Shown: positions 1 to 64,000 of the stretch, in pieces
How the letters are laid out: each line of letters begins with the position of its first letter
Position numbering within the stretch: position 1 is the stretch's first letter
Notes under the pieces: generated by a model
What the model was told of the DNA's origin: nothing
Database searches by the model: none
Seen by the model: the letters and a program-made list of their open reading frames with translations, nothing else
Translations under genes and position numbers: made by a program
DNA from: Neptuniibacter sp.
GTDB lineage: Bacteria; Pseudomonadota; Gammaproteobacteria; Pseudomonadales; Balneatricaceae
Reading direction: 5' to 3'
DNA: 64,000 bases
Assembly (NCBI GenBank): GCA_050633605.1
Contig: JBOEGV010000016.1
Coordinates: 2,211-66,210 of the forward strand

Positions 1-71
1 AAACCATACAAAAAAAACGGCTATTAAAATAATAAAAACACATCACATGCTGTATTCAAGGAGAGGGCCAA

Positions 72-1766
72 ATGTTATTGGGCACCCTAAAAATTTCTAC
101 CCGAGTTTATATTCTCGCTTTAATTAACCTGATATTGATCTCTCTCGTAGGTGGCTTTGCCATCCTGCAGATGAAGAAAATCGGTAATGAACTGATCGAT
201 ATTGCCGAAGAAAACTTACCTGTATCACAAGCATTATCTCTGGTTGCACAACACCAGTTAGAACAGGCTGTTTTATTTGAGCGAGGTCTGGCCTTATCGA
301 TTGCGCAAAAGTACGGTGAAGATAAGCAGGATGAAATAACAAAAACCAGTGCAGACTTCCATACGTTAGCGGAAAAGGTCGATAAAGAATTCAAAGAGCT
401 GGAGAAAGAACTTGAACATGCGATCACCCACTCTCACAGCGAAGAAGGCCGCAAAGAATCAGCCTTGATTCTTGAAAACATTCTGATTATTGATCAACAC
501 CATTCAGAATACGATAAAGAAGCCTTCGCTTTTTTTGATCAGGTATTAGCTAATCGGGCATCTGTCGCTGTTTCCTCCGTAGAACATATTATTAACCTGG
601 AAGACCAACTTGATCATGAACTGGTGTCAGCCCTGGCTGAAGTCCAACAATTCACCCTTGATTCCACTCTTAAAGCTGAACAAGATGAATTAGAAGCACA
701 GAAATACATTACTGTTCTATTTGTCATAACGTTCATTCTGGGCATTATAATACCTGCCATCATCTCTAAATCGATCTCAGCACCCATCGTTGCCATGGGC
801 GCCAGACTTAAAGAATTAGCCGTAGGCGACAGTGATTTAACCGCTCGGCTTCCCGTGATTGGTAACAATGAAGCTTCGGAGGCAGCATCCTCATTTAATA
901 AGCTGATGGACAAGCTGACCAAGCTGGTTGATTCAATTCGAACAACATCACAAGAAACAGTCAGCCAATCTGAAAACAGCATCATGCTGATGGAAACGAC
1001 TCGAGATCAGATTGTGCAGCAAAAGCGTCAAACTAACCTTGTTACAGATTCAATGAATGAATTGTCAGGCGCAGCTTCTGAAATAGCGCAATCAATAGAG
1101 CATGCAGCAAACCTGGGTAAGGAAGTTCTGGGTCAGGTTCATAAAGGTACAAATACTGCGACGGACAACCGCAATGTAATTAAGCAACTCAGTGGCAATG
1201 TAGAAAATGCATCGACACAGTTGACTTCACTGGTAAATGAAACTGAAAAAATCAGCTCAGTTCTCAGTGATATCCGTGGTATTGCCGAACAAACAAATCT
1301 ATTAGCACTTAATGCCGCAATTGAAGCTGCCCGCGCAGGGGAATCCGGTCGCGGTTTTGCAGTTGTTGCAGACGAGGTACGTTCCCTTTCACAACGCACA
1401 CAATCTTCCACTGAAGATATTCAGGCGTTGCTTGAAAAACTGCAATCAGTCACGACTGGCGCAGTCTCAGTCATGCAAAAAGGCCAGGAGAACGCGGTAC
1501 TTTGTATAGAGCAATCAGAACTCACCTCATCAGAATTAGATTCGGCCCAAAAGGCAGTAGAAGAAATGTCGGCCCTAAACTCTCAAATTGCGGCAGCTGC
1601 TGAGGAACAAACAGTCACAATACATGAGATTTCTACCAACCTCACAAGCATTTCCGATTACGCAAACAGCACTGAAGGCAGTGCTAATCAAACCGCTGAA
1701 ATAAGTATTCAGATGAGCAATCAGTTAAAACAGCTTGATGCAATGGTATCCGGCCTCAAGACTTAA
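72..1766 (+). CDS. Methyl-accepting chemotaxis protein
   Basis: Two TM segments, HAMP, signalling-tip motif [34 protein letters not shown]. Confidence 0.95.
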
Positions 1767-1778
1767 GCCGGTGTGGAT

Positions 1779-1820
1779 GCGGGCAGTGTTTCGAATATAA
1801 CCTGCCCGCTCCTGTTTTTT
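1779..1820 (+). terminator. Probable intrinsic terminator
   Basis: GCGGGCAG...CTGCCCGC stem followed by a T-run just after the MCP stop. Confidence 0.55.
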
Positions 1821-1868
1821 ATGCAATGGCTGCTACAATGAAGCTCCTTCCGTAAAATAAAAAACACT

Positions 1869-2282
1869 ATGAACAAAGATGATGCGCGCATCTACTGTTT
1901 GTCACAGCCTGAGGCTGAGATCACACATTCGTTTGGTCCAGAAGTTGATGTTTTTAAAATCAAAAACAAAATGTTCGCTCTTCTGGCAACCGGCAATGAA
2001 AAAGGTTCTGAGCTGGGTGAACAGTATGCAGGGTGTTCCTTTCTCAATTTGAAGTGTGACCCTGATGAAGCATTCATGCTCAGAGATATATTTTCAGAAG
2101 TTCTTCCCGCCTACCATATGTCAAAAACACACTGGATTAGTGTTGTGTTAATTGATTCTATACCTGACAATGAAATCAAGAGGCTGATCGACCGTTCATA
2201 CAGTCTGGTACTGAAAGGTTTAAAGAGATCTGAGAGGCGTTTATTAGAACTAAGCTATCCTCCAGAACAACTCTATAAATGA
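1869..2282 (+). CDS. MmcQ/YjbR family DNA-binding protein
   Basis: FKIKNKMFA, NLKCDP and PAYHMSKTHWISV motifs. Confidence 0.9.
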   Translation: MNKDDARIYCLSQPEAEITHSFGPEVDVFKIKNKMFALLATGNEKGSELGEQYAGCSFLNLKCDPDEAFMLRDIFSEVLPAYHMSKTHWISVVLIDSIPDNEIKRLIDRSYSLVLKGLKRSERRLLELSYPPEQLYK

Positions 2283-2544
2283 TCCTCTAATTTAATAGCT
2301 ACTGTTGAGTATTAAGGTCTATTTGAAGGACAAGAATCCAAAAGATAATTAAAGTACCAAAGATACAAATAATTCCTTAAGGAAAAGGGGTTGTGGCCGT
2401 TAGACTTAAAATTGCAATTAGCACAATCACTTTAATCCAGTGATTAAAGTGATTAAATTTTTTTCATGATCGAATCATTTTTTTCCACTAGACTTATAAC
2501 AATTTTTAATCATCTCTAAGCATGGAAGCCAGAGGTACAAAGAC

Positions 2545-3042
2545 ATGAAAACACTTGGTATTAGTTGTATTGCAGTCATTTTTTCGATTTCATTTTTTAT
2601 GAAGTCCTATGACTATCTGGCGGGAGCTTTTGGCCCGGAAGATTCAGAACTCGCAATGTCACAAGCCCAGCAAGAAGCAATCCTCAAGGGTGCAGACCCA
2701 ACTGACATTCTGACGGCAACAGCTGCCGGTCATGAAAGCGCTTCCAATACCCAAGAACCCTGTCGTTTTGGTAGCATCATTGGCGACAAGCAAGCCCATA
2801 AGCACAACGATGCTTTTTATGTTTCGTTTACTGAAGGGGATACCACCTATATTCAAGTTTCACCTCTTATCCCGATTTATCTTAAGCAAGCAAAAATGCA
2901 ATCAGTCTCGGCAGATGTCATCACTCCAGACGAAGATATTCGCAATCAATTAAGTGAATTATTTTCTCAACGGGACAACTGCATAACTGCTGACCTGTAT
3001 TTGCAAACGATCCACCTCCCTCAAGAAAGTGATAAAACCTGA
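2545..3042 (+). CDS. Hypothetical protein with N-terminal signal/TM segment
   Basis: 165-aa ORF, GAGG RBS, hydrophobic N-terminus. Confidence 0.6.
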   Translation: MKTLGISCIAVIFSISFFMKSYDYLAGAFGPEDSELAMSQAQQEAILKGADPTDILTATAAGHESASNTQEPCRFGSIIGDKQAHKHNDAFYVSFTEGDTTYIQVSPLIPIYLKQAKMQSVSADVITPDEDIRNQLSELFSQRDNCITADLYLQTIHLPQESDKT

Positions 3043-3110
3043 CGACAGGATGCAGGCAAGCAATTTATCCTTATAATAGGCTGATTATTTGACTCAGTGA
3101 CAGGTGTATA

Positions 3111-3518
3111 ATGCTTTATGTCCTTCCAGAAACCACTGGTGATATTATTGTTCTGCAGGCTAATGGAACTCTGACATCAGCGGACTATACCGAAACCTTT
3201 CTACCTCTGTTTGAACATGTGAACAACACTCACCCTGAAGTACGACTTCTAATTACCTTTGCTCCTGATTTCGAAGGCTTTGAAGCAGGTGCGTTATGGG
3301 AAGATGCAAAGTTCGGTGCAAAACACGCCAATGATTTCCACCGGGTAGCCATTGTCGGCGATGCTAAGTGGACCGATTGGATGAGTAAAGTTGCTAACCT
3401 TCTTATGCAAGGAGAAGTGCGTCACTATAAGATGACACAGCTGCTTGAAGCCCTGCGTTGGATCAATGATGAAGGGGAAGATGATGAAGACAACAGGCTT
3501 TACCCCTTCAATAACTAA
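3111..3518 (+). CDS. STAS/SEC14 (SpoIIAA-like) domain protein
   Basis: F.GFE.GALWEDAKFG..H...F.RVAIVGD..W pattern. Confidence 0.85.
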   Translation: MLYVLPETTGDIIVLQANGTLTSADYTETFLPLFEHVNNTHPEVRLLITFAPDFEGFEAGALWEDAKFGAKHANDFHRVAIVGDAKWTDWMSKVANLLMQGEVRHYKMTQLLEALRWINDEGEDDEDNRLYPFNN

Positions 3519-3613
3519 TATTTAATCCAACCTATAGAAAAATATAGGTTTTTCCTCCCAAACTTCAGATTCTAAACTATGCTTATATAAAAAAATAAGC
3601 GAGTTAAAAGTAG

Positions 3614-4261
3614 ATGAAGAACCCCCTACCTCTGTTAAGGGCCGTTAATCTCATAAACGGCCTTTTCATCACCTTTTTAGCTTCTTTTATCTGGGTTCCA
3701 GCTACAATTGCTGGTGAACCAAACACATCACAGATTCAGCTTATAGAAAAAATGAGACAGGGTGGATTGGTGATCTTTATGCGCCATGCATCAACAAAAA
3801 AAAATCAAATTGATGCCCGCCCTATAGACTTAAAAGACTGTGAGAAACAGAGGAATTTATCAGATACAGGTCGTAACGAAGCTCTTCTTGTCGGCCAGTC
3901 TTTTGCAAAGCATTCCATACCCGCATCAGAAGTAATATCCAGTCCTTTTTGTCGCTGTAAAGACACCGCTCAGCTCGCTTTCCAAAGTTTCAAAATAGAT
4001 AACAACTTATTTTATTCCATTGGTCTGCCGCCGGAAGAACGTAAGACAAAAACAGCCGCTCTAGCAGGCATGCTTTCAACGATTCCAGTGACTGGCAATA
4101 GAATTATTATTTCTCATACCAGCAACCTTAAAGAAGCAACGGGGGTATGGCCTAAGGTTGAGGGAGCTATTTATGTATTTAACCCCTCGAATAATCAACC
4201 GCCTGAATTCTTAGGATCAATAAAACCCTCAGACTGGAAGAGTCTGGAATTACCTCTATGA
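3614..4261 (+). CDS. Exported histidine phosphatase (phosphoglycerate mutase-like) family protein
   Basis: RHA catalytic motif, QRNLS..GR, SSPFCRC.DTA, ISH; signal peptide. Confidence 0.85.
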   Translation: MKNPLPLLRAVNLINGLFITFLASFIWVPATIAGEPNTSQIQLIEKMRQGGLVIFMRHASTKKNQIDARPIDLKDCEKQRNLSDTGRNEALLVGQSFAKHSIPASEVISSPFCRCKDTAQLAFQSFKIDNNLFYSIGLPPEERKTKTAALAGMLSTIPVTGNRIIISHTSNLKEATGVWPKVEGAIYVFNPSNNQPPEFLGSIKPSDWKSLELPL

Positions 4262-6927
4262 ACTTTTTAAAAAATGCCAGTCTTAAAAGGCGCTTACAAT
4301 TTTTTCCTGCATCTCTCATCGCAGCAAGCAGCCTACTTATTGGTCTTCTTATTTATGTCATATTCAATTACAGCAGTCTGTTGGATCATCTTCATCACAA
4401 AGATATGCGTGTACTTACAAAGATTTCGAACATTTCTTTCGAATTCGAACAGACACACTCTAAAATTCTGACACTTTTTGATTCATCCAGTACCACCCCA
4501 GAACTCGCTTATCCGGAAGTGACCATACATCTGGATAAGATCTATTCCCTTAAAAGCCAACTAGAAGGGATTTCTGAGGATGGGCACCTCGACCTAGAGC
4601 TACATCATACTGATCATGTCATTAATACCGATGAGCTAAAAAACGCTCTGCATAATTACCTACTCTCCACGACCACGGCGGTAGAACGGTATTTTTATGA
4701 CCCTGAAATCGCACATGAAATCATTCAGGAACAGGTAAGAAAAGCAGTTGCAGTAAATCACTTTTTCACCGCTTTAACGAACAGCATCGTAGACCAGATA
4801 GAAGGTGAGATGCGCGCTACAGCCGATGAAACCATCATCACCTCTATTTTATTAGTAATACTGGGCCTTGCTCTAGTAGTCTTCACCATTAAGGTGAATA
4901 CAGGCGTAGCCAGAAGAGTTAATAATTCACTCTCCACTATTCGGAAAAGTTTACTTGGACTCGCCAAAGGGGAGCTGAATGTTCAAATCCCAACCAAGGA
5001 CGACACCCCTGAAATAAAAGAGATGGCGCTAGCGCTTAATACTTACAAAGAAACACAGGTTGCACTTAATAATACCCTTGCTGAGCTTTCCGAGATTAAA
5101 TCGAACCTTGAATTACGTGTTGAAGAAAGAACATCCCAGTTACAAGATACGAATCAGAAATTAATTCAAGAGATATCGCAGAACCTGATGTCTCAGGAGC
5201 AGTTAAAGATTTATCAAAAGGCACTGCACTCAACCAGCGAAGCCGTAATCATCACCAGCGCAAAAAACCGCATCATTGAAGTCAATGATGCTTATTGTGG
5301 AATTACAGGTTATGACCGCAATGAAATCATTGGCGCCAATCCCTCAAAATTCAAATCCGGTCAGCATCCTGCAGAATTTTATCAACAGATGTGGGAAGAG
5401 CTTAGCCAAACAGGTTATTGGAAAGGAGAGATATGGGACCGGAGAAAAAATGGCCAGTTATACCCTAAATGGTTAACCATCAATACGGTAGTTAATGAAC
5501 AAGGTCTCATTACCAACTACGTAGGCGTTTTCACGGATATTAGTGAGCTCAAAAGCAAAGAAGCTGAGCTGGAGAAATTAGCTCACTTTGATCCTTTGAC
5601 TCACCTACCCAACAGAATGTTATGCCGAGAAAGGGTTGAACAAAAATTATTATCGGCAAAACGTAAAAACAACAAAGTCGCCCTTCTGTTTATTGATCTT
5701 GACCGCTTCAAACTGATCAATGATTCATTAGGCCACGCAGCTGGGGATCAATTACTTAAAACAGTTGCCGAAAGGTTAGAGGCCTCCCTGCGAGCAGAAG
5801 ATCTGATGTACCCTCTTAATAGTCACTTCAGTCATACCATCGCCCGATTAGGCGGAGATGAGTTCATAATTTCACTGAGTGATCTGACTTCTATAGATTA
5901 CATTGCAGACATTGTTGAACGTATACAGGAGACGATTCGACAACCTATTAATCTATGTGATCGGGAAGTGTCCGTTGACTCCAGTATCGGTGTCGCGATC
6001 TACCCAAATGACGGCAGCAGTTACGAGACCCTGAGTAATCACGCAGACACCGCAATGTATCGTGCAAAAGAAGCAGGTCGGGGACAATTTGCACTGTTCA
6101 CAGAAGAGATGAACCAACAAGCTCATCAACGTTTACAACTTGAAATTGAGATGAAAACCTCAATCAAAGAGAAACATTTTGAGCTGCATTATCAACCAAA
6201 AATCTGCACAACGTCACACAACATTCACAGCTTTGAATCACTTATCCGATGGAATCACCCGCAGTTAGGGCTCATATCACCAGATGATTTTATCGAGATT
6301 GCAGAAGAAACAGGCATGATTATTCAGCTGGGAGAATGGATTCTTGAAGAAGCGTGCAGGGCCTGTCTGGAACTCAACCAAAAATTCCACAAAGAGCTAC
6401 GTGTAGCCGTAAATATCTCCACACGACAATTTCAAGACCCAAAACTTCAAGAGAAAATTGCCAACGCCCTCAACAAGTCAGGGCTGGCAGCCGAACACCT
6501 TGAATTAGAAATCACAGAAAGCGCTATATTTGGGGATATCGAGGAAGCCATATCAATTATCAGGCAAATACGTAGCACCGGAGTGCGTTTCGCTTTGGAT
6601 GATTTCGGTACTGGATACTCCTCCTTAAATTATCTCAAACAGTTACCCGTAGACACCCTAAAACTGGACCGTAGTTTTATCGCTCAGTTGGATCAAGCCG
6701 ACACTGAAGATGAACGCAAAATCGTCGAAACAATGATTCTGCTTGGCAAACAATTCCGAATGCAGACTGTAGCAGAAGGAGTAGAAAACATAGATCAGGA
6801 AACTATTCTATCTCAGCTGGGGTGCGATCTACTGCAAGGTTACCTTTACAGCAAACCTCTTCCTGAAAAAGCATTTCATGACTACCTCAGCAGTACTTTA
6901 AATACTAAACCGCAAAAAACAGCCTGA
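4258..6927 (+). CDS. Membrane sensor diguanylate cyclase/phosphodiesterase (HAMP-PAS-GGDEF-EAL)
   Basis: RLGGDEF, ESL variant of EAL, DDFGTGYSSL, PAS domain, 2 TMs; ATGA overlap with upstream gene. Confidence 0.95.
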   Translation: MNFLKNASLKRRLQFFPASLIAASSLLIGLLIYVIFNYSSLLDHLHHKDMRVLTKISNISFEFEQTHSKILTLFDSSSTTPELAYPEVTIHLDKIYSLKSQLEGISEDGHLDLELHHTDHVINTDELKNALHNYLLSTTTAVERYFYDPEIAHEIIQEQVRKAVAVNHFFTALTNSIVDQIEGEMRATADETIITSILLVILGLALVVFTIKVNTGVARRVNNSLSTIRKSLLGLAKGELNVQIPTKDDTPEIKEMALALNTYKETQVALNNTLAELSEIKSNLELRVEERTSQLQDTNQKLIQEISQNLMSQEQLKIYQKALHSTSEAVIITSAKNRIIEVNDAYCGITGYDRNEIIGANPSKFKSGQHPAEFYQQMWEELSQTGYWKGEIWDRRKNGQLYPKWLTINTVVNEQGLITNYVGVFTDISELKSKEAELEKLAHFDPLTHLPNRMLCRERVEQKLLSAKRKNNKVALLFIDLDRFKLINDSLGHAAGDQLLKTVAERLEASLRAEDLMYPLNSHFSHTIARLGGDEFIISLSDLTSIDYIADIVERIQETIRQPINLCDREVSVDSSIGVAIYPNDGSSYETLSNHADTAMYRAKEAGRGQFALFTEEMNQQAHQRLQLEIEMKTSIKEKHFELHYQPKICTTSHNIHSFESLIRWNHPQLGLISPDDFIEIAEETGMIIQLGEWILEEACRACLELNQKFHKELRVAVNISTRQFQDPKLQEKIANALNKSGLAAEHLELEITESAIFGDIEEAISIIRQIRSTGVRFALDDFGTGYSSLNYLKQLPVDTLKLDRSFIAQLDQADTEDERKIVETMILLGKQFRMQTVAEGVENIDQETILSQLGCDLLQGYLYSKPLPEKAFHDYLSSTLNTKPQKTA

Positions 6928-6935
6928 CGCCAAAT

Positions 6936-6962
6936 AAAAAAGCGCCTGAAAAGGCGCTTTTT
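6936..6962. terminator. Bidirectional intrinsic terminator
   Basis: AAAAAAGCGCCT-GAA-AAGGCGCTTTTT between convergent genes. Confidence 0.85.
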
Positions 6963-6981
6963 AAACACGAGCTAAGTGCAA

Positions 6982-8352
6982 TTATTTAGCTAAAGATGCG
7001 GCTGCCTGCTCCTCAAAGTATTCACGAGTCAAACGGAACACAACCGGACTTAATAGCGCCAAAGCAATCAGGTTCGGAATTGCCATCATCGCATTCAATG
7101 TATCCGCAAGAAGCCACACGAAATCAAGACTCACCATGGTTCCAATAGGCACTGCAATAATCCACAGGATACGAAACGGCATAATTACCTTTACTCCAAA
7201 CAGATATTCTGCACAACGCTCGCCATAAACACTCCACCCCAGAATGGTAGTAAAAGCAAAAATAGCTAACGCAATTGCAACAATATAGTTACCTACACCA
7301 GGAAGGGCTTCAGCAAAAGCCGCTGAAGTCAAAGCCGCACCGGACTCTCCTGATGTCCAGATGCCAGAGGTAATAATTACCAGTCCAGTGATCGAACAAA
7401 TGATAATGGTATCCAGGAATGTACCCAACATCGCGATCAAACCCTGACGTACCGGATCCTTAGTTTGAGATGCCGCATGAGCAATAGGAGCCGAACCCAG
7501 ACCAGCTTCGTTGGAAAATACACCTCGAGCCACACCAAAACGAATTGCTGCCCAAACGGCTGCACCAGCAAAGCCACCTTCAGCAGCAACTTCAGTGAAT
7601 GCGTAGGTAAAGATCAGATCAAGCGCTGCGGGAATGGCATCAGCGTTAATAGCTAATACAACCAGACCAGCAACCAGATAACTGATTGCCATAATGGGTA
7701 CAAGAGCTCCGGCAACTGCACCAATACGCTTGATACCACCCAGCAGAACCGCAGCAGTTAGTACCATAAGAATGACACCTGTTAACCAGGTTGGCATTGC
7801 AAAGTTCGCTTCAAGCACAGCAGCAACGGAGTTGGATTGAACGGTATTCCCGATACCAAACCCTGCAATTGTACCGAAAACTGCAAAAGCAGTGCCCATC
7901 CAGGCCCACTTAGAGCCCAGACCATTTTTGATGTAATACATCGGGCCACCAACATGGTTGCCATTTTCATCAACTTCTCGGTATTTAACAGCCAAAACTG
8001 CTTCAGCGAATTTAGTTGCCATACCGACCAGAGCGGTACACCACATCCAGAATAATGCTCCCGGACCACCCAAAAATACAGCTGTAGCTACACCCGCGAT
8101 ATTACCAGTACCCACTGTTGCAGACATTGCTGTCATCAGTGCCTGGAAAGGAGAGATTTCACCCTCAGATTTTTCAGCGTCCGATGTCCGGCGCCCACTC
8201 CACATCAGTTTAAAGCCAGTACCCAACTTGAGTATTGGCATCAGTTTTAAGCCCAGTTGCAGGAACAGACCTACACCAAGGATTAAAACCAGCATCATGG
8301 GTCCCCAAACGACACCATTTATCTGACTAATAAGGCTCGTTAATGCTTCCAT
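6982..8352 (-). CDS. Alanine/glycine:cation symporter (AGCS family)
   Basis: GTGNIAGVATA, GGPGALFWMW, GGPMYYI, RGVFSNEAGLGSAPIAHA. Confidence 0.95.
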   Translation of the reverse strand: MEALTSLISQINGVVWGPMMLVLILGVGLFLQLGLKLMPILKLGTGFKLMWSGRRTSDAEKSEGEISPFQALMTAMSATVGTGNIAGVATAVFLGGPGALFWMWCTALVGMATKFAEAVLAVKYREVDENGNHVGGPMYYIKNGLGSKWAWMGTAFAVFGTIAGFGIGNTVQSNSVAAVLEANFAMPTWLTGVILMVLTAAVLLGGIKRIGAVAGALVPIMAISYLVAGLVVLAINADAIPAALDLIFTYAFTEVAAEGGFAGAAVWAAIRFGVARGVFSNEAGLGSAPIAHAASQTKDPVRQGLIAMLGTFLDTIIICSITGLVIITSGIWTSGESGAALTSAAFAEALPGVGNYIVAIALAIFAFTTILGWSVYGERCAEYLFGVKVIMPFRILWIIAVPIGTMVSLDFVWLLADTLNAMMAIPNLIALALLSPVVFRLTREYFEEQAAASLAK

Positions 8353-8834
8353 TAGTGTTCCTCAATTTTATTGTGTTATGTGAGGTTTGATTCACTCTTG
8401 ACGAGATTTCTAATTATCTGGATAACAAAGTTATCCACGCTCTAATTGAGCATTACTTCTGTAAAAACGATGAGAACTACCGGTATTTGTTCTCCCAAAC
8501 CCATAAAACCTTTCCTCATCTGAGTTTTTGAGTAGTAAAGAACTGACAGCACACAACAGCTAAAACAGAAGTAATCAATACAATATTGAAAAAACTACAG
8601 TTTATGGATTTGAATATGGTTACTTTTTAGTGTTTAAAACTAAAAAAAAAAGAATATACAATATAAAAAACTTTGATATTAATAAAATCAATTGCTTAGC
8701 TATAAATGTATTGCGGGCTCTGGCGAGAGATAACCCAGATACGAGAGAAGTAATCGACGAAAAATAGCTGATGATAAGATCTAAAATGTTATCCTTAACC
8801 CTCTATACCATCTGTTACTGTTAGGGATTAATGA

Positions 8835-9917
8835 ATGGCCCGTGCCGCTACAGCTACCATCAATCTGGAAGCGATTCGCCACAATTATCGTTTGGCAAAG
8901 TCAGTTGCCCCAGAACAATATGCTGTTGCAGTGATCAAAGCAGATGCATACGGTCATGGTGCAAGCGTGGTTGCAGAATCCCTTAAAAATGATGCTGACG
9001 CCTTTGCAGTAGCCTGTATTGAAGAAGCTGTTGAGTTGCGGGATGCCGGCTTCAATCAACCAATCTTATTACTCGAAGGTTTTTTCTCTGCGGATGAACT
9101 GGATTACATAAGCAAAAACAATCTCTGGTGTGTAATACATAGCTTACAGCAACTGGATATCATCGCCTCAGCGAAACTTAAAAACCTGATTACTGTATGG
9201 CTTAAAATGGATACGGGTATGCACCGCTTGGGTATTCACCCAAATGATTTTGTTTCTGCATATAAAAAAGTTACTTCTCTGTCCAAAGTGAAAGAGGTGG
9301 TTTTGATGACTCACTTTTCCTCTGCAGATGAACCAAAACTCGATGTTACCGAGAAACAGATAAACACTTTTGATCACATAGCCTCAGATATTAACGCTCC
9401 TGTAAGCCTGGCTAATTCTGCAGCTGTGCTGGCACATAATAAAGCCCACCGCGAATGGCAACGCCCCGGCATTATGCTTTATGGCGCGTCACCTTTTGCA
9501 ACAGCTCAACCTATGGCTGACAAACTTGTCCCTGCCATGACATTGAGCTCTGAAGTTATAGCTGTAAGAGAAGTAAACCCTGGTGAATCAATCGGCTACG
9601 GTGAAACCTGGACCTGTGATCGGAAAACCCGCGTTGGTACTGTAGCGATAGGTTATGCGGATGGTTATCCTCGTCATGCCAAAAATGGCACTCCAGTTTT
9701 AGTAGCTGGCCAGAGTACTCATGTGATTGGCCGGGTATCAATGGACATGATTACGATTGATTTAACTGATATTCCTGACGCTGGCCCTGGTTCATATGTT
9801 GAATTATGGGGCGAAAATTTGCCCGCAACCGCTGTAGCTAAATACTGCGATACCATTCCCTACACTTTATTCACTGGTATCACCAAACGCGTACATAAAC
9901 GTTATATCAACCGCTGA
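8835..9917 (+). CDS. alr: Alanine racemase
   Basis: PLP-lysine motif AVIKADAYGHG, KMDTGMHRLG, GYADGYPR, GRVSMDM. Confidence 0.95.
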   Translation: MARAATATINLEAIRHNYRLAKSVAPEQYAVAVIKADAYGHGASVVAESLKNDADAFAVACIEEAVELRDAGFNQPILLLEGFFSADELDYISKNNLWCVIHSLQQLDIIASAKLKNLITVWLKMDTGMHRLGIHPNDFVSAYKKVTSLSKVKEVVLMTHFSSADEPKLDVTEKQINTFDHIASDINAPVSLANSAAVLAHNKAHREWQRPGIMLYGASPFATAQPMADKLVPAMTLSSEVIAVREVNPGESIGYGETWTCDRKTRVGTVAIGYADGYPRHAKNGTPVLVAGQSTHVIGRVSMDMITIDLTDIPDAGPGSYVELWGENLPATAVAKYCDTIPYTLFTGITKRVHKRYINR

Positions 9918-10039
9918 ATAAACCTGCCGTTCTCTTAAGCGCAGCATTACCCATAGTAACGATACCATTCAAAACCAGTGTAATATTGAACAACAGCCCT
10001 CTAAGCGCTAGGGTTATTAACTAAGACAATTAAAATAGG

Positions 10040-10819
10040 TTGGTTATGCAAGTACTGGTGCGTCTTATTTCCAGTGTGATTTTACTCTTTATTTTTGCAG
10101 GTTCGGCAAATGCAGAAAAAATAGTTCTTGCTGCGGACGAATGGTGCCCATTCAACTGCAAACCTGTTTCAAGTAAGCCCGGCTTTATGATCGAAGTAGC
10201 AACTCAGGTATTTTCGGAACAAGGACACACGGTTGAATACAAAGTGATGAGCTGGTCCCGAGCGATCAGGGAAGCAAGAGTCGGCAACATTAATGGGATT
10301 ATCGGTGCCTTTAAAGGTGACGCACCGGACTTTATCTACCCTGATCAAGAACTCTCTATCCTGAGTAACACATTCTTTGTCCGTAAGGACAGTCAATGGA
10401 AATTCAAAAATGTCAGCTCTCTAAAGGAAGTCCAATTAGCTGCTATTGCTGGGTATGACTACGGCGATGAGCTCAGGGATTATATTCAAAATAATCAGAC
10501 TGATCAGGTGTCTTTACTAAACGGGCAAGGCCAGCCTCTGGCGAAAGCTATTAAGCTTCTACATAAAAAAAGAGTCGATGCACTGATAGAAGCCGACCCT
10601 GTCTTTTGGTACACCGCGCAAACATTAGGATTACAAGACCAATTCAAAACCGCTGGGCGCTCTAATGAACCTGAGCACTCCTATATCACCTTCTCACCTG
10701 CATTACCGACTTCTAAAAATTATGCTCAGATTCTCTCCGCTGGCATTGAGAGCTTGAGAGCCAATGGTGATTTGGCAAGAATATTAAGTAAGTATGGATT
10801 ATCCGACTGGCGAAAATAA
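10040..10819 (+). CDS. Periplasmic substrate-binding protein (family 3-like)
   Basis: Signal peptide, DEWCPFNC...PGFMIE, SWSRAI, GYDYG; true start may be the ATG at 10046. Confidence 0.8.
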   Translation: MVMQVLVRLISSVILLFIFAGSANAEKIVLAADEWCPFNCKPVSSKPGFMIEVATQVFSEQGHTVEYKVMSWSRAIREARVGNINGIIGAFKGDAPDFIYPDQELSILSNTFFVRKDSQWKFKNVSSLKEVQLAAIAGYDYGDELRDYIQNNQTDQVSLLNGQGQPLAKAIKLLHKKRVDALIEADPVFWYTAQTLGLQDQFKTAGRSNEPEHSYITFSPALPTSKNYAQILSAGIESLRANGDLARILSKYGLSDWRK

Positions 10820-10926
10820 AGTGTGTCCGGTTAAATCAAAGTACCTAACAAACCTCTGGTGTTTTTCCGCTTCTATTGAAAGCCTCAATTCATAAATAAA
10901 TACTTCCACAGAATATCAAATCGCAC

Positions 10927-10952
10927 TAATCTAATATGATGTCTGTTTCGTA
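10927..10952 (+). promoter_or_regulatory. Putative RpoE (ChrR-type) promoter for folE
   Basis: TAATCT-N16-CGTA, same spacing as three other sites in the cluster. Confidence 0.5.
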
Positions 10953-11006
10953 ATATTTCTATGCTGAGTAATCAGACACCTATAAAAAGTAATAAAGGAC
11001 AAAATA

Positions 11007-11645
11007 ATGATCTCCCCTGAAGCGGTTGCCGTTCGCGATAAACTCATTGAGAAAGGCTTAGAGACTCCTACGATTGATACGGGCATGTCACAAGAACAAA
11101 AATACGAACGTATCAAAAAACTCATGACTGAAGTTGTGGGCACTCTGGGTTTAAACCTGGAAGATGACAGCCTCGAAGAAACGCCGCATCGCATCGCTAA
11201 AATGTATGTGTATGAGATTTTCTCTGGGCTTGATTATGAGAACTTCCCTCAGATTGCCATGATTGAGAACAAAATGGATCTTGAGGAGATGGTTAAGGTC
11301 AAAGATATAAGCATGCTGAGTTCTTGTGAGCACCACTTTGTTACCATTGATGGTACTGCGAAGGTGGCTTATATTCCGAACAAGAAAATCATAGGGCTAT
11401 CTAAAATTAATAGGTTAGTCCGTTTTTTCAGCCAGCGGCCGCAGGTACAGGAACGTTTAACAAAACAGATTCTTATCGCCCTACAAACCTTACTTGAAAC
11501 TGACAATGTCGCTGTTAGCGTTAACGCCACACACTACTGCGTAAAATCACGCGGTGTTATGGACGTAAACTCGCAAACAGAAACCACCGCTTTAGGTGGT
11601 ATTTTCAAAACAAATGCCAGGACACGCGCAGAGTTTTTGGCCTGA
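11007..11645 (+). CDS. folE: GTP cyclohydrolase I
   Basis: [40 protein letters not shown]. Confidence 0.97.
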
Positions 11646-11770
11646 TTAAATTCAGCTCACGTTTTATATCAGTTAGCAGACTGCCCCTTGCAAGGGCCTC
11701 AACTCCAAAACAGCGGAGTTTGAAGCAAGTGTATAACCAAACGTGAGCCACTTTCTTTTTAAGGGTAACG

Positions 11771-11812
11771 AATCTAGGAGCATTTAAAATGAGTCCTAGA
11801 TTTTGCTTTTTT
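11771..11812 (+). terminator. Probable terminator between folE and photolyase
   Basis: AATCTAGGA...TCCTAGATT stem plus T-rich tail. Confidence 0.55.
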
Positions 11813-13212
11813 CAGGATCTGTAAGCCGCAATGCTTTGCTTACGTGCATAAGCATAATCAACTATGGGTACAGGTCTGCCTGCTGCACATGTAAACAAAG
11901 GATCATGCTGTTGAACTGAGTTCATACCCTTCAGTTGTGGCAACCATTGAGCAACATAATCACCATCAGGATCAAAGCGTTCTGCCTGACGCATTGGGTT
12001 AAAAATCCGAAAATACGGTGCTGCATCCGCCCCAACACCCGCACTCCATTGCCAGCCACCCAGATTGGAAGCAAAATCGCCATCGATCAGATGCTGCATA
12101 AAAAAGCGTGCTCCGAGACGCCAATCATGACGTAAAAGCTTTGTCAGAAAACCAGCAACAATCATCCTGACACGGTTATGCATCCAGCCGGTTTCAAGCA
12201 GCTGTTTTATACCGGCATCAACAATTGCGAAACCGGTTTCTCCCTCTCGCCAAAGTCTGAATATTTCTTGATTTTCTAACCATACGAGTTTGTTTTCCAC
12301 TTCTGGTTTAAAAGGTTTTAAGCTGCTCTGTTCAGGAAACAATACCAGCAGATGTCGATAAAACTCTCTCCAGATCAACTCTGTTACCCACTGATTATGT
12401 ATCCACTCGAGATCCTCGCTATATGTCTGAGCAGCAGCCAGACACTGCCGCACCGATAAAACTCCACAGCTGAGATAAGGAGATAATGACGAGGTTCCAT
12501 CGTCTGCGGGAAAATCTCGTTGCTGTTTGTAGGTTACAAACTTTTCATAAATAAAAGACTGCAATCTTGAATGCGCTATATTTTCATCTGCTGGCCACAA
12601 TACAGCCTGCCAGTTGGCACTTCCCTGATTAGCAAAGCTTATCTCTGTCGGTACAGGATCTGATTCAATAGTGAGTTTTGGCTGAAGTTTTGGTACTGAC
12701 AACGGAACAGAGGGGCTTGCAAGAAATCTTTTCTTCCAGGCACGGCTGAATGGTGTAAAGACACGGTACGGCTCAGCTTTCTGGTTTAATACAGAACCCG
12801 GAGGAAAAACCAAATCACATTCAAGTCTGTGACAGTGAATATCTTCCGCATTGAATCGCTCGAATACCCGCTGATCTCTTATCTGCTCATATTGAGGATA
12901 CTCACGATTAAAATACAACGCTCTTACCTGATACTGCTTTGCTAATGCCAACAGCTTATTCGGCAGTTCATCATTCTCATCTGCATAGATAAGCTTCAGT
13001 GGGATATTCAGTTTAGACAGCTGTTGTTGTAGGGCCGCCAGATTTGCCAACCAGAACTGTACCCGGCATTTGGCTTCATCTTGCAACTGCCATTGCTGAG
13101 GCGTAATTGCGGCAACGGCGAGAACACCCTCCCCTTTACTGTTTTCACAGGCAAGGTAGAGGGCGCTGTGGTCTCCCGTCCGTAGATCGTTACGAAACCA
13201 AACTAGGTTCAC
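11812..13212 (-). CDS. phrB: Deoxyribodipyrimidine photolyase (class I CPD)
   Basis: WFRNDLR, TSSLSPYL, ELIWREFY, GWMHNRVRM, DGDFASNLGGWQW. Confidence 0.95.
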   Translation of the reverse strand: MNLVWFRNDLRTGDHSALYLACENSKGEGVLAVAAITPQQWQLQDEAKCRVQFWLANLAALQQQLSKLNIPLKLIYADENDELPNKLLALAKQYQVRALYFNREYPQYEQIRDQRVFERFNAEDIHCHRLECDLVFPPGSVLNQKAEPYRVFTPFSRAWKKRFLASPSVPLSVPKLQPKLTIESDPVPTEISFANQGSANWQAVLWPADENIAHSRLQSFIYEKFVTYKQQRDFPADDGTSSLSPYLSCGVLSVRQCLAAAQTYSEDLEWIHNQWVTELIWREFYRHLLVLFPEQSSLKPFKPEVENKLVWLENQEIFRLWREGETGFAIVDAGIKQLLETGWMHNRVRMIVAGFLTKLLRHDWRLGARFFMQHLIDGDFASNLGGWQWSAGVGADAAPYFRIFNPMRQAERFDPDGDYVAQWLPQLKGMNSVQQHDPLFTCAAGRPVPIVDYAYARKQSIAAYRS

Positions 13213-13240
13213 CGGACGGCTCCTTCACTATAGACGCTAT

Positions 13241-14206
13241 TCAGATATAGTTCCTCAAACCCAGTTCATAAGGGTATGGATTCAGATATGCCTGCGAATT
13301 AATATAATCAGAGCCATGCCGTTTCAGATAGTGTTTCAGCAACGCGAGAGGAACAACAAGGTTCACTTGTGAGTTACGATATTGCTCTATTGCCTCCAGT
13401 AAATCCTGTTTAGTCTCCGAATCTATATCTCGTTTCAGATAGCCCATGATGTGTATCAGGGTATTGGTATGGGTTTTCCGGTTTGCCCTGTTTTTAAGAT
13501 GCCCCATCAGCTCCAGAATATACTCAGATAACACTTCTGCTATTGGTTTTTTCGGCGCTTCATTCGCCAGATACTGTCCCAACTTTTTATAACCTGTATA
13601 ACTATGAGCCATCAGCTGATATTTATGCCGACTGTGAAACTGTAAGACCTCATGCAGTGAGGGTGATTGCATGACTTCATCCTGCCAGCAAGAATAAACA
13701 AAGACACGGGTAATAAAGTTTTCTCTTAATACCGGATCATTCAAGCGCGCTTCCTCTTCAACAGGTAAAGCCGGATTGTTGCGCATAATCTGCGCTGCAT
13801 AAACACCAGAACCCGCTTCGTTAGGCATACCGTTTTCGTGGTACACCTTTACCCTCTCCATACCGCAGCTGGGTGAGCCTTTCATCAAGATATAACCGCT
13901 CAGTTCTTTGTGAGATTCAGATACAGAATCAGCATAAGCTGTTAATTTGTCAGTTACATCCAGCTCAGGATTTTTGACGCCTACCACTCTGGGAGAATCC
14001 GAACGCCCCACCAACCGAATGGGTTCACGCGGCACGGTCAGCCCGATGGAAACTTCTGGACAGAAAGGCACAAATTCAAAACAATCACTCAAAATATTCA
14101 AACAGTATTTAGAGCGTTTATGTCCACCGTCATAACGAACCTCATGCCCTAAAAGGCAAGAGCTAATACCCACTGGTATTAAACGTTTTTCATTTTCCCG
14201 TTCCAT
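13241..14206 (-). CDS. YbgA family protein (DUF523 + DUF1722)
   Basis: GISSCLLG..VRYDGGHK, CPEV.IGL..PR, SPSCG, FHSRHKY.LMAHS. Confidence 0.9.
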   Translation of the reverse strand: MERENEKRLIPVGISSCLLGHEVRYDGGHKRSKYCLNILSDCFEFVPFCPEVSIGLTVPREPIRLVGRSDSPRVVGVKNPELDVTDKLTAYADSVSESHKELSGYILMKGSPSCGMERVKVYHENGMPNEAGSGVYAAQIMRNNPALPVEEEARLNDPVLRENFITRVFVYSCWQDEVMQSPSLHEVLQFHSRHKYQLMAHSYTGYKKLGQYLANEAPKKPIAEVLSEYILELMGHLKNRANRKTHTNTLIHIMGYLKRDIDSETKQDLLEAIEQYRNSQVNLVVPLALLKHYLKRHGSDYINSQAYLNPYPYELGLRNYI

Positions 14207-14237
14207 ACTCTCACCTCAATAGTTTTACATATGGTGA

Positions 14238-14903
14238 TTAGAAGCCCGTCATCGGCTGTACGAGTTTACCCAGCAAGGTGCTGAATTTTAGAGGCGCATC
14301 AGTCGCAATCAGACAGATGCATTCTTCATTACTGTCCACTAACGGTTGATGCTCAATGTCACTATCCAGATCAGCGACATCTCCTTTAGAGAATCGCCCC
14401 ATCTCATCGGAAAAAGAGCCCTGAAGAATTAAAGTCAGTTCATTACCGTCATGAGTGTGTGGCAACATCGACTTACCAGGCGCAATACGCATTAATCTGG
14501 AAACGCCACCTCTCTCGGTTTTGAAAGGTAAATCGAAGTATTGAACACCAGGCACAAGACGCTTCCACTCCACATTTTCAAAAGAAGAACCGATGCAATC
14601 CTGTAAGGGCTTAGGAATATGGCTCGGTTGTGCTGATGATTGATGTGTATGACTACTCAGGACTTCAATATCTGGTTCATCATTCAGACACGCTAATACC
14701 TGATCCAATGCATCTTCAGATACGGTCACTTCATCCAGGTTATCGAGCAACATGCCACCAATTGCCTCGGTCTGGTTGACACGGTCACGACAGTTAGGAC
14801 AAATAGAGATGTGACACGCCACAACCAGAGCCATGGCCTGAGACATAGAGCCCGCCGTATAACTGACCAGTGTCGCTTCATCCAGGTGATGTTTAATGTT
14901 CAT
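14238..14903 (-). CDS. chrR: ChrR family anti-sigma factor
   Basis: N-terminal HH...H...C..C zinc motif, cupin PHTHDGNELTLILQGSF.D. Confidence 0.92.
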   Translation of the reverse strand: MNIKHHLDEATLVSYTAGSMSQAMALVVACHISICPNCRDRVNQTEAIGGMLLDNLDEVTVSEDALDQVLACLNDEPDIEVLSSHTHQSSAQPSHIPKPLQDCIGSSFENVEWKRLVPGVQYFDLPFKTERGGVSRLMRIAPGKSMLPHTHDGNELTLILQGSFSDEMGRFSKGDVADLDSDIEHQPLVDSNEECICLIATDAPLKFSTLLGKLVQPMTGF

Positions 14904-15496
14904 ACATCATCCCTCCACATCATTTTTAATTTTTCAGACGCCAATCGAATTCTCGATTTAACGCTACCCAATGGAATACCTAAACGATCGGATATATCAG
15001 AATGTGAACGCCCCTCAAAAAAAGACATATGTAGTACCTGAGCCTGATTTTCTGGTAATTTACTAATCGCTTTAGCCATGCGATATGAGGTAACCAGCCG
15101 TTCACCTTCATGCGGTTCATCTTCTGGTTCTTCAATCCAGTCATCTAGGGAATATTCCGGATATTTCTGCTTTCTCATCCAGTCTATGCTCTGATTCCTT
15201 GCCAGAGTAAAAATCCAGGTACTGGCAGCGGCTTTAGAACGGTTGTATAAGTGGGATTTACGCCACACAGACAGCATTGTTTCCTGCATAAGCTCTTCAG
15301 CTGTGGTTTCAACAAGCCCCAACCTAATAATGTAAGCCTTTACCTTCGGGGCGAAGTGCCTGAAAAGCTGAATATACAGCTGTTTATCTTTATTCTCAGA
15401 CAAACTCTGTAACAGATCACTCCAATCTGCTGAGCTGTTATGCTGAGTCATAGCAACCACATTTTCCACATCATCACCCGTTCCATTGTTTTCCAT
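14900..15496 (-). CDS. rpoE: ECF sigma factor, RpoE-ChrR type
   Basis: AEELMQETMLSVWRK, STWIFTLARN, GIPLGSVKSRIRL; ATG at 15496 has an AAGGAG RBS, whereas the ORF-track start at 15517 lies inside the promoter. Confidence 0.9.
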   Translation of the reverse strand: MENNGTGDDVENVVAMTQHNSSADWSDLLQSLSENKDKQLYIQLFRHFAPKVKAYIIRLGLVETTAEELMQETMLSVWRKSHLYNRSKAAASTWIFTLARNQSIDWMRKQKYPEYSLDDWIEEPEDEPHEGERLVTSYRMAKAISKLPENQAQVLHMSFFEGRSHSDISDRLGIPLGSVKSRIRLASEKLKMMWRDDV

Positions 15497-15505
15497 GTAA
15501 CTCCT

Positions 15506-15579
15506 TACGGTAGGCAATACACATCAGATCACTATCTAATGCTATTTTTTTTGTGATCCTTTCTGGCCGATCAAACGTA
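15506..15579. promoter_or_regulatory. Back-to-back RpoE promoters
   Basis: Minus strand TGATCT(15531-15526)-N16-CGTA(15509-15506); plus strand TGATCC(15554-15559)-N16-CGTA(15576-15579). Confidence 0.85.
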
Positions 15580-15599
15580 TCAAGGATATAAAAGTAATT

Positions 15600-16985
15600 A
15601 TGGATGATCTGATGACAATAACAGCTATATGCAAAAAAAGAGTAGCAATCATCGGCTCAGGGATCACAGGTCTGAGTTGCGCGTGGCTATTAAACAAAGC
15701 ACACGATGTTACGCTGTTCGAAAAAGATGACCGGCTCGGAGGTCACTCCAACACAGTGACATTTGAGCTGGATCAAACAGTGGTGGATGTTGATACCGGG
15801 TTTATTGTATTTAACCCGGTTAACTACCCAAATCTGGTCAAACTCTTCGAACATCTGAACGTTGAGCACTGCGAAACCGATATGTCTCTCGCTGTGTCGA
15901 TCAATCAAGGGCAGCTAGAATATTCCGGTACAGGCCTTAACGGCCTTCTGGCTCAGAGAAGCAACCTGTTGAAGCCATCATTCTGGAATATGATCTCAGA
16001 TTTACTCCGCTTTTATCGTGAATCAGACCAATTATTAGTTGAGACAGAACTGGATTCACTCACCCTGGGTGAACTATTAAGTAAACAGGGATATGGCAAA
16101 CAATTCATATACAACCACTTACTACCAATGGGAGCCGCTATCTGGTCAACGCCTGTGGACCAAATGCTGCACTACCCTGCCGGGAGCTTTCTAAGGTTTT
16201 GTAAGAATCACGGGTTGGTCCAGCTGAGCGATCGTCCACAGTGGCGAACTGTAGTCGGCGGCAGCAAAAATTATGTAGAAAAACTGGCGGCTGAACTGCA
16301 AGAAAACATTCAGTTAAACAGTCGTATCCATAAAATCATCCGTGAACCTCATCAAGTGATCATCGAAGATCACCATGGCAATCGCCAGTATTTTGATGAT
16401 GTAATACTCGCCTGCCACTCAGATCAGGCGCTCTCTCTGCTGGATGAACCAACCGGTGAAGAACAAGAACTGTTAGGGCATTTTCCCTACCAGCGTAATA
16501 TTGCCTACCTGCATACCGATAAACGCTTAATGCCTAAACGTAAGGCGGCATGGTCCAGCTGGAACTATTTATCTGAAGGCAACCGCGATCAGTCACAACA
16601 GGTGTCGGTAACCTACTGGATGAACAAACTACAACCTCTGAATACCGAAACCCCGCTGTTTGTCTCTCTCAACCCGATACGTGAACCCGAGCCAGGCACC
16701 CTGATCAAAAGTTTTTTTTATGATCACCCTACTTTCGGCAAGAGCTCTTTTGAAGCTCAACAACGTTTATGGCAACTTCAGGGGAAAAAGCGGACATGGT
16801 TCTGTGGTGCTTATTTTGGCTATGGTTTCCATGAAGACGGACTGCAAGCAGGATTAGCCGTTGCGGAACAACTGGGAGGGGTACCGCGCCCCTGGTTGCT
16901 TCAGGAAAAGAACAACCGTATTTTTGTAGGTGCGACCCCTAAAAAACCATATATAGATGAAAAAAAAGAGGTATTGCATGGCTGA
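15600..16985 (+). CDS. FAD-dependent oxidoreductase (amine oxidase family) of the RpoE regulon
   Basis: GSGITG FAD motif, RLGGHSNT, VDTGFIVFN, CGAYFGYGFHEDG. Confidence 0.9.
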   Translation: MDDLMTITAICKKRVAIIGSGITGLSCAWLLNKAHDVTLFEKDDRLGGHSNTVTFELDQTVVDVDTGFIVFNPVNYPNLVKLFEHLNVEHCETDMSLAVSINQGQLEYSGTGLNGLLAQRSNLLKPSFWNMISDLLRFYRESDQLLVETELDSLTLGELLSKQGYGKQFIYNHLLPMGAAIWSTPVDQMLHYPAGSFLRFCKNHGLVQLSDRPQWRTVVGGSKNYVEKLAAELQENIQLNSRIHKIIREPHQVIIEDHHGNRQYFDDVILACHSDQALSLLDEPTGEEQELLGHFPYQRNIAYLHTDKRLMPKRKAAWSSWNYLSEGNRDQSQQVSVTYWMNKLQPLNTETPLFVSLNPIREPEPGTLIKSFFYDHPTFGKSSFEAQQRLWQLQGKKRTWFCGAYFGYGFHEDGLQAGLAVAEQLGGVPRPWLLQEKNNRIFVGATPKKPYIDEKKEVLHG

Positions 16986-17790
16986 GCTGAGCAGCTGTAT
17001 CTACGAAGGCAATGTAATGCACCATCGCATGCAACCTGTTCAGCACCGTTTTGTCTACCGAGTATTCTCATGTTTCATCGATCTGGATGAACTAGCCGCT
17101 TTGAAAAAGCTACGGCTGTTTTCTATTAACCGCTTTAATCTATTTTCTTTCTATGAAAAAGATCATGGCCAGGGCGAAGGTAATCTATCCAGCCAGATAC
17201 GTTCATTGTTGAATAAACGTGGTCATAAAGCAGAAAGCTATAAGATCAAACTACTCTGCTACCCTCGTATTCTCGGCTATACATTCAACCCTCTTAGTGT
17301 CTATTTCTGCTACAACTCAAATGATGAATTACAGGTCATTCTTTACGAAGTCAGCAACACATTCGGCTCTCGACACACTTACCTATTTGATGTCGAAGGG
17401 AGCCCTGATGTCATTCGGCAGGGTTGCAACAAGTTAATGTATGTCAGCCCATTTATGCCTATGGATACCGCCTATGGGTTTCGTATCCGGCCACCCGGCA
17501 CACAAGTTTCAGTCTGTATTCGTCAAAGCACCCTGGAGGACAGCACCAATACAGCAACCCCAATTCTTGATGCCACGTTTTCAGGTAAACATCGCATTCT
17601 TGATGACCGGTCACTTGCTGCTCTTTTCCTCAAATACCCTCTCATGACGTTTAAAGTGATCGGCGGAATTCACTGGGAAGCCTTTAAACTGTGGCGCAAA
17701 AAATTAAAGATCCAACCGCGTGAAAAGAACGTAATACATAGCATCAGTTGGCAGGATAAAAGTGGAGCCATGCACTATGAAAGCTTGTGA
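16978..17790 (+). CDS. DUF1365 family protein
   Basis: G.VMHHR..P..H.F.Y, PRILGYTFNPLSVYFC, EVSNTFG, YVSPFM; GAGG RBS before 16978. Confidence 0.9.
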   Translation: MAELSSCIYEGNVMHHRMQPVQHRFVYRVFSCFIDLDELAALKKLRLFSINRFNLFSFYEKDHGQGEGNLSSQIRSLLNKRGHKAESYKIKLLCYPRILGYTFNPLSVYFCYNSNDELQVILYEVSNTFGSRHTYLFDVEGSPDVIRQGCNKLMYVSPFMPMDTAYGFRIRPPGTQVSVCIRQSTLEDSTNTATPILDATFSGKHRILDDRSLAALFLKYPLMTFKVIGGIHWEAFKLWRKKLKIQPREKNVIHSISWQDKSGAMHYESL

Positions 17791-19018
17791 GAACTCAACA
17801 ACGCTAACCCATGCTATTCAACAACCAGAACCTAACTGGCTGGAGAAAAGATTACTGACCAGGCTTAAACCTATGCTGGATCGTGAGCATGGTACACTTA
17901 ATCTGACACTGCCCAGCGGCTATCGCACCCGCCTAGGGCACAACCAACCTGAAGCTGATGTAAAACTACTCAACTATCGTCCGCTTTTACGACTCTATCT
18001 TGGTGGTATTAATGGCTGGTCTGAAAGCTACATAGCAGGTGAATGGGAAAGCCATAACCTGACATCTCTGGTGCTCTGGGCACTTTCGTATGAAGAATCT
18101 CTTACAGAAATAGCTAAAGCAAGTTTCATTACTCAGTCACTACACAACCTCTATCACTGGCAAAGAGATAACAGTCGAAAAGGCAGCCAGCGCAACATTT
18201 CTGCCCACTATGACCTAGGCAACGAGTTTTACAAACTCTGGCTGGACAAAAGCATGACGTATTCAGCCGCACTCTACAGCCAAACAGAGCAAACACTGGA
18301 ACAGGCTCAGATAAATAAAAACGCCCGTATTCTGGAGTTGCTGGATGCCAAACCCGAAGAACATATTGTTGAAATTGGTTGCGGCTGGGGCGGCTTTGCA
18401 ACCCAGGCTGCGGAAGAGAGCAACCTCAAAGTTCATGGTATTACCCTCTCTCAAGAACAGTTAAGCTGGGCTCAAGCACGGGTAACTGATAAACAACTTG
18501 AAGGACAAGTACATTGCTCCCTGACTGATTATCGTGATCTGCAACATCAGTACGATGGGGTTGTATCGATAGAAATGTTTGAAGCCGTAGGCGAAGCACA
18601 CTGGGATACCTATTTCCAAACCCTTGATAAAGTTCTAAAGCCAGGGGGCAAGGCTGTATTGCAGGTAATTACCATTGCTGAAAATCGCTTTGATGAATAC
18701 CGCAAGAATGCAGACTTCATTCAACGTTACATTTTCCCCGGTGGCATGCTACCAAGTGTTACCGCACTCAAAGAAAAAGTAACAGAGCACGACTTCGAAC
18801 TTCAGGATATGCTGCTATTCGGCAAAGACTATGCACAGACTCTACGAGAGTGGAGAGGCGCGTTTATTGCAAGCTGGGAGAAGATCAAACCACTGGGGTT
18901 CGATGAGCGTTTCTACCGCTTATGGAATTACTATCTGGCTTACTGTGAAGGCGGCTTTGAACAAGGTTCAATTGATGTGGGCTTGTATGTAATCGCCAAA
19001 AAGCACGATCAGGTGTGA
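17777..19018 (+). CDS. cfa: Cyclopropane-fatty-acyl-phospholipid synthase-like SAM methyltransferase
   Basis: NISAHYDLGNEFY, MTYSAA, EIGCGWGG, SIEMFEAVG, FIQRYIFPGG. Confidence 0.9.
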   Translation: MKACENSTTLTHAIQQPEPNWLEKRLLTRLKPMLDREHGTLNLTLPSGYRTRLGHNQPEADVKLLNYRPLLRLYLGGINGWSESYIAGEWESHNLTSLVLWALSYEESLTEIAKASFITQSLHNLYHWQRDNSRKGSQRNISAHYDLGNEFYKLWLDKSMTYSAALYSQTEQTLEQAQINKNARILELLDAKPEEHIVEIGCGWGGFATQAAEESNLKVHGITLSQEQLSWAQARVTDKQLEGQVHCSLTDYRDLQHQYDGVVSIEMFEAVGEAHWDTYFQTLDKVLKPGGKAVLQVITIAENRFDEYRKNADFIQRYIFPGGMLPSVTALKEKVTEHDFELQDMLLFGKDYAQTLREWRGAFIASWEKIKPLGFDERFYRLWNYYLAYCEGGFEQGSIDVGLYVIAKKHDQV

Positions 19019-19428
19019 GACAATTTCTTACGTATCTGCCTGATCACAGTACCCAAAACAGGTATTTTCTGCATCAGTTCTGAAGCATCCCAAAAGTCGT
19101 GATGCAGAATTATTCTGCAATGCTCATCTGCCACCACGCGACTCATACCCTCAAATTTAATCACCCCCATAGAAGGACTGGAAGCAGAAAACGTCCAGTA
19201 GAGACTGCCCTCTCGGTCGTTCTCCTGCATCCCATGTATGGTAAAGCTAACATCATTCAAACGTGTAAACATATCCTCAAGAATCGAAAGAAATGCCTGA
19301 CGGCTATAACTGTGATTAAACGGATCACGAAATTCTACATCTGTTGCTAACGACTCAAATAACAAAGGCAAATTATCTCGTGTGAGATTAGATAGTTGTT
19401 GGGCGTATGCAGGTAACCAGTTATCCAT
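19009..19428 (-). CDS. NTF2/SnoaL-like protein
   Basis: DVEFRDPFN, H.DFWDAS, IPVLG motifs. Confidence 0.85.
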   Translation of the reverse strand: MDNWLPAYAQQLSNLTRDNLPLLFESLATDVEFRDPFNHSYSRQAFLSILEDMFTRLNDVSFTIHGMQENDREGSLYWTFSASSPSMGVIKFEGMSRVVADEHCRIILHHDFWDASELMQKIPVLGTVIRQIRKKLSHT

Positions 19429-20224
19429 GTTTCTCGCTTACTATCGCAGGATTATCTGTTTTAACAGTACGACTGATCAGATTAAAGTACCAGCGATAGG
19501 GCAAGATCCGAAGTAGTTTCAGTAAATAAACAAAACGCTTTGGAAAGGTAATTTCAAAACGATCGCTGAGAAGGCCTTTAAGTATTCTTTCCGCAGCCTC
19601 ATCAGGCTCTATCAGTGCCGGCATTTTAAAATCATTTTTTTCGGTCAGTGGTGTACGCACAAACCCGGGATTAATGACCTGTAATCTAATGCCACTTCCC
19701 TTGAGGTCTAACCATAAAGATTCACATAGATTGATCAAAGCGGCTTTGCTGGCACCATAAGCTGCTGCGGTTGGTAAACCTCTGTAACCTGCAACCGAAG
19801 CCATCACTGCAAGCTGTCCTTTTCCCTTGCGTATAAACCGTTCTAGAATGGGATCGATACAGTTGACCGTACCTTGAAGGTTGACCTGAATCAGTCTGGA
19901 AAAACGCTCAGCTGAAAATTCCTGAGCAGAAAAAGGGTCATGATTTCCCGCATTTAAAATAATTAAATCAGGAATGCCCTCTCCGCAATCCCAGCTATTC
20001 ATCATAGCGCTTATTTTTTCCCTGCTCGTTATATCCAGAGGGATGGGTACAACTTTACCAGGGTACGCCTGTGTTTCTGATTTTAGCTGGTCAAGTTCAC
20101 TGACCGTGCGCGATGAGGCATAAACTGTTAACCCATACTTTGAAAACAGTGTGACCAACGCCTTCCCTATACCCCGTCCTGCCCCCGTAATCCAAACAGT
20201 TTCCCAAGGCATTACCTTATCCAT
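19421..20224 (-). CDS. Short-chain dehydrogenase/reductase
   Basis: TGAGRGIG, NAG, YGASK, PGFVRTPLT. Confidence 0.92.
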   Translation of the reverse strand: MDKVMPWETVWITGAGRGIGKALVTLFSKYGLTVYASSRTVSELDQLKSETQAYPGKVVPIPLDITSREKISAMMNSWDCGEGIPDLIILNAGNHDPFSAQEFSAERFSRLIQVNLQGTVNCIDPILERFIRKGKGQLAVMASVAGYRGLPTAAAYGASKAALINLCESLWLDLKGSGIRLQVINPGFVRTPLTEKNDFKMPALIEPDEAAERILKGLLSDRFEITFPKRFVYLLKLLRILPYRWYFNLISRTVKTDNPAIVSEKHG

Positions 20225-20801
20225 GCTCCACCTCAGATATTAAGCAACCCGGGGTTAATTCACGATGAGGTTGATCTGAAACTTTACGAATGTAGAGAGT
20301 GATCTCACCCACTTCCAAACCAAATTTTTTCATACTGGCGCGGTTAATCAGATTATTTTCGTCTACTAAAAACATCCAATCATTCAATTTGATATTCCAG
20401 GTTTTTCCATTGACGGGTATTGCAAGCGTGTACTGCCAGTTCAAAGCATTGCCAGACACTTCACCATCAGCAACACCAACCACATCACCGGCTCGACCTT
20501 GGTAAAAACGTCCCTGCTTGTGCAACTGCCAGCAACGATGCTGTTCTTCACCATCAGAAAAAGAAAACAGCTCATCCAGTACTCCCTGATCACCTTGCCA
20601 ACGGCCCAGGATATCCGCCTTAAAGCGTCTGCTTACTTTTCCCTTGTGATCCTGCACAATGCCATATGCCTCAAGATGGCCGTTAAAAAACTGACTTAAA
20701 TCCAATTCTGGGCTCTCACCTCGATAGTCATCTAAATGAGCAGAACAGGCAGATATAAATGGAATAAGTGCCATTAGGATCACCTTACTTAATCGTTTCA
20801 T
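20217..20801 (-). CDS. DUF3833 family lipoprotein
   Basis: Lipobox ISAC after MKRL start, FFNGHLEAYG, GRAGDVVG.A.G, DWMF. Confidence 0.85.
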   Translation of the reverse strand: MKRLSKVILMALIPFISACSAHLDDYRGESPELDLSQFFNGHLEAYGIVQDHKGKVSRRFKADILGRWQGDQGVLDELFSFSDGEEQHRCWQLHKQGRFYQGRAGDVVGVADGEVSGNALNWQYTLAIPVNGKTWNIKLNDWMFLVDENNLINRASMKKFGLEVGEITLYIRKVSDQPHRELTPGCLISEVEHG

Positions 20802-21300
20802 CGCGGGAATCTCCCCGGAGTTTTTTCGCGAGTTCGGGATAATTACTCTGTTCGGAAAGCCAGATATTGATAAACGCATAACTAAACTCCGGCGCAGCAA
20901 GCGTTCCAATCCAGCGCTGATTATGAAAAAAACTGCCTTTGCCTTGCTCATCAACCCAGAAACTGAATTGATCCCCTTGTCTGATCTCTGGCCAGATCTG
21001 ATCAAGCTGGATTAACCAGGCAGAAACTTTTTCCCCGGGCGCAAAAGGCTTTAACTGTTCTTCTGTTTCATCAATGAGGTCAGCTTTAGAAATATCCCGC
21101 TGATAAGTCAGTTGCAGTAACAAGGGCATTTCAGGTTGATCATAAACACCCGTTGCAGTGAAAAGTTCAGCTTTATAAACCTTAAACCAGAGGACTTTTA
21201 ACTCTGCTGCTCCTACTCGTTCCCAGTCATCAGGGGGAGTTACCTCTGTTGAAGAAACTGGCAAAAGTAGTAAAAAAAATGTAAATGCCGCTAATTGCAT
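20785..21300 (-). CDS. Chalcone isomerase-like exported protein
   Basis: VG.AELKVLWFKVYKAELF, Y.RDI, F..AF..IWLSE. Confidence 0.75.
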   Translation of the reverse strand: MQLAAFTFFLLLLPVSSTEVTPPDDWERVGAAELKVLWFKVYKAELFTATGVYDQPEMPLLLQLTYQRDISKADLIDETEEQLKPFAPGEKVSAWLIQLDQIWPEIRQGDQFSFWVDEQGKGSFFHNQRWIGTLAAPEFSYAFINIWLSEQSNYPELAKKLRGDSRDETIK

Positions 21301-21821
21301 AAGTAGGCCTCAATCGATTTACTCATCCACAGCAGCAGCGGGAACAGAAACGCCCAAATCAACGCAATTAACACCGCACTTACCAACCAGGACTGTGTCA
21401 ACTCAACCGCATTAAAATTAGCAGCGGCCATATAAGCAAAGCAGCCACCGATAGCGCCCGCTATGGGGGCAATGTACGTTTTACCATTAAAAAAAGAGAG
21501 ACTTTGCCGCAATGTAGCGCAAAACCCTATCCACAATAGAAGTAACCACAACGGTGTTATGCCCAACGTATTCTCAAACCGAAAAACGCCCAGAATCGTG
21601 AGCACACAATCAATGCAATAGCCCATTAATCCGGTGACCAGAACCACCTGGATCTCAACCACTGGCTGAATATGAAAACAAAAGTGTAAAAGCAGTAATA
21701 TAACGACAATGATCAAGGCGTCATTGCCTAAGAAAATACACAGGGACCAGATCAGATTGAAACCTAACAGGTTTACCCAGAAATTTTGCGAATGCCCTGA
21801 AAACAAATAGCCTGAAAACAT
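21291..21821 (-). CDS. DUF2878 family membrane protein
   Basis: N...F...W, PLWLLLLW..F..TL..SL; GAGG RBS before ATG 21821. Confidence 0.8.
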   Translation of the reverse strand: MFSGYLFSGHSQNFWVNLLGFNLIWSLCIFLGNDALIIVVILLLLHFCFHIQPVVEIQVVLVTGLMGYCIDCVLTILGVFRFENTLGITPLWLLLLWIGFCATLRQSLSFFNGKTYIAPIAGAIGGCFAYMAAANFNAVELTQSWLVSAVLIALIWAFLFPLLLWMSKSIEAYLCN

Positions 21822-21841
21822 AGTTACCTCTCGTATTCTGC

Positions 21842-21867
21842 TACGAAAGGCAGTCTTGAATGGATCA
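21842..21867 (-). promoter_or_regulatory. RpoE promoter for the DUF2878-to-NTF2 operon
   Basis: TGATCC(21867-21862)-N16-CGTA(21845-21842). Confidence 0.8.
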
Positions 21868-22131
21868 ACTCCCAATCTTCGGTCTACCTTACCCCACCCT
21901 CAAAACGCTCCTGTCAGACTCAAAACAACACTCATAGAAAGAATTGATTAAAAAATAATCACTTTTACTATAAATTGTAATAATTTATAGTGAAGATAGA
22001 CTTTATTACGTGAGGAGCGAATACCAGAAAATCTATAGTGTAGGAAATAACTATAAATAACCTGACATAGAACAATCAGCGATGGATCTCGCAAGACTAG
22101 CCATTTGGCTCAAACCGCAGAGGGAAAAGTT

Positions 22132-23805
22132 ATGTTCAGGAACCTGTCTATTGCAGCAAAGATTTCTGTATTAATCAGTCTGTTATTGTTACTGCTGATT
22201 ATTACATCGGCCTTTGCAGTCTATAAAATGAATCTGATTGGCAAAGAGATCAAAACCGTCCAATCGGAAGATATACCGCTCATTGAGCTGGTCTCAGATA
22301 TCACTATTAAACAGCTTGAAAAGAGCGTAGCCATCGAGAAATTACTTCGTATTTCCGGTGTTCAGAACTCCGACCACACAGTCGTAGAACTCAACGACTA
22401 TATCCATACACTTGCGAAACAGATCGATAGCGAGATAAAACAGGGTGAAGAGATCATTGCTGTTGCAAAAACTCATGCGCTTTCGCCGGAGCTGGAAAGT
22501 GAACTAGTCCAACTGGAGCTGGCACTGCTGGATATCGATAAATCTCATCAGAGTTACGAAACTAACGTTGAGAATATGCTCTTTGATCTGCAGGAAAACG
22601 GATATGTTTCTCCTGCTAAATTGCTTTCCATCGAAAAAACACAGGAAAACATTAACCACCACTTGGAAGATCTGCTTATTGGTGTCGAAACCATGACAGA
22701 ACACACTCTGGAAAAGGTTCATCATGATGAAGAGGTTGCACTATCCGTAATGATTGCAATGGGCATTGCCGCCATTCTGGTGGGTATCATCAGCGGCATT
22801 CTGATCACCCGTGCTATTTCAAAGCCTCTTAGTCATGCTGTAGAGATTACCGAACAACTGACAAAAGGTGATCTTACAGTAGAGATCGATGTGCATTCTC
22901 AGGACGAAACCGGTCGCTTACTGCTGGCTATGCAGGTTATGAGTAACCGCCTGACTGACATGATTTCCCAAATCGCAGCGGCAAGTAATCAACTTACGTC
23001 TGCCACAGAAGAGGTTGCCAACATTACAACGGATATTGCTGGCAATCTGGAAAACCAAACCAATCACCTGAATCAGACATCCTCCGCAATGTACGAAATG
23101 TCTCAAACTGTTAAAGAGGTAGCAGAAAACGCCTCGGAAGCTGCTGATTCCACGGTTCGCGTTGATACCGAAGCGAAACAGGGTCAAGGGGTGGTAAAAC
23201 AAGTTAATGTAGCCATGTCTGAACTTGCAACACAGATGCAAGCCACAAAAGAGAATATTAACACCCTTAATACAGAGACAGACAAAGTCGACGGCATTCT
23301 TGAGGTTATAACCGGCATATCTGAGCAGACCAATCTACTGGCATTGAATGCCGCTATTGAAGCGGCCCGTGCCGGTGAACAGGGACGAGGGTTTGCAGTA
23401 GTTGCTGACGAAGTCAGAACACTGGCATCCCGTACTCAGGATTCAATCACCTCCATCCAGCAACTGATCGACAAACTTAAGCAGGGCGCGCAATCCAGTG
23501 CCGATGCCATGCACCTTGGACATCAAAGTGCGGATAGCTCGCTTTCTCTGAGCCAACATGCAGAATCTGGTTTAAGGGAGATTACCGACGCTGTGGATGT
23601 AATCTCTAATATGAATACGCAAATTGCCAGCGCCACCCAACAACAAAGTGTGGTTGCCGAGCAGGTAAGCGATTCCTTAAACCAGCTGCAGGGCTCTGCA
23701 GACGGCATCAATTCCAGCGCTCAACAGGTTTCTGTGGCCAGTGAAGAGATCGCTCAACTATCCAACGAACTGAAGAAGTTGGTTTATCAGTTCAAGTTAG
23801 CCTGA
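22132..23805 (+). CDS. Methyl-accepting chemotaxis protein
   Basis: 2 TMs, [38 protein letters not shown]; paralogue of 72..1766. Confidence 0.95.
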
Positions 23806-24220
23806 GCCCACTCTTTGACAAGAAAACGGAGTGAAAGAACAGCCATGTTCGACTAGCTCCTATATTGATCTCATAGACCATAATTACCCCTTACCTTTAT
23901 GTACCCCCTGATTCGCTGAAAATTACATTGTACTTAGTATTACACCCACCGTTATCGGCCTGAACCTGCCACCAAACCACCAGATAAGCGACTTAAGTTT
24001 GTTCCTGTGACGCAACCTTGAAATTAACACTTAGCTACACTGTGTACCTCCGCCGGGTAGATATTCAGCTTGTTCCCAAATTCCACTTCCCTCTCAGGAA
24101 GTAACCCACCCGGTTTTATCTTCGCTCCTCGTAAGGATTGTCAGGGACAGCAGACCCTGCATCATTACTGGTAGACACCATCTACCTAGCTCTAAGGCTC
24201 CACATAGTTATGTGGTTTAT

Positions 24221-24248
24221 GCCCTCCAATTTTTGGAGGGCTTTTTTT
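24221..24248 (+). terminator. Intrinsic terminator ending a multi-hairpin intergenic segment
   Basis: GCCCTCCAA-TTT-TTGGAGGGC-TTTTTTT. Confidence 0.85.
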
Positions 24249-24303
24249 GTTTATTTACATCCAGAACCAAGACCCAGCCCGTTTGATAATAAGTTGTATG
24301 TGA

Positions 24304-25542
24304 TCAAACATTAAAAGCGGGTTTCATCAGTTGTTGCTCAGCCCGGCCTACCCCAACCTTCGTTGCAACCTCTTCCCACTTATTTACTGAATCCAGCACT
24401 TCGTCTTTAATCTGTTCAGCTTGTTTCTGACCCAGCTGGAAAAAATCTATAACCTCCATTGCCAAGTCATAATCGAGACGGTTGTCATCATCGGTAATAT
24501 TCAAATGCAGACCTGATGCCGGTGTAACCGGGTTTATATCGTAAGCAGGAGAAAGTAACCAACCTCCCTGGTTGTATATGAACCCATGATTGCGCAAGTG
24601 ATCATCCACGTTTGAGACAGCAATACTGAAAACAATACGTCGCCACAGCTGTTCCAAGTCAGCTTTGGTATTTGCTCCCTGATCTGTCAGGAACTGCGCC
24701 AACTCCAGGTAACTGGCATCATAATCACCATCGTAATAGCCGAGTTGAGTTAATGCAGAGGAAAAGTGCAAACGACTTGTATCCGTCCGATCAAAGCGTT
24801 TTGTCAAAAAGGTGTGATACTGATGATTGAATTTTTCCAAACGGCATTCAGACATCTGAATGCCTGCATCCGAAGCTAGTTTATAAGTTACAAACTCCCA
24901 TGCAGCTATATCATAGTCATCATGGTTGCTTGGAAACTTAGCAATCCAAAGCGCACCCTGCCCATCAACAACACAAGCTTTTGGTCTGGCCCCACCTAGA
25001 GATGATCCCGGTGAGATCAGCATATTCAACCACTTCGCATAATCCGGATCATCTAAGTCCTCGGCCCCTTCCACTTTCTGGGCGGCATGTTCTAACTCTC
25101 GCAGTGAAGAGATGGGGGGAGCGGCCAGATCAGCATTGTCATCCAGAAAATTACCTGCAGGATCAAGCTTAAAACGCAGCCCACCCATGCGATACATATC
25201 GTGAACACCGAGCAGATAGTCCACTTCATTTAAGACTCTCGGTTTATCACCACTCCTTCGGGCTATAACCGTCTCGCGTCGTTTCATTAGCAAGCGTCCC
25301 CATCGGTCGGGGCATGAATCTAAAAAAACACGAAAGTTTTGCTGCTCCTCATTATGCTGGTCCCCAGCATATAGCTGTAGTTCAGGATCAATTTGTTGAG
25401 CAAAACCTGATTGCAGCCAATCGCTGTCATACGCGAAGCTGAAATGTTCTTTTCTCTTTACAACATCTGAACGCAGTATTCCCACCAAAACAGGTTCATC
25501 AAACTCGTCCCAGCCTGCGTACACATAAACATCCTTGCTCAT
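24304..25542 (-). CDS. hipA: HipA family toxin kinase
   Basis: PDRWGR, GSSLGGARPKA, WIAKFP, RFDR, NVDDHLRNHGF, LSPAYDINP. Confidence 0.92.
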   Translation of the reverse strand: MSKDVYVYAGWDEFDEPVLVGILRSDVVKRKEHFSFAYDSDWLQSGFAQQIDPELQLYAGDQHNEEQQNFRVFLDSCPDRWGRLLMKRRETVIARRSGDKPRVLNEVDYLLGVHDMYRMGGLRFKLDPAGNFLDDNADLAAPPISSLRELEHAAQKVEGAEDLDDPDYAKWLNMLISPGSSLGGARPKACVVDGQGALWIAKFPSNHDDYDIAAWEFVTYKLASDAGIQMSECRLEKFNHQYHTFLTKRFDRTDTSRLHFSSALTQLGYYDGDYDASYLELAQFLTDQGANTKADLEQLWRRIVFSIAVSNVDDHLRNHGFIYNQGGWLLSPAYDINPVTPASGLHLNITDDDNRLDYDLAMEVIDFFQLGQKQAEQIKDEVLDSVNKWEEVATKVGVGRAEQQLMKPAFNV

Positions 25543-25856
25543 CGTAATTTCCCTTGCATCTTAATATCCTGAAGCTTCCGCCCTAATTGATCATCACTGG
25601 CAACTTTAGCCAAATCATCAACCAACCCAATCACACTCAATACTGCCACATAATGACCAATTGATACTGTCGGGTCGCCATTTTCTATCTTGCGTATAGT
25701 TAGGCGGCTTAGGCCTGTTCGCTCGGCAACCAGTGACTGAGAGTACCCCCTGCGTTTACAGGCCAGTTTAATGTTTTCCCCCATTTCGGAAAGCGCCTTT
25801 TGATTCTTTGGAAACACCGCGGCACGGCGCTTGTTTTTATCTGAGATACTGGTCAT
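25539..25856 (-). CDS. XRE-family HTH antitoxin (HipB-like)
   Basis: GENIKLA.KRR..SQ..VAERTGLSR.TI.KIE.G; ATGA overlap with hipA. Confidence 0.85.
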   Translation of the reverse strand: MTSISDKNKRRAAVFPKNQKALSEMGENIKLACKRRGYSQSLVAERTGLSRLTIRKIENGDPTVSIGHYVAVLSVIGLVDDLAKVASDDQLGRKLQDIKMQGKLR

Positions 25857-25860
25857 TACA

Positions 25861-25934
25861 ATTACCAATTGTTTTCTATTTGGTAAATATAGTGACCATT
25901 TTAAAATTAGTAAAGGATTAATATGATCACTATA
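25861..25934. promoter_or_regulatory. Candidate HipB operators
   Basis: TACCAA...TTGGTA and TATAGTGACCAT (25888-25899) / ATGATCACTATA (25923-25934) inverted repeats upstream of the antitoxin. Confidence 0.45.
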
Positions 25935-26094
25935 GTTATCATTTTTTGAATATTTGGTATCTGTAAGTTCCAATTAGATAAGAAAGTACTTCTAAAATTT
26001 GAAAAGAATTATTGACTGTCATGGTGTTTAAAACTGTCTAATTAACAAACAGCTTTAACGCAGCTGATGCTTTTACAAGCAGGGATTATTTTAG

Positions 26095-26742
26095 TTACTT
26101 AATCACAATTGATGAAAGTAGCTTTCTTGGATCTCTTAAGCGGCTTACCACCAGCGCAGCAAAGATCAGTGCACAGCCGATGAGTTGCATGAGGCTCATA
26201 CGCTCGGCGAACCAGACAGTAGCGAGAGTGGCGACCCAGACAGGTTCTAGTGTCATGATCAGGGCGGCGTTGCTGGCAGGGGCTTTGCCTTGTGCCCAGG
26301 TTTGTAGGAATAAACGTATGCTTGTTGCAATAAGTACGCTGGCAAGTAGCCAGAGCCATATTTCGGTGGGGGGACTGAGGTACCAGGGTTCGATCATCAG
26401 GGCTGAAATGATTAATACACCTACTCCAACACAGAGCAGTTGGATAAAGGTGAGTGGCATTAGCGGTACACGGGTCGCGGCGCGGCTGTTGAGCACAAAG
26501 TACAGGGCAAAAAATAACGCAGCGATCAGGAAGGCGAATTCGACGGTGCCGAAACCGACTGCGCTGTCCAATGAAAGTGCGGCTAAACCCGCAATGGAAA
26601 CCGGCAGTGCAAACCAGACATTTCGACTGGGTCTGTCGCCAAAGAACAGAGTCACCATGGGCACAAGAATCACACACAGACTGGTGATAAAAGCCCCTAC
26701 TCCGATATGTTTGGTGAAGTAGAGACCAAAGATCCAGAACAC
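26095..26742 (-). pseudogene. 5'-truncated DMT/EamA transporter
   Basis: AFITSL.VILVP and AALIMTLEPVW motifs; starts mid-first repeat with an in-frame TAG four codons upstream and no RBS. Confidence 0.75.
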
Positions 26743-26744
26743 TA

Positions 26745-26795
26745 GGTAGGACTAAGCAGATTATTCGCAGTAAAGCTGCTCACCCTTCGGGTCGT
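26745..26795 (-). repeat. tRNA 3'-end remnant plus GC-rich hairpin spacer (att-like or tRNA-linked repeat)
   Basis: Minus strand AAT-CTGCT-TAGTCCT-A-CC fits T-loop end, 5-nt T-stem, 7-nt acceptor strand, discriminator and CC. Confidence 0.5.
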
Positions 26796-26998
26796 TGTGA
26801 TCTAGTGATGTTATTGACACGTATATGCGGGATATTCCGATATTAAATGGGATTAAATGGAATACCCGTGATACGTGGGCTGGAAAGAAATACATCAATG
26901 ATCTGCGCGGCGTTAGACGCTTTGCAATTTTGCGATTTTTGAAACGGCTATTCAGATAGACTTGCACCTTTATTGTCATAGTGGACAAAAAAGGCGCA
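26796..26998 (+). repeat. Prophage left end (attL) with transposase-binding sites
   Basis: TGTGATCTAGTGATGTTATTGACAC aligns in register with the reverse complement of the right end; related copies at ~26929-26945 and 26984-26998 (GACAAAAAAGGCGCA). Confidence 0.6.
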
Positions 26999-27011
26999 AG
27001 ACAACCCAAAG

Positions 27012-27710
27012 TCAGTATCTTGGGTTAGGGTCATCGGTAAACTCACAAGATGCACACTCAAAATATACTTCGCTCGTTTTACCGTATCTATCGGTATAGA
27101 AGCCTTTAATTTCACCCCTTCCGAAATTAGAGAAACGACTAGCTAACCTAAAATCTTTTCCATACTTGGCTAATGATCTGGTTTCGGTCGCATTTAAAAA
27201 GAAATAACCATCCTTATCCAATACAGAATCTCTGTGGATGACAAGTTTAGCTTTTTTATCTACAGACAAATTTCCTACATTCTTACCATCAAAGAATACA
27301 TAGTGTTTTTCAGGAATACGTACGTTAGTTACAGCTTGGGCAGCGTCCCCTTTTGGACCAGCGGGGCCTCTGAAACGCGTGTCAGCATGGAGGGTTTCTA
27401 TCAACTGCTTACTTACAACTAACTCTTTTGTTAACGAGTGAGTGAAGTTTTCATCTGTTGATAGCTTCTGCACAAGGGTATTAATTGATTTGTCGTCTAT
27501 CTTAATTTCATCCTTAAATTTTCCAGATTTCTCCATTTTCTCTAATAAAGTTTCCCTGATTGGATGATCATCAACAATTAATCTTGCTACTTCTTGTATT
27601 TGACTATCGGTCAGTTTTTTCTCGAAAACTCCCAAATAACTCGCACCAGCACCAAGAACAATGGTCGTTAATACACCACTGATAATACCAATCTTAACTT
27701 CATTACCCAC
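27012..27710 (-). CDS. Membrane-anchored cargo protein with short collagen-like GPAGPKGD
   Basis: 232-aa AT-rich ORF, N-terminal TM, GGGGG RBS, downstream of repressor. Confidence 0.7.
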   Translation of the reverse strand: MGNEVKIGIISGVLTTIVLGAGASYLGVFEKKLTDSQIQEVARLIVDDHPIRETLLEKMEKSGKFKDEIKIDDKSINTLVQKLSTDENFTHSLTKELVVSKQLIETLHADTRFRGPAGPKGDAAQAVTNVRIPEKHYVFFDGKNVGNLSVDKKAKLVIHRDSVLDKDGYFFLNATETRSLAKYGKDFRLASRFSNFGRGEIKGFYTDRYGKTSEVYFECASCEFTDDPNPRY

Positions 27711-27756
27711 AAATACCCCCCCTTATATCCCTTTGTATTCAAAAGGTTAAATAACC

Positions 27757-28488
27757 TTAAACGTCCTTCCCTATCCAAACCACCCTTCCAATCACTTCCA
27801 GGTCATCTGCTTCGTTAGGTTCAACTTGCTGTTCTTTGTATTCTTTATTGTCGCTGAGTAGCAGGATTCCCTTATTCCACAGCGTTTGGACACGTTTCAC
27901 GATGAGGTGGCTGTTTGTCCTGATTACATAGATATGGCCGTCTTTAAGCTCTTTTTGGCTTGTATCGATCATCAACGTGTTGTTATCGCTGATTGTTGGC
28001 TCCATTGAGTCACCATCGGCAAATACTAAGGCTAGGTCTTTTTCTTTCAGCCCTTTGTATTTAAGCCACTTATGGCGGAATGCGAGCTTGCGAGTTGGTG
28101 TTTCGTCGGATGGCAACGCACCCGACCCTGCAGATACCTGGATGTTATAGCCTGGGATTAAAGCAAACTCTGACATCTCAGGATCGTGTGCACCACCCCC
28201 AGCTTCTTGGTGTAGACGCATAGCTCCTTCACCAGTCACTAGCCATAAGACATTTACTGCCCCTGCTAAAGCCATTAAGACAGCTTTATCAATAGTCGGA
28301 AACGAATCCCCCTTCAAGTACTTACGAATGACACCCTCAGATAAACCAGCTCTAGATGCGTACATACGTACGCTTCCTACTTCTTCCACTACTTTTTCAA
28401 GGCGTTTGGGGAATTGCACGATTCCATCCTGGAGAATCGTGCGCTGCGCCCGTTTTAAATCCTCTGAATGACTATCGCTATAACTCAT
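27757..28488 (-). CDS. Phage repressor (XRE HTH + S24 peptidase)
   Basis: HTH, VSAGSG cleavage region, GDSMEPTI, VKRV, VIGRVVWIG. Confidence 0.92.
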   Translation of the reverse strand: MSYSDSHSEDLKRAQRTILQDGIVQFPKRLEKVVEEVGSVRMYASRAGLSEGVIRKYLKGDSFPTIDKAVLMALAGAVNVLWLVTGEGAMRLHQEAGGGAHDPEMSEFALIPGYNIQVSAGSGALPSDETPTRKLAFRHKWLKYKGLKEKDLALVFADGDSMEPTISDNNTLMIDTSQKELKDGHIYVIRTNSHLIVKRVQTLWNKGILLLSDNKEYKEQQVEPNEADDLEVIGRVVWIGKDV

Positions 28489-28516
28489 TGATAAACCTCA
28501 AGTTAATACACAGAGT

Positions 28517-28588
28517 GCGTACAAATATAAAAATAATGAATCGTGCGCGTATTTTTGTGTTGCTATGCGCATATTTGTAAGCTAATCT
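28517..28588 (+). promoter_or_regulatory. Early promoter and operator region
   Basis: TTGCTA(28560)-17-TAATCT(28583); inverted pair GCGTACAAATAT (28517) / ATATTTGTAAGC (28571), the second inside the spacer. Confidence 0.6.
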
Positions 28589-28648
28589 AGTTACAGAATC
28601 TGGCGACCAAGACAGATAAATAAAACTAGTTAGCAAAAGGGCAAAAAA

Positions 28649-28942
28649 ATGAGCAAGACAAAAGCTCGCTCAAGCACACAAAAATCCGACTGGCACCGCG
28701 AAGATATCAAGGCTGCAATTCGGAAAAAATCCGAAATGAGCGTTGCCGCTTTTGCCAAACAAAGCGGTTATAAAAATCCAGCAACGTTCTACAACGTTTT
28801 CAAAATGCCTTACCCGAAGATTGAGCGGATTATCGCCGAGCTTCTTGAGGTAGAGCCTTATGTTATTTGGCCTTCGCGTTATGCAAATCGTAGCACAAAA
28901 AATAGCGAATTTATTGGCATAGCCACTACTCGGGTTGCTTGA
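28649..28942 (+). CDS. ner: Ner-like transcriptional regulator
   Basis: DWHREDIKAAIRK...YPKIERIIAELL...P..IWPSRY; divergent from repressor. Confidence 0.9.
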   Translation: MSKTKARSSTQKSDWHREDIKAAIRKKSEMSVAAFAKQSGYKNPATFYNVFKMPYPKIERIIAELLEVEPYVIWPSRYANRSTKNSEFIGIATTRVA

Positions 28943-29051
28943 ACTCATCAGTTTCCCCATCTGTGTTTTTCTCAGCTTAAAAGCGGAAACGCTAATGGAA
29001 CAGATGCAGTAATTATTTTTATTTGGACAACGTAGTAACTAAGGAAAACCA

Positions 29052-29516
29052 ATGGCTCGCATGAATTGGAAGCGCCAACGCGCAAGAAGCCTAAGACACG
29101 GTACGGAACTGTGTATTGCTTACGCCAAGGACGCGCATAACCGCAGTGTGGAAACCATTGCAGAGATGATGGGTGAAGAGAGCCATTGGACGCTTTATAA
29201 GTGGATGGAATCTGGACGGATGCCTGCCGTAAAAATCCGCGCATTTGAACATGCCTGTGGTGCTGACTTTGTTACCAAATACCTTGCTCACAGTGCCGGT
29301 TACCTGGTTATTGAGATCCCTAAAGGGAAGACGGTGAAGCATAAAGCGTTGAACGAGCTGGGCGCATATACGCATGAAGTACTTGGCGCGCTGCTCTCTT
29401 TTTATGAAGACCACGAAGGTGCCGAACAGGTAAAGCAGGCTGTAACCCTGCTCATTGAAGACCTGGCATATCAGCGTGGAAATATTGAGAAATATCAGCA
29501 GCCGGAGCTGCTGTAA
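29052..29516 (+). CDS. Conserved Mu-like early regulatory protein (HTH-like)
   Basis: AAGGA RBS, LYKWMESGRMP and FEHACG motifs, position between ner and transposase. Confidence 0.7.
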   Translation: MARMNWKRQRARSLRHGTELCIAYAKDAHNRSVETIAEMMGEESHWTLYKWMESGRMPAVKIRAFEHACGADFVTKYLAHSAGYLVIEIPKGKTVKHKALNELGAYTHEVLGALLSFYEDHEGAEQVKQAVTLLIEDLAYQRGNIEKYQQPELL

Positions 29517-29527
29517 GGAGTATCCAA

Positions 29528-29773
29528 ATGTCAAAAACAGCTATTTTTCCTGCGAGTTACGTAGCCGCTCAGCGAGAAAAGCGACGTTCTCTGCAAGCGC
29601 GTCGAATTCGGCAACAAGCACTTCAGAAGCAGGTCCATCCAACTCGTTTGCTTGGCGAGAAAGAAACCATTGAGCTTCAGCAATTCCCTGATCCTGAAGG
29701 TGAGAAAGTGCCCAGCTTAGCGTTATCTGGAGAGCATCAATCCGATGATTCTGCTCTTCCAGTTGATGCTTAA
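29528..29773 (+). CDS. Hypothetical phage protein
   Basis: TAAGGAG RBS, co-oriented with early operon; overlapped by an antisense ORF. Confidence 0.45.
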   Translation: MSKTAIFPASYVAAQREKRRSLQARRIRQQALQKQVHPTRLLGEKETIELQQFPDPEGEKVPSLALSGEHQSDDSALPVDA

Positions 29774-29801
29774 GGATTTCTATTTCAGTTAGGTCAACCA
29801 T
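29541..29801 (-). CDS. Hypothetical antisense-oriented helical protein
   Basis: AAAGGA RBS before ATG 29801; amphipathic 86-aa product. Confidence 0.5.
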   Translation of the reverse strand: MVDLTEIEILKHQLEEQNHRIDALQITLSWALSHLQDQGIAEAQWFLSRQANELDGPASEVLVAEFDALAENVAFLAERLRNSQEK

Positions 29802-29890
29802 TTTTCGTCCTTTGTTGGTTTGGTGGAACTTCCAACTATAGGGGAATCGGGGGCTGGGTTCAGCCCCCACTTAAAGGAAGAAATAGAGTT

Positions 29891-31960
29891 ATGAAACAGT
29901 GGTATACAGCTATAGAAATAGCAGAAGCAATGGCTGTTGATAGAACAACTATCAAACGTAGAGCAGAGCGGGAAAGCTGGGAAAGCCAAGCACGAGCTTT
30001 TGGTAAAGGCTGCGAATACCACATTGCCAATCTACCAACCGAAGCCCGTAAAGCGTTAGAAGCTCAGCAAATTAACGACCTAATGCCGCGCTTGCATGAA
30101 TCCAAGGCTCTGGCGGTAAAGCCTGCATCTAGCCAGCAGACAGGCTTGAACGAACGCCAGCGCAGTACTGCGGATTCCCGCGCTACCGTTATCACTGCTA
30201 TTAAAGCAATGGCAGATCTGGGAGTTACCCAAGAAGCGGCTATCACGACTTTATTGTCACAAGCTGTTACGGGAGCGTTAGCTGAAACCAATCCTGTTCT
30301 GGACAAAGCCCTGCAGCTGGCTAAAGACCCTCGCGGTAATTCAGACAGCAACTACCCCAGCGCTCGCAGTATCAAGCGTTGGCTGGCTAAAGAACCAACC
30401 AAACTGGCTCCAGAATCCAAGCGTGAACTTAAGATTCCTGAATGGGCTAACGATTTTCTGCTTTGTTGGCAGCGTCCAGAAAAACCAAGTGTAGAACACG
30501 CATACCGCCAGTTTGTGGCCTTCTACCAAGAAGGTGAAACACCACCAAGCATTCATTCTGTACGTCGTTTTATTAAGAAAATGGGCAATGTATCCAAAGA
30601 GCGTGGCCGTATGGGTGCCCGTGAACTGAAAAACATACTCCCGTTTGTTCGCCGCGACTTCAGCAGTCTACTACCTGCAGACGTATACAGCGCAGATGGC
30701 CACACCCACGACGGCGAAGTGCAGCACCCGTTCCACGGTCGCCCCTTTCGTCCAGAGATCACCACGTTTATCGATATCGGTACTCGTCGAGTAGTGGGTG
30801 TTTCGGTAGACCTTGCAGAGAGCAGTATTGCTGTACTGGATGCCCTTATCAGCTCATGCACCCAGGCTGTACCAGCTCTTATTTATGTTGATAACGGTGG
30901 CGGTTATGTAAACGCCATGCTGAAAGATGAAGCCACCGGCGTTATGGCTCGCCTGGGTAGCACAATGACCCACTCTCTACCTTATAGCTCACAAGCACGT
31001 GGCGTGATTGAACGTGTACACCAGACGCTATGGGTTGATGCGGCAAAAGGCTTAAACGGTTTTGTCGGTAAAGATATGGACCAGGAAGCCAGGCACGAAC
31101 AGTTCAAACTCAGCCGTAAGGCAGTAAAACAAGGCGGCACTATGCCACTGATGGGATGGGAAGCCTTCCTGCAGACAGTGAACGAGAGGATTAATTGGTA
31201 CAACAGCCGTCCACACAGCACCCTGCAGAAGATCACCGATGAACAAGGAAAACGCCGCCATCAAACTCCAGACGAACTGTGGAACCAGTACAGAAATCAA
31301 GGCTGGGAGCCAATCACGCTAACAGGTGACGATGCCGCCCAGGTATTCCGACCACGTACCACACGTACCGCCAATCGCGGTGAAATTAAGTTCATGAGCA
31401 ACATCTACTTCAGCCATGACCTAACCGAATGGCACGGCGAGCAGATACATATCGCCTATGACATCAACGACCCGCAATTCATCTGGGTTTATGAACCAGA
31501 AACCGGCGTTCTCATTACTAAAGCAGAGCTTAACGGTAACCGTCAGGACTACATGCCAAAGAGTGTGATTGAGCAAGCCCGTGAAGGTCGCGCCAAAGGC
31601 CGTCTGCGTCGCCTAGAAACAAAGGTAGAAGAAGTAGAAGCAGAGCTTAACGGCCGCCCGGCATTGGAACAGGAAGCGCCTGTTTATATCCCAGGCATCG
31701 GTGCGATTACTCCTGACCTAATCAATAGCCACAACCAAATTGAAGAAGCCGAGCTGATCGAAACGTCAGCAGAGCAAACCCTACAAAACATGAATTCTGC
31801 AGAACGCATCGACTTATACCAGGCATACCAGAACGGTAAAGCGGTACCAGAACATCACAAATTTTGGGTTAAGACATACGGGAAAAGTAAGGAATACAGC
31901 GCTTGGGCACGGCGCTATGAGGATGAACAGGAGATGGGATCAGAGGCTCGAACCCTCTGA
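29891..31960 (+). CDS. Mu-type DDE transposase (MuA)
   Basis: N-terminal Mu HTH, ADGH, YVDNGGGY, ARGVIER, YNSRPHSTL, Mu C-terminal domain. Confidence 0.95.
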   Translation: MKQWYTAIEIAEAMAVDRTTIKRRAERESWESQARAFGKGCEYHIANLPTEARKALEAQQINDLMPRLHESKALAVKPASSQQTGLNERQRSTADSRATVITAIKAMADLGVTQEAAITTLLSQAVTGALAETNPVLDKALQLAKDPRGNSDSNYPSARSIKRWLAKEPTKLAPESKRELKIPEWANDFLLCWQRPEKPSVEHAYRQFVAFYQEGETPPSIHSVRRFIKKMGNVSKERGRMGARELKNILPFVRRDFSSLLPADVYSADGHTHDGEVQHPFHGRPFRPEITTFIDIGTRRVVGVSVDLAESSIAVLDALISSCTQAVPALIYVDNGGGYVNAMLKDEATGVMARLGSTMTHSLPYSSQARGVIERVHQTLWVDAAKGLNGFVGKDMDQEARHEQFKLSRKAVKQGGTMPLMGWEAFLQTVNERINWYNSRPHSTLQKITDEQGKRRHQTPDELWNQYRNQGWEPITLTGDDAAQVFRPRTTRTANRGEIKFMSNIYFSHDLTEWHGEQIHIAYDINDPQFIWVYEPETGVLITKAELNGNRQDYMPKSVIEQAREGRAKGRLRRLETKVEEVEAELNGRPALEQEAPVYIPGIGAITPDLINSHNQIEEAELIETSAEQTLQNMNSAERIDLYQAYQNGKAVPEHHKFWVKTYGKSKEYSAWARRYEDEQEMGSEARTL

Positions 31961-32001
31961 TCCCTGTGCCCACCAATCTTGCAATACGGAGCAAAGAAAG
32001 T

Positions 32002-32739
32002 ATGACAACTTACAACGCTAGCAGCAATGGCGGATACGCAGAAATTACTAACATCAGTCTCTGCGATGTCGCCTTAGAACGTGCTATTGAACGCACACAA
32101 TCTCTACCCGGCATGGTGTGCCTGTATGGGCCGTCCGGTTTTGGTAAATCAGTAGCCGCGCTACTGGTAGCCAATAGCCGCCGCGCTTACTACATCCAGG
32201 CAAAAAGCGTGTGGACCAAAAAGCACACTCTCACCGCCATTCTGCATGAAATGGGCATCACACCAGCGGCCACCATACCCCAGATGATGGACCAGGCAGC
32301 GCAAGAACTGGCTATGAGCGGTCGCCCTCTGATCGTAGATGAGATGGATCACTTGGTTGAAAAGAAAGCGGTGGAGCTGATTCGTGATCTCTATGAAGCC
32401 AGCCAAGCCCCAATTCTGTTGATCGGTGAAGAACAACTGCCTAACAAGCTGAAACGCTGGGAACGTTTCCACGGCCGTGTACTGGCTTGGATTCCAGCGC
32501 AGCCAATCAGCCTTGATGATGCGAAAAAGCTACTCCCTATTTATGCCAACGGCATCAACGTTGAAGACGACATGATTGAACACCTGGTGCAGATCTCCGG
32601 TGGCAGTGTTCGCCGTGTAGCCGTCAATCTGGAATCTATCCGCGAAAAGTCAATGGAATACGGCTGGGAAACCGTAGACCGCCGCACCTGGGGCAAGACT
32701 GAACTCTACACTGGCGAAGCGCCAAAACGCCGCATCTAA
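32002..32739 (+). CDS. MuB-like AAA+ transposition ATPase
   Basis: Walker A GPSGFGKS, Walker B LIVDEMD; GGAG RBS before ATG 32002. Confidence 0.92.
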   Translation: MTTYNASSNGGYAEITNISLCDVALERAIERTQSLPGMVCLYGPSGFGKSVAALLVANSRRAYYIQAKSVWTKKHTLTAILHEMGITPAATIPQMMDQAAQELAMSGRPLIVDEMDHLVEKKAVELIRDLYEASQAPILLIGEEQLPNKLKRWERFHGRVLAWIPAQPISLDDAKKLLPIYANGINVEDDMIEHLVQISGGSVRRVAVNLESIREKSMEYGWETVDRRTWGKTELYTGEAPKRRI

Positions 32740-32759
32740 GGACACTAGGGAACAACAGG

Positions 32760-33395
32760 ATGAATACAGCAGTACAACAATCCCCAGCCAAAAACCGAAA
32801 ACCAGCCCAGCTGGAAATGATCGGCGGCAAGTCAGCACGGCAGCGTGTTTGGGAAGAGATCTGCAAGCAGAAGAACGAAGTGTTCTGGCTGAATGATGTT
32901 GCCTTTAAAGCCAATGTTGATGTGAACACTGCACGCACCTATGTACACAGCTTGGTTAAAGGCGAGTACTTAGAAAACGCCCCTGCAGAAGGTCGCAGAA
33001 AGTATCGTTACCGCCAGATAAAACATAACGGTATTGAAGCACCTCGTTTGGATCGCAAGGGCAATCAGGTGAAACAAGGCCTAAGCAGTGAATGCATGTG
33101 GCGAACTTTACGCATCCTGTCAGGTGAGCTGGATGTAACCAAGCTGATTGCTCATGCCTCTGCAAGTGGCATTGATATCCATATTCGTTATGCCAAAGCC
33201 TATATCACCGCTCTGAAAAAGGCTGGCTATCTACATATTACCAAGCCAGGTGGGCCAAACCGTTTGGAAAAGTTCTTCCTTAAACCGGCCATGAATACAG
33301 GACCACGCCCACCCCAAGTGCAACGCGTAAAAACGGTATACGACCCAAACCTTAACAAGGTGATGCACTGCGAAAACCCGGAGGAACTGTCATGA
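32760..33395 (+). CDS. Conserved Mu-like phage protein (tandem wHTH-like)
   Basis: RQRVWEEI, MWRTLR, TGPRPP and VYDPN motifs seen after MuB in transposable phages. Confidence 0.75.
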   Translation: MNTAVQQSPAKNRKPAQLEMIGGKSARQRVWEEICKQKNEVFWLNDVAFKANVDVNTARTYVHSLVKGEYLENAPAEGRRKYRYRQIKHNGIEAPRLDRKGNQVKQGLSSECMWRTLRILSGELDVTKLIAHASASGIDIHIRYAKAYITALKKAGYLHITKPGGPNRLEKFFLKPAMNTGPRPPQVQRVKTVYDPNLNKVMHCENPEELS

Positions 33396-33742
33396 AAATT
33401 GATATTTCCTCATGGGGTGAGCAACCACCGGAGTTTATCCGTGTACTGGCTACCACTGTAGAAAAAACGGGTACTAGAAAAGCGGCTGGAGACTTGATTG
33501 GAATTGATCGCGCTTCCGTTAGCACGCTGCTTTCTAACACCTATCCAGCTAATACAGCTGAGATGGAAAAGAAAATTCTGGCTTTCGGTTCCGGTAAACA
33601 GTGCCCCGTACTGGGGCAAATTAGCGGCGATGAATGCCAAAAAAAACGTGAACAAACGTTCATTAGCAGCAACCCACAACGTGTAGCGCTCTACCGAGCT
33701 TGCAGTAAGTGCGAACACAACCCAATGCGAGGTGAAGTATGA
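33392..33742 (+). CDS. Phage HTH protein with Cys-rich C-terminus
   Basis: HTH-like IGIDRASVSTLL, CPVLG.I....C, C..C..N. Confidence 0.7.
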   Translation: MKIDISSWGEQPPEFIRVLATTVEKTGTRKAAGDLIGIDRASVSTLLSNTYPANTAEMEKKILAFGSGKQCPVLGQISGDECQKKREQTFISSNPQRVALYRACSKCEHNPMRGEV

Positions 33743-34029
33743 ATAAACAAAACCTATTCATTAAGGACCGTTTAGCTCACCTAAACATGACTATCAATAT
33801 CCTGCACGCACTGCATTTAACCGTGCTGGATTTTGAGGTGAAAGATCGTAATCCCGTAATACATATCGCCCCCGGAAAAGGCTGTCAGCAACTACGTGAT
33901 ACACGCACTGTCTGGAAACCAGCAGATAGCGGCATACGCAAAGTGACCAAGGTCGCCAAAGTGGGTGACTGTGAAGTGCGCTGGGATGTACAGGAAGATA
34001 TTCCATTTCAAGGAGCTTCAACATGCTGA
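33739..34029 (+). CDS. Hypothetical phage protein
   Basis: GAGG RBS, ATGA coupling, C-terminal GDCEVRW. Confidence 0.65.
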
Positions 34030-34211
34030 TTTTAACCCGCCGCATAGGCGAGACATTAATGGTTGGTGATGACGTAACCGTCACCGTTCTAGGGGTAAAA
34101 GGTAACCAAGTTCGCATTGGTGTTAATGCACCAAAAGACGTGAGTGTACATCGTGAAGAGATCTACCAACGCATTCAAAAAGAAAAAAAAGAGGGCCAAA
34201 GTGATGCCTGA
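34023..34211 (+). CDS. csrA: Carbon storage regulator CsrA/RsmA (phage-encoded)
   Basis: [51 protein letters not shown], canonical including Arg44; AGGAG RBS. Confidence 0.95.
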
Positions 34212-34461
34212 ATTTAATCTAATTATCGATCTGCCTGCCAGCCGTCAGGCCGGGCAGATCCGCTTCTGGGGTGTGGCAGAAACCGTCACCACGCCAGATC
34301 CAGCACAAGCCATGCTCGTACCAACCGAACACCTGAACAAATGCTTGCATCGCTACGACAACGGCAGAACAACCCGCGCCGTTCTGCAAAACAAAATAAA
34401 AGAAATGAATGGTGATTATGACCAACTCATCCAACACGAACTTAAGGAGCAAGCAGCATGA
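34204..34461 (+). CDS. Hypothetical phage protein
   Basis: GAGG RBS, start overlaps csrA end. Confidence 0.6.
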
Positions 34462-35087
34462 CCACAATGCAAGTACAGCCCCATATTCCAGAAGGCTTTA
34501 TGCAAGATTCCAAAGGCAGGCTGGTACCAGTAGAGCTGATCGATGAAATCGACACTACCCGTAATGATCTGGTGTTAGAAATCCTGAACAAAGCCGAGCA
34601 GTTGCAGGAGCAATTGCACGACTTTAAAGCCGCCACCCTGGATGATATTGGAGCCTTCATAGACCTAGCTGGAGAGAAGTATCAGATCGCCATCGGCGGT
34701 AAGAAAGGCAACGTCACCCTCACCAGCTACGACGGTCTTTACAAGATTCAACGCGCCATTCAAGAGCACATCGCCTTTGATGAGCGCCTGCAAGCAGCTA
34801 AAGAACTGATCGATCGTTGTATTCACCGCTGGTCGGAAGGCACCCGCTCAGAGCTGCGTGTACTAGTCGATGATGCCTTCCAGGTAGATAAAGAAGGCTT
34901 AATTAACACTGGACGTGTCCTAAGCCTGCGTCGTCACAGCATCGAAGATGAAGAATGGCAACGAGCTATGCAAGCCATCGCAGACAGCATCCAAGTCAGT
35001 GGGTCTAAAACCTATATACGCATCTATAAGCGTTCAGGACCGGACCACAAATGGCAGCCCGTTTCTCTTGATCTAGCAACCGTGTGA
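34458..35087 (+). CDS. DUF3164 family protein
   Basis: G.LVP, GGKKGNVTL.SYDG, FDERLQAAKELID, AFQVDKEG, SKTYIRIY. Confidence 0.9.
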   Translation: MTTMQVQPHIPEGFMQDSKGRLVPVELIDEIDTTRNDLVLEILNKAEQLQEQLHDFKAATLDDIGAFIDLAGEKYQIAIGGKKGNVTLTSYDGLYKIQRAIQEHIAFDERLQAAKELIDRCIHRWSEGTRSELRVLVDDAFQVDKEGLINTGRVLSLRRHSIEDEEWQRAMQAIADSIQVSGSKTYIRIYKRSGPDHKWQPVSLDLATV

Positions 35088-35095
35088 GGTAACTC

Positions 35096-35341
35096 ATGAG
35101 CATCATATCCTCAACCTATCTTGCTTCACGGGTCGCTATGAATGCTCGGCTTACTCAAAGCCAAGCAGAAGCAGCCATTAAAGCTCTAGGGCCAGCCATC
35201 GTGCAAACCCTCAACAGCGATCACGCGATTGAGTTTAAAGGCTTCGGTCTGTTCAAAGTTGAGAAACGCCAGGATGGTAGTAACGGGGTGCACTTTATCC
35301 AAGCAAAAACAGTACGGGAGGCCGTCAATGGTAACGCCTGA
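35096..35341 (+). CDS. Divergent HU/IHF-like protein with shortened arm
   Basis: LTQSQAEAAIKAL...IEFKGFGLFKV...VHF..AKTVREAVN. Confidence 0.65.
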   Translation: MSIISSTYLASRVAMNARLTQSQAEAAIKALGPAIVQTLNSDHAIEFKGFGLFKVEKRQDGSNGVHFIQAKTVREAVNGNA

Positions 35342-35760
35342 ACAGTGGGAACAAATCGAGCAAGAGCTACAAGGTTTCTACGGCAAAGTAACCCTCAAAC
35401 TTCAAGGTCGGGAACTAACATTAATCAATGTCTATGTACTCAGAAAGTAGGCTTGCCATCATTGTATACATAGATGGCCATTATAGCCCTGCCTGGGGAT
35501 TTCCTGAGCATAAAAAAAGAGACCCCTTTGTCGATAAGATCTGGCGCAAACGCACCAAGTCGCTTTATCCACCTAAAAAGAAAGCCCAAATCATCAAGGT
35601 TTGGGGTAAGCGAAAGGCATATAAAGAATTTGAACTGGATAAGAAATACATCCGCTATGAACCGGTTTTTAACACCGCTAAATCCTTAATTCACCAGTAC
35701 AAAAAAATTAAAGATCTCGAATTCGTCAGCATTGGAATTACAACAGGAGAAATAGCATGA
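35328..35760 (+). pseudogene. Phage protein split by a 1-nt frameshift
   Basis: GGAGG RBS plus MVTPEQW frame stops at 35450; removing one base near 35439 joins it to SESRLAIIVYIDG frame. Confidence 0.6.
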
Positions 35761-36020
35761 CCTATGACCCAATGAAAGAAGTAGCGGAAGAAGGTTCGCT
35801 CCAGGAAGAAGCGGCACAGATTATCTCTCAGCTTATTGCCTGGCACGACGGCAGAGTGGAGACACTAAAGCAAACCTCTAATGTAAAAGTGATAAGGCTT
35901 CAGGGTGGCAAGGGTCAAACAATCGAAATTGATGATCCAAAGGTTATCCAGGGATATCAGTTAGGGGTAGAAGCAGCTCTGCAATTGCTTGGCAAATTAC
36001 CTATTTCAATCTCTGAATAA
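35757..36020 (+). CDS. Hypothetical phage protein
   Basis: AGGAG RBS, ATGA coupling, WH and GKLPISI motifs. Confidence 0.7.
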   Translation: MTYDPMKEVAEEGSLQEEAAQIISQLIAWHDGRVETLKQTSNVKVIRLQGGKGQTIEIDDPKVIQGYQLGVEAALQLLGKLPISISE

Positions 36021-36089
36021 GCGAAACACCTTAGTTCTCAGAACAGGGTGTCTATCCAACGTGGCGATTGGGTACTGATGAGCAGCCAC
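36021..36089 (+). ncRNA. Type II hammerhead ribozyme with pseudoknot
   Basis: GC-GAAA-stem III-GUC-stem I-CUGAUGA-GC with all core nucleotides; loop GUGGC pairs with 3' GCCAC. Confidence 0.9.
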
Positions 36090-36108
36090 TAAAACTTGAG
36101 GAAGAACA

Positions 36109-36399
36109 ATGAACAAAGCAGATCTGATTAGCAACATTCAAAGCCAAATGCAGCTAATTGATGACCGGGATGTCAGTAAAGCAGATGTTGAATCCCTACT
36201 GAAATCACTGGAAACAACTATTCACGATGGGCTATGCAATGGCCGTGAAGTTGTCCTTCCAGGAATCGGTAAATTATCTAAAGGTCAGCGGGCAGAGCGC
36301 AAAGGCCGCAACCCACAAACAGGTGAAGAAATCACTATTCCAGCAGCTAATACAGTCAAGTTTAAACCGCTTAAAGCACTGAAAGACGCGATTAATTAA
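36109..36399 (+). CDS. HU family DNA-binding protein
   Basis: MNKADLI, LPGIGKL, RAERKGRNPQTGEEITIPA, VKFKP.KALKDAIN. Confidence 0.93.
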   Translation: MNKADLISNIQSQMQLIDDRDVSKADVESLLKSLETTIHDGLCNGREVVLPGIGKLSKGQRAERKGRNPQTGEEITIPAANTVKFKPLKALKDAIN

Positions 36400-36490
36400 T
36401 GGGTAAAGTGCCGCCCTTACGGGCGGTTAGAAGGGAGCCGTCCGTGGTTCCCGCCATTGATAAGAAAACATCTTAATTTGGAGAACTAAA

Positions 36491-37009
36491 ATGCCATACA
36501 CCCAAATAGAGAAAAGCGTTATCAATACCTTGGGAGAGAACGGCCCTATGGGTATTGCTAGCCTAATGCCTAAGGTGGAAGGGCTAGAAGGTAAAAAGCA
36601 ACTAATTAATGTGCTTGAAAACCTACAAAGCAGAGGCGTCACAAAAAAACAAAGTAATAGCCAATGGGCCATTCTTAAAGTGATTTATGCTCAGCTACAA
36701 AAAGATGGAGACCTAACCGCTACTTCTGAGAAAAAACCATCTCCAAAAAAAGCTCCATTACAGGATATACCTGCTACTGAAGATATTCGTGTGCCGCCGA
36801 AAACCACAAGTGGTCGGAAGACGGCGACCAAATTAAGTATCAGCGACAAGGTTCTGGAAATGATGAGTATCCTGCCTCAGGGGGCAAGTCTCGCTATAAG
36901 CTCCGAAGGAATTAACCTCTTCTGGAATCAAGTAACTCTTGAACCTAATGCAGAAGAACTGGAAGAAGTAATGCAATCACTCCATTGCTTACAAAGATGT
37001 GTTGCGTGA
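36491..37009 (+). CDS. Hypothetical protein (possible N-terminal wHTH)
   Basis: GGAG RBS, flanked by hairpins. Confidence 0.65.
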   Translation: MPYTQIEKSVINTLGENGPMGIASLMPKVEGLEGKKQLINVLENLQSRGVTKKQSNSQWAILKVIYAQLQKDGDLTATSEKKPSPKKAPLQDIPATEDIRVPPKTTSGRKTATKLSISDKVLEMMSILPQGASLAISSEGINLFWNQVTLEPNAEELEEVMQSLHCLQRCVA

Positions 37010-37116
37010 TTTGCTAATTTAAGGGCGCTCTGCGCGCCCTTGTAGTTAGGTTGTAAATTCCCAACCACAAGCGGCTACTGGCTGTTTCTGATTGTGAATT
37101 AACCGAGTAAAGCAAT

Positions 37117-37569
37117 ATGCAGTTAAACCGCTGCCCCGTTTGTCATAGCCGTATTGGCTTAGAGCAACTTGTCCAGGACGAAGCAGGCCGGGATCTACTA
37201 GCACTCATTGCCAAGCAGGACAAAACCACCGGAATGGTTCTAGTCACCTACATTGGCTTGTTCCGATCAACCCGTAGGGATCTGGCAAATGACCGAGCGC
37301 TGCGTCTGGCTAATGAAGCGTTAGAGCTAGCCCCGCCAGCACCGCTTCTAACGGCAATGGCCCAAGTTGTGGAATCGATGAGAGCCAAACAACAGCAAGG
37401 CAATTTTAAGCCTCTGGCCAATCACAACTACTTAAAGCGAGTACTGGAAGGTAGCGGCAACGGCGAAATAATTGCAGCACTGCCAGCTGGCATACCGGCC
37501 AACGATAAACAAACCAGGCGCGCCGCTATTACCGGGCAGGTCATGGATATTAAAGATACAAGTTGGTAA
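37117..37569 (+). CDS. Conserved Mu-like phage protein
   Basis: RCPVCH, YIGLFR...RDLA, PLANHNYLKRV. Confidence 0.75.
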   Translation: MQLNRCPVCHSRIGLEQLVQDEAGRDLLALIAKQDKTTGMVLVTYIGLFRSTRRDLANDRALRLANEALELAPPAPLLTAMAQVVESMRAKQQQGNFKPLANHNYLKRVLEGSGNGEIIAALPAGIPANDKQTRRAAITGQVMDIKDTSW

Positions 37570-37573
37570 CCAA

Positions 37574-38230
37574 ATGAAACCGAAAAAAGACAACCGAAAA
37601 GCAGCCCTAGCCCAGATCCACATAGCGAAAAAACAGCTGGGTATGGATGACGATGTATATCGTGATGCGCTTGAGCAGATCACAGGAAAGCGAAGCTGTA
37701 GTGGTATGCACATTAGCGAGTTGTACCTGGTTATCAAACACATGGAAAAATGCGGTTTCAAAACCAAGCGCCAGTCTCAAAAAACTGGACGCTCTCAGAA
37801 GAAACAATACAGCCCAAAATCCAAAGGCCAAGTTATCGACGTAATGCGTGCGATCTGGATAGAAATGCATCACGAAGGCATCGTGGATGATGGGTCAGAA
37901 ATGGCGCTTACTCGCTGGGCAGAACGCCAGAGCAGCACGTTAAATAGCGGTGTCGGTATTGCAGAACTGGAATGGCTGGAGCGCACAAAACACGTTGGTC
38001 CCGTGCTTGAATCCCTAAAGCAGTGGCGCACCCGTGTATGGAAGAGATGGTTAAAAGAAGATATTCAAGCCATTAACCTACTAATCAGCACAGAAAACCT
38101 GAACCCTGCTGTAGCTATCCAGCGCTTACTGGATGAGCACTACATCATGTACCACGGTGCTTTCTTTGATTACGGCATAGAGCCAGATCCAACATACTGC
38201 AGCAACCGCAAGGAGCTGAAACATGTCTGA
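37574..38230 (+). CDS. gemA: GemA/gp16 (DUF1018) family protein
   Basis: IHIAKKQLGMDDDVYRDAL..ITGKRSC, GF, ESLKQW. Confidence 0.88.
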   Translation: MKPKKDNRKAALAQIHIAKKQLGMDDDVYRDALEQITGKRSCSGMHISELYLVIKHMEKCGFKTKRQSQKTGRSQKKQYSPKSKGQVIDVMRAIWIEMHHEGIVDDGSEMALTRWAERQSSTLNSGVGIAELEWLERTKHVGPVLESLKQWRTRVWKRWLKEDIQAINLLISTENLNPAVAIQRLLDEHYIMYHGAFFDYGIEPDPTYCSNRKELKHV

Positions 38231-38645
38231 AGAGCAGCAAGACCTGCTGAGTGCAACCACCTTCACAGATGATCTCGCCAGCCACCTAGGTGAGATCCCG
38301 GAAGAAGTGCGTAAAAAATGGCCTAAAGATCTGGCAGCACTCATCGATATTTTCAGCGACGAACTGGAACGCCAGGGCTACGCTAAAGAAGAGTCACAAC
38401 GTATTACCCACCGCCTGCTGGCAGCCCAATCCATGTACTGTGGTGGCCGCTACTTCTACCTACCCAAACCCGATGCACTGGAAAAAGCTGTGCGCGATCT
38501 GAACCTGTACAACGACTGGGCAGGGAACAATATGGAACCTTCTGAGCTGACTAAAAAGTATAAAGTCAGCGTTCAGCATGTGTATCGCATTATCAAAGAA
38601 CAGCGGGCATACTATCGGAAAAGGATTCAACCGGAGTTGTTTTAG
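38223..38645 (+). CDS. Mor/C family transcription activator
   Basis: GGRYFYLP, RD..LY, ELTKKYKVS.QHVYRII. Confidence 0.9.
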   Translation: MSEEQQDLLSATTFTDDLASHLGEIPEEVRKKWPKDLAALIDIFSDELERQGYAKEESQRITHRLLAAQSMYCGGRYFYLPKPDALEKAVRDLNLYNDWAGNNMEPSELTKKYKVSVQHVYRIIKEQRAYYRKRIQPELF

Positions 38646-39179
38646 ATGGATATTCAACCTGCTATTAATGTACTACCAGATTGGTTGCAAGTACTAACCG
38701 GTTTATTAGCTCTTTGTATCATTGTGTATCTTAAATTTGGCGAAGCGATATATAAGGCAAGCAAAACATATCTCGATTACACGAAGAAAAAGCATCAACT
38801 AGAGCTTCAGAAACTCCATTATGAAATTGAGCAGATAAAAAAAGATGCAGGTTTGCCTGATCTGCCAATAGAACCTGACGAGAAGCATCAAGCTGAAGGT
38901 AGTGAAACACAAACAATTACTCCTCTCTCTTTTGTGAGCGGGATACTCATTGGTGTTTTTTCGCCGATCATATTGCTTTCAATATATTTAATGGAACAAG
39001 CACCAGCTCTTTTGAATGATCAAGACTTTCTACCTGCCGTGCCCATGATGATGATAGTCGGTGCTTTAGCAGGCCTTTTTTGTCGTTACCCCTTAAAGTT
39101 AACAGGCATTATTGCGCCTGCAGCTTTCAGTATTTTTATTTTGACAACATCGTTCGTATTGATACTTTCTTTCGCTTGA
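38646..39179 (+). CDS. Membrane cargo protein (about 4 TMs)
   Basis: AT-rich ORF with hydrophobic segments and a coiled-coil. Confidence 0.65.
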   Translation: MDIQPAINVLPDWLQVLTGLLALCIIVYLKFGEAIYKASKTYLDYTKKKHQLELQKLHYEIEQIKKDAGLPDLPIEPDEKHQAEGSETQTITPLSFVSGILIGVFSPIILLSIYLMEQAPALLNDQDFLPAVPMMMIVGALAGLFCRYPLKLTGIIAPAAFSIFILTTSFVLILSFA

Positions 39180-39274
39180 TGAAACCTGTTGCTGAGCCTG
39201 CCAATACAATCGGTGAGGTATGATCGGCATACTCTCATAAGACTCATATCTAGCTTTAAACAAGGAGATTTATA

Positions 39275-39859
39275 ATGACAGTGGAATGTGTCGGGCCAGT
39301 AACCTGCTCATGGATGTTTTTAGGCGATAATGTCGCCTCAATTATTGCAGCGTGTGCGATGACCGCGACGTTTTGGCAAGGATATATCACGAGAAAGCAC
39401 AACAGGTTATCAGTAGAACCTTACCTTCATGTTAAAGCAGATCTCGATTGTAAACAGCCAGAGATCTCATTTGACATTATAAATAACGGAGTTGGGCCTG
39501 CATTTATTAATTCAATAAAAATAAGAAGTAACGATAAAACACTGGATACATCAAACTTTCATCAAACTGGTTATGAGCTTTCGACTGAGTTCAAATCTTG
39601 TTTCAAGATTTTGAGTCCAGGAAAGGCTAAGAAAGATGAGTTGCGTGTACTTTTTAGCGTCCACTCTTTAGAGCCTGGAGAACCAATAAAAGCTGGTTCA
39701 AAAATCAACTTACTTTCATTTTGCTTACCCAAAGTTGAAGGATTGAAAGCAGATCTTCTTACTGATCTAGCTACCAGAAAAATTAGTACTCTTACTTTTG
39801 AAATAAAGTATTCATCTTTGTACGGCAAGAGTTTTACATACACATTTAACCAAGGTTAA
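39275..39859 (+). CDS. Cargo protein with N-terminal TM
   Basis: AAGGAG RBS, RKHNRLSV.P and NNGVGPAFI, I.Y.SLYG pattern. Confidence 0.7.
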   Translation: MTVECVGPVTCSWMFLGDNVASIIAACAMTATFWQGYITRKHNRLSVEPYLHVKADLDCKQPEISFDIINNGVGPAFINSIKIRSNDKTLDTSNFHQTGYELSTEFKSCFKILSPGKAKKDELRVLFSVHSLEPGEPIKAGSKINLLSFCLPKVEGLKADLLTDLATRKISTLTFEIKYSSLYGKSFTYTFNQG

Positions 39860-39888
39860 ACCGGCAAAATCACAATCCCCGATAAGCT
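39845..39888 (+). promoter_or_regulatory. Late (lysis) promoter with activator dyad
   Basis: TTTAACC-AA-GGTTAAA dyad; -10-like TAAGCT at 39883. Confidence 0.65.
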
Positions 39889-39935
39889 GGAGTCCTAACG
39901 AAATTTAAGGACTCTAACCTTACCGGGGATTTTTT

Positions 39936-40427
39936 ATGCCTAAAAATTTCTATGAGCATGAACAGCTTCAACGGATAACTGTTGAGCGTTTTTCATCAGA
40001 TAACGACGCAACTCTCAGCCTTATTTTTGTCGATGACCAATTTATCTGCTTCGGTCTTGAAGATGAATTTAGAACTGACAAAGTACCAGCTGAAACCCGT
40101 ATCCCAGCTGGTGAATACGAAGTATCCCTCCGTGTAACCGGCGGTTTCCATAACCGTTACGAGCAAAAGTTTTCAACCTTTCATGAAGGCATGTTGTGGA
40201 TTAGAAATGTTCCCAACTTCCAATATATCCTTATTCATATTGGCAATACCGATGCAGATACTGCAGGTTGCCTATTAGTCGGTGAAGGCGCTTCGACTAG
40301 CGGTGAGTTCCGAATATCAAATTCCACCGATGCTTATAAAAAACTTTACCAAAAGGTATCTAATGCTGCGCATGAGGGGCGATTGGTAATTGAGTTTATA
40401 GACCGCGACCGAGAGGAAAAGTCATGA
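39936..40427 (+). CDS. DUF5675 family protein, probable endolysin by position
   Basis: LEDE, TRIPAGEY, VPNF.YILIHIGN...DTAGCLLVG; first late gene. Confidence 0.75.
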   Translation: MPKNFYEHEQLQRITVERFSSDNDATLSLIFVDDQFICFGLEDEFRTDKVPAETRIPAGEYEVSLRVTGGFHNRYEQKFSTFHEGMLWIRNVPNFQYILIHIGNTDADTAGCLLVGEGASTSGEFRISNSTDAYKKLYQKVSNAAHEGRLVIEFIDRDREEKS

Positions 40428-40945
40428 ACGACTGGAAATCTATAGTACGTAATATCGCCCCGACACTAGGTGCTGCACTTGGTGGCCCAGCAGGAGGCAT
40501 GGCGGTTAAATTCCTTGCAGACAATCTACTTGGTAATGCCGAAGCCTCACAAGCCGATGTTGAGCAATTCATTGCTACCGCTTCCCCAGAACAGATGGCT
40601 GTGCTGAAAAAACTGGACCAAGATTTTGCTATTGCTATGCGCCAGTTAGATATCGATGTTTTTAAAATTGAAAACGAAGATCGTCAAAATGCCCGTGATC
40701 TTTTTAAGGTAAACATCTGGCCGCAAATCATCCTTTCATCCCTCTTTATTCTTGGCTATTTCGGCATTATGGCGGTGCTTATCTACTTCCATAACGCCAA
40801 CATTAATGACCGTATTTTCGGCATTCTCAATACTGTTATTGGGGTGTTAACTGCAGCCATTCCGATGATTCTGCAATTCTGGTTCGGCAGCTCGCAAGGA
40901 TCAAAAGATAAAACCGCACGGCTAAGGACTGATAAAAGTGACTGA
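40424..40945 (+). CDS. Putative holin
   Basis: IAPTLGAALGGP N-terminus, DR..AR, two TMs, FWFGSSQGS. Confidence 0.7.
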   Translation: MNDWKSIVRNIAPTLGAALGGPAGGMAVKFLADNLLGNAEASQADVEQFIATASPEQMAVLKKLDQDFAIAMRQLDIDVFKIENEDRQNARDLFKVNIWPQIILSSLFILGYFGIMAVLIYFHNANINDRIFGILNTVIGVLTAAIPMILQFWFGSSQGSKDKTARLRTDKSD

Positions 40946-41162
40946 TATCGTTGATAACGCAAAGAAACTGGAGTTAAAGCAGCGCCAAGTCGCATTGAAA
41001 AACGCTCTGAGTCACCGCGAACCTGAACAAGATATCCGAGACGGTAAAGCATTCTGTATTAGCTGCGGGATAGAGATCCCTGCAGCGCGGCTCGCTGTAA
41101 AGCCTAACGCTGCACGCTGTATTCACTGCCAACAAATTGAGGAACAAAAGCATGGACGCTAG
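40938..41162 (+). CDS. TraR/DksA C4-type zinc finger protein
   Basis: D.VD, C.SCG.EIP.ARL...P.AARCI.CQ. Confidence 0.9.
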   Translation: MTDIVDNAKKLELKQRQVALKNALSHREPEQDIRDGKAFCISCGIEIPAARLAVKPNAARCIHCQQIEEQKHGR

Positions 41163-41457
41163 CTGGGCAAAGTTCTGGTTTGATGTAGCGGTATGGATCA
41201 TCGCGATGGGGTTTGCAGTATCTGCATGGATTCGCTCTGGTAACAAACGAAACCAAGCCTCTATTCATGAGTTGCAAGAAGAACTACATCGACTGGACAA
41301 ACGTGTTCAAACAGTTGAGACCCTTGTCAAAGCCGCACCCACGCATGAAGACATAACACAATTGCGTGAGCAGACAGCAGAACTGGATAGCAAACTCGAT
41401 GGTATGCAAAACACCCTCAACCTGATCCATCAGTATCTGTTAAACAAAAAGGATTGA
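41152..41457 (+). CDS. DUF2730-like (Mu gp25-like) membrane coiled-coil protein
   Basis: N-terminal TM, R...VE...P...D..L, position. Confidence 0.7.
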   Translation: MDASWAKFWFDVAVWIIAMGFAVSAWIRSGNKRNQASIHELQEELHRLDKRVQTVETLVKAAPTHEDITQLREQTAELDSKLDGMQNTLNLIHQYLLNKKD

Positions 41458-41460
41458 CCT

Positions 41461-41757
41461 ATGCCGTTTGAAAAGTTTGAAGAAGAAGACCGCCGTTTGG
41501 TGATCCTTCGCCACTTGGCAGAGGATCAGGACTACACCGTCAACAGCTCCATTCTACAAAGCGCGCTTAAAGTCTGGGGGCACTCTGTTAGCCGCGATCG
41601 ACTACATGCAGATATCGCTTGGCTTAAAGAGCAAGGACTGGCCACCTATGAAGAAGTTTCTAGTGTCTACGTGGCTAAAATCACCCAGCGCGGCCTCGAT
41701 GTTGCCGAAGGCACGGCCTCTGTTCCGGGTGTAAAACGTCCGGGACCAGGAGCCTAA
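41461..41757 (+). CDS. Mu gp26-like protein
   Basis: EDRRLVILR.L, WLKEQGL, TQRGLDVA.G....PGVKRP. Confidence 0.85.
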   Translation: MPFEKFEEEDRRLVILRHLAEDQDYTVNSSILQSALKVWGHSVSRDRLHADIAWLKEQGLATYEEVSSVYVAKITQRGLDVAEGTASVPGVKRPGPGA

Positions 41758-42311
41758 TGATGGCTCGTAAATCCTCAATCGACTTGTTGCCCGAAGAGAT
41801 CCGCAACGCGCTACATGAGCTGCTGCGCGACCCGGCTGTTTCTCAGTTGGAAGCTACAGAGCGTCTGAATGTTTTACTGGAAGAAGAAGGCAGAGATGAA
41901 CTAAAGGTCAGCAAGTCAGCGGTAAACCGCTACAGCCAGCGTATGGATGCCGTCGGTGCAAAAATGCGCCAGTCCCGCGAAGTCGCAGAAATGTGGATAG
42001 GTAAGCTGGGCAATCAGCCACAGGGCCAAGTCGGCAAGCTATTAAACGAATTTACCCGCACAATGGCATTTGAAACCGCGTTAGAAATGTCAGAGGGTGA
42101 AGAACCCATCCCCCCAAAACTACTGAAAGAATTGTCCCTGGCCATCAAGCATCTGGAACAAGCCGCTAGCGTGAATGAGAAGCGTGAACGGGAGATCCGC
42201 AAGCAAGCTACAGAAGAAGCAGCAGAAGCAGCAGAAACCGTCGCTAAGCAGCAAGGCTTAACCCGTGAAGGTGTTAAAGCGATCAAAGAACAGATTCTGG
42301 GTATCGCCTAA
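41757..42311 (+). CDS. Terminase small subunit (DUF3486, gp27-like)
   Basis: MARKSSIDLLP, SKSAVNRY, C-terminal ILGIA. Confidence 0.88.
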   Translation: MMARKSSIDLLPEEIRNALHELLRDPAVSQLEATERLNVLLEEEGRDELKVSKSAVNRYSQRMDAVGAKMRQSREVAEMWIGKLGNQPQGQVGKLLNEFTRTMAFETALEMSEGEEPIPPKLLKELSLAIKHLEQAASVNEKREREIRKQATEEAAEAAETVAKQQGLTREGVKAIKEQILGIA

Positions 42312-43909
42312 TGAGTGCGGATTTATTAAAGCAATCTCTTGGCTCAATAGCAGAATCTAATTTTGAGGAACTTCAGCAGTTTGATTCCAGCGAAGTACTC
42401 CTTGGGTATCAAAAGCGCTGGATAGCCGACGAATCACCACTCAAGATTGCAGAAAAGTCCCGGCGTACTGGTTTAACCTGGGCCGAAGCGGCTGACGCTG
42501 TTCTGTGTTCCTCGTTGGCCCGCTCCGAGGGAGGTTGTAACCATTTCTATGTTGGTTCCAACAAAGAGATGGCACGTGAGTTTATCGAAGCAGCAGCCAT
42601 GTGGGCTAAGAGTTTTGACAAAGCTGCAGGCGAGATCCGCGAAGAAGTCTTTGTCGATGAAGCTCAGGACGGTAAAGAAATCCTCACCTTTGCCATCTAC
42701 TTTGCCAGTGGTTTTAAAATACAGGCGCTCTCCAGCAATCCTTCCAACCTCCGTGGTATGCAGGGTAACGTCACCATTGATGAAGCCGCCTTCCACGATC
42801 GATTGGCCGAAGTACTCAAGGCAGCACTCGCCCTCACCATGTGGGGCAGCAAGGTTCGCCTCATCAGTACCCATAACGGCGTAGATAACCTGTTTAATGA
42901 TTTTATTCAGGACAGTCGCGCAGGTAAAAAAGACTACAGCGTCCACACCATCACGCTGGACGATGCCTGTGCCGAAGGCCTGTATAAACGTATATGCCAA
43001 ATAACCCGCCAGGAATGGAGCCAGGAAGCCGAAGATAAATGGAAATCAGATCTGCTGCGCGGTACCGCCACCGAAGACGACGCGTTAGAGGAATACTACT
43101 GCGTACCGAAACAAGGCGGTGGGGCCTACCTTAGCCGCTCGCTTATTGATCGGGCCATGAATCCAGAGCTGCAAATCGTAGAATACGAAGCGCCCAAAGG
43201 CTTCGAAGATCGGCCCCTATCTCAGCGTAAAAAGGACATCCAGCAATGGCTAAAAGAAACTGTTCAGCCGCACCTGGAACAGCTCAACCCAAATCTATGC
43301 CACGTCTTCGGTGAAGACTTTGCCCGTAAAGGTGACTTATCCATCTTTGGCGTGGGTGAGATCCAGCGCGACACCCGCATCACGGTCCCGCTCCAGTTAG
43401 AACTGCGCAACATGCCGTACAGCCAACAGGAACAGATCATGTACTACGTGATCGACAACCTGCCCCGCTTTACCGGCGCGGCCTTCGATGCCACAGGTAA
43501 CGGGGGTTCACTGGCAGAAAAAGCCGCTGACCGTTACGGCACCGAAATGGTCGAGCAAGTCATGCTGAACATCGCCTGGTACCGGGAATGGATGCCCAAA
43601 CTAAAAGCCAAATTTGAAGACTTCGATATCGAGATTCCAAAAAGCACCGATGTTGTTAACGATCTTCGCAAGATCATCGTCACTAAGGGTGTGCCGCAAA
43701 TTGAAAAAGGCTCTAACAAAGACGACAAAGGTAAACAACGCCACGGCGACTCTGCTGTCGCTTACGCCATGATTGTACGCGCAAGCTACATGGAAGGTGG
43801 CGAAATAGATTTTACGTCCCTCCCCGGCAAGTCTAACCCTTGGGGGGATGAAGACGATGACGACGATTTTGATATCCCATCAACCTCATTTTCTAAAGGA
43901 GCCTGGTAA
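42311..43909 (+). CDS. Terminase large subunit (gp28-like)
   Basis: EKSRRTGLTWAEA, LRGMQG.V.IDEAAFH, ISTHNG, DFAR.GD, RHGDSA. Confidence 0.95.
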   Translation: MSADLLKQSLGSIAESNFEELQQFDSSEVLLGYQKRWIADESPLKIAEKSRRTGLTWAEAADAVLCSSLARSEGGCNHFYVGSNKEMAREFIEAAAMWAKSFDKAAGEIREEVFVDEAQDGKEILTFAIYFASGFKIQALSSNPSNLRGMQGNVTIDEAAFHDRLAEVLKAALALTMWGSKVRLISTHNGVDNLFNDFIQDSRAGKKDYSVHTITLDDACAEGLYKRICQITRQEWSQEAEDKWKSDLLRGTATEDDALEEYYCVPKQGGGAYLSRSLIDRAMNPELQIVEYEAPKGFEDRPLSQRKKDIQQWLKETVQPHLEQLNPNLCHVFGEDFARKGDLSIFGVGEIQRDTRITVPLQLELRNMPYSQQEQIMYYVIDNLPRFTGAAFDATGNGGSLAEKAADRYGTEMVEQVMLNIAWYREWMPKLKAKFEDFDIEIPKSTDVVNDLRKIIVTKGVPQIEKGSNKDDKGKQRHGDSAVAYAMIVRASYMEGGEIDFTSLPGKSNPWGDEDDDDDFDIPSTSFSKGAW

Positions 43910-45465
43910 TGGCTGAAAGTACTATCGTTGATGTTACCGGGCAGCCATATAAGCTGCCCGATCTGTCAGAGCAGCAAACCGAGACTAACGCAAAGCTGGC
44001 ACAACTGCGCAATCATTATGGCGACCACCCAAGCAGGGGATTAACCCCCGCCAGAATTGCAAAGATCCTGCGCGATGCTGAACGAGGTAACCTGATTGCT
44101 CAATGTGAACTAGCCGAAGATATGGAAGAGAAAGATACACATATCCAAAGCGAGTTAGGCAAACGCCGCTTGGCCATGCAAAGCGTAGATTGGAACATCG
44201 AACCACCGCCTAACGCCTCTGCTGCAGAAAAGCGTGATGCAGAAATGATAGAAGCCCTGTTACGCTCAGCCACTTGGTTGGATGAGGCTATTTTTGATGC
44301 AGGTGATGCCATCCTTAAAGGCTTCTCTAATCAGGAACTACAGTGGGATCGCGAAGGTAAAGAACACTACATCGCAGGTGCTGAATGGCGTGACCCCTCC
44401 TGGTTCCAGATTAACCCGAATAACCGCAACCAACTAACATTGCGCGACGGCTCCCACGAGGGCGAGCCGCTGCAGGCTTTTGGCTGGCTCAGCCACATAG
44501 CCAAGGCCAAAAGCGGTTATCTGGCCAGAAACGGTTTGGCTCGTGTTTTGGCATGGCCGTTCCTGTTTAAGAACTACAGTGTTAGAGATCTAGCCGAATT
44601 CTTAGAGATTTACGGCTTGCCAGTTCGCTTGGGCAAATACCCTAACGGTGCCAGCGACAATGAAAAGCTCACCTTACTGCGTGCCGTAATGAGCATTGGC
44701 CATAACGCTGGCGGAATCATCCCTAAAGGCATGGACATTGATTTTGAAAATGCTGCAGACGGTGGTAGTGACCCGTTTATGGCAATGGTCAACTGGTGTG
44801 AGAAGAGCGAATCTAAAGCCATTCTGGGCGGTACTCTCACCAGCCAGGCCGACGGCAAAAGCAGCACCAACGCCCTGGGTAATGTGCATAACGAAGTACG
44901 CCAAGAGATTCGAGACGCAGACCTTAAAGCGCTGGGGAATACCTTAACCCGCGATGTGGTTTACCCACTCTTTGTGCTGAATGGTAAATCATACTCAAGC
45001 CCCCGTCGTATTCCACGCCTAGTATTTGATATGAACGAAGGTGAAGACCTGGAACAGTTCGTTAAACCGCTGAAGGATCTGACAGAACTCGGTATGCAGA
45101 TTCCGGTTAGCTGGGTGAATGAAAAAACTAAGATCCCCTTGGCCAACGGTAACGAACCAGTGCTACAGCTAGCTAAACCGCAACCTGCACAGGTATCACT
45201 TAGCGCTCCTGCTGTGGCTGCACTCAGTGCAAAACAAGCAGAGCCGGACCACGTGGAAGAACTTAGCGAACAGATGGCCGGTGCCAACGATCCCGCTATC
45301 AGACAAATCATGACCCTGGTAAATAATGCCGAAAGCTTTGATCAGCTTAAAGAACAACTGTTAGCCCTCCAGGTAGATCTGGGGCCGCAATCTGAGCTTA
45401 TTAGCCAAGCGTTAACGGTTGCCCAGCTGGCAGGACGTTACGATATCGTCCAGGAAGCACTGTAA
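43909..45465 (+). CDS. Portal protein (DUF935, gp29)
   Basis: HPSRGLTP, DMEEKD.H, FLEIYGLPVRLGKY, SKAILGGTLTS. Confidence 0.95.
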   Translation: MAESTIVDVTGQPYKLPDLSEQQTETNAKLAQLRNHYGDHPSRGLTPARIAKILRDAERGNLIAQCELAEDMEEKDTHIQSELGKRRLAMQSVDWNIEPPPNASAAEKRDAEMIEALLRSATWLDEAIFDAGDAILKGFSNQELQWDREGKEHYIAGAEWRDPSWFQINPNNRNQLTLRDGSHEGEPLQAFGWLSHIAKAKSGYLARNGLARVLAWPFLFKNYSVRDLAEFLEIYGLPVRLGKYPNGASDNEKLTLLRAVMSIGHNAGGIIPKGMDIDFENAADGGSDPFMAMVNWCEKSESKAILGGTLTSQADGKSSTNALGNVHNEVRQEIRDADLKALGNTLTRDVVYPLFVLNGKSYSSPRRIPRLVFDMNEGEDLEQFVKPLKDLTELGMQIPVSWVNEKTKIPLANGNEPVLQLAKPQPAQVSLSAPAVAALSAKQAEPDHVEELSEQMAGANDPAIRQIMTLVNNAESFDQLKEQLLALQVDLGPQSELISQALTVAQLAGRYDIVQEAL

Positions 45466-46724
45466 TGGTTAGGTACGGTGGCCGCACGTTCAAAGAGAAG
45501 CTGAACTTCCTACAGAAGAAAGTTCCTCTGCCTACAACCAGCTTTGAAGATGTGCAGGCAGCACAACATGACCACGCCTTCATGGTGGCCGGTGCCAATA
45601 ACCGCGCCATTGTTGAAGACTTTTTCAAAGCAATCCTTGCGGCAGAAGAACAAGGCGAAACCCTGCGTGACTTCCAGAAACGCTTTGATGATATTGTTGA
45701 GAAACACGGCTGGGACTATAACGGTTCCCGTGGCTGGCGCAGTAAGCTGATCTATGAAACCAATATGCGCCAAGCATACAACGCAGGGCGTGAAGCGCAG
45801 TTTACAGATCCTACTTTTAAGCAGCGTCACCCTTACATGATGTACCGCCACTCTGGTGCTGAGAACTACCGCCCGGAGCACAAGAGCTGGGATGGTTTAG
45901 TTCTACCTGTAAACGATCCCTGGTGGCATAAGCACAGCCCCCAGAATGGTTATGGCTGCAAGTGCAAGAAATTCGCGGTATCAGAACGCTACTTAAAACG
46001 CCTGGGCAAAACGGTACCCGATACTGCACCACAAAATGAGTATTACGAGCATTTGGATAAACGCACGGGTGAGCTTCTCCAGGTGCCTAAAGGAATTGAC
46101 CCAGGGTTTGATTACACACCGGGGGCAAGCCAGATCCGCCACACTACACCCAGCTTCCTGGAAGAGTGGCCAGCCAATGTCCAACCCATCCCGATTGGGC
46201 CAGTTGCTAAACCTGCCCTGCCAGTAACTACGCTGGTTCCAGAAAGCGATATCCTGCCCGATGGTCTGAGCGACGAAAAATACGTGCAAGCGTTCCTAGA
46301 TGAGTTCGGTGGAACAAGTCTTGTTTTTAAAGACGCGTTAGGCGAACCGTTAGCAATCAACGATCAGCTGTTTAGGAATGCTAAAGGTGAACTGAAAGTC
46401 AGTAAGGACAAAGTACGCCACCGCTATATGAAACTGTTAGGTCGAGCACTAACACACCCTGACGAGATCTGGGCCATTCTGGAACCAGATTTAGCGCGAC
46501 CAGGTAAGTACCGCCTCAAACGTCGATACATAGCCCGCTGGGAAACAGAAGAGTCTGGTCAGGCTATTCACGGTTTTAGTGCATTTGAGTTTGGTCAAGG
46601 CTTATGGACCGGTAACACAATATTCACCCCATACCGCAAACAGCAAGGCGAACGTGTACCCAATAGAGATGCCTACCTGGAGAAACAGCGAGAAGGTGTT
46701 TTGTTGTACAGGAAGGAAGAATAA
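45465..46724 (+). CDS. MuF/gp30 minor head protein with C-terminal extension (PBECR2-like nuclease fold)
   Basis: AFMVAGA, IYETN.RQAYNAGR, RPEH..WDG, PQNGYGCKC; extra ~150 aa with L..PDEIW, RRYIA and R.GVLLY. Confidence 0.85.
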   Translation: MVRYGGRTFKEKLNFLQKKVPLPTTSFEDVQAAQHDHAFMVAGANNRAIVEDFFKAILAAEEQGETLRDFQKRFDDIVEKHGWDYNGSRGWRSKLIYETNMRQAYNAGREAQFTDPTFKQRHPYMMYRHSGAENYRPEHKSWDGLVLPVNDPWWHKHSPQNGYGCKCKKFAVSERYLKRLGKTVPDTAPQNEYYEHLDKRTGELLQVPKGIDPGFDYTPGASQIRHTTPSFLEEWPANVQPIPIGPVAKPALPVTTLVPESDILPDGLSDEKYVQAFLDEFGGTSLVFKDALGEPLAINDQLFRNAKGELKVSKDKVRHRYMKLLGRALTHPDEIWAILEPDLARPGKYRLKRRYIARWETEESGQAIHGFSAFEFGQGLWTGNTIFTPYRKQQGERVPNRDAYLEKQREGVLLYRKEE

Positions 46725-46823
46725 GGGGTGGATCGCTCAGCCGTTCCACCGACCAGCAGTTCTTTGGGCGCACCTCTGAGTGCTATAGGCTGCTAGGCAG
46801 AGTTACAGTATAGGATATTTTGT

Positions 46824-47306
46824 ATGGCCGGTACACGCATTGAAATCAATCATAACTCAGTAGAGATCCTGCAGGCGCTTAACCAGCTGCTGCAAAACGG
46901 CCAGGACACCACCCCAGCGATGGCCGAGATTGCTGGGTATATGGATCAGCGCACCCGCGAGAACTTCGATAACGAACAAACGCCGGATGGCATCCCCTGG
47001 GCACCTTTGAGTAACGTAACCCAGGCGCTGCGAGCAGAAAAAGGCTTACCTGTTGATAAAATTCTACATGGCGAAACAATTAATCTGCGTGATGAGATGC
47101 ATATCTACTACGATGCTGAAACCGCAGAGGTTCGCACGGGCCAACCAGCAAGCTCTTATGCAGCCATGCAGCAATTTGGTGGTACAACAAGTAATAGAAG
47201 TATGATTCCCGGTGTAGAGATCCCCGCCCGACCCTACTTAGGATTCAGTGCAGACGATCAGGGTTATATTCTGGAAATCCTGGGTGATTTCCTGACGAAC
47301 ATCTAA
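46824..47306 (+). CDS. Phage virion morphogenesis protein (Mu gpG-like)
   Basis: F..E..PDG.PW.PL, YAAMQQFGG, IPARPYLG.S..D. Confidence 0.9.
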   Translation: MAGTRIEINHNSVEILQALNQLLQNGQDTTPAMAEIAGYMDQRTRENFDNEQTPDGIPWAPLSNVTQALRAEKGLPVDKILHGETINLRDEMHIYYDAETAEVRTGQPASSYAAMQQFGGTTSNRSMIPGVEIPARPYLGFSADDQGYILEILGDFLTNI

Positions 47307-47421
47307 ACAGCCTGTATTCCCTTGTCAGCTACTTTTATATGTAGTTGCTATGCTGATTCGTAAAAGGTACGTTTTAAGTTTCTAACGCGGATCTAACGCT
47401 TTAAAGGGTTGTTATTTATCA

Positions 47422-48372
47422 ATGGATGATATGTCTTTTGTCTCATTTCTAAAAAATCAGTATGAATCGACATTCGATGAGTCTGATCAAATGCTAAGCG
47501 TTATTGACCAAACGGCACATGCTGAATTCGAGAGCTTTCAGAAGCTGGGAGATGAATGGAGTATGCGAGCCATTTGTGACTATCGAGAAAATTTCATAAA
47601 TGACTCACTCCTTCCAATCTTTAGAGTGTTCATAATTAGCTGTAAAGAACTATGTTCAAGTGAAGCCAATAGTCCTTCTAATACAAAAATAACTTCGGTT
47701 TTATTGTCTATATTAAACCAAGCCTTGGAGGTTGCTTCTGAAGTTATAGCATTGTTAGGGTTTGGCTTGATATCTGGGGCAGAAGCAAGGGCAAGGAACC
47801 TATTAGAGCAACGTATAATTTCAGAGTTTATTTCAATTTACGGCGATGATTGCGCTGAAAGGTATCAGCAGCATTGGATCTGCGATGAGCACCGACTGAT
47901 TGAAAAGCAAGCTTCTTCACCAAACGAAACTCCACCAGATGATGACTATATTGTTACTCTTTGTGCAGAAATTATTAGACTGAAAAATAAATTTGGTGAA
48001 GATTATCTCAATCCATATGGGTGGGCTTCGTCATTTCTTAATAAGCCTAAACCACGTTTTAGCGATTTTATAGAAAAGCTTGATAGATCCTCATGGGAGT
48101 TTCATTACAAATTACAAAGTAAACAGGTTCATCCTGAGCTTAACGAACACCCTTTTCATACTCAGAAGAACGCTAACTTATCTCGTTTATCCCAAAGAAT
48201 CCCTTGCCCAATAGATTCACTAATTGATGGGTGCCGTCTAAATATTATGACCATAGTTGGCTTGTTACTTAAAAATGATATGAATCAATTCGAATCCAAA
48301 AACCTTTTAGCCTATCTCTACTCCATATACAAACTAGAAAAAGAAATATTAAAAACATCTAACCAAGGTTAA
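47422..48372 (+). CDS. AT-rich cargo protein, DUF5677-like
   Basis: ARNLLE..I...FI, YGWA, Y...S..VH; own sigma70-like promoter TTGCTA-17-TACGTT at 47345-47373. Confidence 0.65.
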   Translation: MDDMSFVSFLKNQYESTFDESDQMLSVIDQTAHAEFESFQKLGDEWSMRAICDYRENFINDSLLPIFRVFIISCKELCSSEANSPSNTKITSVLLSILNQALEVASEVIALLGFGLISGAEARARNLLEQRIISEFISIYGDDCAERYQQHWICDEHRLIEKQASSPNETPPDDDYIVTLCAEIIRLKNKFGEDYLNPYGWASSFLNKPKPRFSDFIEKLDRSSWEFHYKLQSKQVHPELNEHPFHTQKNANLSRLSQRIPCPIDSLIDGCRLNIMTIVGLLLKNDMNQFESKNLLAYLYSIYKLEKEILKTSNQG

Positions 48373-48410
48373 ACCCACGCTCAAACTCATGCCGCTATTC
48401 TGGCGGCATG
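48360..48410 (+). promoter_or_regulatory. Late (protease/head) promoter with activator dyad
   Basis: TAACCAAGGTTAAACC identical to 39847; -10-like TATTCT at 48396. Confidence 0.65.
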
Positions 48411-49520
48411 AAGACGAATCGAAACCTACTCTCATTAGCCGTTTTAGCCACCAGCACGACATCCCCGGTGGCTGTTGCGTCACTGTCTCTTGAATATGAC
48501 ATCGAGGCCGACGGCTGGTGTCAATTGCTCCCTGCTGGTTATTTTAAAGCTGTAGATGGTCGTCCACATGATGTGCCTGATGGACAATGGTTTATTAACG
48601 AGGGTATTGCTGAACGTCTGATCAGTGATGCCAAAAACCGCGTTAATAATCTACTCATCGACTATGAACATCAAACTCTAAACGCTGACTCTAACGGCCA
48701 GCCTGCACCTGCTGCAGGTTGGATCATAGATATCGAATGGCGTGAAGGCTCCGGCCTATGGATCAAACCTAAATGGACAGCTAGGGCAAAGGAGTACATC
48801 CAGAATGATGAATACCGCTACCTGTCTGCCGTCTTCCCCTACAACACCGAAACTGGCGAACCGCTAAGCCTGCATTCTGCTGGCTTGGTGAATCGAGCTG
48901 GTATCGATGGCATGGCCTCTGTTGAGGCTCTTAGCACACTGTTAAATCAACCCCAACAGGAGAACCCTGCAATGAATGAATTGATGCAAAAGCTGCTCGC
49001 CAAACTCGGTATTGAACTGGGTGAAGGTGATCAGCTAACAGAAAGCCAGGCTACAGCCGCGCTGTCTGCTATGGACACACTGCAAGCTCAAGCGAAGAAG
49101 TCAGGCGACCTGGAAACTCAGGTTGCAGCTTTGTCTGCCAAAGGTGATGAAGTTGACCTCACTAAGTGGGTACCAGCTCAAACCTATAACGCTCTGGCTG
49201 GCCAGATGGCTGCGCTAAAAACAGAAAGCGACGAGTCCACGGTTGACCAACTGATCGCTACGGCACAGCAAGAAGGGAAGATTCTGGCTGCAGAAGAAGA
49301 CTACTACAACAAATTGGGCAAGCAGCATGGCGTAGCCGCCCTGACTGCTGCACTTGATAACCGTGCTCCTATTGCGGCTCTAACGAATCAGCAGACCACA
49401 GGCAAAAAACCGGAAGAGACTAAAACCGGTATTGCTGCACTCAGTGCTCAAGAGCTGGAAGTCTGCCAGAACGCTGGTATCTCCCCTGAAGACTACCTGA
49501 AAAACAAAGGTGAAAAATAA
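48408..49520 (+). CDS. Mu-like prohead protease I (with probable internal scaffold start at 48972)
   Basis: LLPAG.F...DGRP, IDYEHQT, PAPAAGW, EYRYLSAVF. Confidence 0.93.
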   Translation: MKTNRNLLSLAVLATSTTSPVAVASLSLEYDIEADGWCQLLPAGYFKAVDGRPHDVPDGQWFINEGIAERLISDAKNRVNNLLIDYEHQTLNADSNGQPAPAAGWIIDIEWREGSGLWIKPKWTARAKEYIQNDEYRYLSAVFPYNTETGEPLSLHSAGLVNRAGIDGMASVEALSTLLNQPQQENPAMNELMQKLLAKLGIELGEGDQLTESQATAALSAMDTLQAQAKKSGDLETQVAALSAKGDEVDLTKWVPAQTYNALAGQMAALKTESDESTVDQLIATAQQEGKILAAEEDYYNKLGKQHGVAALTAALDNRAPIAALTNQQTTGKKPEETKTGIAALSAQELEVCQNAGISPEDYLKNKGEK

Positions 49521-49915
49521 TGTCTGCTTTAACTAAAAATCGCCCAACTAAACGTCGTGGCCAGGGTTCCCACTCTGACCCGGTTGGAGCTGGCGCAAAC
49601 ATTTTCTCGGGTGCGCTGGTTGTACTGAATGCAACTCACTTTGCTGAACCTGCAACGGCCACTACAGGCTTACGTGTACGTGGTGTGGCAGTTCATCCAA
49701 GCAATAACAGCACGGGAGCAGATGGTGCAGGCACCATTGAAACCAATACCGGCGCGCATTTCTTCAAGAATGCCGGTGATATTGACCGCTCTCACATCGG
49801 TTCAACCGCATACATCACAGACGACCAAACAGTTACTGCTGTCAGTACTGGCAGTTCAGCTGTGGGCCGCATCGATGATGTAGAAACTAACGGCGTTTGG
49901 GTCTTCATCGACTAA
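49520..49915 (+). CDS. Capsid cement/decoration protein
   Basis: ALTKNR.T, I..GALV, YITDDQTV, GVWV; between protease and capsid. Confidence 0.75.
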   Translation: MSALTKNRPTKRRGQGSHSDPVGAGANIFSGALVVLNATHFAEPATATTGLRVRGVAVHPSNNSTGADGAGTIETNTGAHFFKNAGDIDRSHIGSTAYITDDQTVTAVSTGSSAVGRIDDVETNGVWVFID

Positions 49916-49943
49916 CGCAAAATCAACGTAACGGAGACCAGAA

Positions 49944-50837
49944 ATGGACGTTAATGCTCAAAACCTCAGCATCCTGAACACCACTGTTTCAACTGCGTTT
50001 AACAATGCGTTTGGCGGGGCTGAATCTCAATATCAGAAAGTAGCCACGGTTGTGCCTTCTTCTGGTGCCGCTAATACCTACGCTTGGCTGGGTAAGTCTG
50101 GCCAGATCCGCGAATGGTTAGGTGAACGTGTAATCAACCGTCTGAAAAAGCACGATTACACCATCAAGAACAAGAAGTACGAAAAAACCGAAGGTATTCC
50201 GGTTGATGATATTGAGGATGACAGCTACGGCGTATACATGCCCCTGTTCGAACAAATGGGTGTTAACGCTGCTGAGTTCCCAGACAAACTGACCTTTTCG
50301 GTTCTGAAGCAAGGCTTCACTGAGCTTTGTTATGACGGCCAATACTTCTTTGATACTGATCACCCAGTAGGTGAAGACGGTGCTGAAGAATCTGTATCAA
50401 ACATGCAAGCAGGGGCAGGCGAAGGCTGGTATCTGCTTTGTACTAAACGCCCTCTTAAGCCGTTGATTTGGCAGAAACGCAAGCCGTTTAATCTGATGAT
50501 GAAGTCAGACCCGAACACCTCTGATCATGTCTTTATGAATGATGAAGTGCTCTGGGGTGTAGATGGCCGTTGCAACAGCGGCTTTGGCCTTTGGCAACTA
50601 GCGTTTGGCTCCAAAGCAACGTTGGATGCCTCCAACTTTTCTGCAGCTCGTGAAGAGATGATGAAGTTCAAGAGCGATTCTGGTGAACCGTTGGGGATTG
50701 TTCCTGATCTGCTTGTTGTAGGTCCTGGCAACATGTCTGCAGCAGAGACCCTGCTGGAAGCAGTCAACAATGCTAACGGCTCAACCAACACTAACTACAA
50801 AAAAGTAGAACTGCTGGTTTGCCCTTGGCTGGCATAA
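49944..50837 (+). CDS. Major capsid protein (Mu gpT family)
   Basis: YAWLG....REWLGER, CYDGQYFFDTDHPV, KPLIWQKR, GFGLWQLAFGS. Confidence 0.95.
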   Translation: MDVNAQNLSILNTTVSTAFNNAFGGAESQYQKVATVVPSSGAANTYAWLGKSGQIREWLGERVINRLKKHDYTIKNKKYEKTEGIPVDDIEDDSYGVYMPLFEQMGVNAAEFPDKLTFSVLKQGFTELCYDGQYFFDTDHPVGEDGAEESVSNMQAGAGEGWYLLCTKRPLKPLIWQKRKPFNLMMKSDPNTSDHVFMNDEVLWGVDGRCNSGFGLWQLAFGSKATLDASNFSAAREEMMKFKSDSGEPLGIVPDLLVVGPGNMSAAETLLEAVNNANGSTNTNYKKVELLVCPWLA

Positions 50838-50899
50838 CCCGCTTATAGGGAAGCTTGAGCAAGGATGCTCACCCACTTTTTTTAAGAGAGATTTATGTC

Positions 50900-51310
50900 A
50901 TGTCTAAACACGTTATTCATGCCGCTCTTGTGGCTATTTGTTCAGCCCCTTCAGGGTATCGTCGCGGCGGCGTTGAGTTGGAGCAAGGGCCTAACCTTTT
51001 CGAAGCAGACCGGTTTTCTGAGGAGGAATTACAACAGCTACGCGATGACCCACGCCTTACCCTGGCGGAAGGTGAAGGTGAAGATGCAGAAACTGAATCA
51101 GATCCTGGTAATGAAAAAAAAGGGACCGTGGACCCAGACCGCTTGGCAGAGCTTGTGAAGCATATTGAAGGTCTGGACAAAAACGATGATTCGCTCTGGA
51201 AACAGGATAACGCTGGTCCGAAAGCCTCTGCCTTTCCTAAAGGCACTACCGCTGAAGAACGTGACGCTGCCTGGGATGCTTACGTGAAACAACTGGATGC
51301 TGCTAAGTAA
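50900..51310 (+). CDS. Mu gp35/HI1506-like protein
   Basis: GYRRGG, L..DPRL, TAEERDAAW. Confidence 0.75.
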   Translation: MSKHVIHAALVAICSAPSGYRRGGVELEQGPNLFEADRFSEEELQQLRDDPRLTLAEGEGEDAETESDPGNEKKGTVDPDRLAELVKHIEGLDKNDDSLWKQDNAGPKASAFPKGTTAEERDAAWDAYVKQLDAAK

Positions 51311-51705
51311 TGAGCTACTGCACCCGATCTGATCTTGAGAACCGTTTTGGTTCCGATGTGCTGGCTGACTTGGAGTATGGCAGGCCTAAAGCAGTGGTCG
51401 AAGCGATTGCTGATGCTGACAGTCTTATCGACAGTTACGTTGGTGCTCGTTATCCACTGCCTCTGGTGACAATTCCGTCGATTCTTGTCAGCACTGCACG
51501 GGATCTGGTGCGTTACTCCCTGGACATAGACCCATCCGAAGCGGTGAAAAGCCGCCGAACGGATGCGGTTAAGTTTTTGGAAGCCTTGGCACAAGGACGT
51601 GCCACCCTGGGTATCCCCCAGGAGGAAGAGCCAGAGAGCTTAGATACGGCAGAGATCCAGTCTGACGGTCATGTTTTCAGCCGTAAAGATAAAGGCTTTA
51701 TCTGA
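51310..51705 (+). CDS. Head-tail adaptor gp36 (DUF1320)
   Basis: MSYCT..DL..RFG, AIADA...IDSY...RY.LPL. Confidence 0.9.
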   Translation: MSYCTRSDLENRFGSDVLADLEYGRPKAVVEAIADADSLIDSYVGARYPLPLVTIPSILVSTARDLVRYSLDIDPSEAVKSRRTDAVKFLEALAQGRATLGIPQEEEPESLDTAEIQSDGHVFSRKDKGFI

Positions 51706-52142
51706 TGATTATCGCCAGCACTAAAGATCACCTTGCCGCTATTGTCGATTCCAATATCAATAAGGTCGGGCTGGCTTTAGATCTGGTAAAAGCTATTGAG
51801 AGCGCACCCAAGCGAGGCGTTGAGTGCTATGTAATTCCGGTGAGCGAAGTGCCCGGATCTAACGAGCGCTCATCAGGGCCAGCACGACAAAAGCTCAATA
51901 TCACCATTGGCGTGGTTATTGGCATTAAAGCCAGTAACGACCCCAGCGGTGAACGAAGCGCGGACGACCTGGAAGCGGTCCGTACTGTTATCAGGGACAA
52001 CCTTTTTGGATGGACTCCAGAAGGTGCCAAAACTCATTTCCTGCTAGGGAAAAGCAGCCTGGTGAAAATGGTACCGGGTGGGGTTTGGTGGCTGGACCAA
52101 TTCACAACCACAACACAACGAACAGGTACACAACATGGATAA
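51705..52142 (+). CDS. Tail terminator/completion protein (gp37-like)
   Basis: YVIP, L.GWTP, WW.DQF; position. Confidence 0.75.
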   Translation: MIIASTKDHLAAIVDSNINKVGLALDLVKAIESAPKRGVECYVIPVSEVPGSNERSSGPARQKLNITIGVVIGIKASNDPSGERSADDLEAVRTVIRDNLFGWTPEGAKTHFLLGKSSLVKMVPGGVWWLDQFTTTTQRTGTQHG

Positions 52143-53286
52143 CAATACTCGCGTAGTACTGGTCCGCAAACTGGACCCAGATGGCACACCGAACGGTAGC
52201 TACCAGGTAATTGAAACTCTGGCAGGCATGACCATGAAGCCAAATGGTGATGTTAAAGAGCGCAATACCGTTAATGCCTCGATGTCTGACCGTGGCGCCA
52301 AAGTTGGCGCTAAAAACTGGGATATCAATTTACCTGTAGAGCTTAAAGGTGCCGGTGTGACTGGCAATACAGTCAACACACCTGAACTGAATAATATCTT
52401 TCAAGCTTGCGGCATGATTTTGGATGCTGCTGCGATGATTACCGTCTCTGGTGCATCTGGAGACTTTACACCTGGGGAACCACTCACAAACACAACCGCT
52501 GGTAATGCCATTGGTGATCTTGCTCATTCTGTTGATGTGGGTTCTAACAAAGTACTCTGGGTTTATAACCTGCAAAATATGCCTGCAGATACCGATGCCA
52601 TTGTAGGTGATACCAGCACCGAAACCGCTGCTGTTTCTGGTACACCAGAGGATGCGCTTTGCTATCGCCTGGTGTCCGATCGTGATCAGCATTCTATGTG
52701 TGAGATCCATACCCACTTTGATGGTATTCGCCGTGTTGCAGACCGTGCTCGTGGCACCTTTAACTTTGAGTTTAAAGCCGGTGAGATCTCTTCTCTTCAG
52801 TTCAGTATGAAAGGCCTTTACGCCGAACCAACCGATGAGAACCTTCCAAGCGCCACATATTCAGAGGTAGAGCCGCCGTTTGCAGAAAATGCAGGGTTGA
52901 CCATTGAAGGCTATCCAACGGCAGACAACACCATTGATAAGTTTAACTTCTCTCTGGGCCAGTCTGTGGTCGCTGTATCGGATATCAATAGCCCGAATGG
53001 TCGTCATTCATATCGTATTGCTGGCAAGCGAAAGCCTAATGGCAGTATCGACCCTGAAGTAATCGCACTGTCAGAGTTTAACCCGTTCGACCTGTGGACC
53101 AACGGCACCCGCGCACCTATTCACGGAACACTTGGCACTGCACCAGGTGAACGTATCTCTGTGGTGGTGACCCAAGCGCAATTTACCGCAATCTCTGACA
53201 AAGAGCGTGCTGGTAACGATGTTTATGACCTGAGCTACCGCGCCACAGGCGATAACGACAACGAATTCTATATGTTCTTCCATTAA
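52135..53286 (+). CDS. Major tail tube protein (siphovirus-like)
   Basis: VELKGAG, ACG, ARGTF.F, F..KGLY; position before chaperone and tape measure. Confidence 0.7.
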   Translation: MDNNTRVVLVRKLDPDGTPNGSYQVIETLAGMTMKPNGDVKERNTVNASMSDRGAKVGAKNWDINLPVELKGAGVTGNTVNTPELNNIFQACGMILDAAAMITVSGASGDFTPGEPLTNTTAGNAIGDLAHSVDVGSNKVLWVYNLQNMPADTDAIVGDTSTETAAVSGTPEDALCYRLVSDRDQHSMCEIHTHFDGIRRVADRARGTFNFEFKAGEISSLQFSMKGLYAEPTDENLPSATYSEVEPPFAENAGLTIEGYPTADNTIDKFNFSLGQSVVAVSDINSPNGRHSYRIAGKRKPNGSIDPEVIALSEFNPFDLWTNGTRAPIHGTLGTAPGERISVVVTQAQFTAISDKERAGNDVYDLSYRATGDNDNEFYMFFH

Positions 53287-53306
53287 TCCACCGGAGTAGA
53301 TAAACC

Positions 53307-53633
53307 ATGTTGAAGCTAAACACTGAGCGAAGCTTTAAAGCCCCTGTCACCGTTCGTTTCATGGATGAAGACGGTACTAGTCAGAAAGGCACCTTCAACG
53401 CCAAGTTTAAGGTTGTGTCCACTGACACGCTTCAGGAGGAAGAAAACGCTGATAAACGTTTGTTGGATCTGGTTCTTCTTGAGGTTAACAACATCGAGTT
53501 GGCCGATGCTAGCGGGAACCCACTTGAAGGCGAAGCCCTTCTGGAAGCCTGTAAAAGTGATCCGTCTATCAGTACCGCACTGGTCGCAACTTACGGTGAG
53601 CAAACGGCAAAAAAGAACCTGAAGCGAACCTAG
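53307..53633 (+). CDS. Tail assembly chaperone (G-like)
   Basis: GGAG RBS; ends with slippery A AAA AAG. Confidence 0.8.
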   Translation: MLKLNTERSFKAPVTVRFMDEDGTSQKGTFNAKFKVVSTDTLQEEENADKRLLDLVLLEVNNIELADASGNPLEGEALLEACKSDPSISTALVATYGEQTAKKNLKRT

Positions 53634-53989
53634 TAGCGATCGCTGAGCATTGGGTAAAGCTCACTCGCTCAGATGGTGGTACTAAAGCTGAAGAAGATAT
53701 TAACAACCTGGTTGACCCTGACACTGCAACCCTCTTCAAAGCAGCTAAAGCAAAGAAGCCCCAGCAAGAGGATATTTGCTGGGTTTTACCAGAAAACTGG
53801 ACCGCTGTTTCTCTGTTCCTGGAGTGTAGTGATCAATGGCACACAAGCCCCGACGGTAAGTTCATCGGGATTAGAAGCGAAGCTGCAAAAATCGAGATCG
53901 AATATTGTGGCTTTGACACTTTTAAGCCTGAAGACTGGAAGCGGTTTAGACGACTAAGCCGTTACGTTGCAAAAGAGTTGAACGCATGA
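53609..53989 (+). CDS. -1 frameshift extension of tail chaperone (GT-like, DUF1799-like)
   Basis: Open -1 frame with no ATG start (VLPENW...F....QW), ending in ATGA overlap with tape measure. Confidence 0.8.
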   Translation, partial: KKEPEANLVAIAEHWVKLTRSDGGTKAEEDINNLVDPDTATLFKAAKAKKPQQEDICWVLPENWTAVSLFLECSDQWHTSPDGKFIGIRSEAAKIEIEYCGFDTFKPEDWKRFRRLSRYVAKELNA

Positions 53990-56900
53990 GTGATCTGGAA
54001 CTTAAACTTGTACTTAAAGCTTCGGACGAAGGTCTGACTGGAGCCGTTCAGCAAGTTGCTAAAGAAACGGAAAAACTAGATGCGTCCCTCGACTCATCAG
54101 CAAAATCAACTGGCTATTTCAGCGATAAACTTTCTGAAACCGATCGTGCAGCTGGTCGAACTTATGATCAGATGGGGCGGCTCAGAGAAACTAATGGTCG
54201 ATTTGTTTCAGGTGCAAAAAAAGCAACTGAGCAGACCGATAAGCTTAATGAAAAGCTGAATAAAACAGCCAAACGCTCCAAAAAAGCGGCCAAAGAAAAC
54301 CGCTCTTTTAATGACACGCTCGGCAAAGGCATCGTTAAAGCCGGTGCCTGGGCGGCTGCTTTTACTGCAGCGGTTGCCGTGGGTTCATCTTTTGCAGCCA
54401 CCCTGAATACCGAAGCAATTCGCGAAACTCAGGTGTTAGCCCAGACGCTAGACCTCAGTACCCAGTCCCTTTCTGAATGGGAATATGCTGCTGCTCAGGT
54501 AAACGTCTCTGGCGCAAAAGTGGGTGATATTTTCAAAGATGTATCCGACAAAATCGGTGACTTCATCACAACGGGTGGTGGCGAAGCAGCAGACCTCTTT
54601 GAAAATCTCAACCTACAGGTTAAAGACCTGGTCAACCTTTCCCCTGACCAGCAACTGTTGGCCATTGGTGATGCTCTCGATGATGTGGGCAACCGTGGCC
54701 AGCAGGTTTTTTTCTTAGAATCCCTGGCTGATGATGCCAGCCGTTTACTTCCCCTACTAGAAAATGATGCTGAACAACTCAAACGTCTGCAGCTTGAAGC
54801 TCAGGTGCTTGGTGTTTCTATAAACGACATCGACGCATCCAAAGTAGCGCAAGCTGCTCAAGCTTTCGATCGTGTCAAAGGTTTAAGTAAAGGGTTGGCC
54901 AATGATCTAACGATCGAATTAGCTCCGATCCTGGGCGGTATAGCTGACTACTGGGTTGATGCTTCAATCGCGGCAGGTGGCTATCGTGGAACAATAAAGT
55001 CGGTAATCGATTACTCAGTATCAGGTGTCGGCTTTGTCCTGGACTACCTGCAACAATTACGCATAGTTTTAAAGTACTCCGAAAAAGGCTGGATGATGAT
55101 CGGTGAAGCGGCCACAGGTGCAATGGCATCGGTCGCAGATTCGACGGCACGGGTGATCAATACCGTGATGTACCCCTTCCAGAAATCAATTGCTTGGGTC
55201 ATAGAAAAGTACAGCTATCTACTTCAGCTGGGTTCAGAATTCGGTGGTCCATTTGCAGATGAATTCGCTACAGCAGCTCAAGGGCTGAAAGGTTTCTCAG
55301 CTGAGTTGGATCAGTTTAGCGTCAGCGCCGACGATATCATCCAATTGCACACAAACATGAGTGCATCAGTTGCTGCGACTAATAACGAACTCAAAGCGTT
55401 AATCGCAGCCGATGCCCCAAGCGAAGTACTCAAAACTAAGGTTGAAGAGCTTCGGATTAAATCTGAAGAGTTAGCAGTTGCTCAACAAAAACTAGGGGAT
55501 ACCAGTAAAACACAAACCGAAATTGTATCGAATCAGAAAGACGAGAATACAGAGCTTGTTAAAACGTTAGAACAAGAACTTGAGCTTTTAGGTCTAACGG
55601 AGCGCGAACGTAAAATTGAAATTGGCCTACGTAAGCTTTCAGAGGATGCAACTGAAGCTCAGCGTAAAGAAATTGCTCGTTTGACAGGCAGCATTTACGA
55701 CTATAACCAATCATTGAAAGAGTCCGAAGCACAGGCTAAACCCTGGGCAGATGCATGGGAAGCATCGACAGAGCGTTTAGATACTGTATTTGCTGATGCT
55801 TGGACCGGTGCGTTTGATGGCTTTGATAGCTTTACAGACTCCCTGCTGGATGCGTTTAAACAAACCCTTGCTGAAATGGCACACCTAGCTTTCACTAAGA
55901 AGTTTGTTCTGAATATAACTACGGCCATTGGCGATGCTATTGGTATTCAAGGTGTCTCCTCTCCTGGAGGGACTGGAAATAGTCTTGGTAGTTTAACTGA
56001 TATTTTTAACCCTTCTGCAGGTACGATTACTAGCTCGATCAATAATGCAGCGTCCAGTCTAGGTTATGGATATGGCGCAGATGGAATGGGGCCTCCCACT
56101 GCATTAATAAATCCAAATAGCACATTTGCAACGGGTCTAAACTCAATTGCACCGGGTCTTTCAGCCTATGGTTTTGCACAACAATATGGCGCTGTAGGCG
56201 GCATCGTTGGTGGTGCAGGTTCGGCTGCGATTGCCGGTGGTATAGGAGGTTTGGCATCGGGTGCGGGCTTTATGTCCGGCGCTACCGGAGCCTTGGCCGG
56301 GCTGGGACCTGCTGGCTGGGCTGCAATTGGGGTCGGTACCCTACTTGGTCTGAGCGGAGGCGGCGAAACTCGTCATGGCCAGGAATACGGTTACGACACA
56401 ACAAATGGCGTTCGTATAGTGGATACCCCTTCTGGCGGGGCAATCGCAGACGAAGCTATGAGTGCTGCAGTAACTGCCACCATTGATGGCATTAACAGCG
56501 CTTTGCAGACATTTGGGTCCACTCTGACTGTATCAACCTTTGGCGCTGAGCTGGAAACATCTGAAAAAGGTCGTGGTGGTGTGTATTCTGGCGGCCACCT
56601 GTCATCTGGTACAGCCTTTGGTGAGATTGGACAAACCTTTGAAGCGGGTAGCCCGTATAAGATTGATGGTGAAAAAGCAGTAGAGCTGTTTATGCTGGAT
56701 CTACAGCAAGTAACCCTGCAGGCACTTCAAGCGTCTGAAATCCCCGGCTACGTTGGTGAGTTCCTGGAAGAACTAGGCGATATTGAAGAGCTGGAGGGAA
56801 ATCAACTCTCAGCGGTTCTCAATCATGTGAACACACTTACATCTATCACCGAGATTTTAGAGTCCAGCGCCCCGCTAACAGCTTTGCTGCCTGATACTCT

Positions 56901-58410
56901 TGACCAGGTTGTTGTATATCTTGAACGTTTCCAGATTAATGGTGAAGCATTGGGTGATACCCTCTCTCGCTTCGCAACACAGTACGATTACTTTTTTACC
57001 AACTTCTTTAGTGAGCAAGAACAAGCTGCTGTTCAGGTAGAGCACTACACCGCAATTGTTGAGCGGTTTAATGTCGAATTTGGTGCGGCCATTCAGTCTA
57101 AAGATGATCTACGCAATTTTGTAACTGCCTTGGACCTGACAGGCGAAGCGGGTCAGCGCGCCTATCAAGCGGCTATGAATTTAGCCCCTGCATTGGTCAA
57201 TCTGGAACAATCTTTAAGCATTACCGGCACAGGCTACGCCGCAAATTTAACGGCGGGAGAACAAGGCTGGATTACCGAACGTTCACAGCAAATAGCAGAT
57301 AACTATCAGGATGAACTAACTTCAATTAATGAAGTCTATACAGCGCGCAAACAGCAGCTGCAAGCTGAGCTAAATGCAGCGCGTCAGATACACCAGGCAG
57401 TAATGAATATCCGACTTTCTGACATCTCTCCACTGACACCAGCACAGCGCGTCAGTGCAGCCCGTGATGAGTTAGCGCGTCTACAGGTGCTTATAGAGGA
57501 CGGCAATTTAGATGCTGCTGCCAAAGTGGGCAGCGCAGCACAAAGCTACCTTTCTGAACTCGCTTCTACTCAAGGGGCATCGCCCCTATACACTGCTGAA
57601 TTCGACAGTGTTGTTAATTACCTAGAAGAGTTAGGGCTGAGCCTGGGTTCTGAGCTAGATCCGTTAGAAGCAATTCAAGATCTTGAAAAGGAGCAGCTGA
57701 AAGCACAGCAGAAATTGGCTGACTATAGCCGTCGCCAGCTGGACTTACTAGCTAAGCAATATTCAGAACTGGTCGGACTTTCATCTGAAAATGAAATGGT
57801 CGCATTGGTTGAACTGTTAACCTTTCTTCCTGAAAACATCTCTGCAGCATTGAAAGGCTTAATACCCGGATATTCTGAACCTAGCACCGGCAGTACTGAA
57901 CCAGTCGATTATGACTTTGTTAGCCAGCTATATAACCAAGGGCTAAACCGAGAAGCAGACAGTGAAGGTTTTTCATATTGGATGGACCGTGTAGCAGCTG
58001 GAGAAGATAAAAACACACTGAAAGATGAGTTCTTTTCAGCAGCTGAATATAACGGTGAAAATGTCTCTTATTTTGCATCCGGTGGTGTTGTATCGCGACC
58101 ACAATCCTTTGCTTTTGATAGCGAGATATCTGGACAAATTGGGCAACGTGGAGAAGCCGGTGCAGAAGCAATTATTCCAGTGGGTTCCGGTTTTATTCCT
58201 GCCAAATTTGATAACAGTTTGATCAATGAATTGCAGGCGCTCAGAAAGCAAAACGCCAGCCAGGCACAGCAGCTGGAAAAATTAAACCGAAACGTGCAGC
58301 AGTTGGCCTCTATTACCGACAAACATGGATCAACTGCTCAGAAGCAACGCAATGATCTAAAAAAACGAGTAACACGCTCTAATCGTAATCCAGTGGAGGT
58401 GAATGCATGA
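53986..58410 (+). CDS. Tail tape measure protein
   Basis: 1474-aa Ala-rich helical protein after chaperones; C-terminal FASGG and GEAGAEAIIP motifs. Confidence 0.9.
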   Translation: MSDLELKLVLKASDEGLTGAVQQVAKETEKLDASLDSSAKSTGYFSDKLSETDRAAGRTYDQMGRLRETNGRFVSGAKKATEQTDKLNEKLNKTAKRSKKAAKENRSFNDTLGKGIVKAGAWAAAFTAAVAVGSSFAATLNTEAIRETQVLAQTLDLSTQSLSEWEYAAAQVNVSGAKVGDIFKDVSDKIGDFITTGGGEAADLFENLNLQVKDLVNLSPDQQLLAIGDALDDVGNRGQQVFFLESLADDASRLLPLLENDAEQLKRLQLEAQVLGVSINDIDASKVAQAAQAFDRVKGLSKGLANDLTIELAPILGGIADYWVDASIAAGGYRGTIKSVIDYSVSGVGFVLDYLQQLRIVLKYSEKGWMMIGEAATGAMASVADSTARVINTVMYPFQKSIAWVIEKYSYLLQLGSEFGGPFADEFATAAQGLKGFSAELDQFSVSADDIIQLHTNMSASVAATNNELKALIAADAPSEVLKTKVEELRIKSEELAVAQQKLGDTSKTQTEIVSNQKDENTELVKTLEQELELLGLTERERKIEIGLRKLSEDATEAQRKEIARLTGSIYDYNQSLKESEAQAKPWADAWEASTERLDTVFADAWTGAFDGFDSFTDSLLDAFKQTLAEMAHLAFTKKFVLNITTAIGDAIGIQGVSSPGGTGNSLGSLTDIFNPSAGTITSSINNAASSLGYGYGADGMGPPTALINPNSTFATGLNSIAPGLSAYGFAQQYGAVGGIVGGAGSAAIAGGIGGLASGAGFMSGATGALAGLGPAGWAAIGVGTLLGLSGGGETRHGQEYGYDTTNGVRIVDTPSGGAIADEAMSAAVTATIDGINSALQTFGSTLTVSTFGAELETSEKGRGGVYSGGHLSSGTAFGEIGQTFEAGSPYKIDGEKAVELFMLDLQQVTLQALQASEIPGYVGEFLEELGDIEELEGNQLSAVLNHVNTLTSITEILESSAPLTALLPDTLDQVVVYLERFQINGEALGDTLSRFATQYDYFFTNFFSEQEQAAVQVEHYTAIVERFNVEFGAAIQSKDDLRNFVTALDLTGEAGQRAYQAAMNLAPALVNLEQSLSITGTGYAANLTAGEQGWITERSQQIADNYQDELTSINEVYTARKQQLQAELNAARQIHQAVMNIRLSDISPLTPAQRVSAARDELARLQVLIEDGNLDAAAKVGSAAQSYLSELASTQGASPLYTAEFDSVVNYLEELGLSLGSELDPLEAIQDLEKEQLKAQQKLADYSRRQLDLLAKQYSELVGLSSENEMVALVELLTFLPENISAALKGLIPGYSEPSTGSTEPVDYDFVSQLYNQGLNREADSEGFSYWMDRVAAGEDKNTLKDEFFSAAEYNGENVSYFASGGVVSRPQSFAFDSEISGQIGQRGEAGAEAIIPVGSGFIPAKFDNSLINELQALRKQNASQAQQLEKLNRNVQQLASITDKHGSTAQKQRNDLKKRVTRSNRNPVEVNA

Positions 58411-59795
58411 CCACTGAAGAGTTTAACGCCTGGTTAACAACACCAAGTGTTGTACGCGTTCTGTTGTTAGAGCTGGAGCACTCAACAGGTACGGAATATG
58501 TCTCAAACTATGGTTATATCGGCGAGCCGGTAACCAGAGATAATCAACACCGGCAGTATGAACCGGTACTCGCAGAAGCAATTGAAATCTCTGATCGTTT
58601 GGATGGTGAGTTCAGCGTTGGTGATCTGACTTTGGTTAATGATGGTCTACTGGATACCTGGCGCACGCTGAAATGGCAGGGATATTCAGTTAAAGGTTAC
58701 TTAGGTGCTTCGGACTGGTCACGTGAAGATTTTCAACAGGTTTTACTGTCTACAAATGCCGGAATAGTCCGCGCAGAAGATGGCGAGATCGTCTTTGGAA
58801 TTCAGGATGCCCGTGCCCAGTTAGATGCCCCGCTTATTACAGAGACAGTAAATGGAGCTGGCGCACCTGTAGTCTTTGGTCAGGTGTTTAATATTTCCCC
58901 TGTTCTGGAAGATGCTGCCACTCTGCTCTATAAGGTGTCAGCTTTTTCCTTAACCAGTCTGGATGCTGCAGACAGAGGTAATCCGGCCTTTGCTGAAACA
59001 ATTGATTTGGCCAATGGTGAATTCACCGCCACCGCTTCACCGGTAGGTGCTGTAACAGCTAATGCAACAGGTGAAAGCACTACAGCTGCAGGAATCGCTT
59101 CAGAGATAGCCGCGCTATATGGGCTGAGCACAGACAGTGATAGTTTGAACACGTTGCCTACCTGGACCATCGGTTTGTTCTACAGCGATGGTACCAGCAC
59201 AACCGGTGCTGATGTTTTAGATGATATTTGTGCATCCATCGGTGGTTATTGGCGTATTGATAACCTGAACCGCCTGCAGGTATTTGTCTTATCTCTTCCA
59301 GCTTTAGGAAGTTTGACTCTTTTAGCAGATGATATTGAACGTGGAACGTTGGAACTTACCTCTGTTCAACCTCCTCTATCTCAAATTAGTGTGCGTTACT
59401 CACGCAACTTTACACCGATGCAGCCCGCCGATCTGGCCAGTGAAATAACCCTGGGGACCACTATTTATCAATCACTCCAAGAAGAGTGGAAAGCAGAAAC
59501 GCTTAACCCGACGTTGACTGGCTATGCAGTTGCCCCAAAAAAACAATTTGATACCGCTTTGGTTAACCAGGTAGATGCATTAATGCGTGCCCAGAACATT
59601 GAAGCGATTCGTGTTAAAGAGCGGAATGTTTGGGAGTTCACAGCGTTTGCACCAGGCCTGCAAATTCAAGCTGGCGATACTGTTTTTTTACAACACGACA
59701 ATTGGCCAGAATTCAGTGCAGGCCGCTGGGTTAAGGTGTTGGTAAACGTTCGCAACCTGACTGGAGAAAACTGTGAATTGGAGGTCTGGTTCTGA
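58407..59795 (+). CDS. Tail tip/hub protein
   Basis: PVVFGQVFNISPVL motif; position after tape measure. Confidence 0.65.
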   Translation: MTTEEFNAWLTTPSVVRVLLLELEHSTGTEYVSNYGYIGEPVTRDNQHRQYEPVLAEAIEISDRLDGEFSVGDLTLVNDGLLDTWRTLKWQGYSVKGYLGASDWSREDFQQVLLSTNAGIVRAEDGEIVFGIQDARAQLDAPLITETVNGAGAPVVFGQVFNISPVLEDAATLLYKVSAFSLTSLDAADRGNPAFAETIDLANGEFTATASPVGAVTANATGESTTAAGIASEIAALYGLSTDSDSLNTLPTWTIGLFYSDGTSTTGADVLDDICASIGGYWRIDNLNRLQVFVLSLPALGSLTLLADDIERGTLELTSVQPPLSQISVRYSRNFTPMQPADLASEITLGTTIYQSLQEEWKAETLNPTLTGYAVAPKKQFDTALVNQVDALMRAQNIEAIRVKERNVWEFTAFAPGLQIQAGDTVFLQHDNWPEFSAGRWVKVLVNVRNLTGENCELEVWF

Positions 59796-60604
59796 TGGAA
59801 AACGTTCGTCTTATCGTTAGAAATATATTTGATGAAGCAGGTCTAGCGGTTACGGACCAGGTAACCCCTATTGAGTCTCTACAACAAAGCCGCCGAACTA
59901 AATGGCGATCAGCCACCAATTCAACACAAATCATTACAGGCACATTAAGCGACTATGCCTTTTCTGATGGCATTGCGATCGCACATCACAATCTTTTAGC
60001 CGGTGCTCAGTGGAAGCTAATTTTAAAAGAAGATGGTGTCGTCCAATACGACTCAGACTGGCTTGATACTGTCCTTTACATTCCAGCAGCTAATTTCCTA
60101 CCTGGTATTACTCCTTGGATGGCCAGTTATAACGAAAAGTTGCCCGTTCAAATGATGGTGCATTGGTTTGATATCACCCTATGCAATGAGTTTGAGATTC
60201 ACCTAAAACCCGAAGCTACTGAAACCTATGTAGAGGTTGGCCGCATTTTCCTGGGGCAGGCCATCAGTCCAGAATTCAATATGGATTTTGGCTGCAACCT
60301 AACCTACTTGGAGAAAGGTGAACACCGAGAATCAGACGCACAAGGGTTGTGGACTATAGGTAAAGGTGTTCGTCGCCAGTTTGAAATGGATTTTAACCTA
60401 TTGGACTCAAATGAACGTAGCAACCTCTCACTTGAATTAGTCAGTAAGGGGATACAGCAAGACATTCTGATTAGCGGCTATCCCGAACGCGGTGATGTTC
60501 TAGAGCTTGAACATACACTAATCGGTAAACGTCGCGATTATTTCAGTAGCCCTCATGTCGACTATGACGAGTGGCAGACTAAATTAGCCTTTCTGGAGAC
60601 TTGA
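59795..60604 (+). CDS. Tail protein (distal tail-like)
   Basis: HHNL, YVEVGRIFLG....P..N..FG. Confidence 0.65.
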   Translation: MENVRLIVRNIFDEAGLAVTDQVTPIESLQQSRRTKWRSATNSTQIITGTLSDYAFSDGIAIAHHNLLAGAQWKLILKEDGVVQYDSDWLDTVLYIPAANFLPGITPWMASYNEKLPVQMMVHWFDITLCNEFEIHLKPEATETYVEVGRIFLGQAISPEFNMDFGCNLTYLEKGEHRESDAQGLWTIGKGVRRQFEMDFNLLDSNERSNLSLELVSKGIQQDILISGYPERGDVLELEHTLIGKRRDYFSSPHVDYDEWQTKLAFLET

Positions 60605-60606
60605 TC

Positions 60607-61260
60607 ATGCCCGTTGCAGATCCTATCACTATCACGTTTAACGGGTTGGCCATTGAGCCTAATATGACCACCCAGTTTATAACCAACATTAATGAAGGCT
60701 GGAACCGCCTGGAGACCTTTGTTGGTGAGTTGAATACCAAAGGCCAAGAGATTGGTCAGGCTGTAGCAGATGCGCAGCAGGCAGCACAGGATGCTCAAGC
60801 TGCATCCGGTTTTAATCCGACCAACTATTACGATAAAGCCGCACTGGATGCAGGTGCCTTAGATGGCCTGTATTACTCAGAAGCCGAAATGGATGCCTTG
60901 ATAGCAGGTATTAATAACTCTCTGACTTTGAAAGCCAGCAAAACTAACCCCTCTTTCACGGGGTCTGTAACAGAGCAAGTACATACCCTTACAGGAACAA
61001 CCCCTGATATTGATCCTGCTAATGGCACTATTCAGAACTGGACCTTAACCGCCGTAAGCACACCGACGCACTCAATTACTGCTGGTCAATATGTGACGTT
61101 ATCAGTTACGCCAAGTACTTATACATTCAATCTCGCTGGTGTGAGTTGGCATACCGATGATGGGTTCGCCCCAGCCTTAAATGCTACAGGAAAAACAGTG
61201 TTCTACTTGTTTGATATGGGTGATGGCCTTGAAGGCTTCAAGGTGGGGCCAGACCTATGA
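60607..61260 (+). CDS. Tail fibre-like protein
   Basis: KA...NPSFTG, IDPANGTIQ.WTLT, W.....P.L. Confidence 0.6.
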   Translation: MPVADPITITFNGLAIEPNMTTQFITNINEGWNRLETFVGELNTKGQEIGQAVADAQQAAQDAQAASGFNPTNYYDKAALDAGALDGLYYSEAEMDALIAGINNSLTLKASKTNPSFTGSVTEQVHTLTGTTPDIDPANGTIQNWTLTAVSTPTHSITAGQYVTLSVTPSTYTFNLAGVSWHTDDGFAPALNATGKTVFYLFDMGDGLEGFKVGPDL

Positions 61261-61916
61261 TGAATCGTTTGTTATTGGCAGCTGCCTTCCAAAAAATCTT
61301 AGCTGATATTGAGATAGTGGAGTCTGGATCAGGTGAGCTAGGTGACACGCCTCTCACCTTCGCCAATACATTACAGGAAAAAGACTTCGTTTTACTCCAC
61401 TACATAGATGTAAGACCAAACAGCATTACACATCCAGCCGGTTACGCAATCAATCCCATTGCAACACTGGATAATGAAGACATTGCCTACTATGCCTACA
61501 AGGTTATGGGGGCCACTCCTGATACAAGCTTTAATATGTCTGCTTCTGAGGGTGCTGATGGGCTTGCTTTTACTTATTACGTTTTAAGAAATGTAAACAC
61601 TGATTTACCCTTTGCTGTGATCTCTACAGAATCCACAACAGACGTTCCAGCATCAATTTCACCCACAACTAAAAGTCTGGTTATCACTAGTTTTTTTGCT
61701 AGTGGCGGTGCTAATAGTTCGGTTTCTAATGCCCCGATAGGGTTTTCTGGCCTTGAATGGTTTAACGCATCGGCCGGGAATGATGCTCTTGTAGCATCAG
61801 CTTATAAAGCTTTAGCCAATGGGGCAACAGAAGATCCTGGAACCTTTACTCGCTCCCGCACCCACAATGACTACCAATGTATAACTCACGCCATACAGCC
61901 GAAAGAAGGAGTATAA
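61257..61916 (+). CDS. Putative receptor-binding/tail-associated protein
   Basis: Ser/Thr-rich beta protein, YKVMG.TPD, DPGTF; ATGA coupling. Confidence 0.55.
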   Translation: MMNRLLLAAAFQKILADIEIVESGSGELGDTPLTFANTLQEKDFVLLHYIDVRPNSITHPAGYAINPIATLDNEDIAYYAYKVMGATPDTSFNMSASEGADGLAFTYYVLRNVNTDLPFAVISTESTTDVPASISPTTKSLVITSFFASGGANSSVSNAPIGFSGLEWFNASAGNDALVASAYKALANGATEDPGTFTRSRTHNDYQCITHAIQPKEGV

Positions 61917-61917
61917 A

Positions 61918-62460
61918 ATGTTAGTTAAAGCACCTAATAATATTGTAGACGTTTACCCCTACTCACTAAGAATGCTTAAGGCTGACCACCCTAATACACC
62001 ATTCCCGGCTCAACCTTCGGAGGAGCTGTTGGCAGAATTTGATGTATACGTAGTAGAGCAAAGAGCAGAACCCGACGGTGACGTTGTTAGAGATGCGAAT
62101 CCAGTACTTGTTAATGGTAAGTTCCAGCAAGCTTTTGAAATTCGAAATTTTACCACTGAAGAACTGAAAGCAAATACACAGGCAGAAGTAGTTAGGCTAG
62201 CAAAGCTGATCAATCGTGAGTGTGAACGCCGTATCTATGGTGTTGTAAGTGATAATGCACAAAAGAACATTATGGCTCACAGAGTTGAAGGGTTGCTCAC
62301 TGAAGCCCAGGTACAGACATGGCGTGATGGATTGATCTGGATAAGAGCTATGCAAGATACTGCGCGAATACTAATAGAGTCAGGTGAAGAAAACTATGTA
62401 ATTGATACACACTGGCCATCTCATACACCCGAAATTAAAGCTTTAGCGGATCTTTTCTAG
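61918..62460 (+). CDS. Tail fibre assembly-like protein
   Basis: YPYS...L..DHPNT.FP, I..ECERRI, D.HWP. Confidence 0.55.
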   Translation: MLVKAPNNIVDVYPYSLRMLKADHPNTPFPAQPSEELLAEFDVYVVEQRAEPDGDVVRDANPVLVNGKFQQAFEIRNFTTEELKANTQAEVVRLAKLINRECERRIYGVVSDNAQKNIMAHRVEGLLTEAQVQTWRDGLIWIRAMQDTARILIESGEENYVIDTHWPSHTPEIKALADLF

Positions 62461-62915
62461 TGCCTAAGCCGTGGCTTTATCAACTGGACCATGACTACAC
62501 ATACCGCCATCCAGCATTAGAGGGCATAGAATACCGCAATGACTGGTGCGTTATTGAGAATGGATCTCTAACGATCTATGCAGGCTATGCGCATGATGGG
62601 TGCAGTCCTAAATTCGACATTTGCGGCTTATTTGTCATTGGCGTACCTGATGGACGGCTTCATCTAGGTAAACCCATCACCTATTACGCTAGCCTGGTAC
62701 ATGATGTGTTCTGTCAGTGGAGGCATGAAATACCTATCACTAAGCCTGAAACTGTTCAGATCTTTAGGGAGATGCTACTTGAAGTAAAGTTCGGGCCTGC
62801 CAAGAAATATGCAGATACTGTTGATCGTTGGGGGCCACAAGATTTTTATAGAAACAAAGAGAGAGAAAGCGACTCGGAAGAAGTACCAGTTCAACCGAGC
62901 CGCCAGAACACGTAA
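62460..62915 (+). CDS. DUF1353-like protein
   Basis: GYA.DGCSP and ASLVHD motifs. Confidence 0.55.
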   Translation: MPKPWLYQLDHDYTYRHPALEGIEYRNDWCVIENGSLTIYAGYAHDGCSPKFDICGLFVIGVPDGRLHLGKPITYYASLVHDVFCQWRHEIPITKPETVQIFREMLLEVKFGPAKKYADTVDRWGPQDFYRNKERESDSEEVPVQPSRQNT

Positions 62916-62996
62916 GCAAACTACGTGAACCAGCCCAGGGCTTTCCCACCATGTCGACATGGCGCGGAAAGCCTATCAGAAAATGGATAGGTTCAC

Positions 62997-63167
62997 ATGC
63001 AAAACGTTAGATGTAGTCAGTGCCGAAAGCTGCTGGCTAAAGCAATTTACCAACAACTACAAATTAAGTGTCCACGTTGTGGGCGCATAAACGAGAGGAC
63101 CACGAGTCCCAGAGATAAGGAGATAAGATCTCATGGCGAAACCTCTCGTGCCGTGGATCGGCGGTAA
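62997..63167 (+). CDS. com: Com family zinc-finger regulator (56 aa, absent from ORF track)
   Basis: MQNVRCSQCRKLLAKA...QIKCPRCGRIN; overlaps the methylase start as com does mom in Mu. Confidence 0.88.
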   Translation: MQNVRCSQCRKLLAKAIYQQLQIKCPRCGRINERTTSPRDKEIRSHGETSRAVDRR

Positions 63168-63933
63168 ACGGAAACTGGCTGATCACATATTGCCGTTGTT
63201 CCCTGAACATATCTGTTATGCAGAACCGTTCAGCGGAGCAGCCGCTCTTTTCTTTCTAAAGGAACCATCACAAGTTGAAGTGCTTAATGACGTTAATAGT
63301 GACTTAGTTAACCTATATCGTGTGGTAAAGAATCATCTGGAGGAACTCTACAAGCAGTTTAAATGGGTTTTAAGCAGTCGACAGAACTGGGAGTGGATGC
63401 AGAGCACACCACCTGAAACGCTTACAGATATACAACGTGCAGCACGTTTCCTTTATCTCCAAAAACTTGCATTTGGCGGTAAGGTAGAAGGGCAGAGTTT
63501 TGGTACTAGCGCTACCAGCAGGCCTAGGTTCAATATATTCACCCTAGAGCAAGATTTAGCCGATGCTCATTATCGATTATCTAACGCGACCATTGAGCAC
63601 TTGGATTGGAAAAAGGTAATAGAGAAGTATGATCGCCCTGACACCCTTTTCTACTGTGATCCACCTTACTGGCAAACAGAAGGTTACGGAGTCCCGTTTG
63701 GCTTCGAAGAGTATGAGGAAATGGCTAGGCTTGCGGAGTCAATCCAGGGGCATATGATCATTAGTATTAACGACCATCCAGACATCAGAGAAGCGTTCAA
63801 ATCCCTCCAGGTAATCGAGGTAGATTATCAATATATAGTGGGTGGAAGTACTAATGCTTCAGATTGCGTGGAATTAATTTATGGGAATTGGAAAGAGAAG
63901 CCTATACCAAAGGGGCAGCAAGGGTTATTTTAG
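63133..63933 (+). CDS. DNA adenine methyltransferase (D12/Dam-like class)
   Basis: PWIGGK, EPFSG, EVLND, DPPY. Confidence 0.93.
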   Translation: MAKPLVPWIGGKRKLADHILPLFPEHICYAEPFSGAAALFFLKEPSQVEVLNDVNSDLVNLYRVVKNHLEELYKQFKWVLSSRQNWEWMQSTPPETLTDIQRAARFLYLQKLAFGGKVEGQSFGTSATSRPRFNIFTLEQDLADAHYRLSNATIEHLDWKKVIEKYDRPDTLFYCDPPYWQTEGYGVPFGFEEYEEMARLAESIQGHMIISINDHPDIREAFKSLQVIEVDYQYIVGGSTNASDCVELIYGNWKEKPIPKGQQGLF

Positions 63934-63956
63934 AGGAAATCACATCAGTTAGAGTG

Positions 63957-64000
63957 TGCCAAAAAACGCGCAAATCGATGCCAAAAAACGCGCAGCGCTA
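63957..64000 (+). repeat. Prophage right end (attR) transposase-binding repeats
   Basis: TGCCAAAAAACGCGCA at 63957-63972 and 63979-63994 (22-bp period). Confidence 0.85.

What the first reader, a model, noticed from the sequence alone, without database searches (positions are those of the whole stretch)
33981..34211. Prophage-encoded canonical CsrA with candidate targets in its own genome
Seen: 62-aa CsrA with intact RNA-binding residues in the early operon; its own leader has GGA at 33984, 33993 and 34012 (the SD). Further sites at 32740-32762 and 50856-50871. Known: CsrA is a global translational regulator titrated by CsrB/Rsm sRNAs; csrA homologues occur on some mobile elements. Inference: a phage Csr circuit that reprogrammes host translation and times phage genes. 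Together with the ribozyme, Com and the MuF-linked RNA, this is a candidate undescribed post-transcriptional control system.
Basis: partly seen in the sequence, partly recalled or inferred. Interest (0 to 1): 0.75.

Follow-up and report, generated by a model that had tools for sequence, protein, structure and literature searches.

The report
Mu-like prophage CsrA, capsid-side binding hairpin
A Mu-like prophage carries an intact extra copy of the bacterial RNA-binding regulator CsrA, which is already known from other phages; the less ordinary detail is a small RNA hairpin just after the capsid gene that recurs in distant Mu-like phages lacking the gene and likely lets the host's own CsrA hold down the next head gene.

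Summary
The gene is real. It encodes a 62-aa canonical CsrA (R44 kept) in the early operon of a 37,207-bp Mu-like prophage with TG…CA ends and a 5-bp target duplication. It is an old accessory insertion under purifying selection (dN/dS 0.04–0.08), found in 2 of 17 related prophage places. Phage CsrA is published (Sobrero 2020; Bci; PTXU04 gp28), and this scan has met it on other DNA.

The leader GGAs come from codons and the SD of the upstream gene and also occur in csrA-less relatives. The 32740 cluster is not conserved. GGA is not enriched in csrA+ prophages. The hammerhead, Com and the MuF-linked RNA occur without csrA, so there is no unified system.

One site holds up: the CANGGANG hairpin at 50856–50871, between the capsid gene and gp35. 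It appears in 9 of 103 post-capsid segments (0.12 expected), including csrA-less DMS3 and MuM16-2, usually 19–31 nt before an SD GGA. It likely serves host CsrA. Binding is untested.

The parts
34023..34211 (+). csrA: canonical 62-aa CsrA/RsmA, an accessory gene; its start overlaps the stop of the upstream gene and its end overlaps the start of the downstream gene
   Evidence: dN/dS; presence and absence in relatives
33981..34022 (+). csrA leader, lying inside the 3' end of the upstream gene; GGA at 33984 (Trp-Asp codons), 33993 (Gln-Glu codons) and 34012 (SD); at most a weak autoregulatory site
   Evidence: csrA-less relatives also have 2-3 GGA here
33739..34029 (+). upstream early gene (PHROG 2041; weak match to Kil, PHROG 6381)
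34204..34461 (+). downstream 85-aa early gene, which follows the PHROG 2041 gene directly in csrA-less relatives
32740..32762 (+). MuB / next-gene junction with three GGA; not conserved, rejected as a CsrA site
   Evidence: 0-2 GGA in the csrA+ relatives G003, G020, L015
50856..50871 (+). CANGGANG hairpin (5-bp stem, AAGGAU loop) between the major capsid gene and gp35; candidate high-affinity CsrA/RsmA site
50849..50851 (+). second GGA 14 nt upstream of the loop GGA, kept in G003, G020 and L101
50885..50889 (+). gp35 SD, here AGAGA (a secondary CsrA motif per PMC4066749) where relatives have GGA; 22 nt from the loop GGA
49944..50837 (+). Mu-like major capsid protein (gpT)
   Evidence: PHROG 371
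50900..51310 (+). gp35-like FluMu_N protein, predicted target of the hairpin
   Evidence: PF17891; PHROG 2498
26796..64000 (+). Mu-like (transposable) prophage; its right end lies 2 bases beyond the window; TG...CA ends, 5-bp target duplication, 37,207 bp
36019..36091 (+). type II hammerhead ribozyme; common to csrA+ and csrA- relatives, not part of a csrA module

Best explanation
This is an intact canonical CsrA gene sitting as an optional passenger in the early operon of a Mu-like prophage, and its product likely works as an extra dose of the host's regulator during lytic growth, while the one credible phage site, a hairpin before gp35, is likely read by host and phage CsrA alike.

Shown: the gene, its intact RNA-binding residues, purifying selection, patchy presence, coupling to its neighbours, a separate host csrA, and recurrence of the hairpin in phages with and without csrA.

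Inferred: (1) transcription with the early operon after induction, not in the lysogen; (2) homo- and heterodimers with host CsrA that raise free CsrA above what the host's Rsm-type sRNA can titrate, repressing the host Csr regulon to the phage's modest benefit; (3) a CsrA dimer bridges the hairpin loop and the gp35 SD, lowering gp35 translation relative to the capsid protein.
For: Protein: PF02599 91.8 bits. Three differences from RsmA over residues 1-55, R44 kept. Against host csrA (after lysC on C73), the first 56 codons are 19 identical, 34 synonymous and 3 non-synonymous. dN/dS among same-slot phage alleles is 0.029/0.70, 0.055/1.10 and 0.087/1.11.

Origin and spread: the nearest nucleotide neighbours are phage alleles, not the host gene. 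csrA is present in 2 of 17 prophage places picked by MuB similarity, and in two other slots of Mu-like early operons (L073, L075). No sigma-70-like promoter was found on the + strand from 27500 to 40000. A host Rsm-like multi-GGA RNA candidate lies on C67.

Published phage CsrA effects: bci deletion lowers infection (PMC7546807, passages); PTXU04 gp28 knockdown shrinks plaques (PMC11879866, passages).

Hairpin: closing pair probability 0.99 with the loop GGA unpaired. It occurs in 9 of 103 post-capsid segments against a shuffle mean of 0.12, maximum 2 of 1000. The loop varies only at the two N positions of ANGGAN. A downstream GGA lies 19-31 nt from the loop in 9 of 10 phages, within the bridging range of 10-63 nt, optimum above 18 (PMC7652899, passages). 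DMS3 and MuM16-2 have no csrA.
Against: There are no expression or binding data. Most Mu-like phages do without csrA (0 of 39 further viral records) and without the hairpin (94 of 103), including gammaproteobacterial ones (SfMu, JBD25, martha 12B12, ZX4290, SuMu), so any benefit is small or context-bound. Six of the nine hairpin cases are kin, partly found by likeness to the window. Covariation is one compensatory pair in 6 sequences, and 92 of 500 shuffles score as high. Nearly all Mu-like phages have some hairpin after the capsid gene, so the stem alone needs no CsrA. In the window itself the gp35 SD has lost its GGA. The + strand promoter scan also missed the known-type early promoter, so it is a weak test.
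Confidence: 0.6

Rival explanations
1. A dedicated phage Csr circuit: phage CsrA binds its own leader, the post-MuB leader and the post-capsid hairpin to time phage genes, together with the hammerhead, Com and the MuF-linked RNA.
For: All 3 csrA+ prophages with a capsid region keep the hairpin, and WIN, G003 and G020 also keep an upstream second GGA. The window's csrA leader resembles host csrA leaders in this genus, and E. coli CsrA represses its own leader (PMC7652899, passages).
Against: The leader GGAs come from conserved Trp/Glu codons and the ancestral SD, and csrA-less relatives have 2-3 GGA there. The first two are predicted to be mostly paired. The csrA-less G146a junction scores as well against host leaders (26 against 25). 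The 32740 cluster is unique to the window. Leaders with 2 or more GGA make up 0.16-0.29 in 3 csrA+ and 0.05-0.38 in 12 csrA- prophages. The hammerhead, com and the MuF RNA occur without csrA.
Confidence: 0.12
2. The phage CsrA is a functional host-directed booster, but the post-capsid hairpin is only a generic mRNA-stabilising or processing stem whose GGA loop is inherited sequence with no CsrA role.
For: Hairpins of unrelated loop sequence sit at the same place in most Mu-like phages. The shared ACC tail suggests common descent. Covariation is not significant. The exact motif has 30 hits in viral contigs, and only 2 follow a Mu capsid gene.
Against: The stem sequence differs between lineages while CANGGANG stays. 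At least four lineages outside the window's kin carry it (L107, DMS3, MuM16-2, G396). It is absent from the three alpha- and betaproteobacterial phages checked (RC1, RS138, ThpS-P1), though three cases prove little.
Confidence: 0.23
3. csrA is a neutral or decaying hitch-hiker, or an assembly chimera of the host gene.
For: It is absent from most relatives. No RNA data are available.
Against: The frame is intact with tight overlaps on both sides. The same slot is used in 4 distinct prophages. dN/dS is below 0.1, and synonymous sites are saturated against the host copy.
Confidence: 0.05

Closest known systems
Phage-encoded CsrA/Rsm homologues (PHROG 9500, 5527; RsmM/Bci of Pseudomonas phage AUS531phi; PTXU04 gp28; Bcep22-like JC1 gp47)
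   Same: A csrA-family gene carried as an accessory gene by a phage. Published: 30 of 2517 phage genomes (PMC7366521). 87 of 50,697 phage records match here, at least 2 of them host DNA filed as phage, and 278 viral-contig stretches encode a relative.
   Different: This copy is short and almost host-like (87% identical to host CsrA), whereas the published phage alleles seen in Table 3 are 25-59% identical to E. coli CsrA and Bci has 123 aa. It lies in the early operon of a transposable Mu-like phage; my searches listed no paper describing that.
Chromosomal CsrA/RsmA of Gammaproteobacteria (E. coli 1y00, P. aeruginosa 1vpz)
   Same: Core sequence, R44 and length; the host copy sits after lysC.
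   Different: It lies in a prophage operon with translational overlaps instead of its own promoters, and it has no cognate sRNA in the phage.
CsrA operators with a hairpin site plus an SD site (E. coli glgC; P. protegens hcnA; SELEX consensus RUACARGGAUGU)
   Same: GGA in the loop of a short hairpin with a 6-nt ANGGAN loop, and a second site at the SD within bridging distance.
   Different: It sits in a phage late intercistronic spacer (capsid to gp35). The window's loop is flanked by GC...GC instead of the SELEX AC...GU, and its SD site is AGAGA.
Mu-gpT-DE RNA motif (Rfam RF03012)
   Same: By its name, an RNA element downstream of Mu-like gpT (its description is recalled; the paper's supplement could not be read).
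   Different: No match in the genome at E <= 1, in 50700-51100, or in the DMS3, MuM16-2 and G396 loci.
CsrT of Legionella integrative conjugative elements
   Same: A CsrA paralogue on a mobile element, proposed to regulate that element (PMC7366521, passages).
   Different: CsrT is co-inherited with its element in all known cases; here csrA is optional and the candidate site does not depend on it.

Membership tests
CsrA/RsmA family | Pfam PF02599 above the gathering cut-off over the full model | tested here: met
   91.8 bits, model positions 1-53 of 53
CsrA/RsmA family | Conserved RNA-binding residues (beta1 stretch, R44) | tested here: met
   alignment to 1vpz and 1y00; role of R44 from PMC7366521
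CsrA/RsmA family | Dimerises, binds GGA RNA and represses translation | not testable with these tools
   needs gel shift or complementation
Phage accessory csrA | Located inside a bona fide phage genome, distinct from the host gene | tested here: met
   between MuB and Mor in a TG...CA prophage with a 5-bp duplication; host copy on C73
Phage accessory csrA | Maintained by purifying selection in the phage lineage | tested here: met
   dN/dS 0.04-0.08 for the window allele against 3 same-slot alleles
Classical moron | Own promoter and terminator flanking the inserted gene | tested here: not met
   overlaps both neighbours; no promoter- or terminator-like site at its ends
Self-contained phage Csr circuit | Target sites that co-occur with phage csrA | tested here: not met
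   early sites not conserved; hairpin also in csrA-less phages; no GGA enrichment
Self-contained phage Csr circuit | Phage-encoded Csr/Rsm sRNA | tested here: not met
   no Rfam Csr/Rsm match in the window; the best multi-GGA RNA candidate is on host contig C67
CsrA operator (hairpin plus SD) | ANGGAN loop on a short stem, GGA unpaired | tested here: met
   closing pair probability 0.99, GGA unpaired 1.0
CsrA operator (hairpin plus SD) | Second site overlapping the SD, 10-63 nt away | tested here: inconclusive
   downstream GGA at 19-31 nt in 9 of 10 phages; the window has AGAGA at 22 nt
CsrA operator (hairpin plus SD) | Stem supported by covariation | tested here: inconclusive
   one compensatory pair in 6 sequences, 92 of 500 shuffles as high
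CsrA operator (hairpin plus SD) | Binding and CsrA-dependent repression | not testable with these tools
   bench test needed
Mu-gpT-DE (RF03012) | Match to the covariance model | tested here: not met

The most novel reading that the evidence does not exclude
Several lineages of gammaproteobacterial Mu-like phages, including the model DMS3/JBD30 group, wire a CsrA/RsmA operator between the capsid gene and gp35. The host's Csr/Gac-Rsm state would then set the ratio of head proteins and the pace of virion assembly. Phages such as this one would carry their own early CsrA to fix that setting regardless of host sRNA levels.
Probability: 0.25. Interest if true: 0.65.

Novelty: new member of a known kind. 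Interest (0 to 1): 0.36.

Why it matters
The gene adds a clean, host-like example to a known class and shows repeated capture of csrA into Mu-like early operons (three different slots). The hairpin matters more. In the passages I read, the papers on phage CsrA report phenotypes but name no bound phage RNA. Here a specific 16-nt site is predicted, and a nearly identical stretch (95% or more) lies in 45 Pseudomonas phage records, including DMS3 and JBD30. The open question of whether CsrA/RsmA directly controls phage morphogenesis genes can therefore be tested in an existing laboratory system.

Tried and rejected
1. Leader GGAs as csrA-specific sites: rejected.
2. The 32740-32762 cluster: not conserved.
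3. A second CANGGANG hairpin inside gp36 (51592): absent from all 14 relatives checked.
4. Genome-wide GGA enrichment in csrA+ prophages: none.
5. Linkage of the hammerhead, com and the MuF spacer RNA to csrA: none.
6. CsrB (RF00018): no match in the genome. RsmY (RF00195): 9 matches, none over cut-off.
7. Mu-gpT-DE: no match. The supplement of PMC5737381, which may describe that motif and other CsrA-like motifs, could not be read.
8. Nucleotide tree of 113 csrA alleles (165 nt): too weakly supported to name a donor or to show that the four same-slot alleles are one clade.
9. Scan of viral contigs for the exact hairpin: 30 hits, 2 after a Mu capsid gene, both already held. A longer pattern gave 1 hit, already held.
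10. Expression: no RNA holder listed, so no reads were laid.
11. Structure and complex prediction were not run, because a near-identical solved dimer exists.
12. Literature: searches listed no paper describing a CsrA/RsmA site after a Mu-like capsid gene. PMC4378225 has no mention of hairpin, Rsm or CsrA in its main text. Only open-access papers were searched.

Full report
Setting. The right part of the window is a Mu-like transposable prophage: repressor, ner, a CII-like gene, MuA, MuB, early genes, GemA, Mor, lysis genes, terminase, portal, MuF, protease, major capsid, gp35, gp36, tail genes, com and a DNA methylase. It begins with TG at 26796 and ends with CA two bases past the window, flanked by a 5-bp duplication, 37,207 bp in all. 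The host is a gammaproteobacterium with csrA after lysC on contig C73. A related csrA-less prophage lies in the named record L098, Marinobacterium litorale.

The gene. 34023-34211 encodes a 62-aa CsrA. It differs from P. aeruginosa RsmA at 3 of the first 55 residues and keeps R44, the residue described as essential for RNA binding (PMC7366521, passages). Against the host copy, 34 of the first 56 codons differ synonymously and 3 non-synonymously, so it is neither a recent copy nor a chimera. Against same-slot alleles in G020, G003 and L015, dN/dS is 0.029/0.70, 0.055/1.10 and 0.087/1.11. Its closest nucleotide neighbours among 113 alleles are G020 (87%) and G003 (82%). The tree is too weak to name a donor.

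Distribution. MuB matched 16 of 190 genomes of the family, the window's own included. Of the 17 other prophage places fetched, three of them partial or degenerate, 2 carry csrA. Both have it between the PHROG 2041 gene and an 85-aa gene that are directly coupled in csrA-less relatives. Of the best 80 of 278 viral loci with a CsrA relative, 5 have MuB nearby. Three use the same slot (L005 has the same leader and protein as G003, and L019 as L015), and L073 and L075 use two other slots. None of 39 further viral records, chosen from my Mu-like capsid and gp35 loci mostly by length, had CsrA, 0 of 23 among those at least 90% complete. csrA is therefore an optional, repeatedly captured early gene.

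Early GGA sites. The three leader GGAs lie in the coding end of the upstream gene. csrA-less relatives have two or three GGAs at the same junction, from Trp-Glu-Glu-type codons and the next gene's SD. In the window the first two GGAs are predicted to be mostly paired. The leader resembles host csrA leaders of this genus, but a csrA-less junction scores as high, so capture of the host's autoregulatory site is not shown. The three GGAs after MuB are peculiar to the window: G003 has 1, G020 0 and L015 2. Leaders with two or more GGAs are no commoner in 3 csrA+ than in 12 csrA- prophages.

The wider 'system'. In 15 largely complete prophages the hammerhead pattern is in 13 (10 of 12 csrA-). com is in 7 (6 of 12 csrA-; no com hit in the G003 stretch, and the G020 stretch ends early). 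The two-hairpin MuF-neck spacer is in 7, four of them csrA-. These are features of the phage group, not partners of csrA.

The post-capsid hairpin. 50856-50871 folds with closing-pair probability 0.99 and an unpaired GGA. Only 9 CANGGANG hairpins with 5 or more Watson-Crick pairs exist in the 3.44-Mb genome. That motif is not enriched in hairpins over control loops genome-wide, so it is not a host repeat. It is kept in G003 and G020 (csrA+) and in G062, G079 and G061 (csrA-), that is 6 of 15 prophages with the window's, and it follows the gp35 subfamily rather than csrA. In 6 aligned copies the loop changes only at the N positions of ANGGAN. One stem pair changes on both sides, which is not significant (92 of 500 shuffles). 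It also follows the capsid gene in Pseudomonas phage DMS3, Shewanella phage MuM16-2 and a prophage in G396, none of which has csrA in the phage. The DMS3 stretch is at least 95% identical in 45 phage records. Over 103 non-redundant 80-nt post-capsid segments, 9 have the hairpin with 4 or more pairs, against 0.12 on average and at most 2 in 1000 base shuffles. Six of the nine are kin, including the window. G396 was dropped from that tally by my capsid-match filter. A further GGA lies 19-31 nt downstream in 9 of 10 phages; where the start is annotated or aligned it is the next gene's SD. The window has AGAGA there, a secondary motif (PMC4066749, passages), and a GGA 14 nt upstream. This matches the hairpin-plus-SD design and the 10-63-nt bridging range of CsrA dimers (PMC7652899, passages). 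Against it: most Mu-like phages, including several with gammaproteobacterial hosts, have a different hairpin at this place, so a generic stabilising stem is a live rival.

Mechanism. Shown: an intact, selected CsrA gene coupled into the early operon, and a recurrent CsrA-shaped hairpin before gp35. Inferred: after induction the phage protein adds to the host pool, likely mixing with host subunits and outrunning the host's Rsm-type sRNA. A candidate sRNA with about a dozen GGA motifs lies on C67, without an Rfam match. The result would be repression of host Csr targets. Any CsrA dimer, host or phage, would damp gp35 translation relative to the capsid protein.

Known work. Sobrero and Valverde found csrA in 30 of 2517 phage genomes (PMC7366521, passages and part 2 of section 11). 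Deleting bci, a CsrA-domain gene, lowered infection and changed quorum-sensing genes (PMC7546807, passages). Knockdown of PTXU04 gp28 reduced plaque size (PMC11879866, passages). JC1 carries csrA as a moron (PMC9144972, passages). Host csrA overexpression lowered prophage release in Salmonella (PMC12371270, passages). CsrA-associated TldR loci are not phage-encoded (10.1101/2025.07.22.666180, passages). Earlier notes of this scan record phage CsrA on other genomes, and one records a CsrA operator at an early gene of another Mu-like group. My searches listed nothing on a CsrA site after a Mu-like capsid gene.

Verdict. The gene is a new member of a known kind. The capsid-side hairpin is the lead worth testing, and it points to host CsrA more than to a private phage circuit. 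Interest 0.36.

Noticed in passing
window 46722-46826: The MuF-to-neck spacer folds as two hairpins followed by a conserved TATAGG motif before the start codon. Similar spacers with changed stem sequences occur in G003, G020, G079, G061, G146a and G090, while G062, G151, G155 and G145 have no spacer. No Rfam match. A candidate unnamed cis-RNA; MuF here ends in a PBECR2 domain.
   Followed up: partly
window 62925-63010: A strong hairpin over the com start (z -5.2), kept with changed paired bases in 6 relatives. It likely sequesters the com SD. A second, weaker stem covers the methylase start (63080-63150), as expected for Com control.
   Followed up: partly
window 36019-36091: A type II hammerhead just before the HU-like gene. 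The pattern occurs in 13 of 15 related prophages, with two or three copies in G090, L093 and L096.
   Followed up: partly
window 29005-29052: A T-rich motif ending in TTTGG(A) about 30 nt before the CII-like start is shared by most relatives, but its GGA is not invariant and no GGA-loop hairpin is conserved.
   Followed up: partly
window 47422-48372: A DUF5677 accessory gene between the neck and protease genes, the slot where D3112-like phages keep anti-CRISPR genes (slot assignment recalled).
   Followed up: no
G000:C67 about 29520-29680, minus strand: A host intergenic stretch with about a dozen GGA motifs in short hairpins; a candidate Rsm/Csr sRNA missed by RF00018 and RF00195.
   Followed up: partly
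window 35096-35341 and 36109-36399: Two HU/IHF-like genes in the early region.
   Followed up: no
window 50895-50902: An out-of-frame ATG five bases before the gp35 start is kept in most relatives (ATGnnATG).
   Followed up: no
L240 and L244, L253 (genome G030): One family relative has 9 CsrA-family matches.
   Followed up: no
window 26745-26795: The prophage is inserted in a short repeat element whose start matches the end of a tRNA-like gene found beyond the right end.
   Followed up: partly

What the first reader, a model, noticed from the sequence alone, without database searches (positions are those of the whole stretch)
36021..36089. Intact self-cleaving hammerhead ribozyme inside the early operon, directly upstream of HU
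Seen: starts at the base after a stop codon. GC(36021-22) pairs with GC(36082-83) as a 2-bp stem II; GAAA 36023-26; stem III CACCTT/AGGGTG; GUC 36050-52; stem I TATCCAA/TTGGGTA; core CUGAUGA 36075-81; pseudoknot GUGGC(36061-65)/GCCAC(36085-89). Known: this is the type II hammerhead consensus, and such ribozymes are reported in bacterial and prophage DNA with largely unknown function. Inference: cleavage after C36052 splits the polycistron and gives the HU...gemA-mor part a 5'-OH end, uncoupling its stability from MuA/MuB/csrA and possibly timing the early-to-late switch.
Basis: partly seen in the sequence, partly recalled or inferred. Interest (0 to 1): 0.82.

Follow-up and report, generated by a model that had tools for sequence, protein, structure and literature searches.

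The report
Hammerhead ribozyme before Mu-like phage HU
This is a complete copy of a well-known self-cutting RNA (a type II hammerhead ribozyme) between two genes of a Mu-like prophage's early operon, the family's usual home; it likely cuts the long early message so that the HU gene and those after it get their own protected start, so the find is correct but largely ordinary.

Summary
Observation confirmed: Rfam RF02276 matches 36019-36091 (+) at 59.3 bits (cut-off 37), and every motif is where stated. It is the genome's only copy, inside a complete 37.2-kb Mu-like prophage. Ten related copies keep 99% of pairs, with compensatory changes including one in the pseudoknot, so activity is likely but untested.

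The setting is known: type II hammerheads in prophage operons (Perreault 2011), association strongest with Mu-like genes, reason unknown (Eckert 2023). One Pseudomonas phage record annotates the syntenic copy. This scan reported it before in at least 20 other genomes.

Added here: these ribozymes are packed stop-ribozyme-SD-start cassettes (stop upstream 162 of 181, SD+start downstream 141 of 181, controls 24%). They sit before 91 protein clusters, HU in only 6 of 141 cases. They occur in 8 of 25 DUF3164-selected loci, and neighbouring genes are exchanged at their edges. The HU link is lineage-specific.

Best reading: a constitutive cutter giving the downstream message a 5'-OH, structured leader and marking a gene-exchange slot. 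A role in timing the early-to-late switch is unsupported. D3112-like Pseudomonas phages carry it, so the function is testable.

The parts
36021..36089 (+). Type II hammerhead ribozyme (Rfam RF02276), whole element
   Evidence: cmscan 36019-36091, 59.3 bits, E 1e-9; motifs read
36021..36022 (+). Stem II 5' strand (GC), pairs with 36082-36083; begins at the base after the upstream stop codon
   Evidence: invariant in 10 of 10 related copies
36023..36026 (+). Catalytic core GAAA (G12, A13, A14, A15.1; numbering recalled)
36026..36051 (+). Stem III hairpin (7 pairs, bulged A36033, 4 further predicted pairs, loop UCA); length and loop vary among relatives
   Evidence: compensatory changes at 3 of 5 counted pairs
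36050..36052 (+). GUC cleavage triplet; predicted cut between C36052 and U36053
   Evidence: cleavage itself not tested
36053..36074 (+). Stem I hairpin (TATCCAA/TTGGGTA); would form the paired 5' end of the downstream product
36061..36065 (+). Loop I pseudoknot strand GTGGC
   Evidence: G-C to A-U double change in 4 of 10 related copies
36075..36081 (+). Catalytic core CUGAUGA
36085..36089 (+). 3'-tail pseudoknot strand GCCAC
36097..36102 (+). Shine-Dalgarno-like TGAGGA, 6 nt before the HU start; the predicted product leader is 56 nt
   Evidence: sequence
35757..36020 (+). Upstream 87-aa ORF (PHROG 12368, unknown function); its TAA abuts the ribozyme; no match in the stretches held for the two closest relatives
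36109..36399 (+). Downstream HU-family gene, 96 aa (PF00216, E 1e-28)
36395..36461 (+). Two GC-rich hairpins (36410-36427, 36433-36452) in a predicted three-way fold right after the HU stop; no U-tract; possible 3' exonuclease barrier
   Evidence: z -2.64; no Rfam hit; hairpins after HU in related loci; weak against control
37577..38645 (+). gemA (37577-38230) and mor (38223-38645) at the distal end of the presumed early operon, on the predicted 3' product
   Evidence: PF06252, PF08765
29891..35087 (+). Upstream early genes on the predicted 5' product: MuA, MuB, three ORFs, csrA, one ORF, DUF3164
   Evidence: gaps of -11 to +20 nt from MuA through the 87-aa ORF
26796..64000 (+). Complete Mu-like prophage (TG...CA ends, 5-bp target duplication GTCGT, 37,207 bp; the last two bases lie just beyond the window)
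   Evidence: gene content

Best explanation
This is a type II hammerhead ribozyme that fills the gap between a stop codon and the ribosome-binding site of an HU gene in a Mu-like prophage, and it likely cuts the early transcript constitutively after C36052, giving the downstream message a fixed, structured 56-nt leader with a 5'-OH end that would shield it and insulate it from whatever lies upstream. Shown: the fold, core, pseudoknot, selection on pairing, and the stop-ribozyme-SD-start packing. Also shown: neighbouring genes in related phages are exchanged at the ribozyme's edges. Inferred from family knowledge: fast Mg2+-dependent cleavage helped by the loop I / 3'-tail pseudoknot, yielding a 2',3'-cyclic phosphate on the MuA-MuB-csrA-DUF3164 side and a 5'-OH on the HU...gemA-mor side. 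Inferred and untested: the 5'-OH product escapes the RppH / 5'-monophosphate route to RNase E, so it has its own half-life and a context-independent translation start. The element would then work as a portable, promoter-free expression cassette for the variable part of the early operon. In this marine lineage the cassette has stayed with HU, a host-type protein that Mu transposition uses.
For: Rfam score and intact core. Among 10 related copies 99.4% of cells pair, 12 cells show double changes, and 0 of 500 shuffles reach either value. The 3' part of the ribozyme is 36/39 and 35/39 identical to the two closest relatives, against 24/36 and 16/36 at four-fold sites of HU. Of 181 distinct type II hammerheads with flanks, 162 have a stop within 45 nt upstream (88 within 3 nt) and 141 an SD+start within 45 nt downstream; random positions give 24% for each, the opposite strand 34 and 22 of 181. 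All 179 Mu marker hits lie on the ribozyme's strand. Downstream products fall into 91 clusters of 141. In JBD30, JBD24, LESphi4 and D3112 identity is near complete through the ribozyme and, for JBD24 and LESphi4, ends right after the pseudoknot strand. In the window's lineage the upstream neighbour changes while HU stays, and DNA similarity to G003 starts at 36017. Relatives cleave in vitro inside ~2-kb polycistronic fragments and in E. coli (PMC3088659, passages) and in Desulfovibrio cells (PMC8782182, abstract and first part of section 7). E. coli does not efficiently phosphorylate a hammerhead-made 5'-OH (PMC4191395, passage citing unpublished data).
Against: Cleavage, transcription across the site and half-lives were not measured for this copy. 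Co-transcription is inferred from gene packing and from a simple scan that found no + strand promoter or terminator near the site, a weak test. RNase E cleaves many sites by direct entry without a 5' monophosphate, and RppH loss stabilised only 20-25% of transcripts (PMC4191395, passages), so a 5'-OH may protect little. The element is dispensable at family level: none in the held stretch of 17 of 25 DUF3164-selected loci, some truncated and 2 with no other Mu marker hit. Predicted RBS accessibility barely changes on cleavage (window SD 0.61-0.69 before, 0.69 after; family 0.51 to 0.55). The sequences counted are related and include arrays, so they are not independent.
Confidence: 0.6

Rival explanations
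1. One reading: cleavage lets HU, GemA and Mor message outlast MuA/MuB message and so times the move from transposition to middle/late transcription.
For: 41 of 45 scorable ribozymes lie between the transposition/DUF3164 genes and gemA/mor. The element is near-identical in many D3112-like Pseudomonas phage records (119 Pseudomonas records of 127 matches), a short way before gemA-mor.
Against: The same interval is where these phages tolerate accessory genes (PMC4378225, passages on left-arm plasticity regions), so position alone does not show timing. Copy number runs from 0 to 3 per Mu-like locus and some lie after gemA or mor. 17 of 25 DUF3164-selected loci show none. There is no sensing domain, and further hairpins lie between HU and mor.
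Confidence: 0.15
2. The ribozyme is kept mainly as a DNA-level anchor for gene exchange: repeated ~45-nt conserved sequence lets accessory genes recombine in and out, and cleavage is secondary.
For: Identity ends at the 3' edge of the ribozyme in JBD24 and LESphi4 against JBD30/D3112; 21 of 57 listed Pseudomonas records stop matching at query positions 90-102. One viral contig has 24 copies in 7.6 kb, about one per small gene.
Against: Compensatory double changes keep the RNA fold while lowering DNA identity (pseudoknot of 4 or more pairs in 90% of 31 non-consensus loops against 53% shuffled). That is selection on RNA structure. The window has a single copy.
Confidence: 0.12
3. Cleavage relieves polarity: it cuts Rho, loaded on poorly translated accessory genes upstream, off the elongating polymerase so that HU...mor are still transcribed.
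For: The ribozyme starts at the upstream stop in about half of cases (88 of 181), and the gene two places upstream in the window is split by an apparent frameshift. The mechanism is an inference from recalled Rho biology.
Against: It needs cleavage faster than Rho translocation, which was not tested. The upstream neighbours in the D3112-like phages compared are conserved genes.
Confidence: 0.08
4. Cleavage switches on HU translation by removing an anti-Shine-Dalgarno sequence in the stem III loop (UUCUCAG 36035-41 can pair with UUGAGGA 36096-102).
For: The 7-nt complementarity, with two G-U pairs, is visible in the window sequence.
Against: The loop is not conserved and is nearly absent in G020. 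Predicted SD accessibility is the same before and after cleavage, and swapped-upstream controls equal native precursors (0.51 against 0.51).
Confidence: 0.03

Closest known systems
Type II hammerhead ribozymes with a loop I / 3'-tail pseudoknot (Rfam RF02276; Perreault et al. 2011, PMC3088659)
   Same: Permutation, 2-bp stem II, core, GUC site, pseudoknot, intergenic position in prophage polycistrons with non-constant neighbouring genes; proposed role in cutting long phage transcripts into shorter mRNAs.
   Different: A single copy rather than a cluster; longer AU-rich stem III; tied to HU in this lineage. Nothing structurally new.
Self-cleaving ribozymes enriched near Mu-like phage genes (stated in Eckert et al. 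2023, PMC10085705, citing earlier work that I could not open)
   Same: Exactly this context: Mu-like early operon, near DUF3164, gemA and mor; biological reason stated as unknown.
   Different: None in kind.
Annotated hammerhead of Pseudomonas phage vB_Pae_LESphi4 (OQ594957, P41_nc1, RF02276) and unannotated copies in JBD30, JBD24 and D3112
   Same: Syntenic position in the early operon shortly before gemA and mor, starting at a stop codon.
   Different: There the upstream gene is constant and the downstream gene varies; here the downstream HU is constant and the upstream gene varies.
Desulfovibrio vulgaris type II hammerheads shown to cleave in cells (PMC8782182)
   Same: Same type, near phage-like and DNA-binding protein genes, with a 39-nt minimal 3' fragment; 5'-OH and cyclic-phosphate ends mapped at the site for two of three loci, the third having few reads.
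   Different: A different host; no function assigned there either.
RiboJ-type engineered ribozyme insulators (mechanism recalled; search listing only)
   Same: A self-cleaving RNA placed before an RBS gives the message a fixed 5' leader independent of upstream sequence.
   Different: Engineered and placed after a promoter; here natural, inside a polycistron, with most of the ribozyme left on the downstream product.

Membership tests
Type II hammerhead (RF02276) | Covariance-model score above the family's gathering threshold over the full model | tested here: met
   59.3 bits against 37, positions 1-66 of 66
Type II hammerhead (RF02276) | Invariant core CUGANGA, GAAA and an NUH cleavage triplet | tested here: met
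   CTGATGA 36075-81, GAAA 36023-26, GTC 36050-52
Type II hammerhead (RF02276) | Stems I and III closed by loops, stem II open | tested here: met
   alignment to the model; covariation in stems I and III
Type II hammerhead (RF02276) | Pseudoknot of 4 or more pairs between loop I and the 3' tail | tested here: met
   5 pairs here; 4 kept in 10 of 10 related copies with one compensatory pair
Type II hammerhead (RF02276) | Site-specific self-cleavage giving 2',3'-cyclic phosphate and 5'-OH ends | not testable with these tools
   needs in vitro transcription or end-specific sequencing
Mu-like (transposable) prophage early operon as host context | MuA/MuB, ner, gemA, mor, TG...CA ends with a 5-bp target duplication | tested here: met
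Clustered hammerheads flanking a gene (excision or circularisation cassettes) | A second ribozyme on the other side of the gene | tested here: not met
   one Rfam hit in the window, also at E up to 10 over 27500-42000; one in the genome
Ligand-controlled ribozyme or riboswitch (glmS-like) | A sensing domain or conserved alternative fold coupled to the core | tested here: not met
   no other Rfam family overlaps; the element fills the gap from stop to SD; the only free region, loop III, is variable. Control by a protein or by ions was not testable.

The most novel reading that the evidence does not exclude
Type II hammerheads are natural genetic insulators of phage gene slots. Each stop-ribozyme-SD unit lets a newly acquired gene be expressed at a set level from a 5'-OH-protected message without its own promoter, and marks the edge at which genes are swapped. 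In Mu-like phages this cut is needed for HU, GemA and Mor output to outlast MuA/MuB output. The extreme form is a contig with 24 such units in 7.6 kb. D3112-like Pseudomonas phages carry the same element, so the long-open question of what phage ribozymes are for can be answered with one point mutant.
Probability: 0.2. Interest if true: 0.65.

Novelty: new member of a known kind. Interest (0 to 1): 0.24.

Why it matters
The copy itself is ordinary: a standard member of a curated family in its best-known setting. The open question it belongs to is real, since the literature read says the reason for the ribozyme / Mu-like phage association is unknown (PMC10085705, PMC6765202). This work adds counts that narrow the options (tight stop-ribozyme-SD-start packing, many unrelated downstream genes, gene exchange at the ribozyme's edges, no anti-SD switch). 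It also points to cultured, well-studied phages (JBD30, D3112, LESphi4) that carry a near-identical element, which are better test systems than this prophage.

Tried and rejected
RNA evidence: the run search listed none, which is no evidence either way; no reads were laid.

Energy folding of the ribozyme was not above shuffles and was not used.

The anti-SD switch was rejected.

HU specificity was rejected. A scan of viral contigs with HU returned 80 loci at 33-52% identity; only 5 of them were put through Rfam, none with a ribozyme, though all 80 were read by my descriptor.

A second ribozyme or known RNA in the hairpins after HU: no Rfam hit at E up to 10. The '3' barrier' idea is weak: 8 of 9 HU-linked loci have z at or below -1.6 after the stop, but so do 9 of 45 other gene ends in the prophage, including several true intergenic gaps.

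A Mor scan gave 2 loci from contigs already held. The promoter/terminator scan found fewer promoter-like sites than chance and none on the + strand. Repeats in the prophage showed no second ribozyme-like copy among the 20 largest families. My first pattern was mis-spaced and found nothing.

The 2015 Nature Chemical Biology paper on ribozyme-associated genes could not be opened; it is cited only through PMC10085705. No supplements were read; Perreault's Dataset S1 may already list close relatives.

Literature searches for a functional study of these ribozymes in Mu-like phages gave 0, 1, 3, 2 and 1 papers, none such a study by title or passages read. One search listed 20 of 77 papers; the one that mentions hammerheads was not read. 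The library lacks most subscription journals.

Full report
Observation. Rfam's type II hammerhead model matches 36019-36091 on the + strand over its whole length at 59.3 bits (cut-off 37, E 1e-9); it is the only Rfam hit in the window and the only copy found in the genome, which is 87% complete. Energy folding alone does not recover it (z -0.24), as expected for a two-pair stem II and a pseudoknot.

Setting. The ribozyme fills most of an 88-nt gap between the TAA of an 87-aa ORF (35757-36020) and an HU-family gene (36109-36399, PF00216), with an SD-like TGAGGA at 36097-36102. The genes around it are a repressor on the - strand, ner, a cII-like gene, MuA, MuB, csrA, DUF3164, a first short HU-like gene, then HU, two ORFs, gemA and mor, followed by lysis-region, head and tail genes. 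The prophage is complete: TG...CA ends with a 5-bp target duplication, 26796 to 64002, 37,207 bp. From MuA to the 87-aa ORF genes overlap or nearly touch, so one transcript up to the ribozyme is inferred, not shown.

Selection on the fold. Ten related copies (the window plus nine from genomes and viral contigs) keep 99.4% of 180 pair cells, with 12 double changes in stems I and III and the pseudoknot; 0 of 500 shuffles reach either value and slid pairings give 21-45% (six-sequence version). Four of these ten came from a pattern built on the first six, which fixes letters but not pairings. The ribozyme's 3' part is better kept (36/39, 35/39) than four-fold sites of the adjacent HU gene (24/36, 16/36). 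In a wider set, 90% of 31 copies with non-consensus loops still form a pseudoknot of at least 4 pairs, against 53% after shuffling tails (maximum 77% in 1000 shuffles).

Where the family sits. Among 41 related genomes the ribozyme was found in 3, all among the 4 that carry a DUF3164 match, and in 0 of the other 37. In 25 loci picked by DUF3164 alone, 8 carry it (two of them near-identical), always on the sense strand, and between DUF3164 and gemA where gemA was seen; 17 show none in the stretch held, some truncated. In a loose pattern scan of viral contigs, 61 of 80 long-flank loci passed my descriptor; 41 of the 61 have Mu early markers, all 179 marker hits are on the ribozyme's strand, and 41 of 45 scorable copies lie between the transposition/DUF3164 genes and gemA/mor (overlapping loci of one contig counted separately). 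The other 20 loci show no Mu early markers and almost no late ones, so other phage groups use the element too.

Anatomy shared by the family. Of 188 distinct copies, 181 had 200-nt flanks. A stop codon ends within 45 nt upstream in 162 (within 3 nt in 88), and an SD plus start follows within 45 nt of the core in 141 (median 19 nt); both hold in 127. Random positions give 24% for each test; the opposite strand gives 34 and 22 of 181. The 141 downstream proteins form 91 clusters, median 94 aa; 6 are HU-like, counting the window; 39 of 47 representatives sent to Pfam (of the 91) had no family. The predicted downstream leader is short and uniform (median 49 nt; 56 here).

The HU link. In this marine lineage the ribozyme stays with HU while the upstream gene changes (DUF3164, a first HU-like gene, others): 7 of 8 genome hits to a lineage-specific pattern have HU directly downstream (titles name Neptuniibacter, Neptunomonas, Amphritea and Photobacterium; four of the eight repeat ribozyme sequences already held; the pattern was built from HU-linked copies, so this is partly circular). 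Elsewhere HU follows DUF3164 with no ribozyme (L110-L113), or the ribozyme follows HU (L099, L138). In D3112-like Pseudomonas phages the reverse holds: the upstream gene and ribozyme are constant and identity stops right after the pseudoknot strand where the downstream gene differs. The ribozyme therefore behaves as a module edge, not as an HU regulator. HU is a component of Mu transposition reactions (PMC2837660, passages), which offers a reason, untested, for this lineage to keep a stable HU message.

Mechanism. Shown: fold, selection, packing, exchange edges. From the family: pseudoknotted type II copies cleave fast at low Mg2+, cleave inside native polycistronic fragments, and cleave in cells (PMC3088659, passages; PMC8782182, abstract, passages and first part of section 7). 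Inferred: a constitutive cut after C36052 leaves a cyclic phosphate on the MuA...87-aa ORF part and a 5'-OH, stem-paired leader on the HU...mor part, which would avoid the 5'-monophosphate route to RNase E and make translation independent of the upstream gene (confidence 0.6). Against: direct entry by RNase E is common (PMC4191395, passages), predicted SD accessibility hardly changes, and many Mu-like phages manage without. Recombination-anchor (0.12), polarity-relief (0.08) and anti-SD (0.03) readings are weaker.

What is known. Perreault 2011 described type II hammerheads, the pseudoknot, their placement around non-constant genes in prophages and the transcript-processing hypothesis. Eckert 2023 (PMC10085705, one passage) states that the strongest gene associations are with Mu-like phages and that the reason is unknown; the 2019 review (PMC6765202, passages) says the same of function. 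The LESphi4 record annotates the syntenic copy as RF02276. Earlier reports of this scan hold 25 similar findings in at least 20 genomes (8 shown; looked up after my reading was formed; a look-up by sequence found none). My searches found no functional study in a Mu-like phage, within a library that lacks most subscription journals and without reading supplements.

Verdict. A real and probably active ribozyme, a new member of a known kind in its usual place. Interest 0.24; the value lies in the family-level counts and in the cultured phages that make the open question testable.

Noticed in passing
L200:2893-10481 (- strand; IMGVR_UViG_3300017605_000570, 57 kb): 24 Rfam type II hammerheads (45-72 bits) in 7.6 kb, about one before each small ORF; no Mu markers; of 18 ORFs sent to Pfam only one had (weak HTH) hits. 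The densest array seen here.
   Followed up: partly
L164, L173, L208, L229 (high-GC viral contigs): 5-7 type II hammerheads each, between small genes, with varied pseudoknot sequences and no Mu markers.
   Followed up: partly
L288:3962-4033 (phage JBD30, JX434032.1): Unannotated hammerhead (66.2 bits); the next start codon lies 4 nt after the pseudoknot strand, so the core's own GAG may act as the Shine-Dalgarno sequence. Near-identical stretches match 119 Pseudomonas phage records.
   Followed up: partly
L289:3970-4042 (Shewanella phage vB_SspS_MuM16-1, MZ568827.1): Unannotated hammerhead (62.2 bits), one small gene before gemA.
   Followed up: partly
window 36395-36461: Two GC-rich hairpins after the HU stop (z -2.64); related or unrelated hairpins follow HU in the lineage; no Rfam family; REP-like look is recalled, not tested.
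   Followed up: partly
window 35328-35760: The gene before the 87-aa ORF (PHROG 5671) appears split by a frameshift near 35428-35450: a 41-codon frame and a 110-codon frame; decay or an assembly error.
   Followed up: partly
window ~37060-37110: A conserved non-coding block before the ORF or gemA that follows, present in both closest relatives; possible promoter or binding site.
   Followed up: no
window ~39840-39950: About 107 nt, mostly non-coding, 92% and 84% identical in the two closest relatives, with a strong hairpin after the 194-aa ORF (z -5.7), just upstream of the DUF5675/late genes; candidate terminator plus Mor-dependent promoter.
   Followed up: no
window 34023-34211: Prophage-encoded CsrA, 87% identical to another copy elsewhere in the genome, inside the early operon: a second post-transcriptional element in the same transcript.
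   Followed up: no
window 26745-26800 and just beyond 64000: The prophage sits inside a short palindromic element lying between two copies of an 18-nt sequence, the right one running into what looks like a tRNA gene on the - strand (read by eye; no tRNA scan run).
   Followed up: no
window 35096-35341: A first, short HU-like gene (81 aa, PF00216 E 1e-9) with no BLASTP alignment to the second HU.
   Followed up: partly
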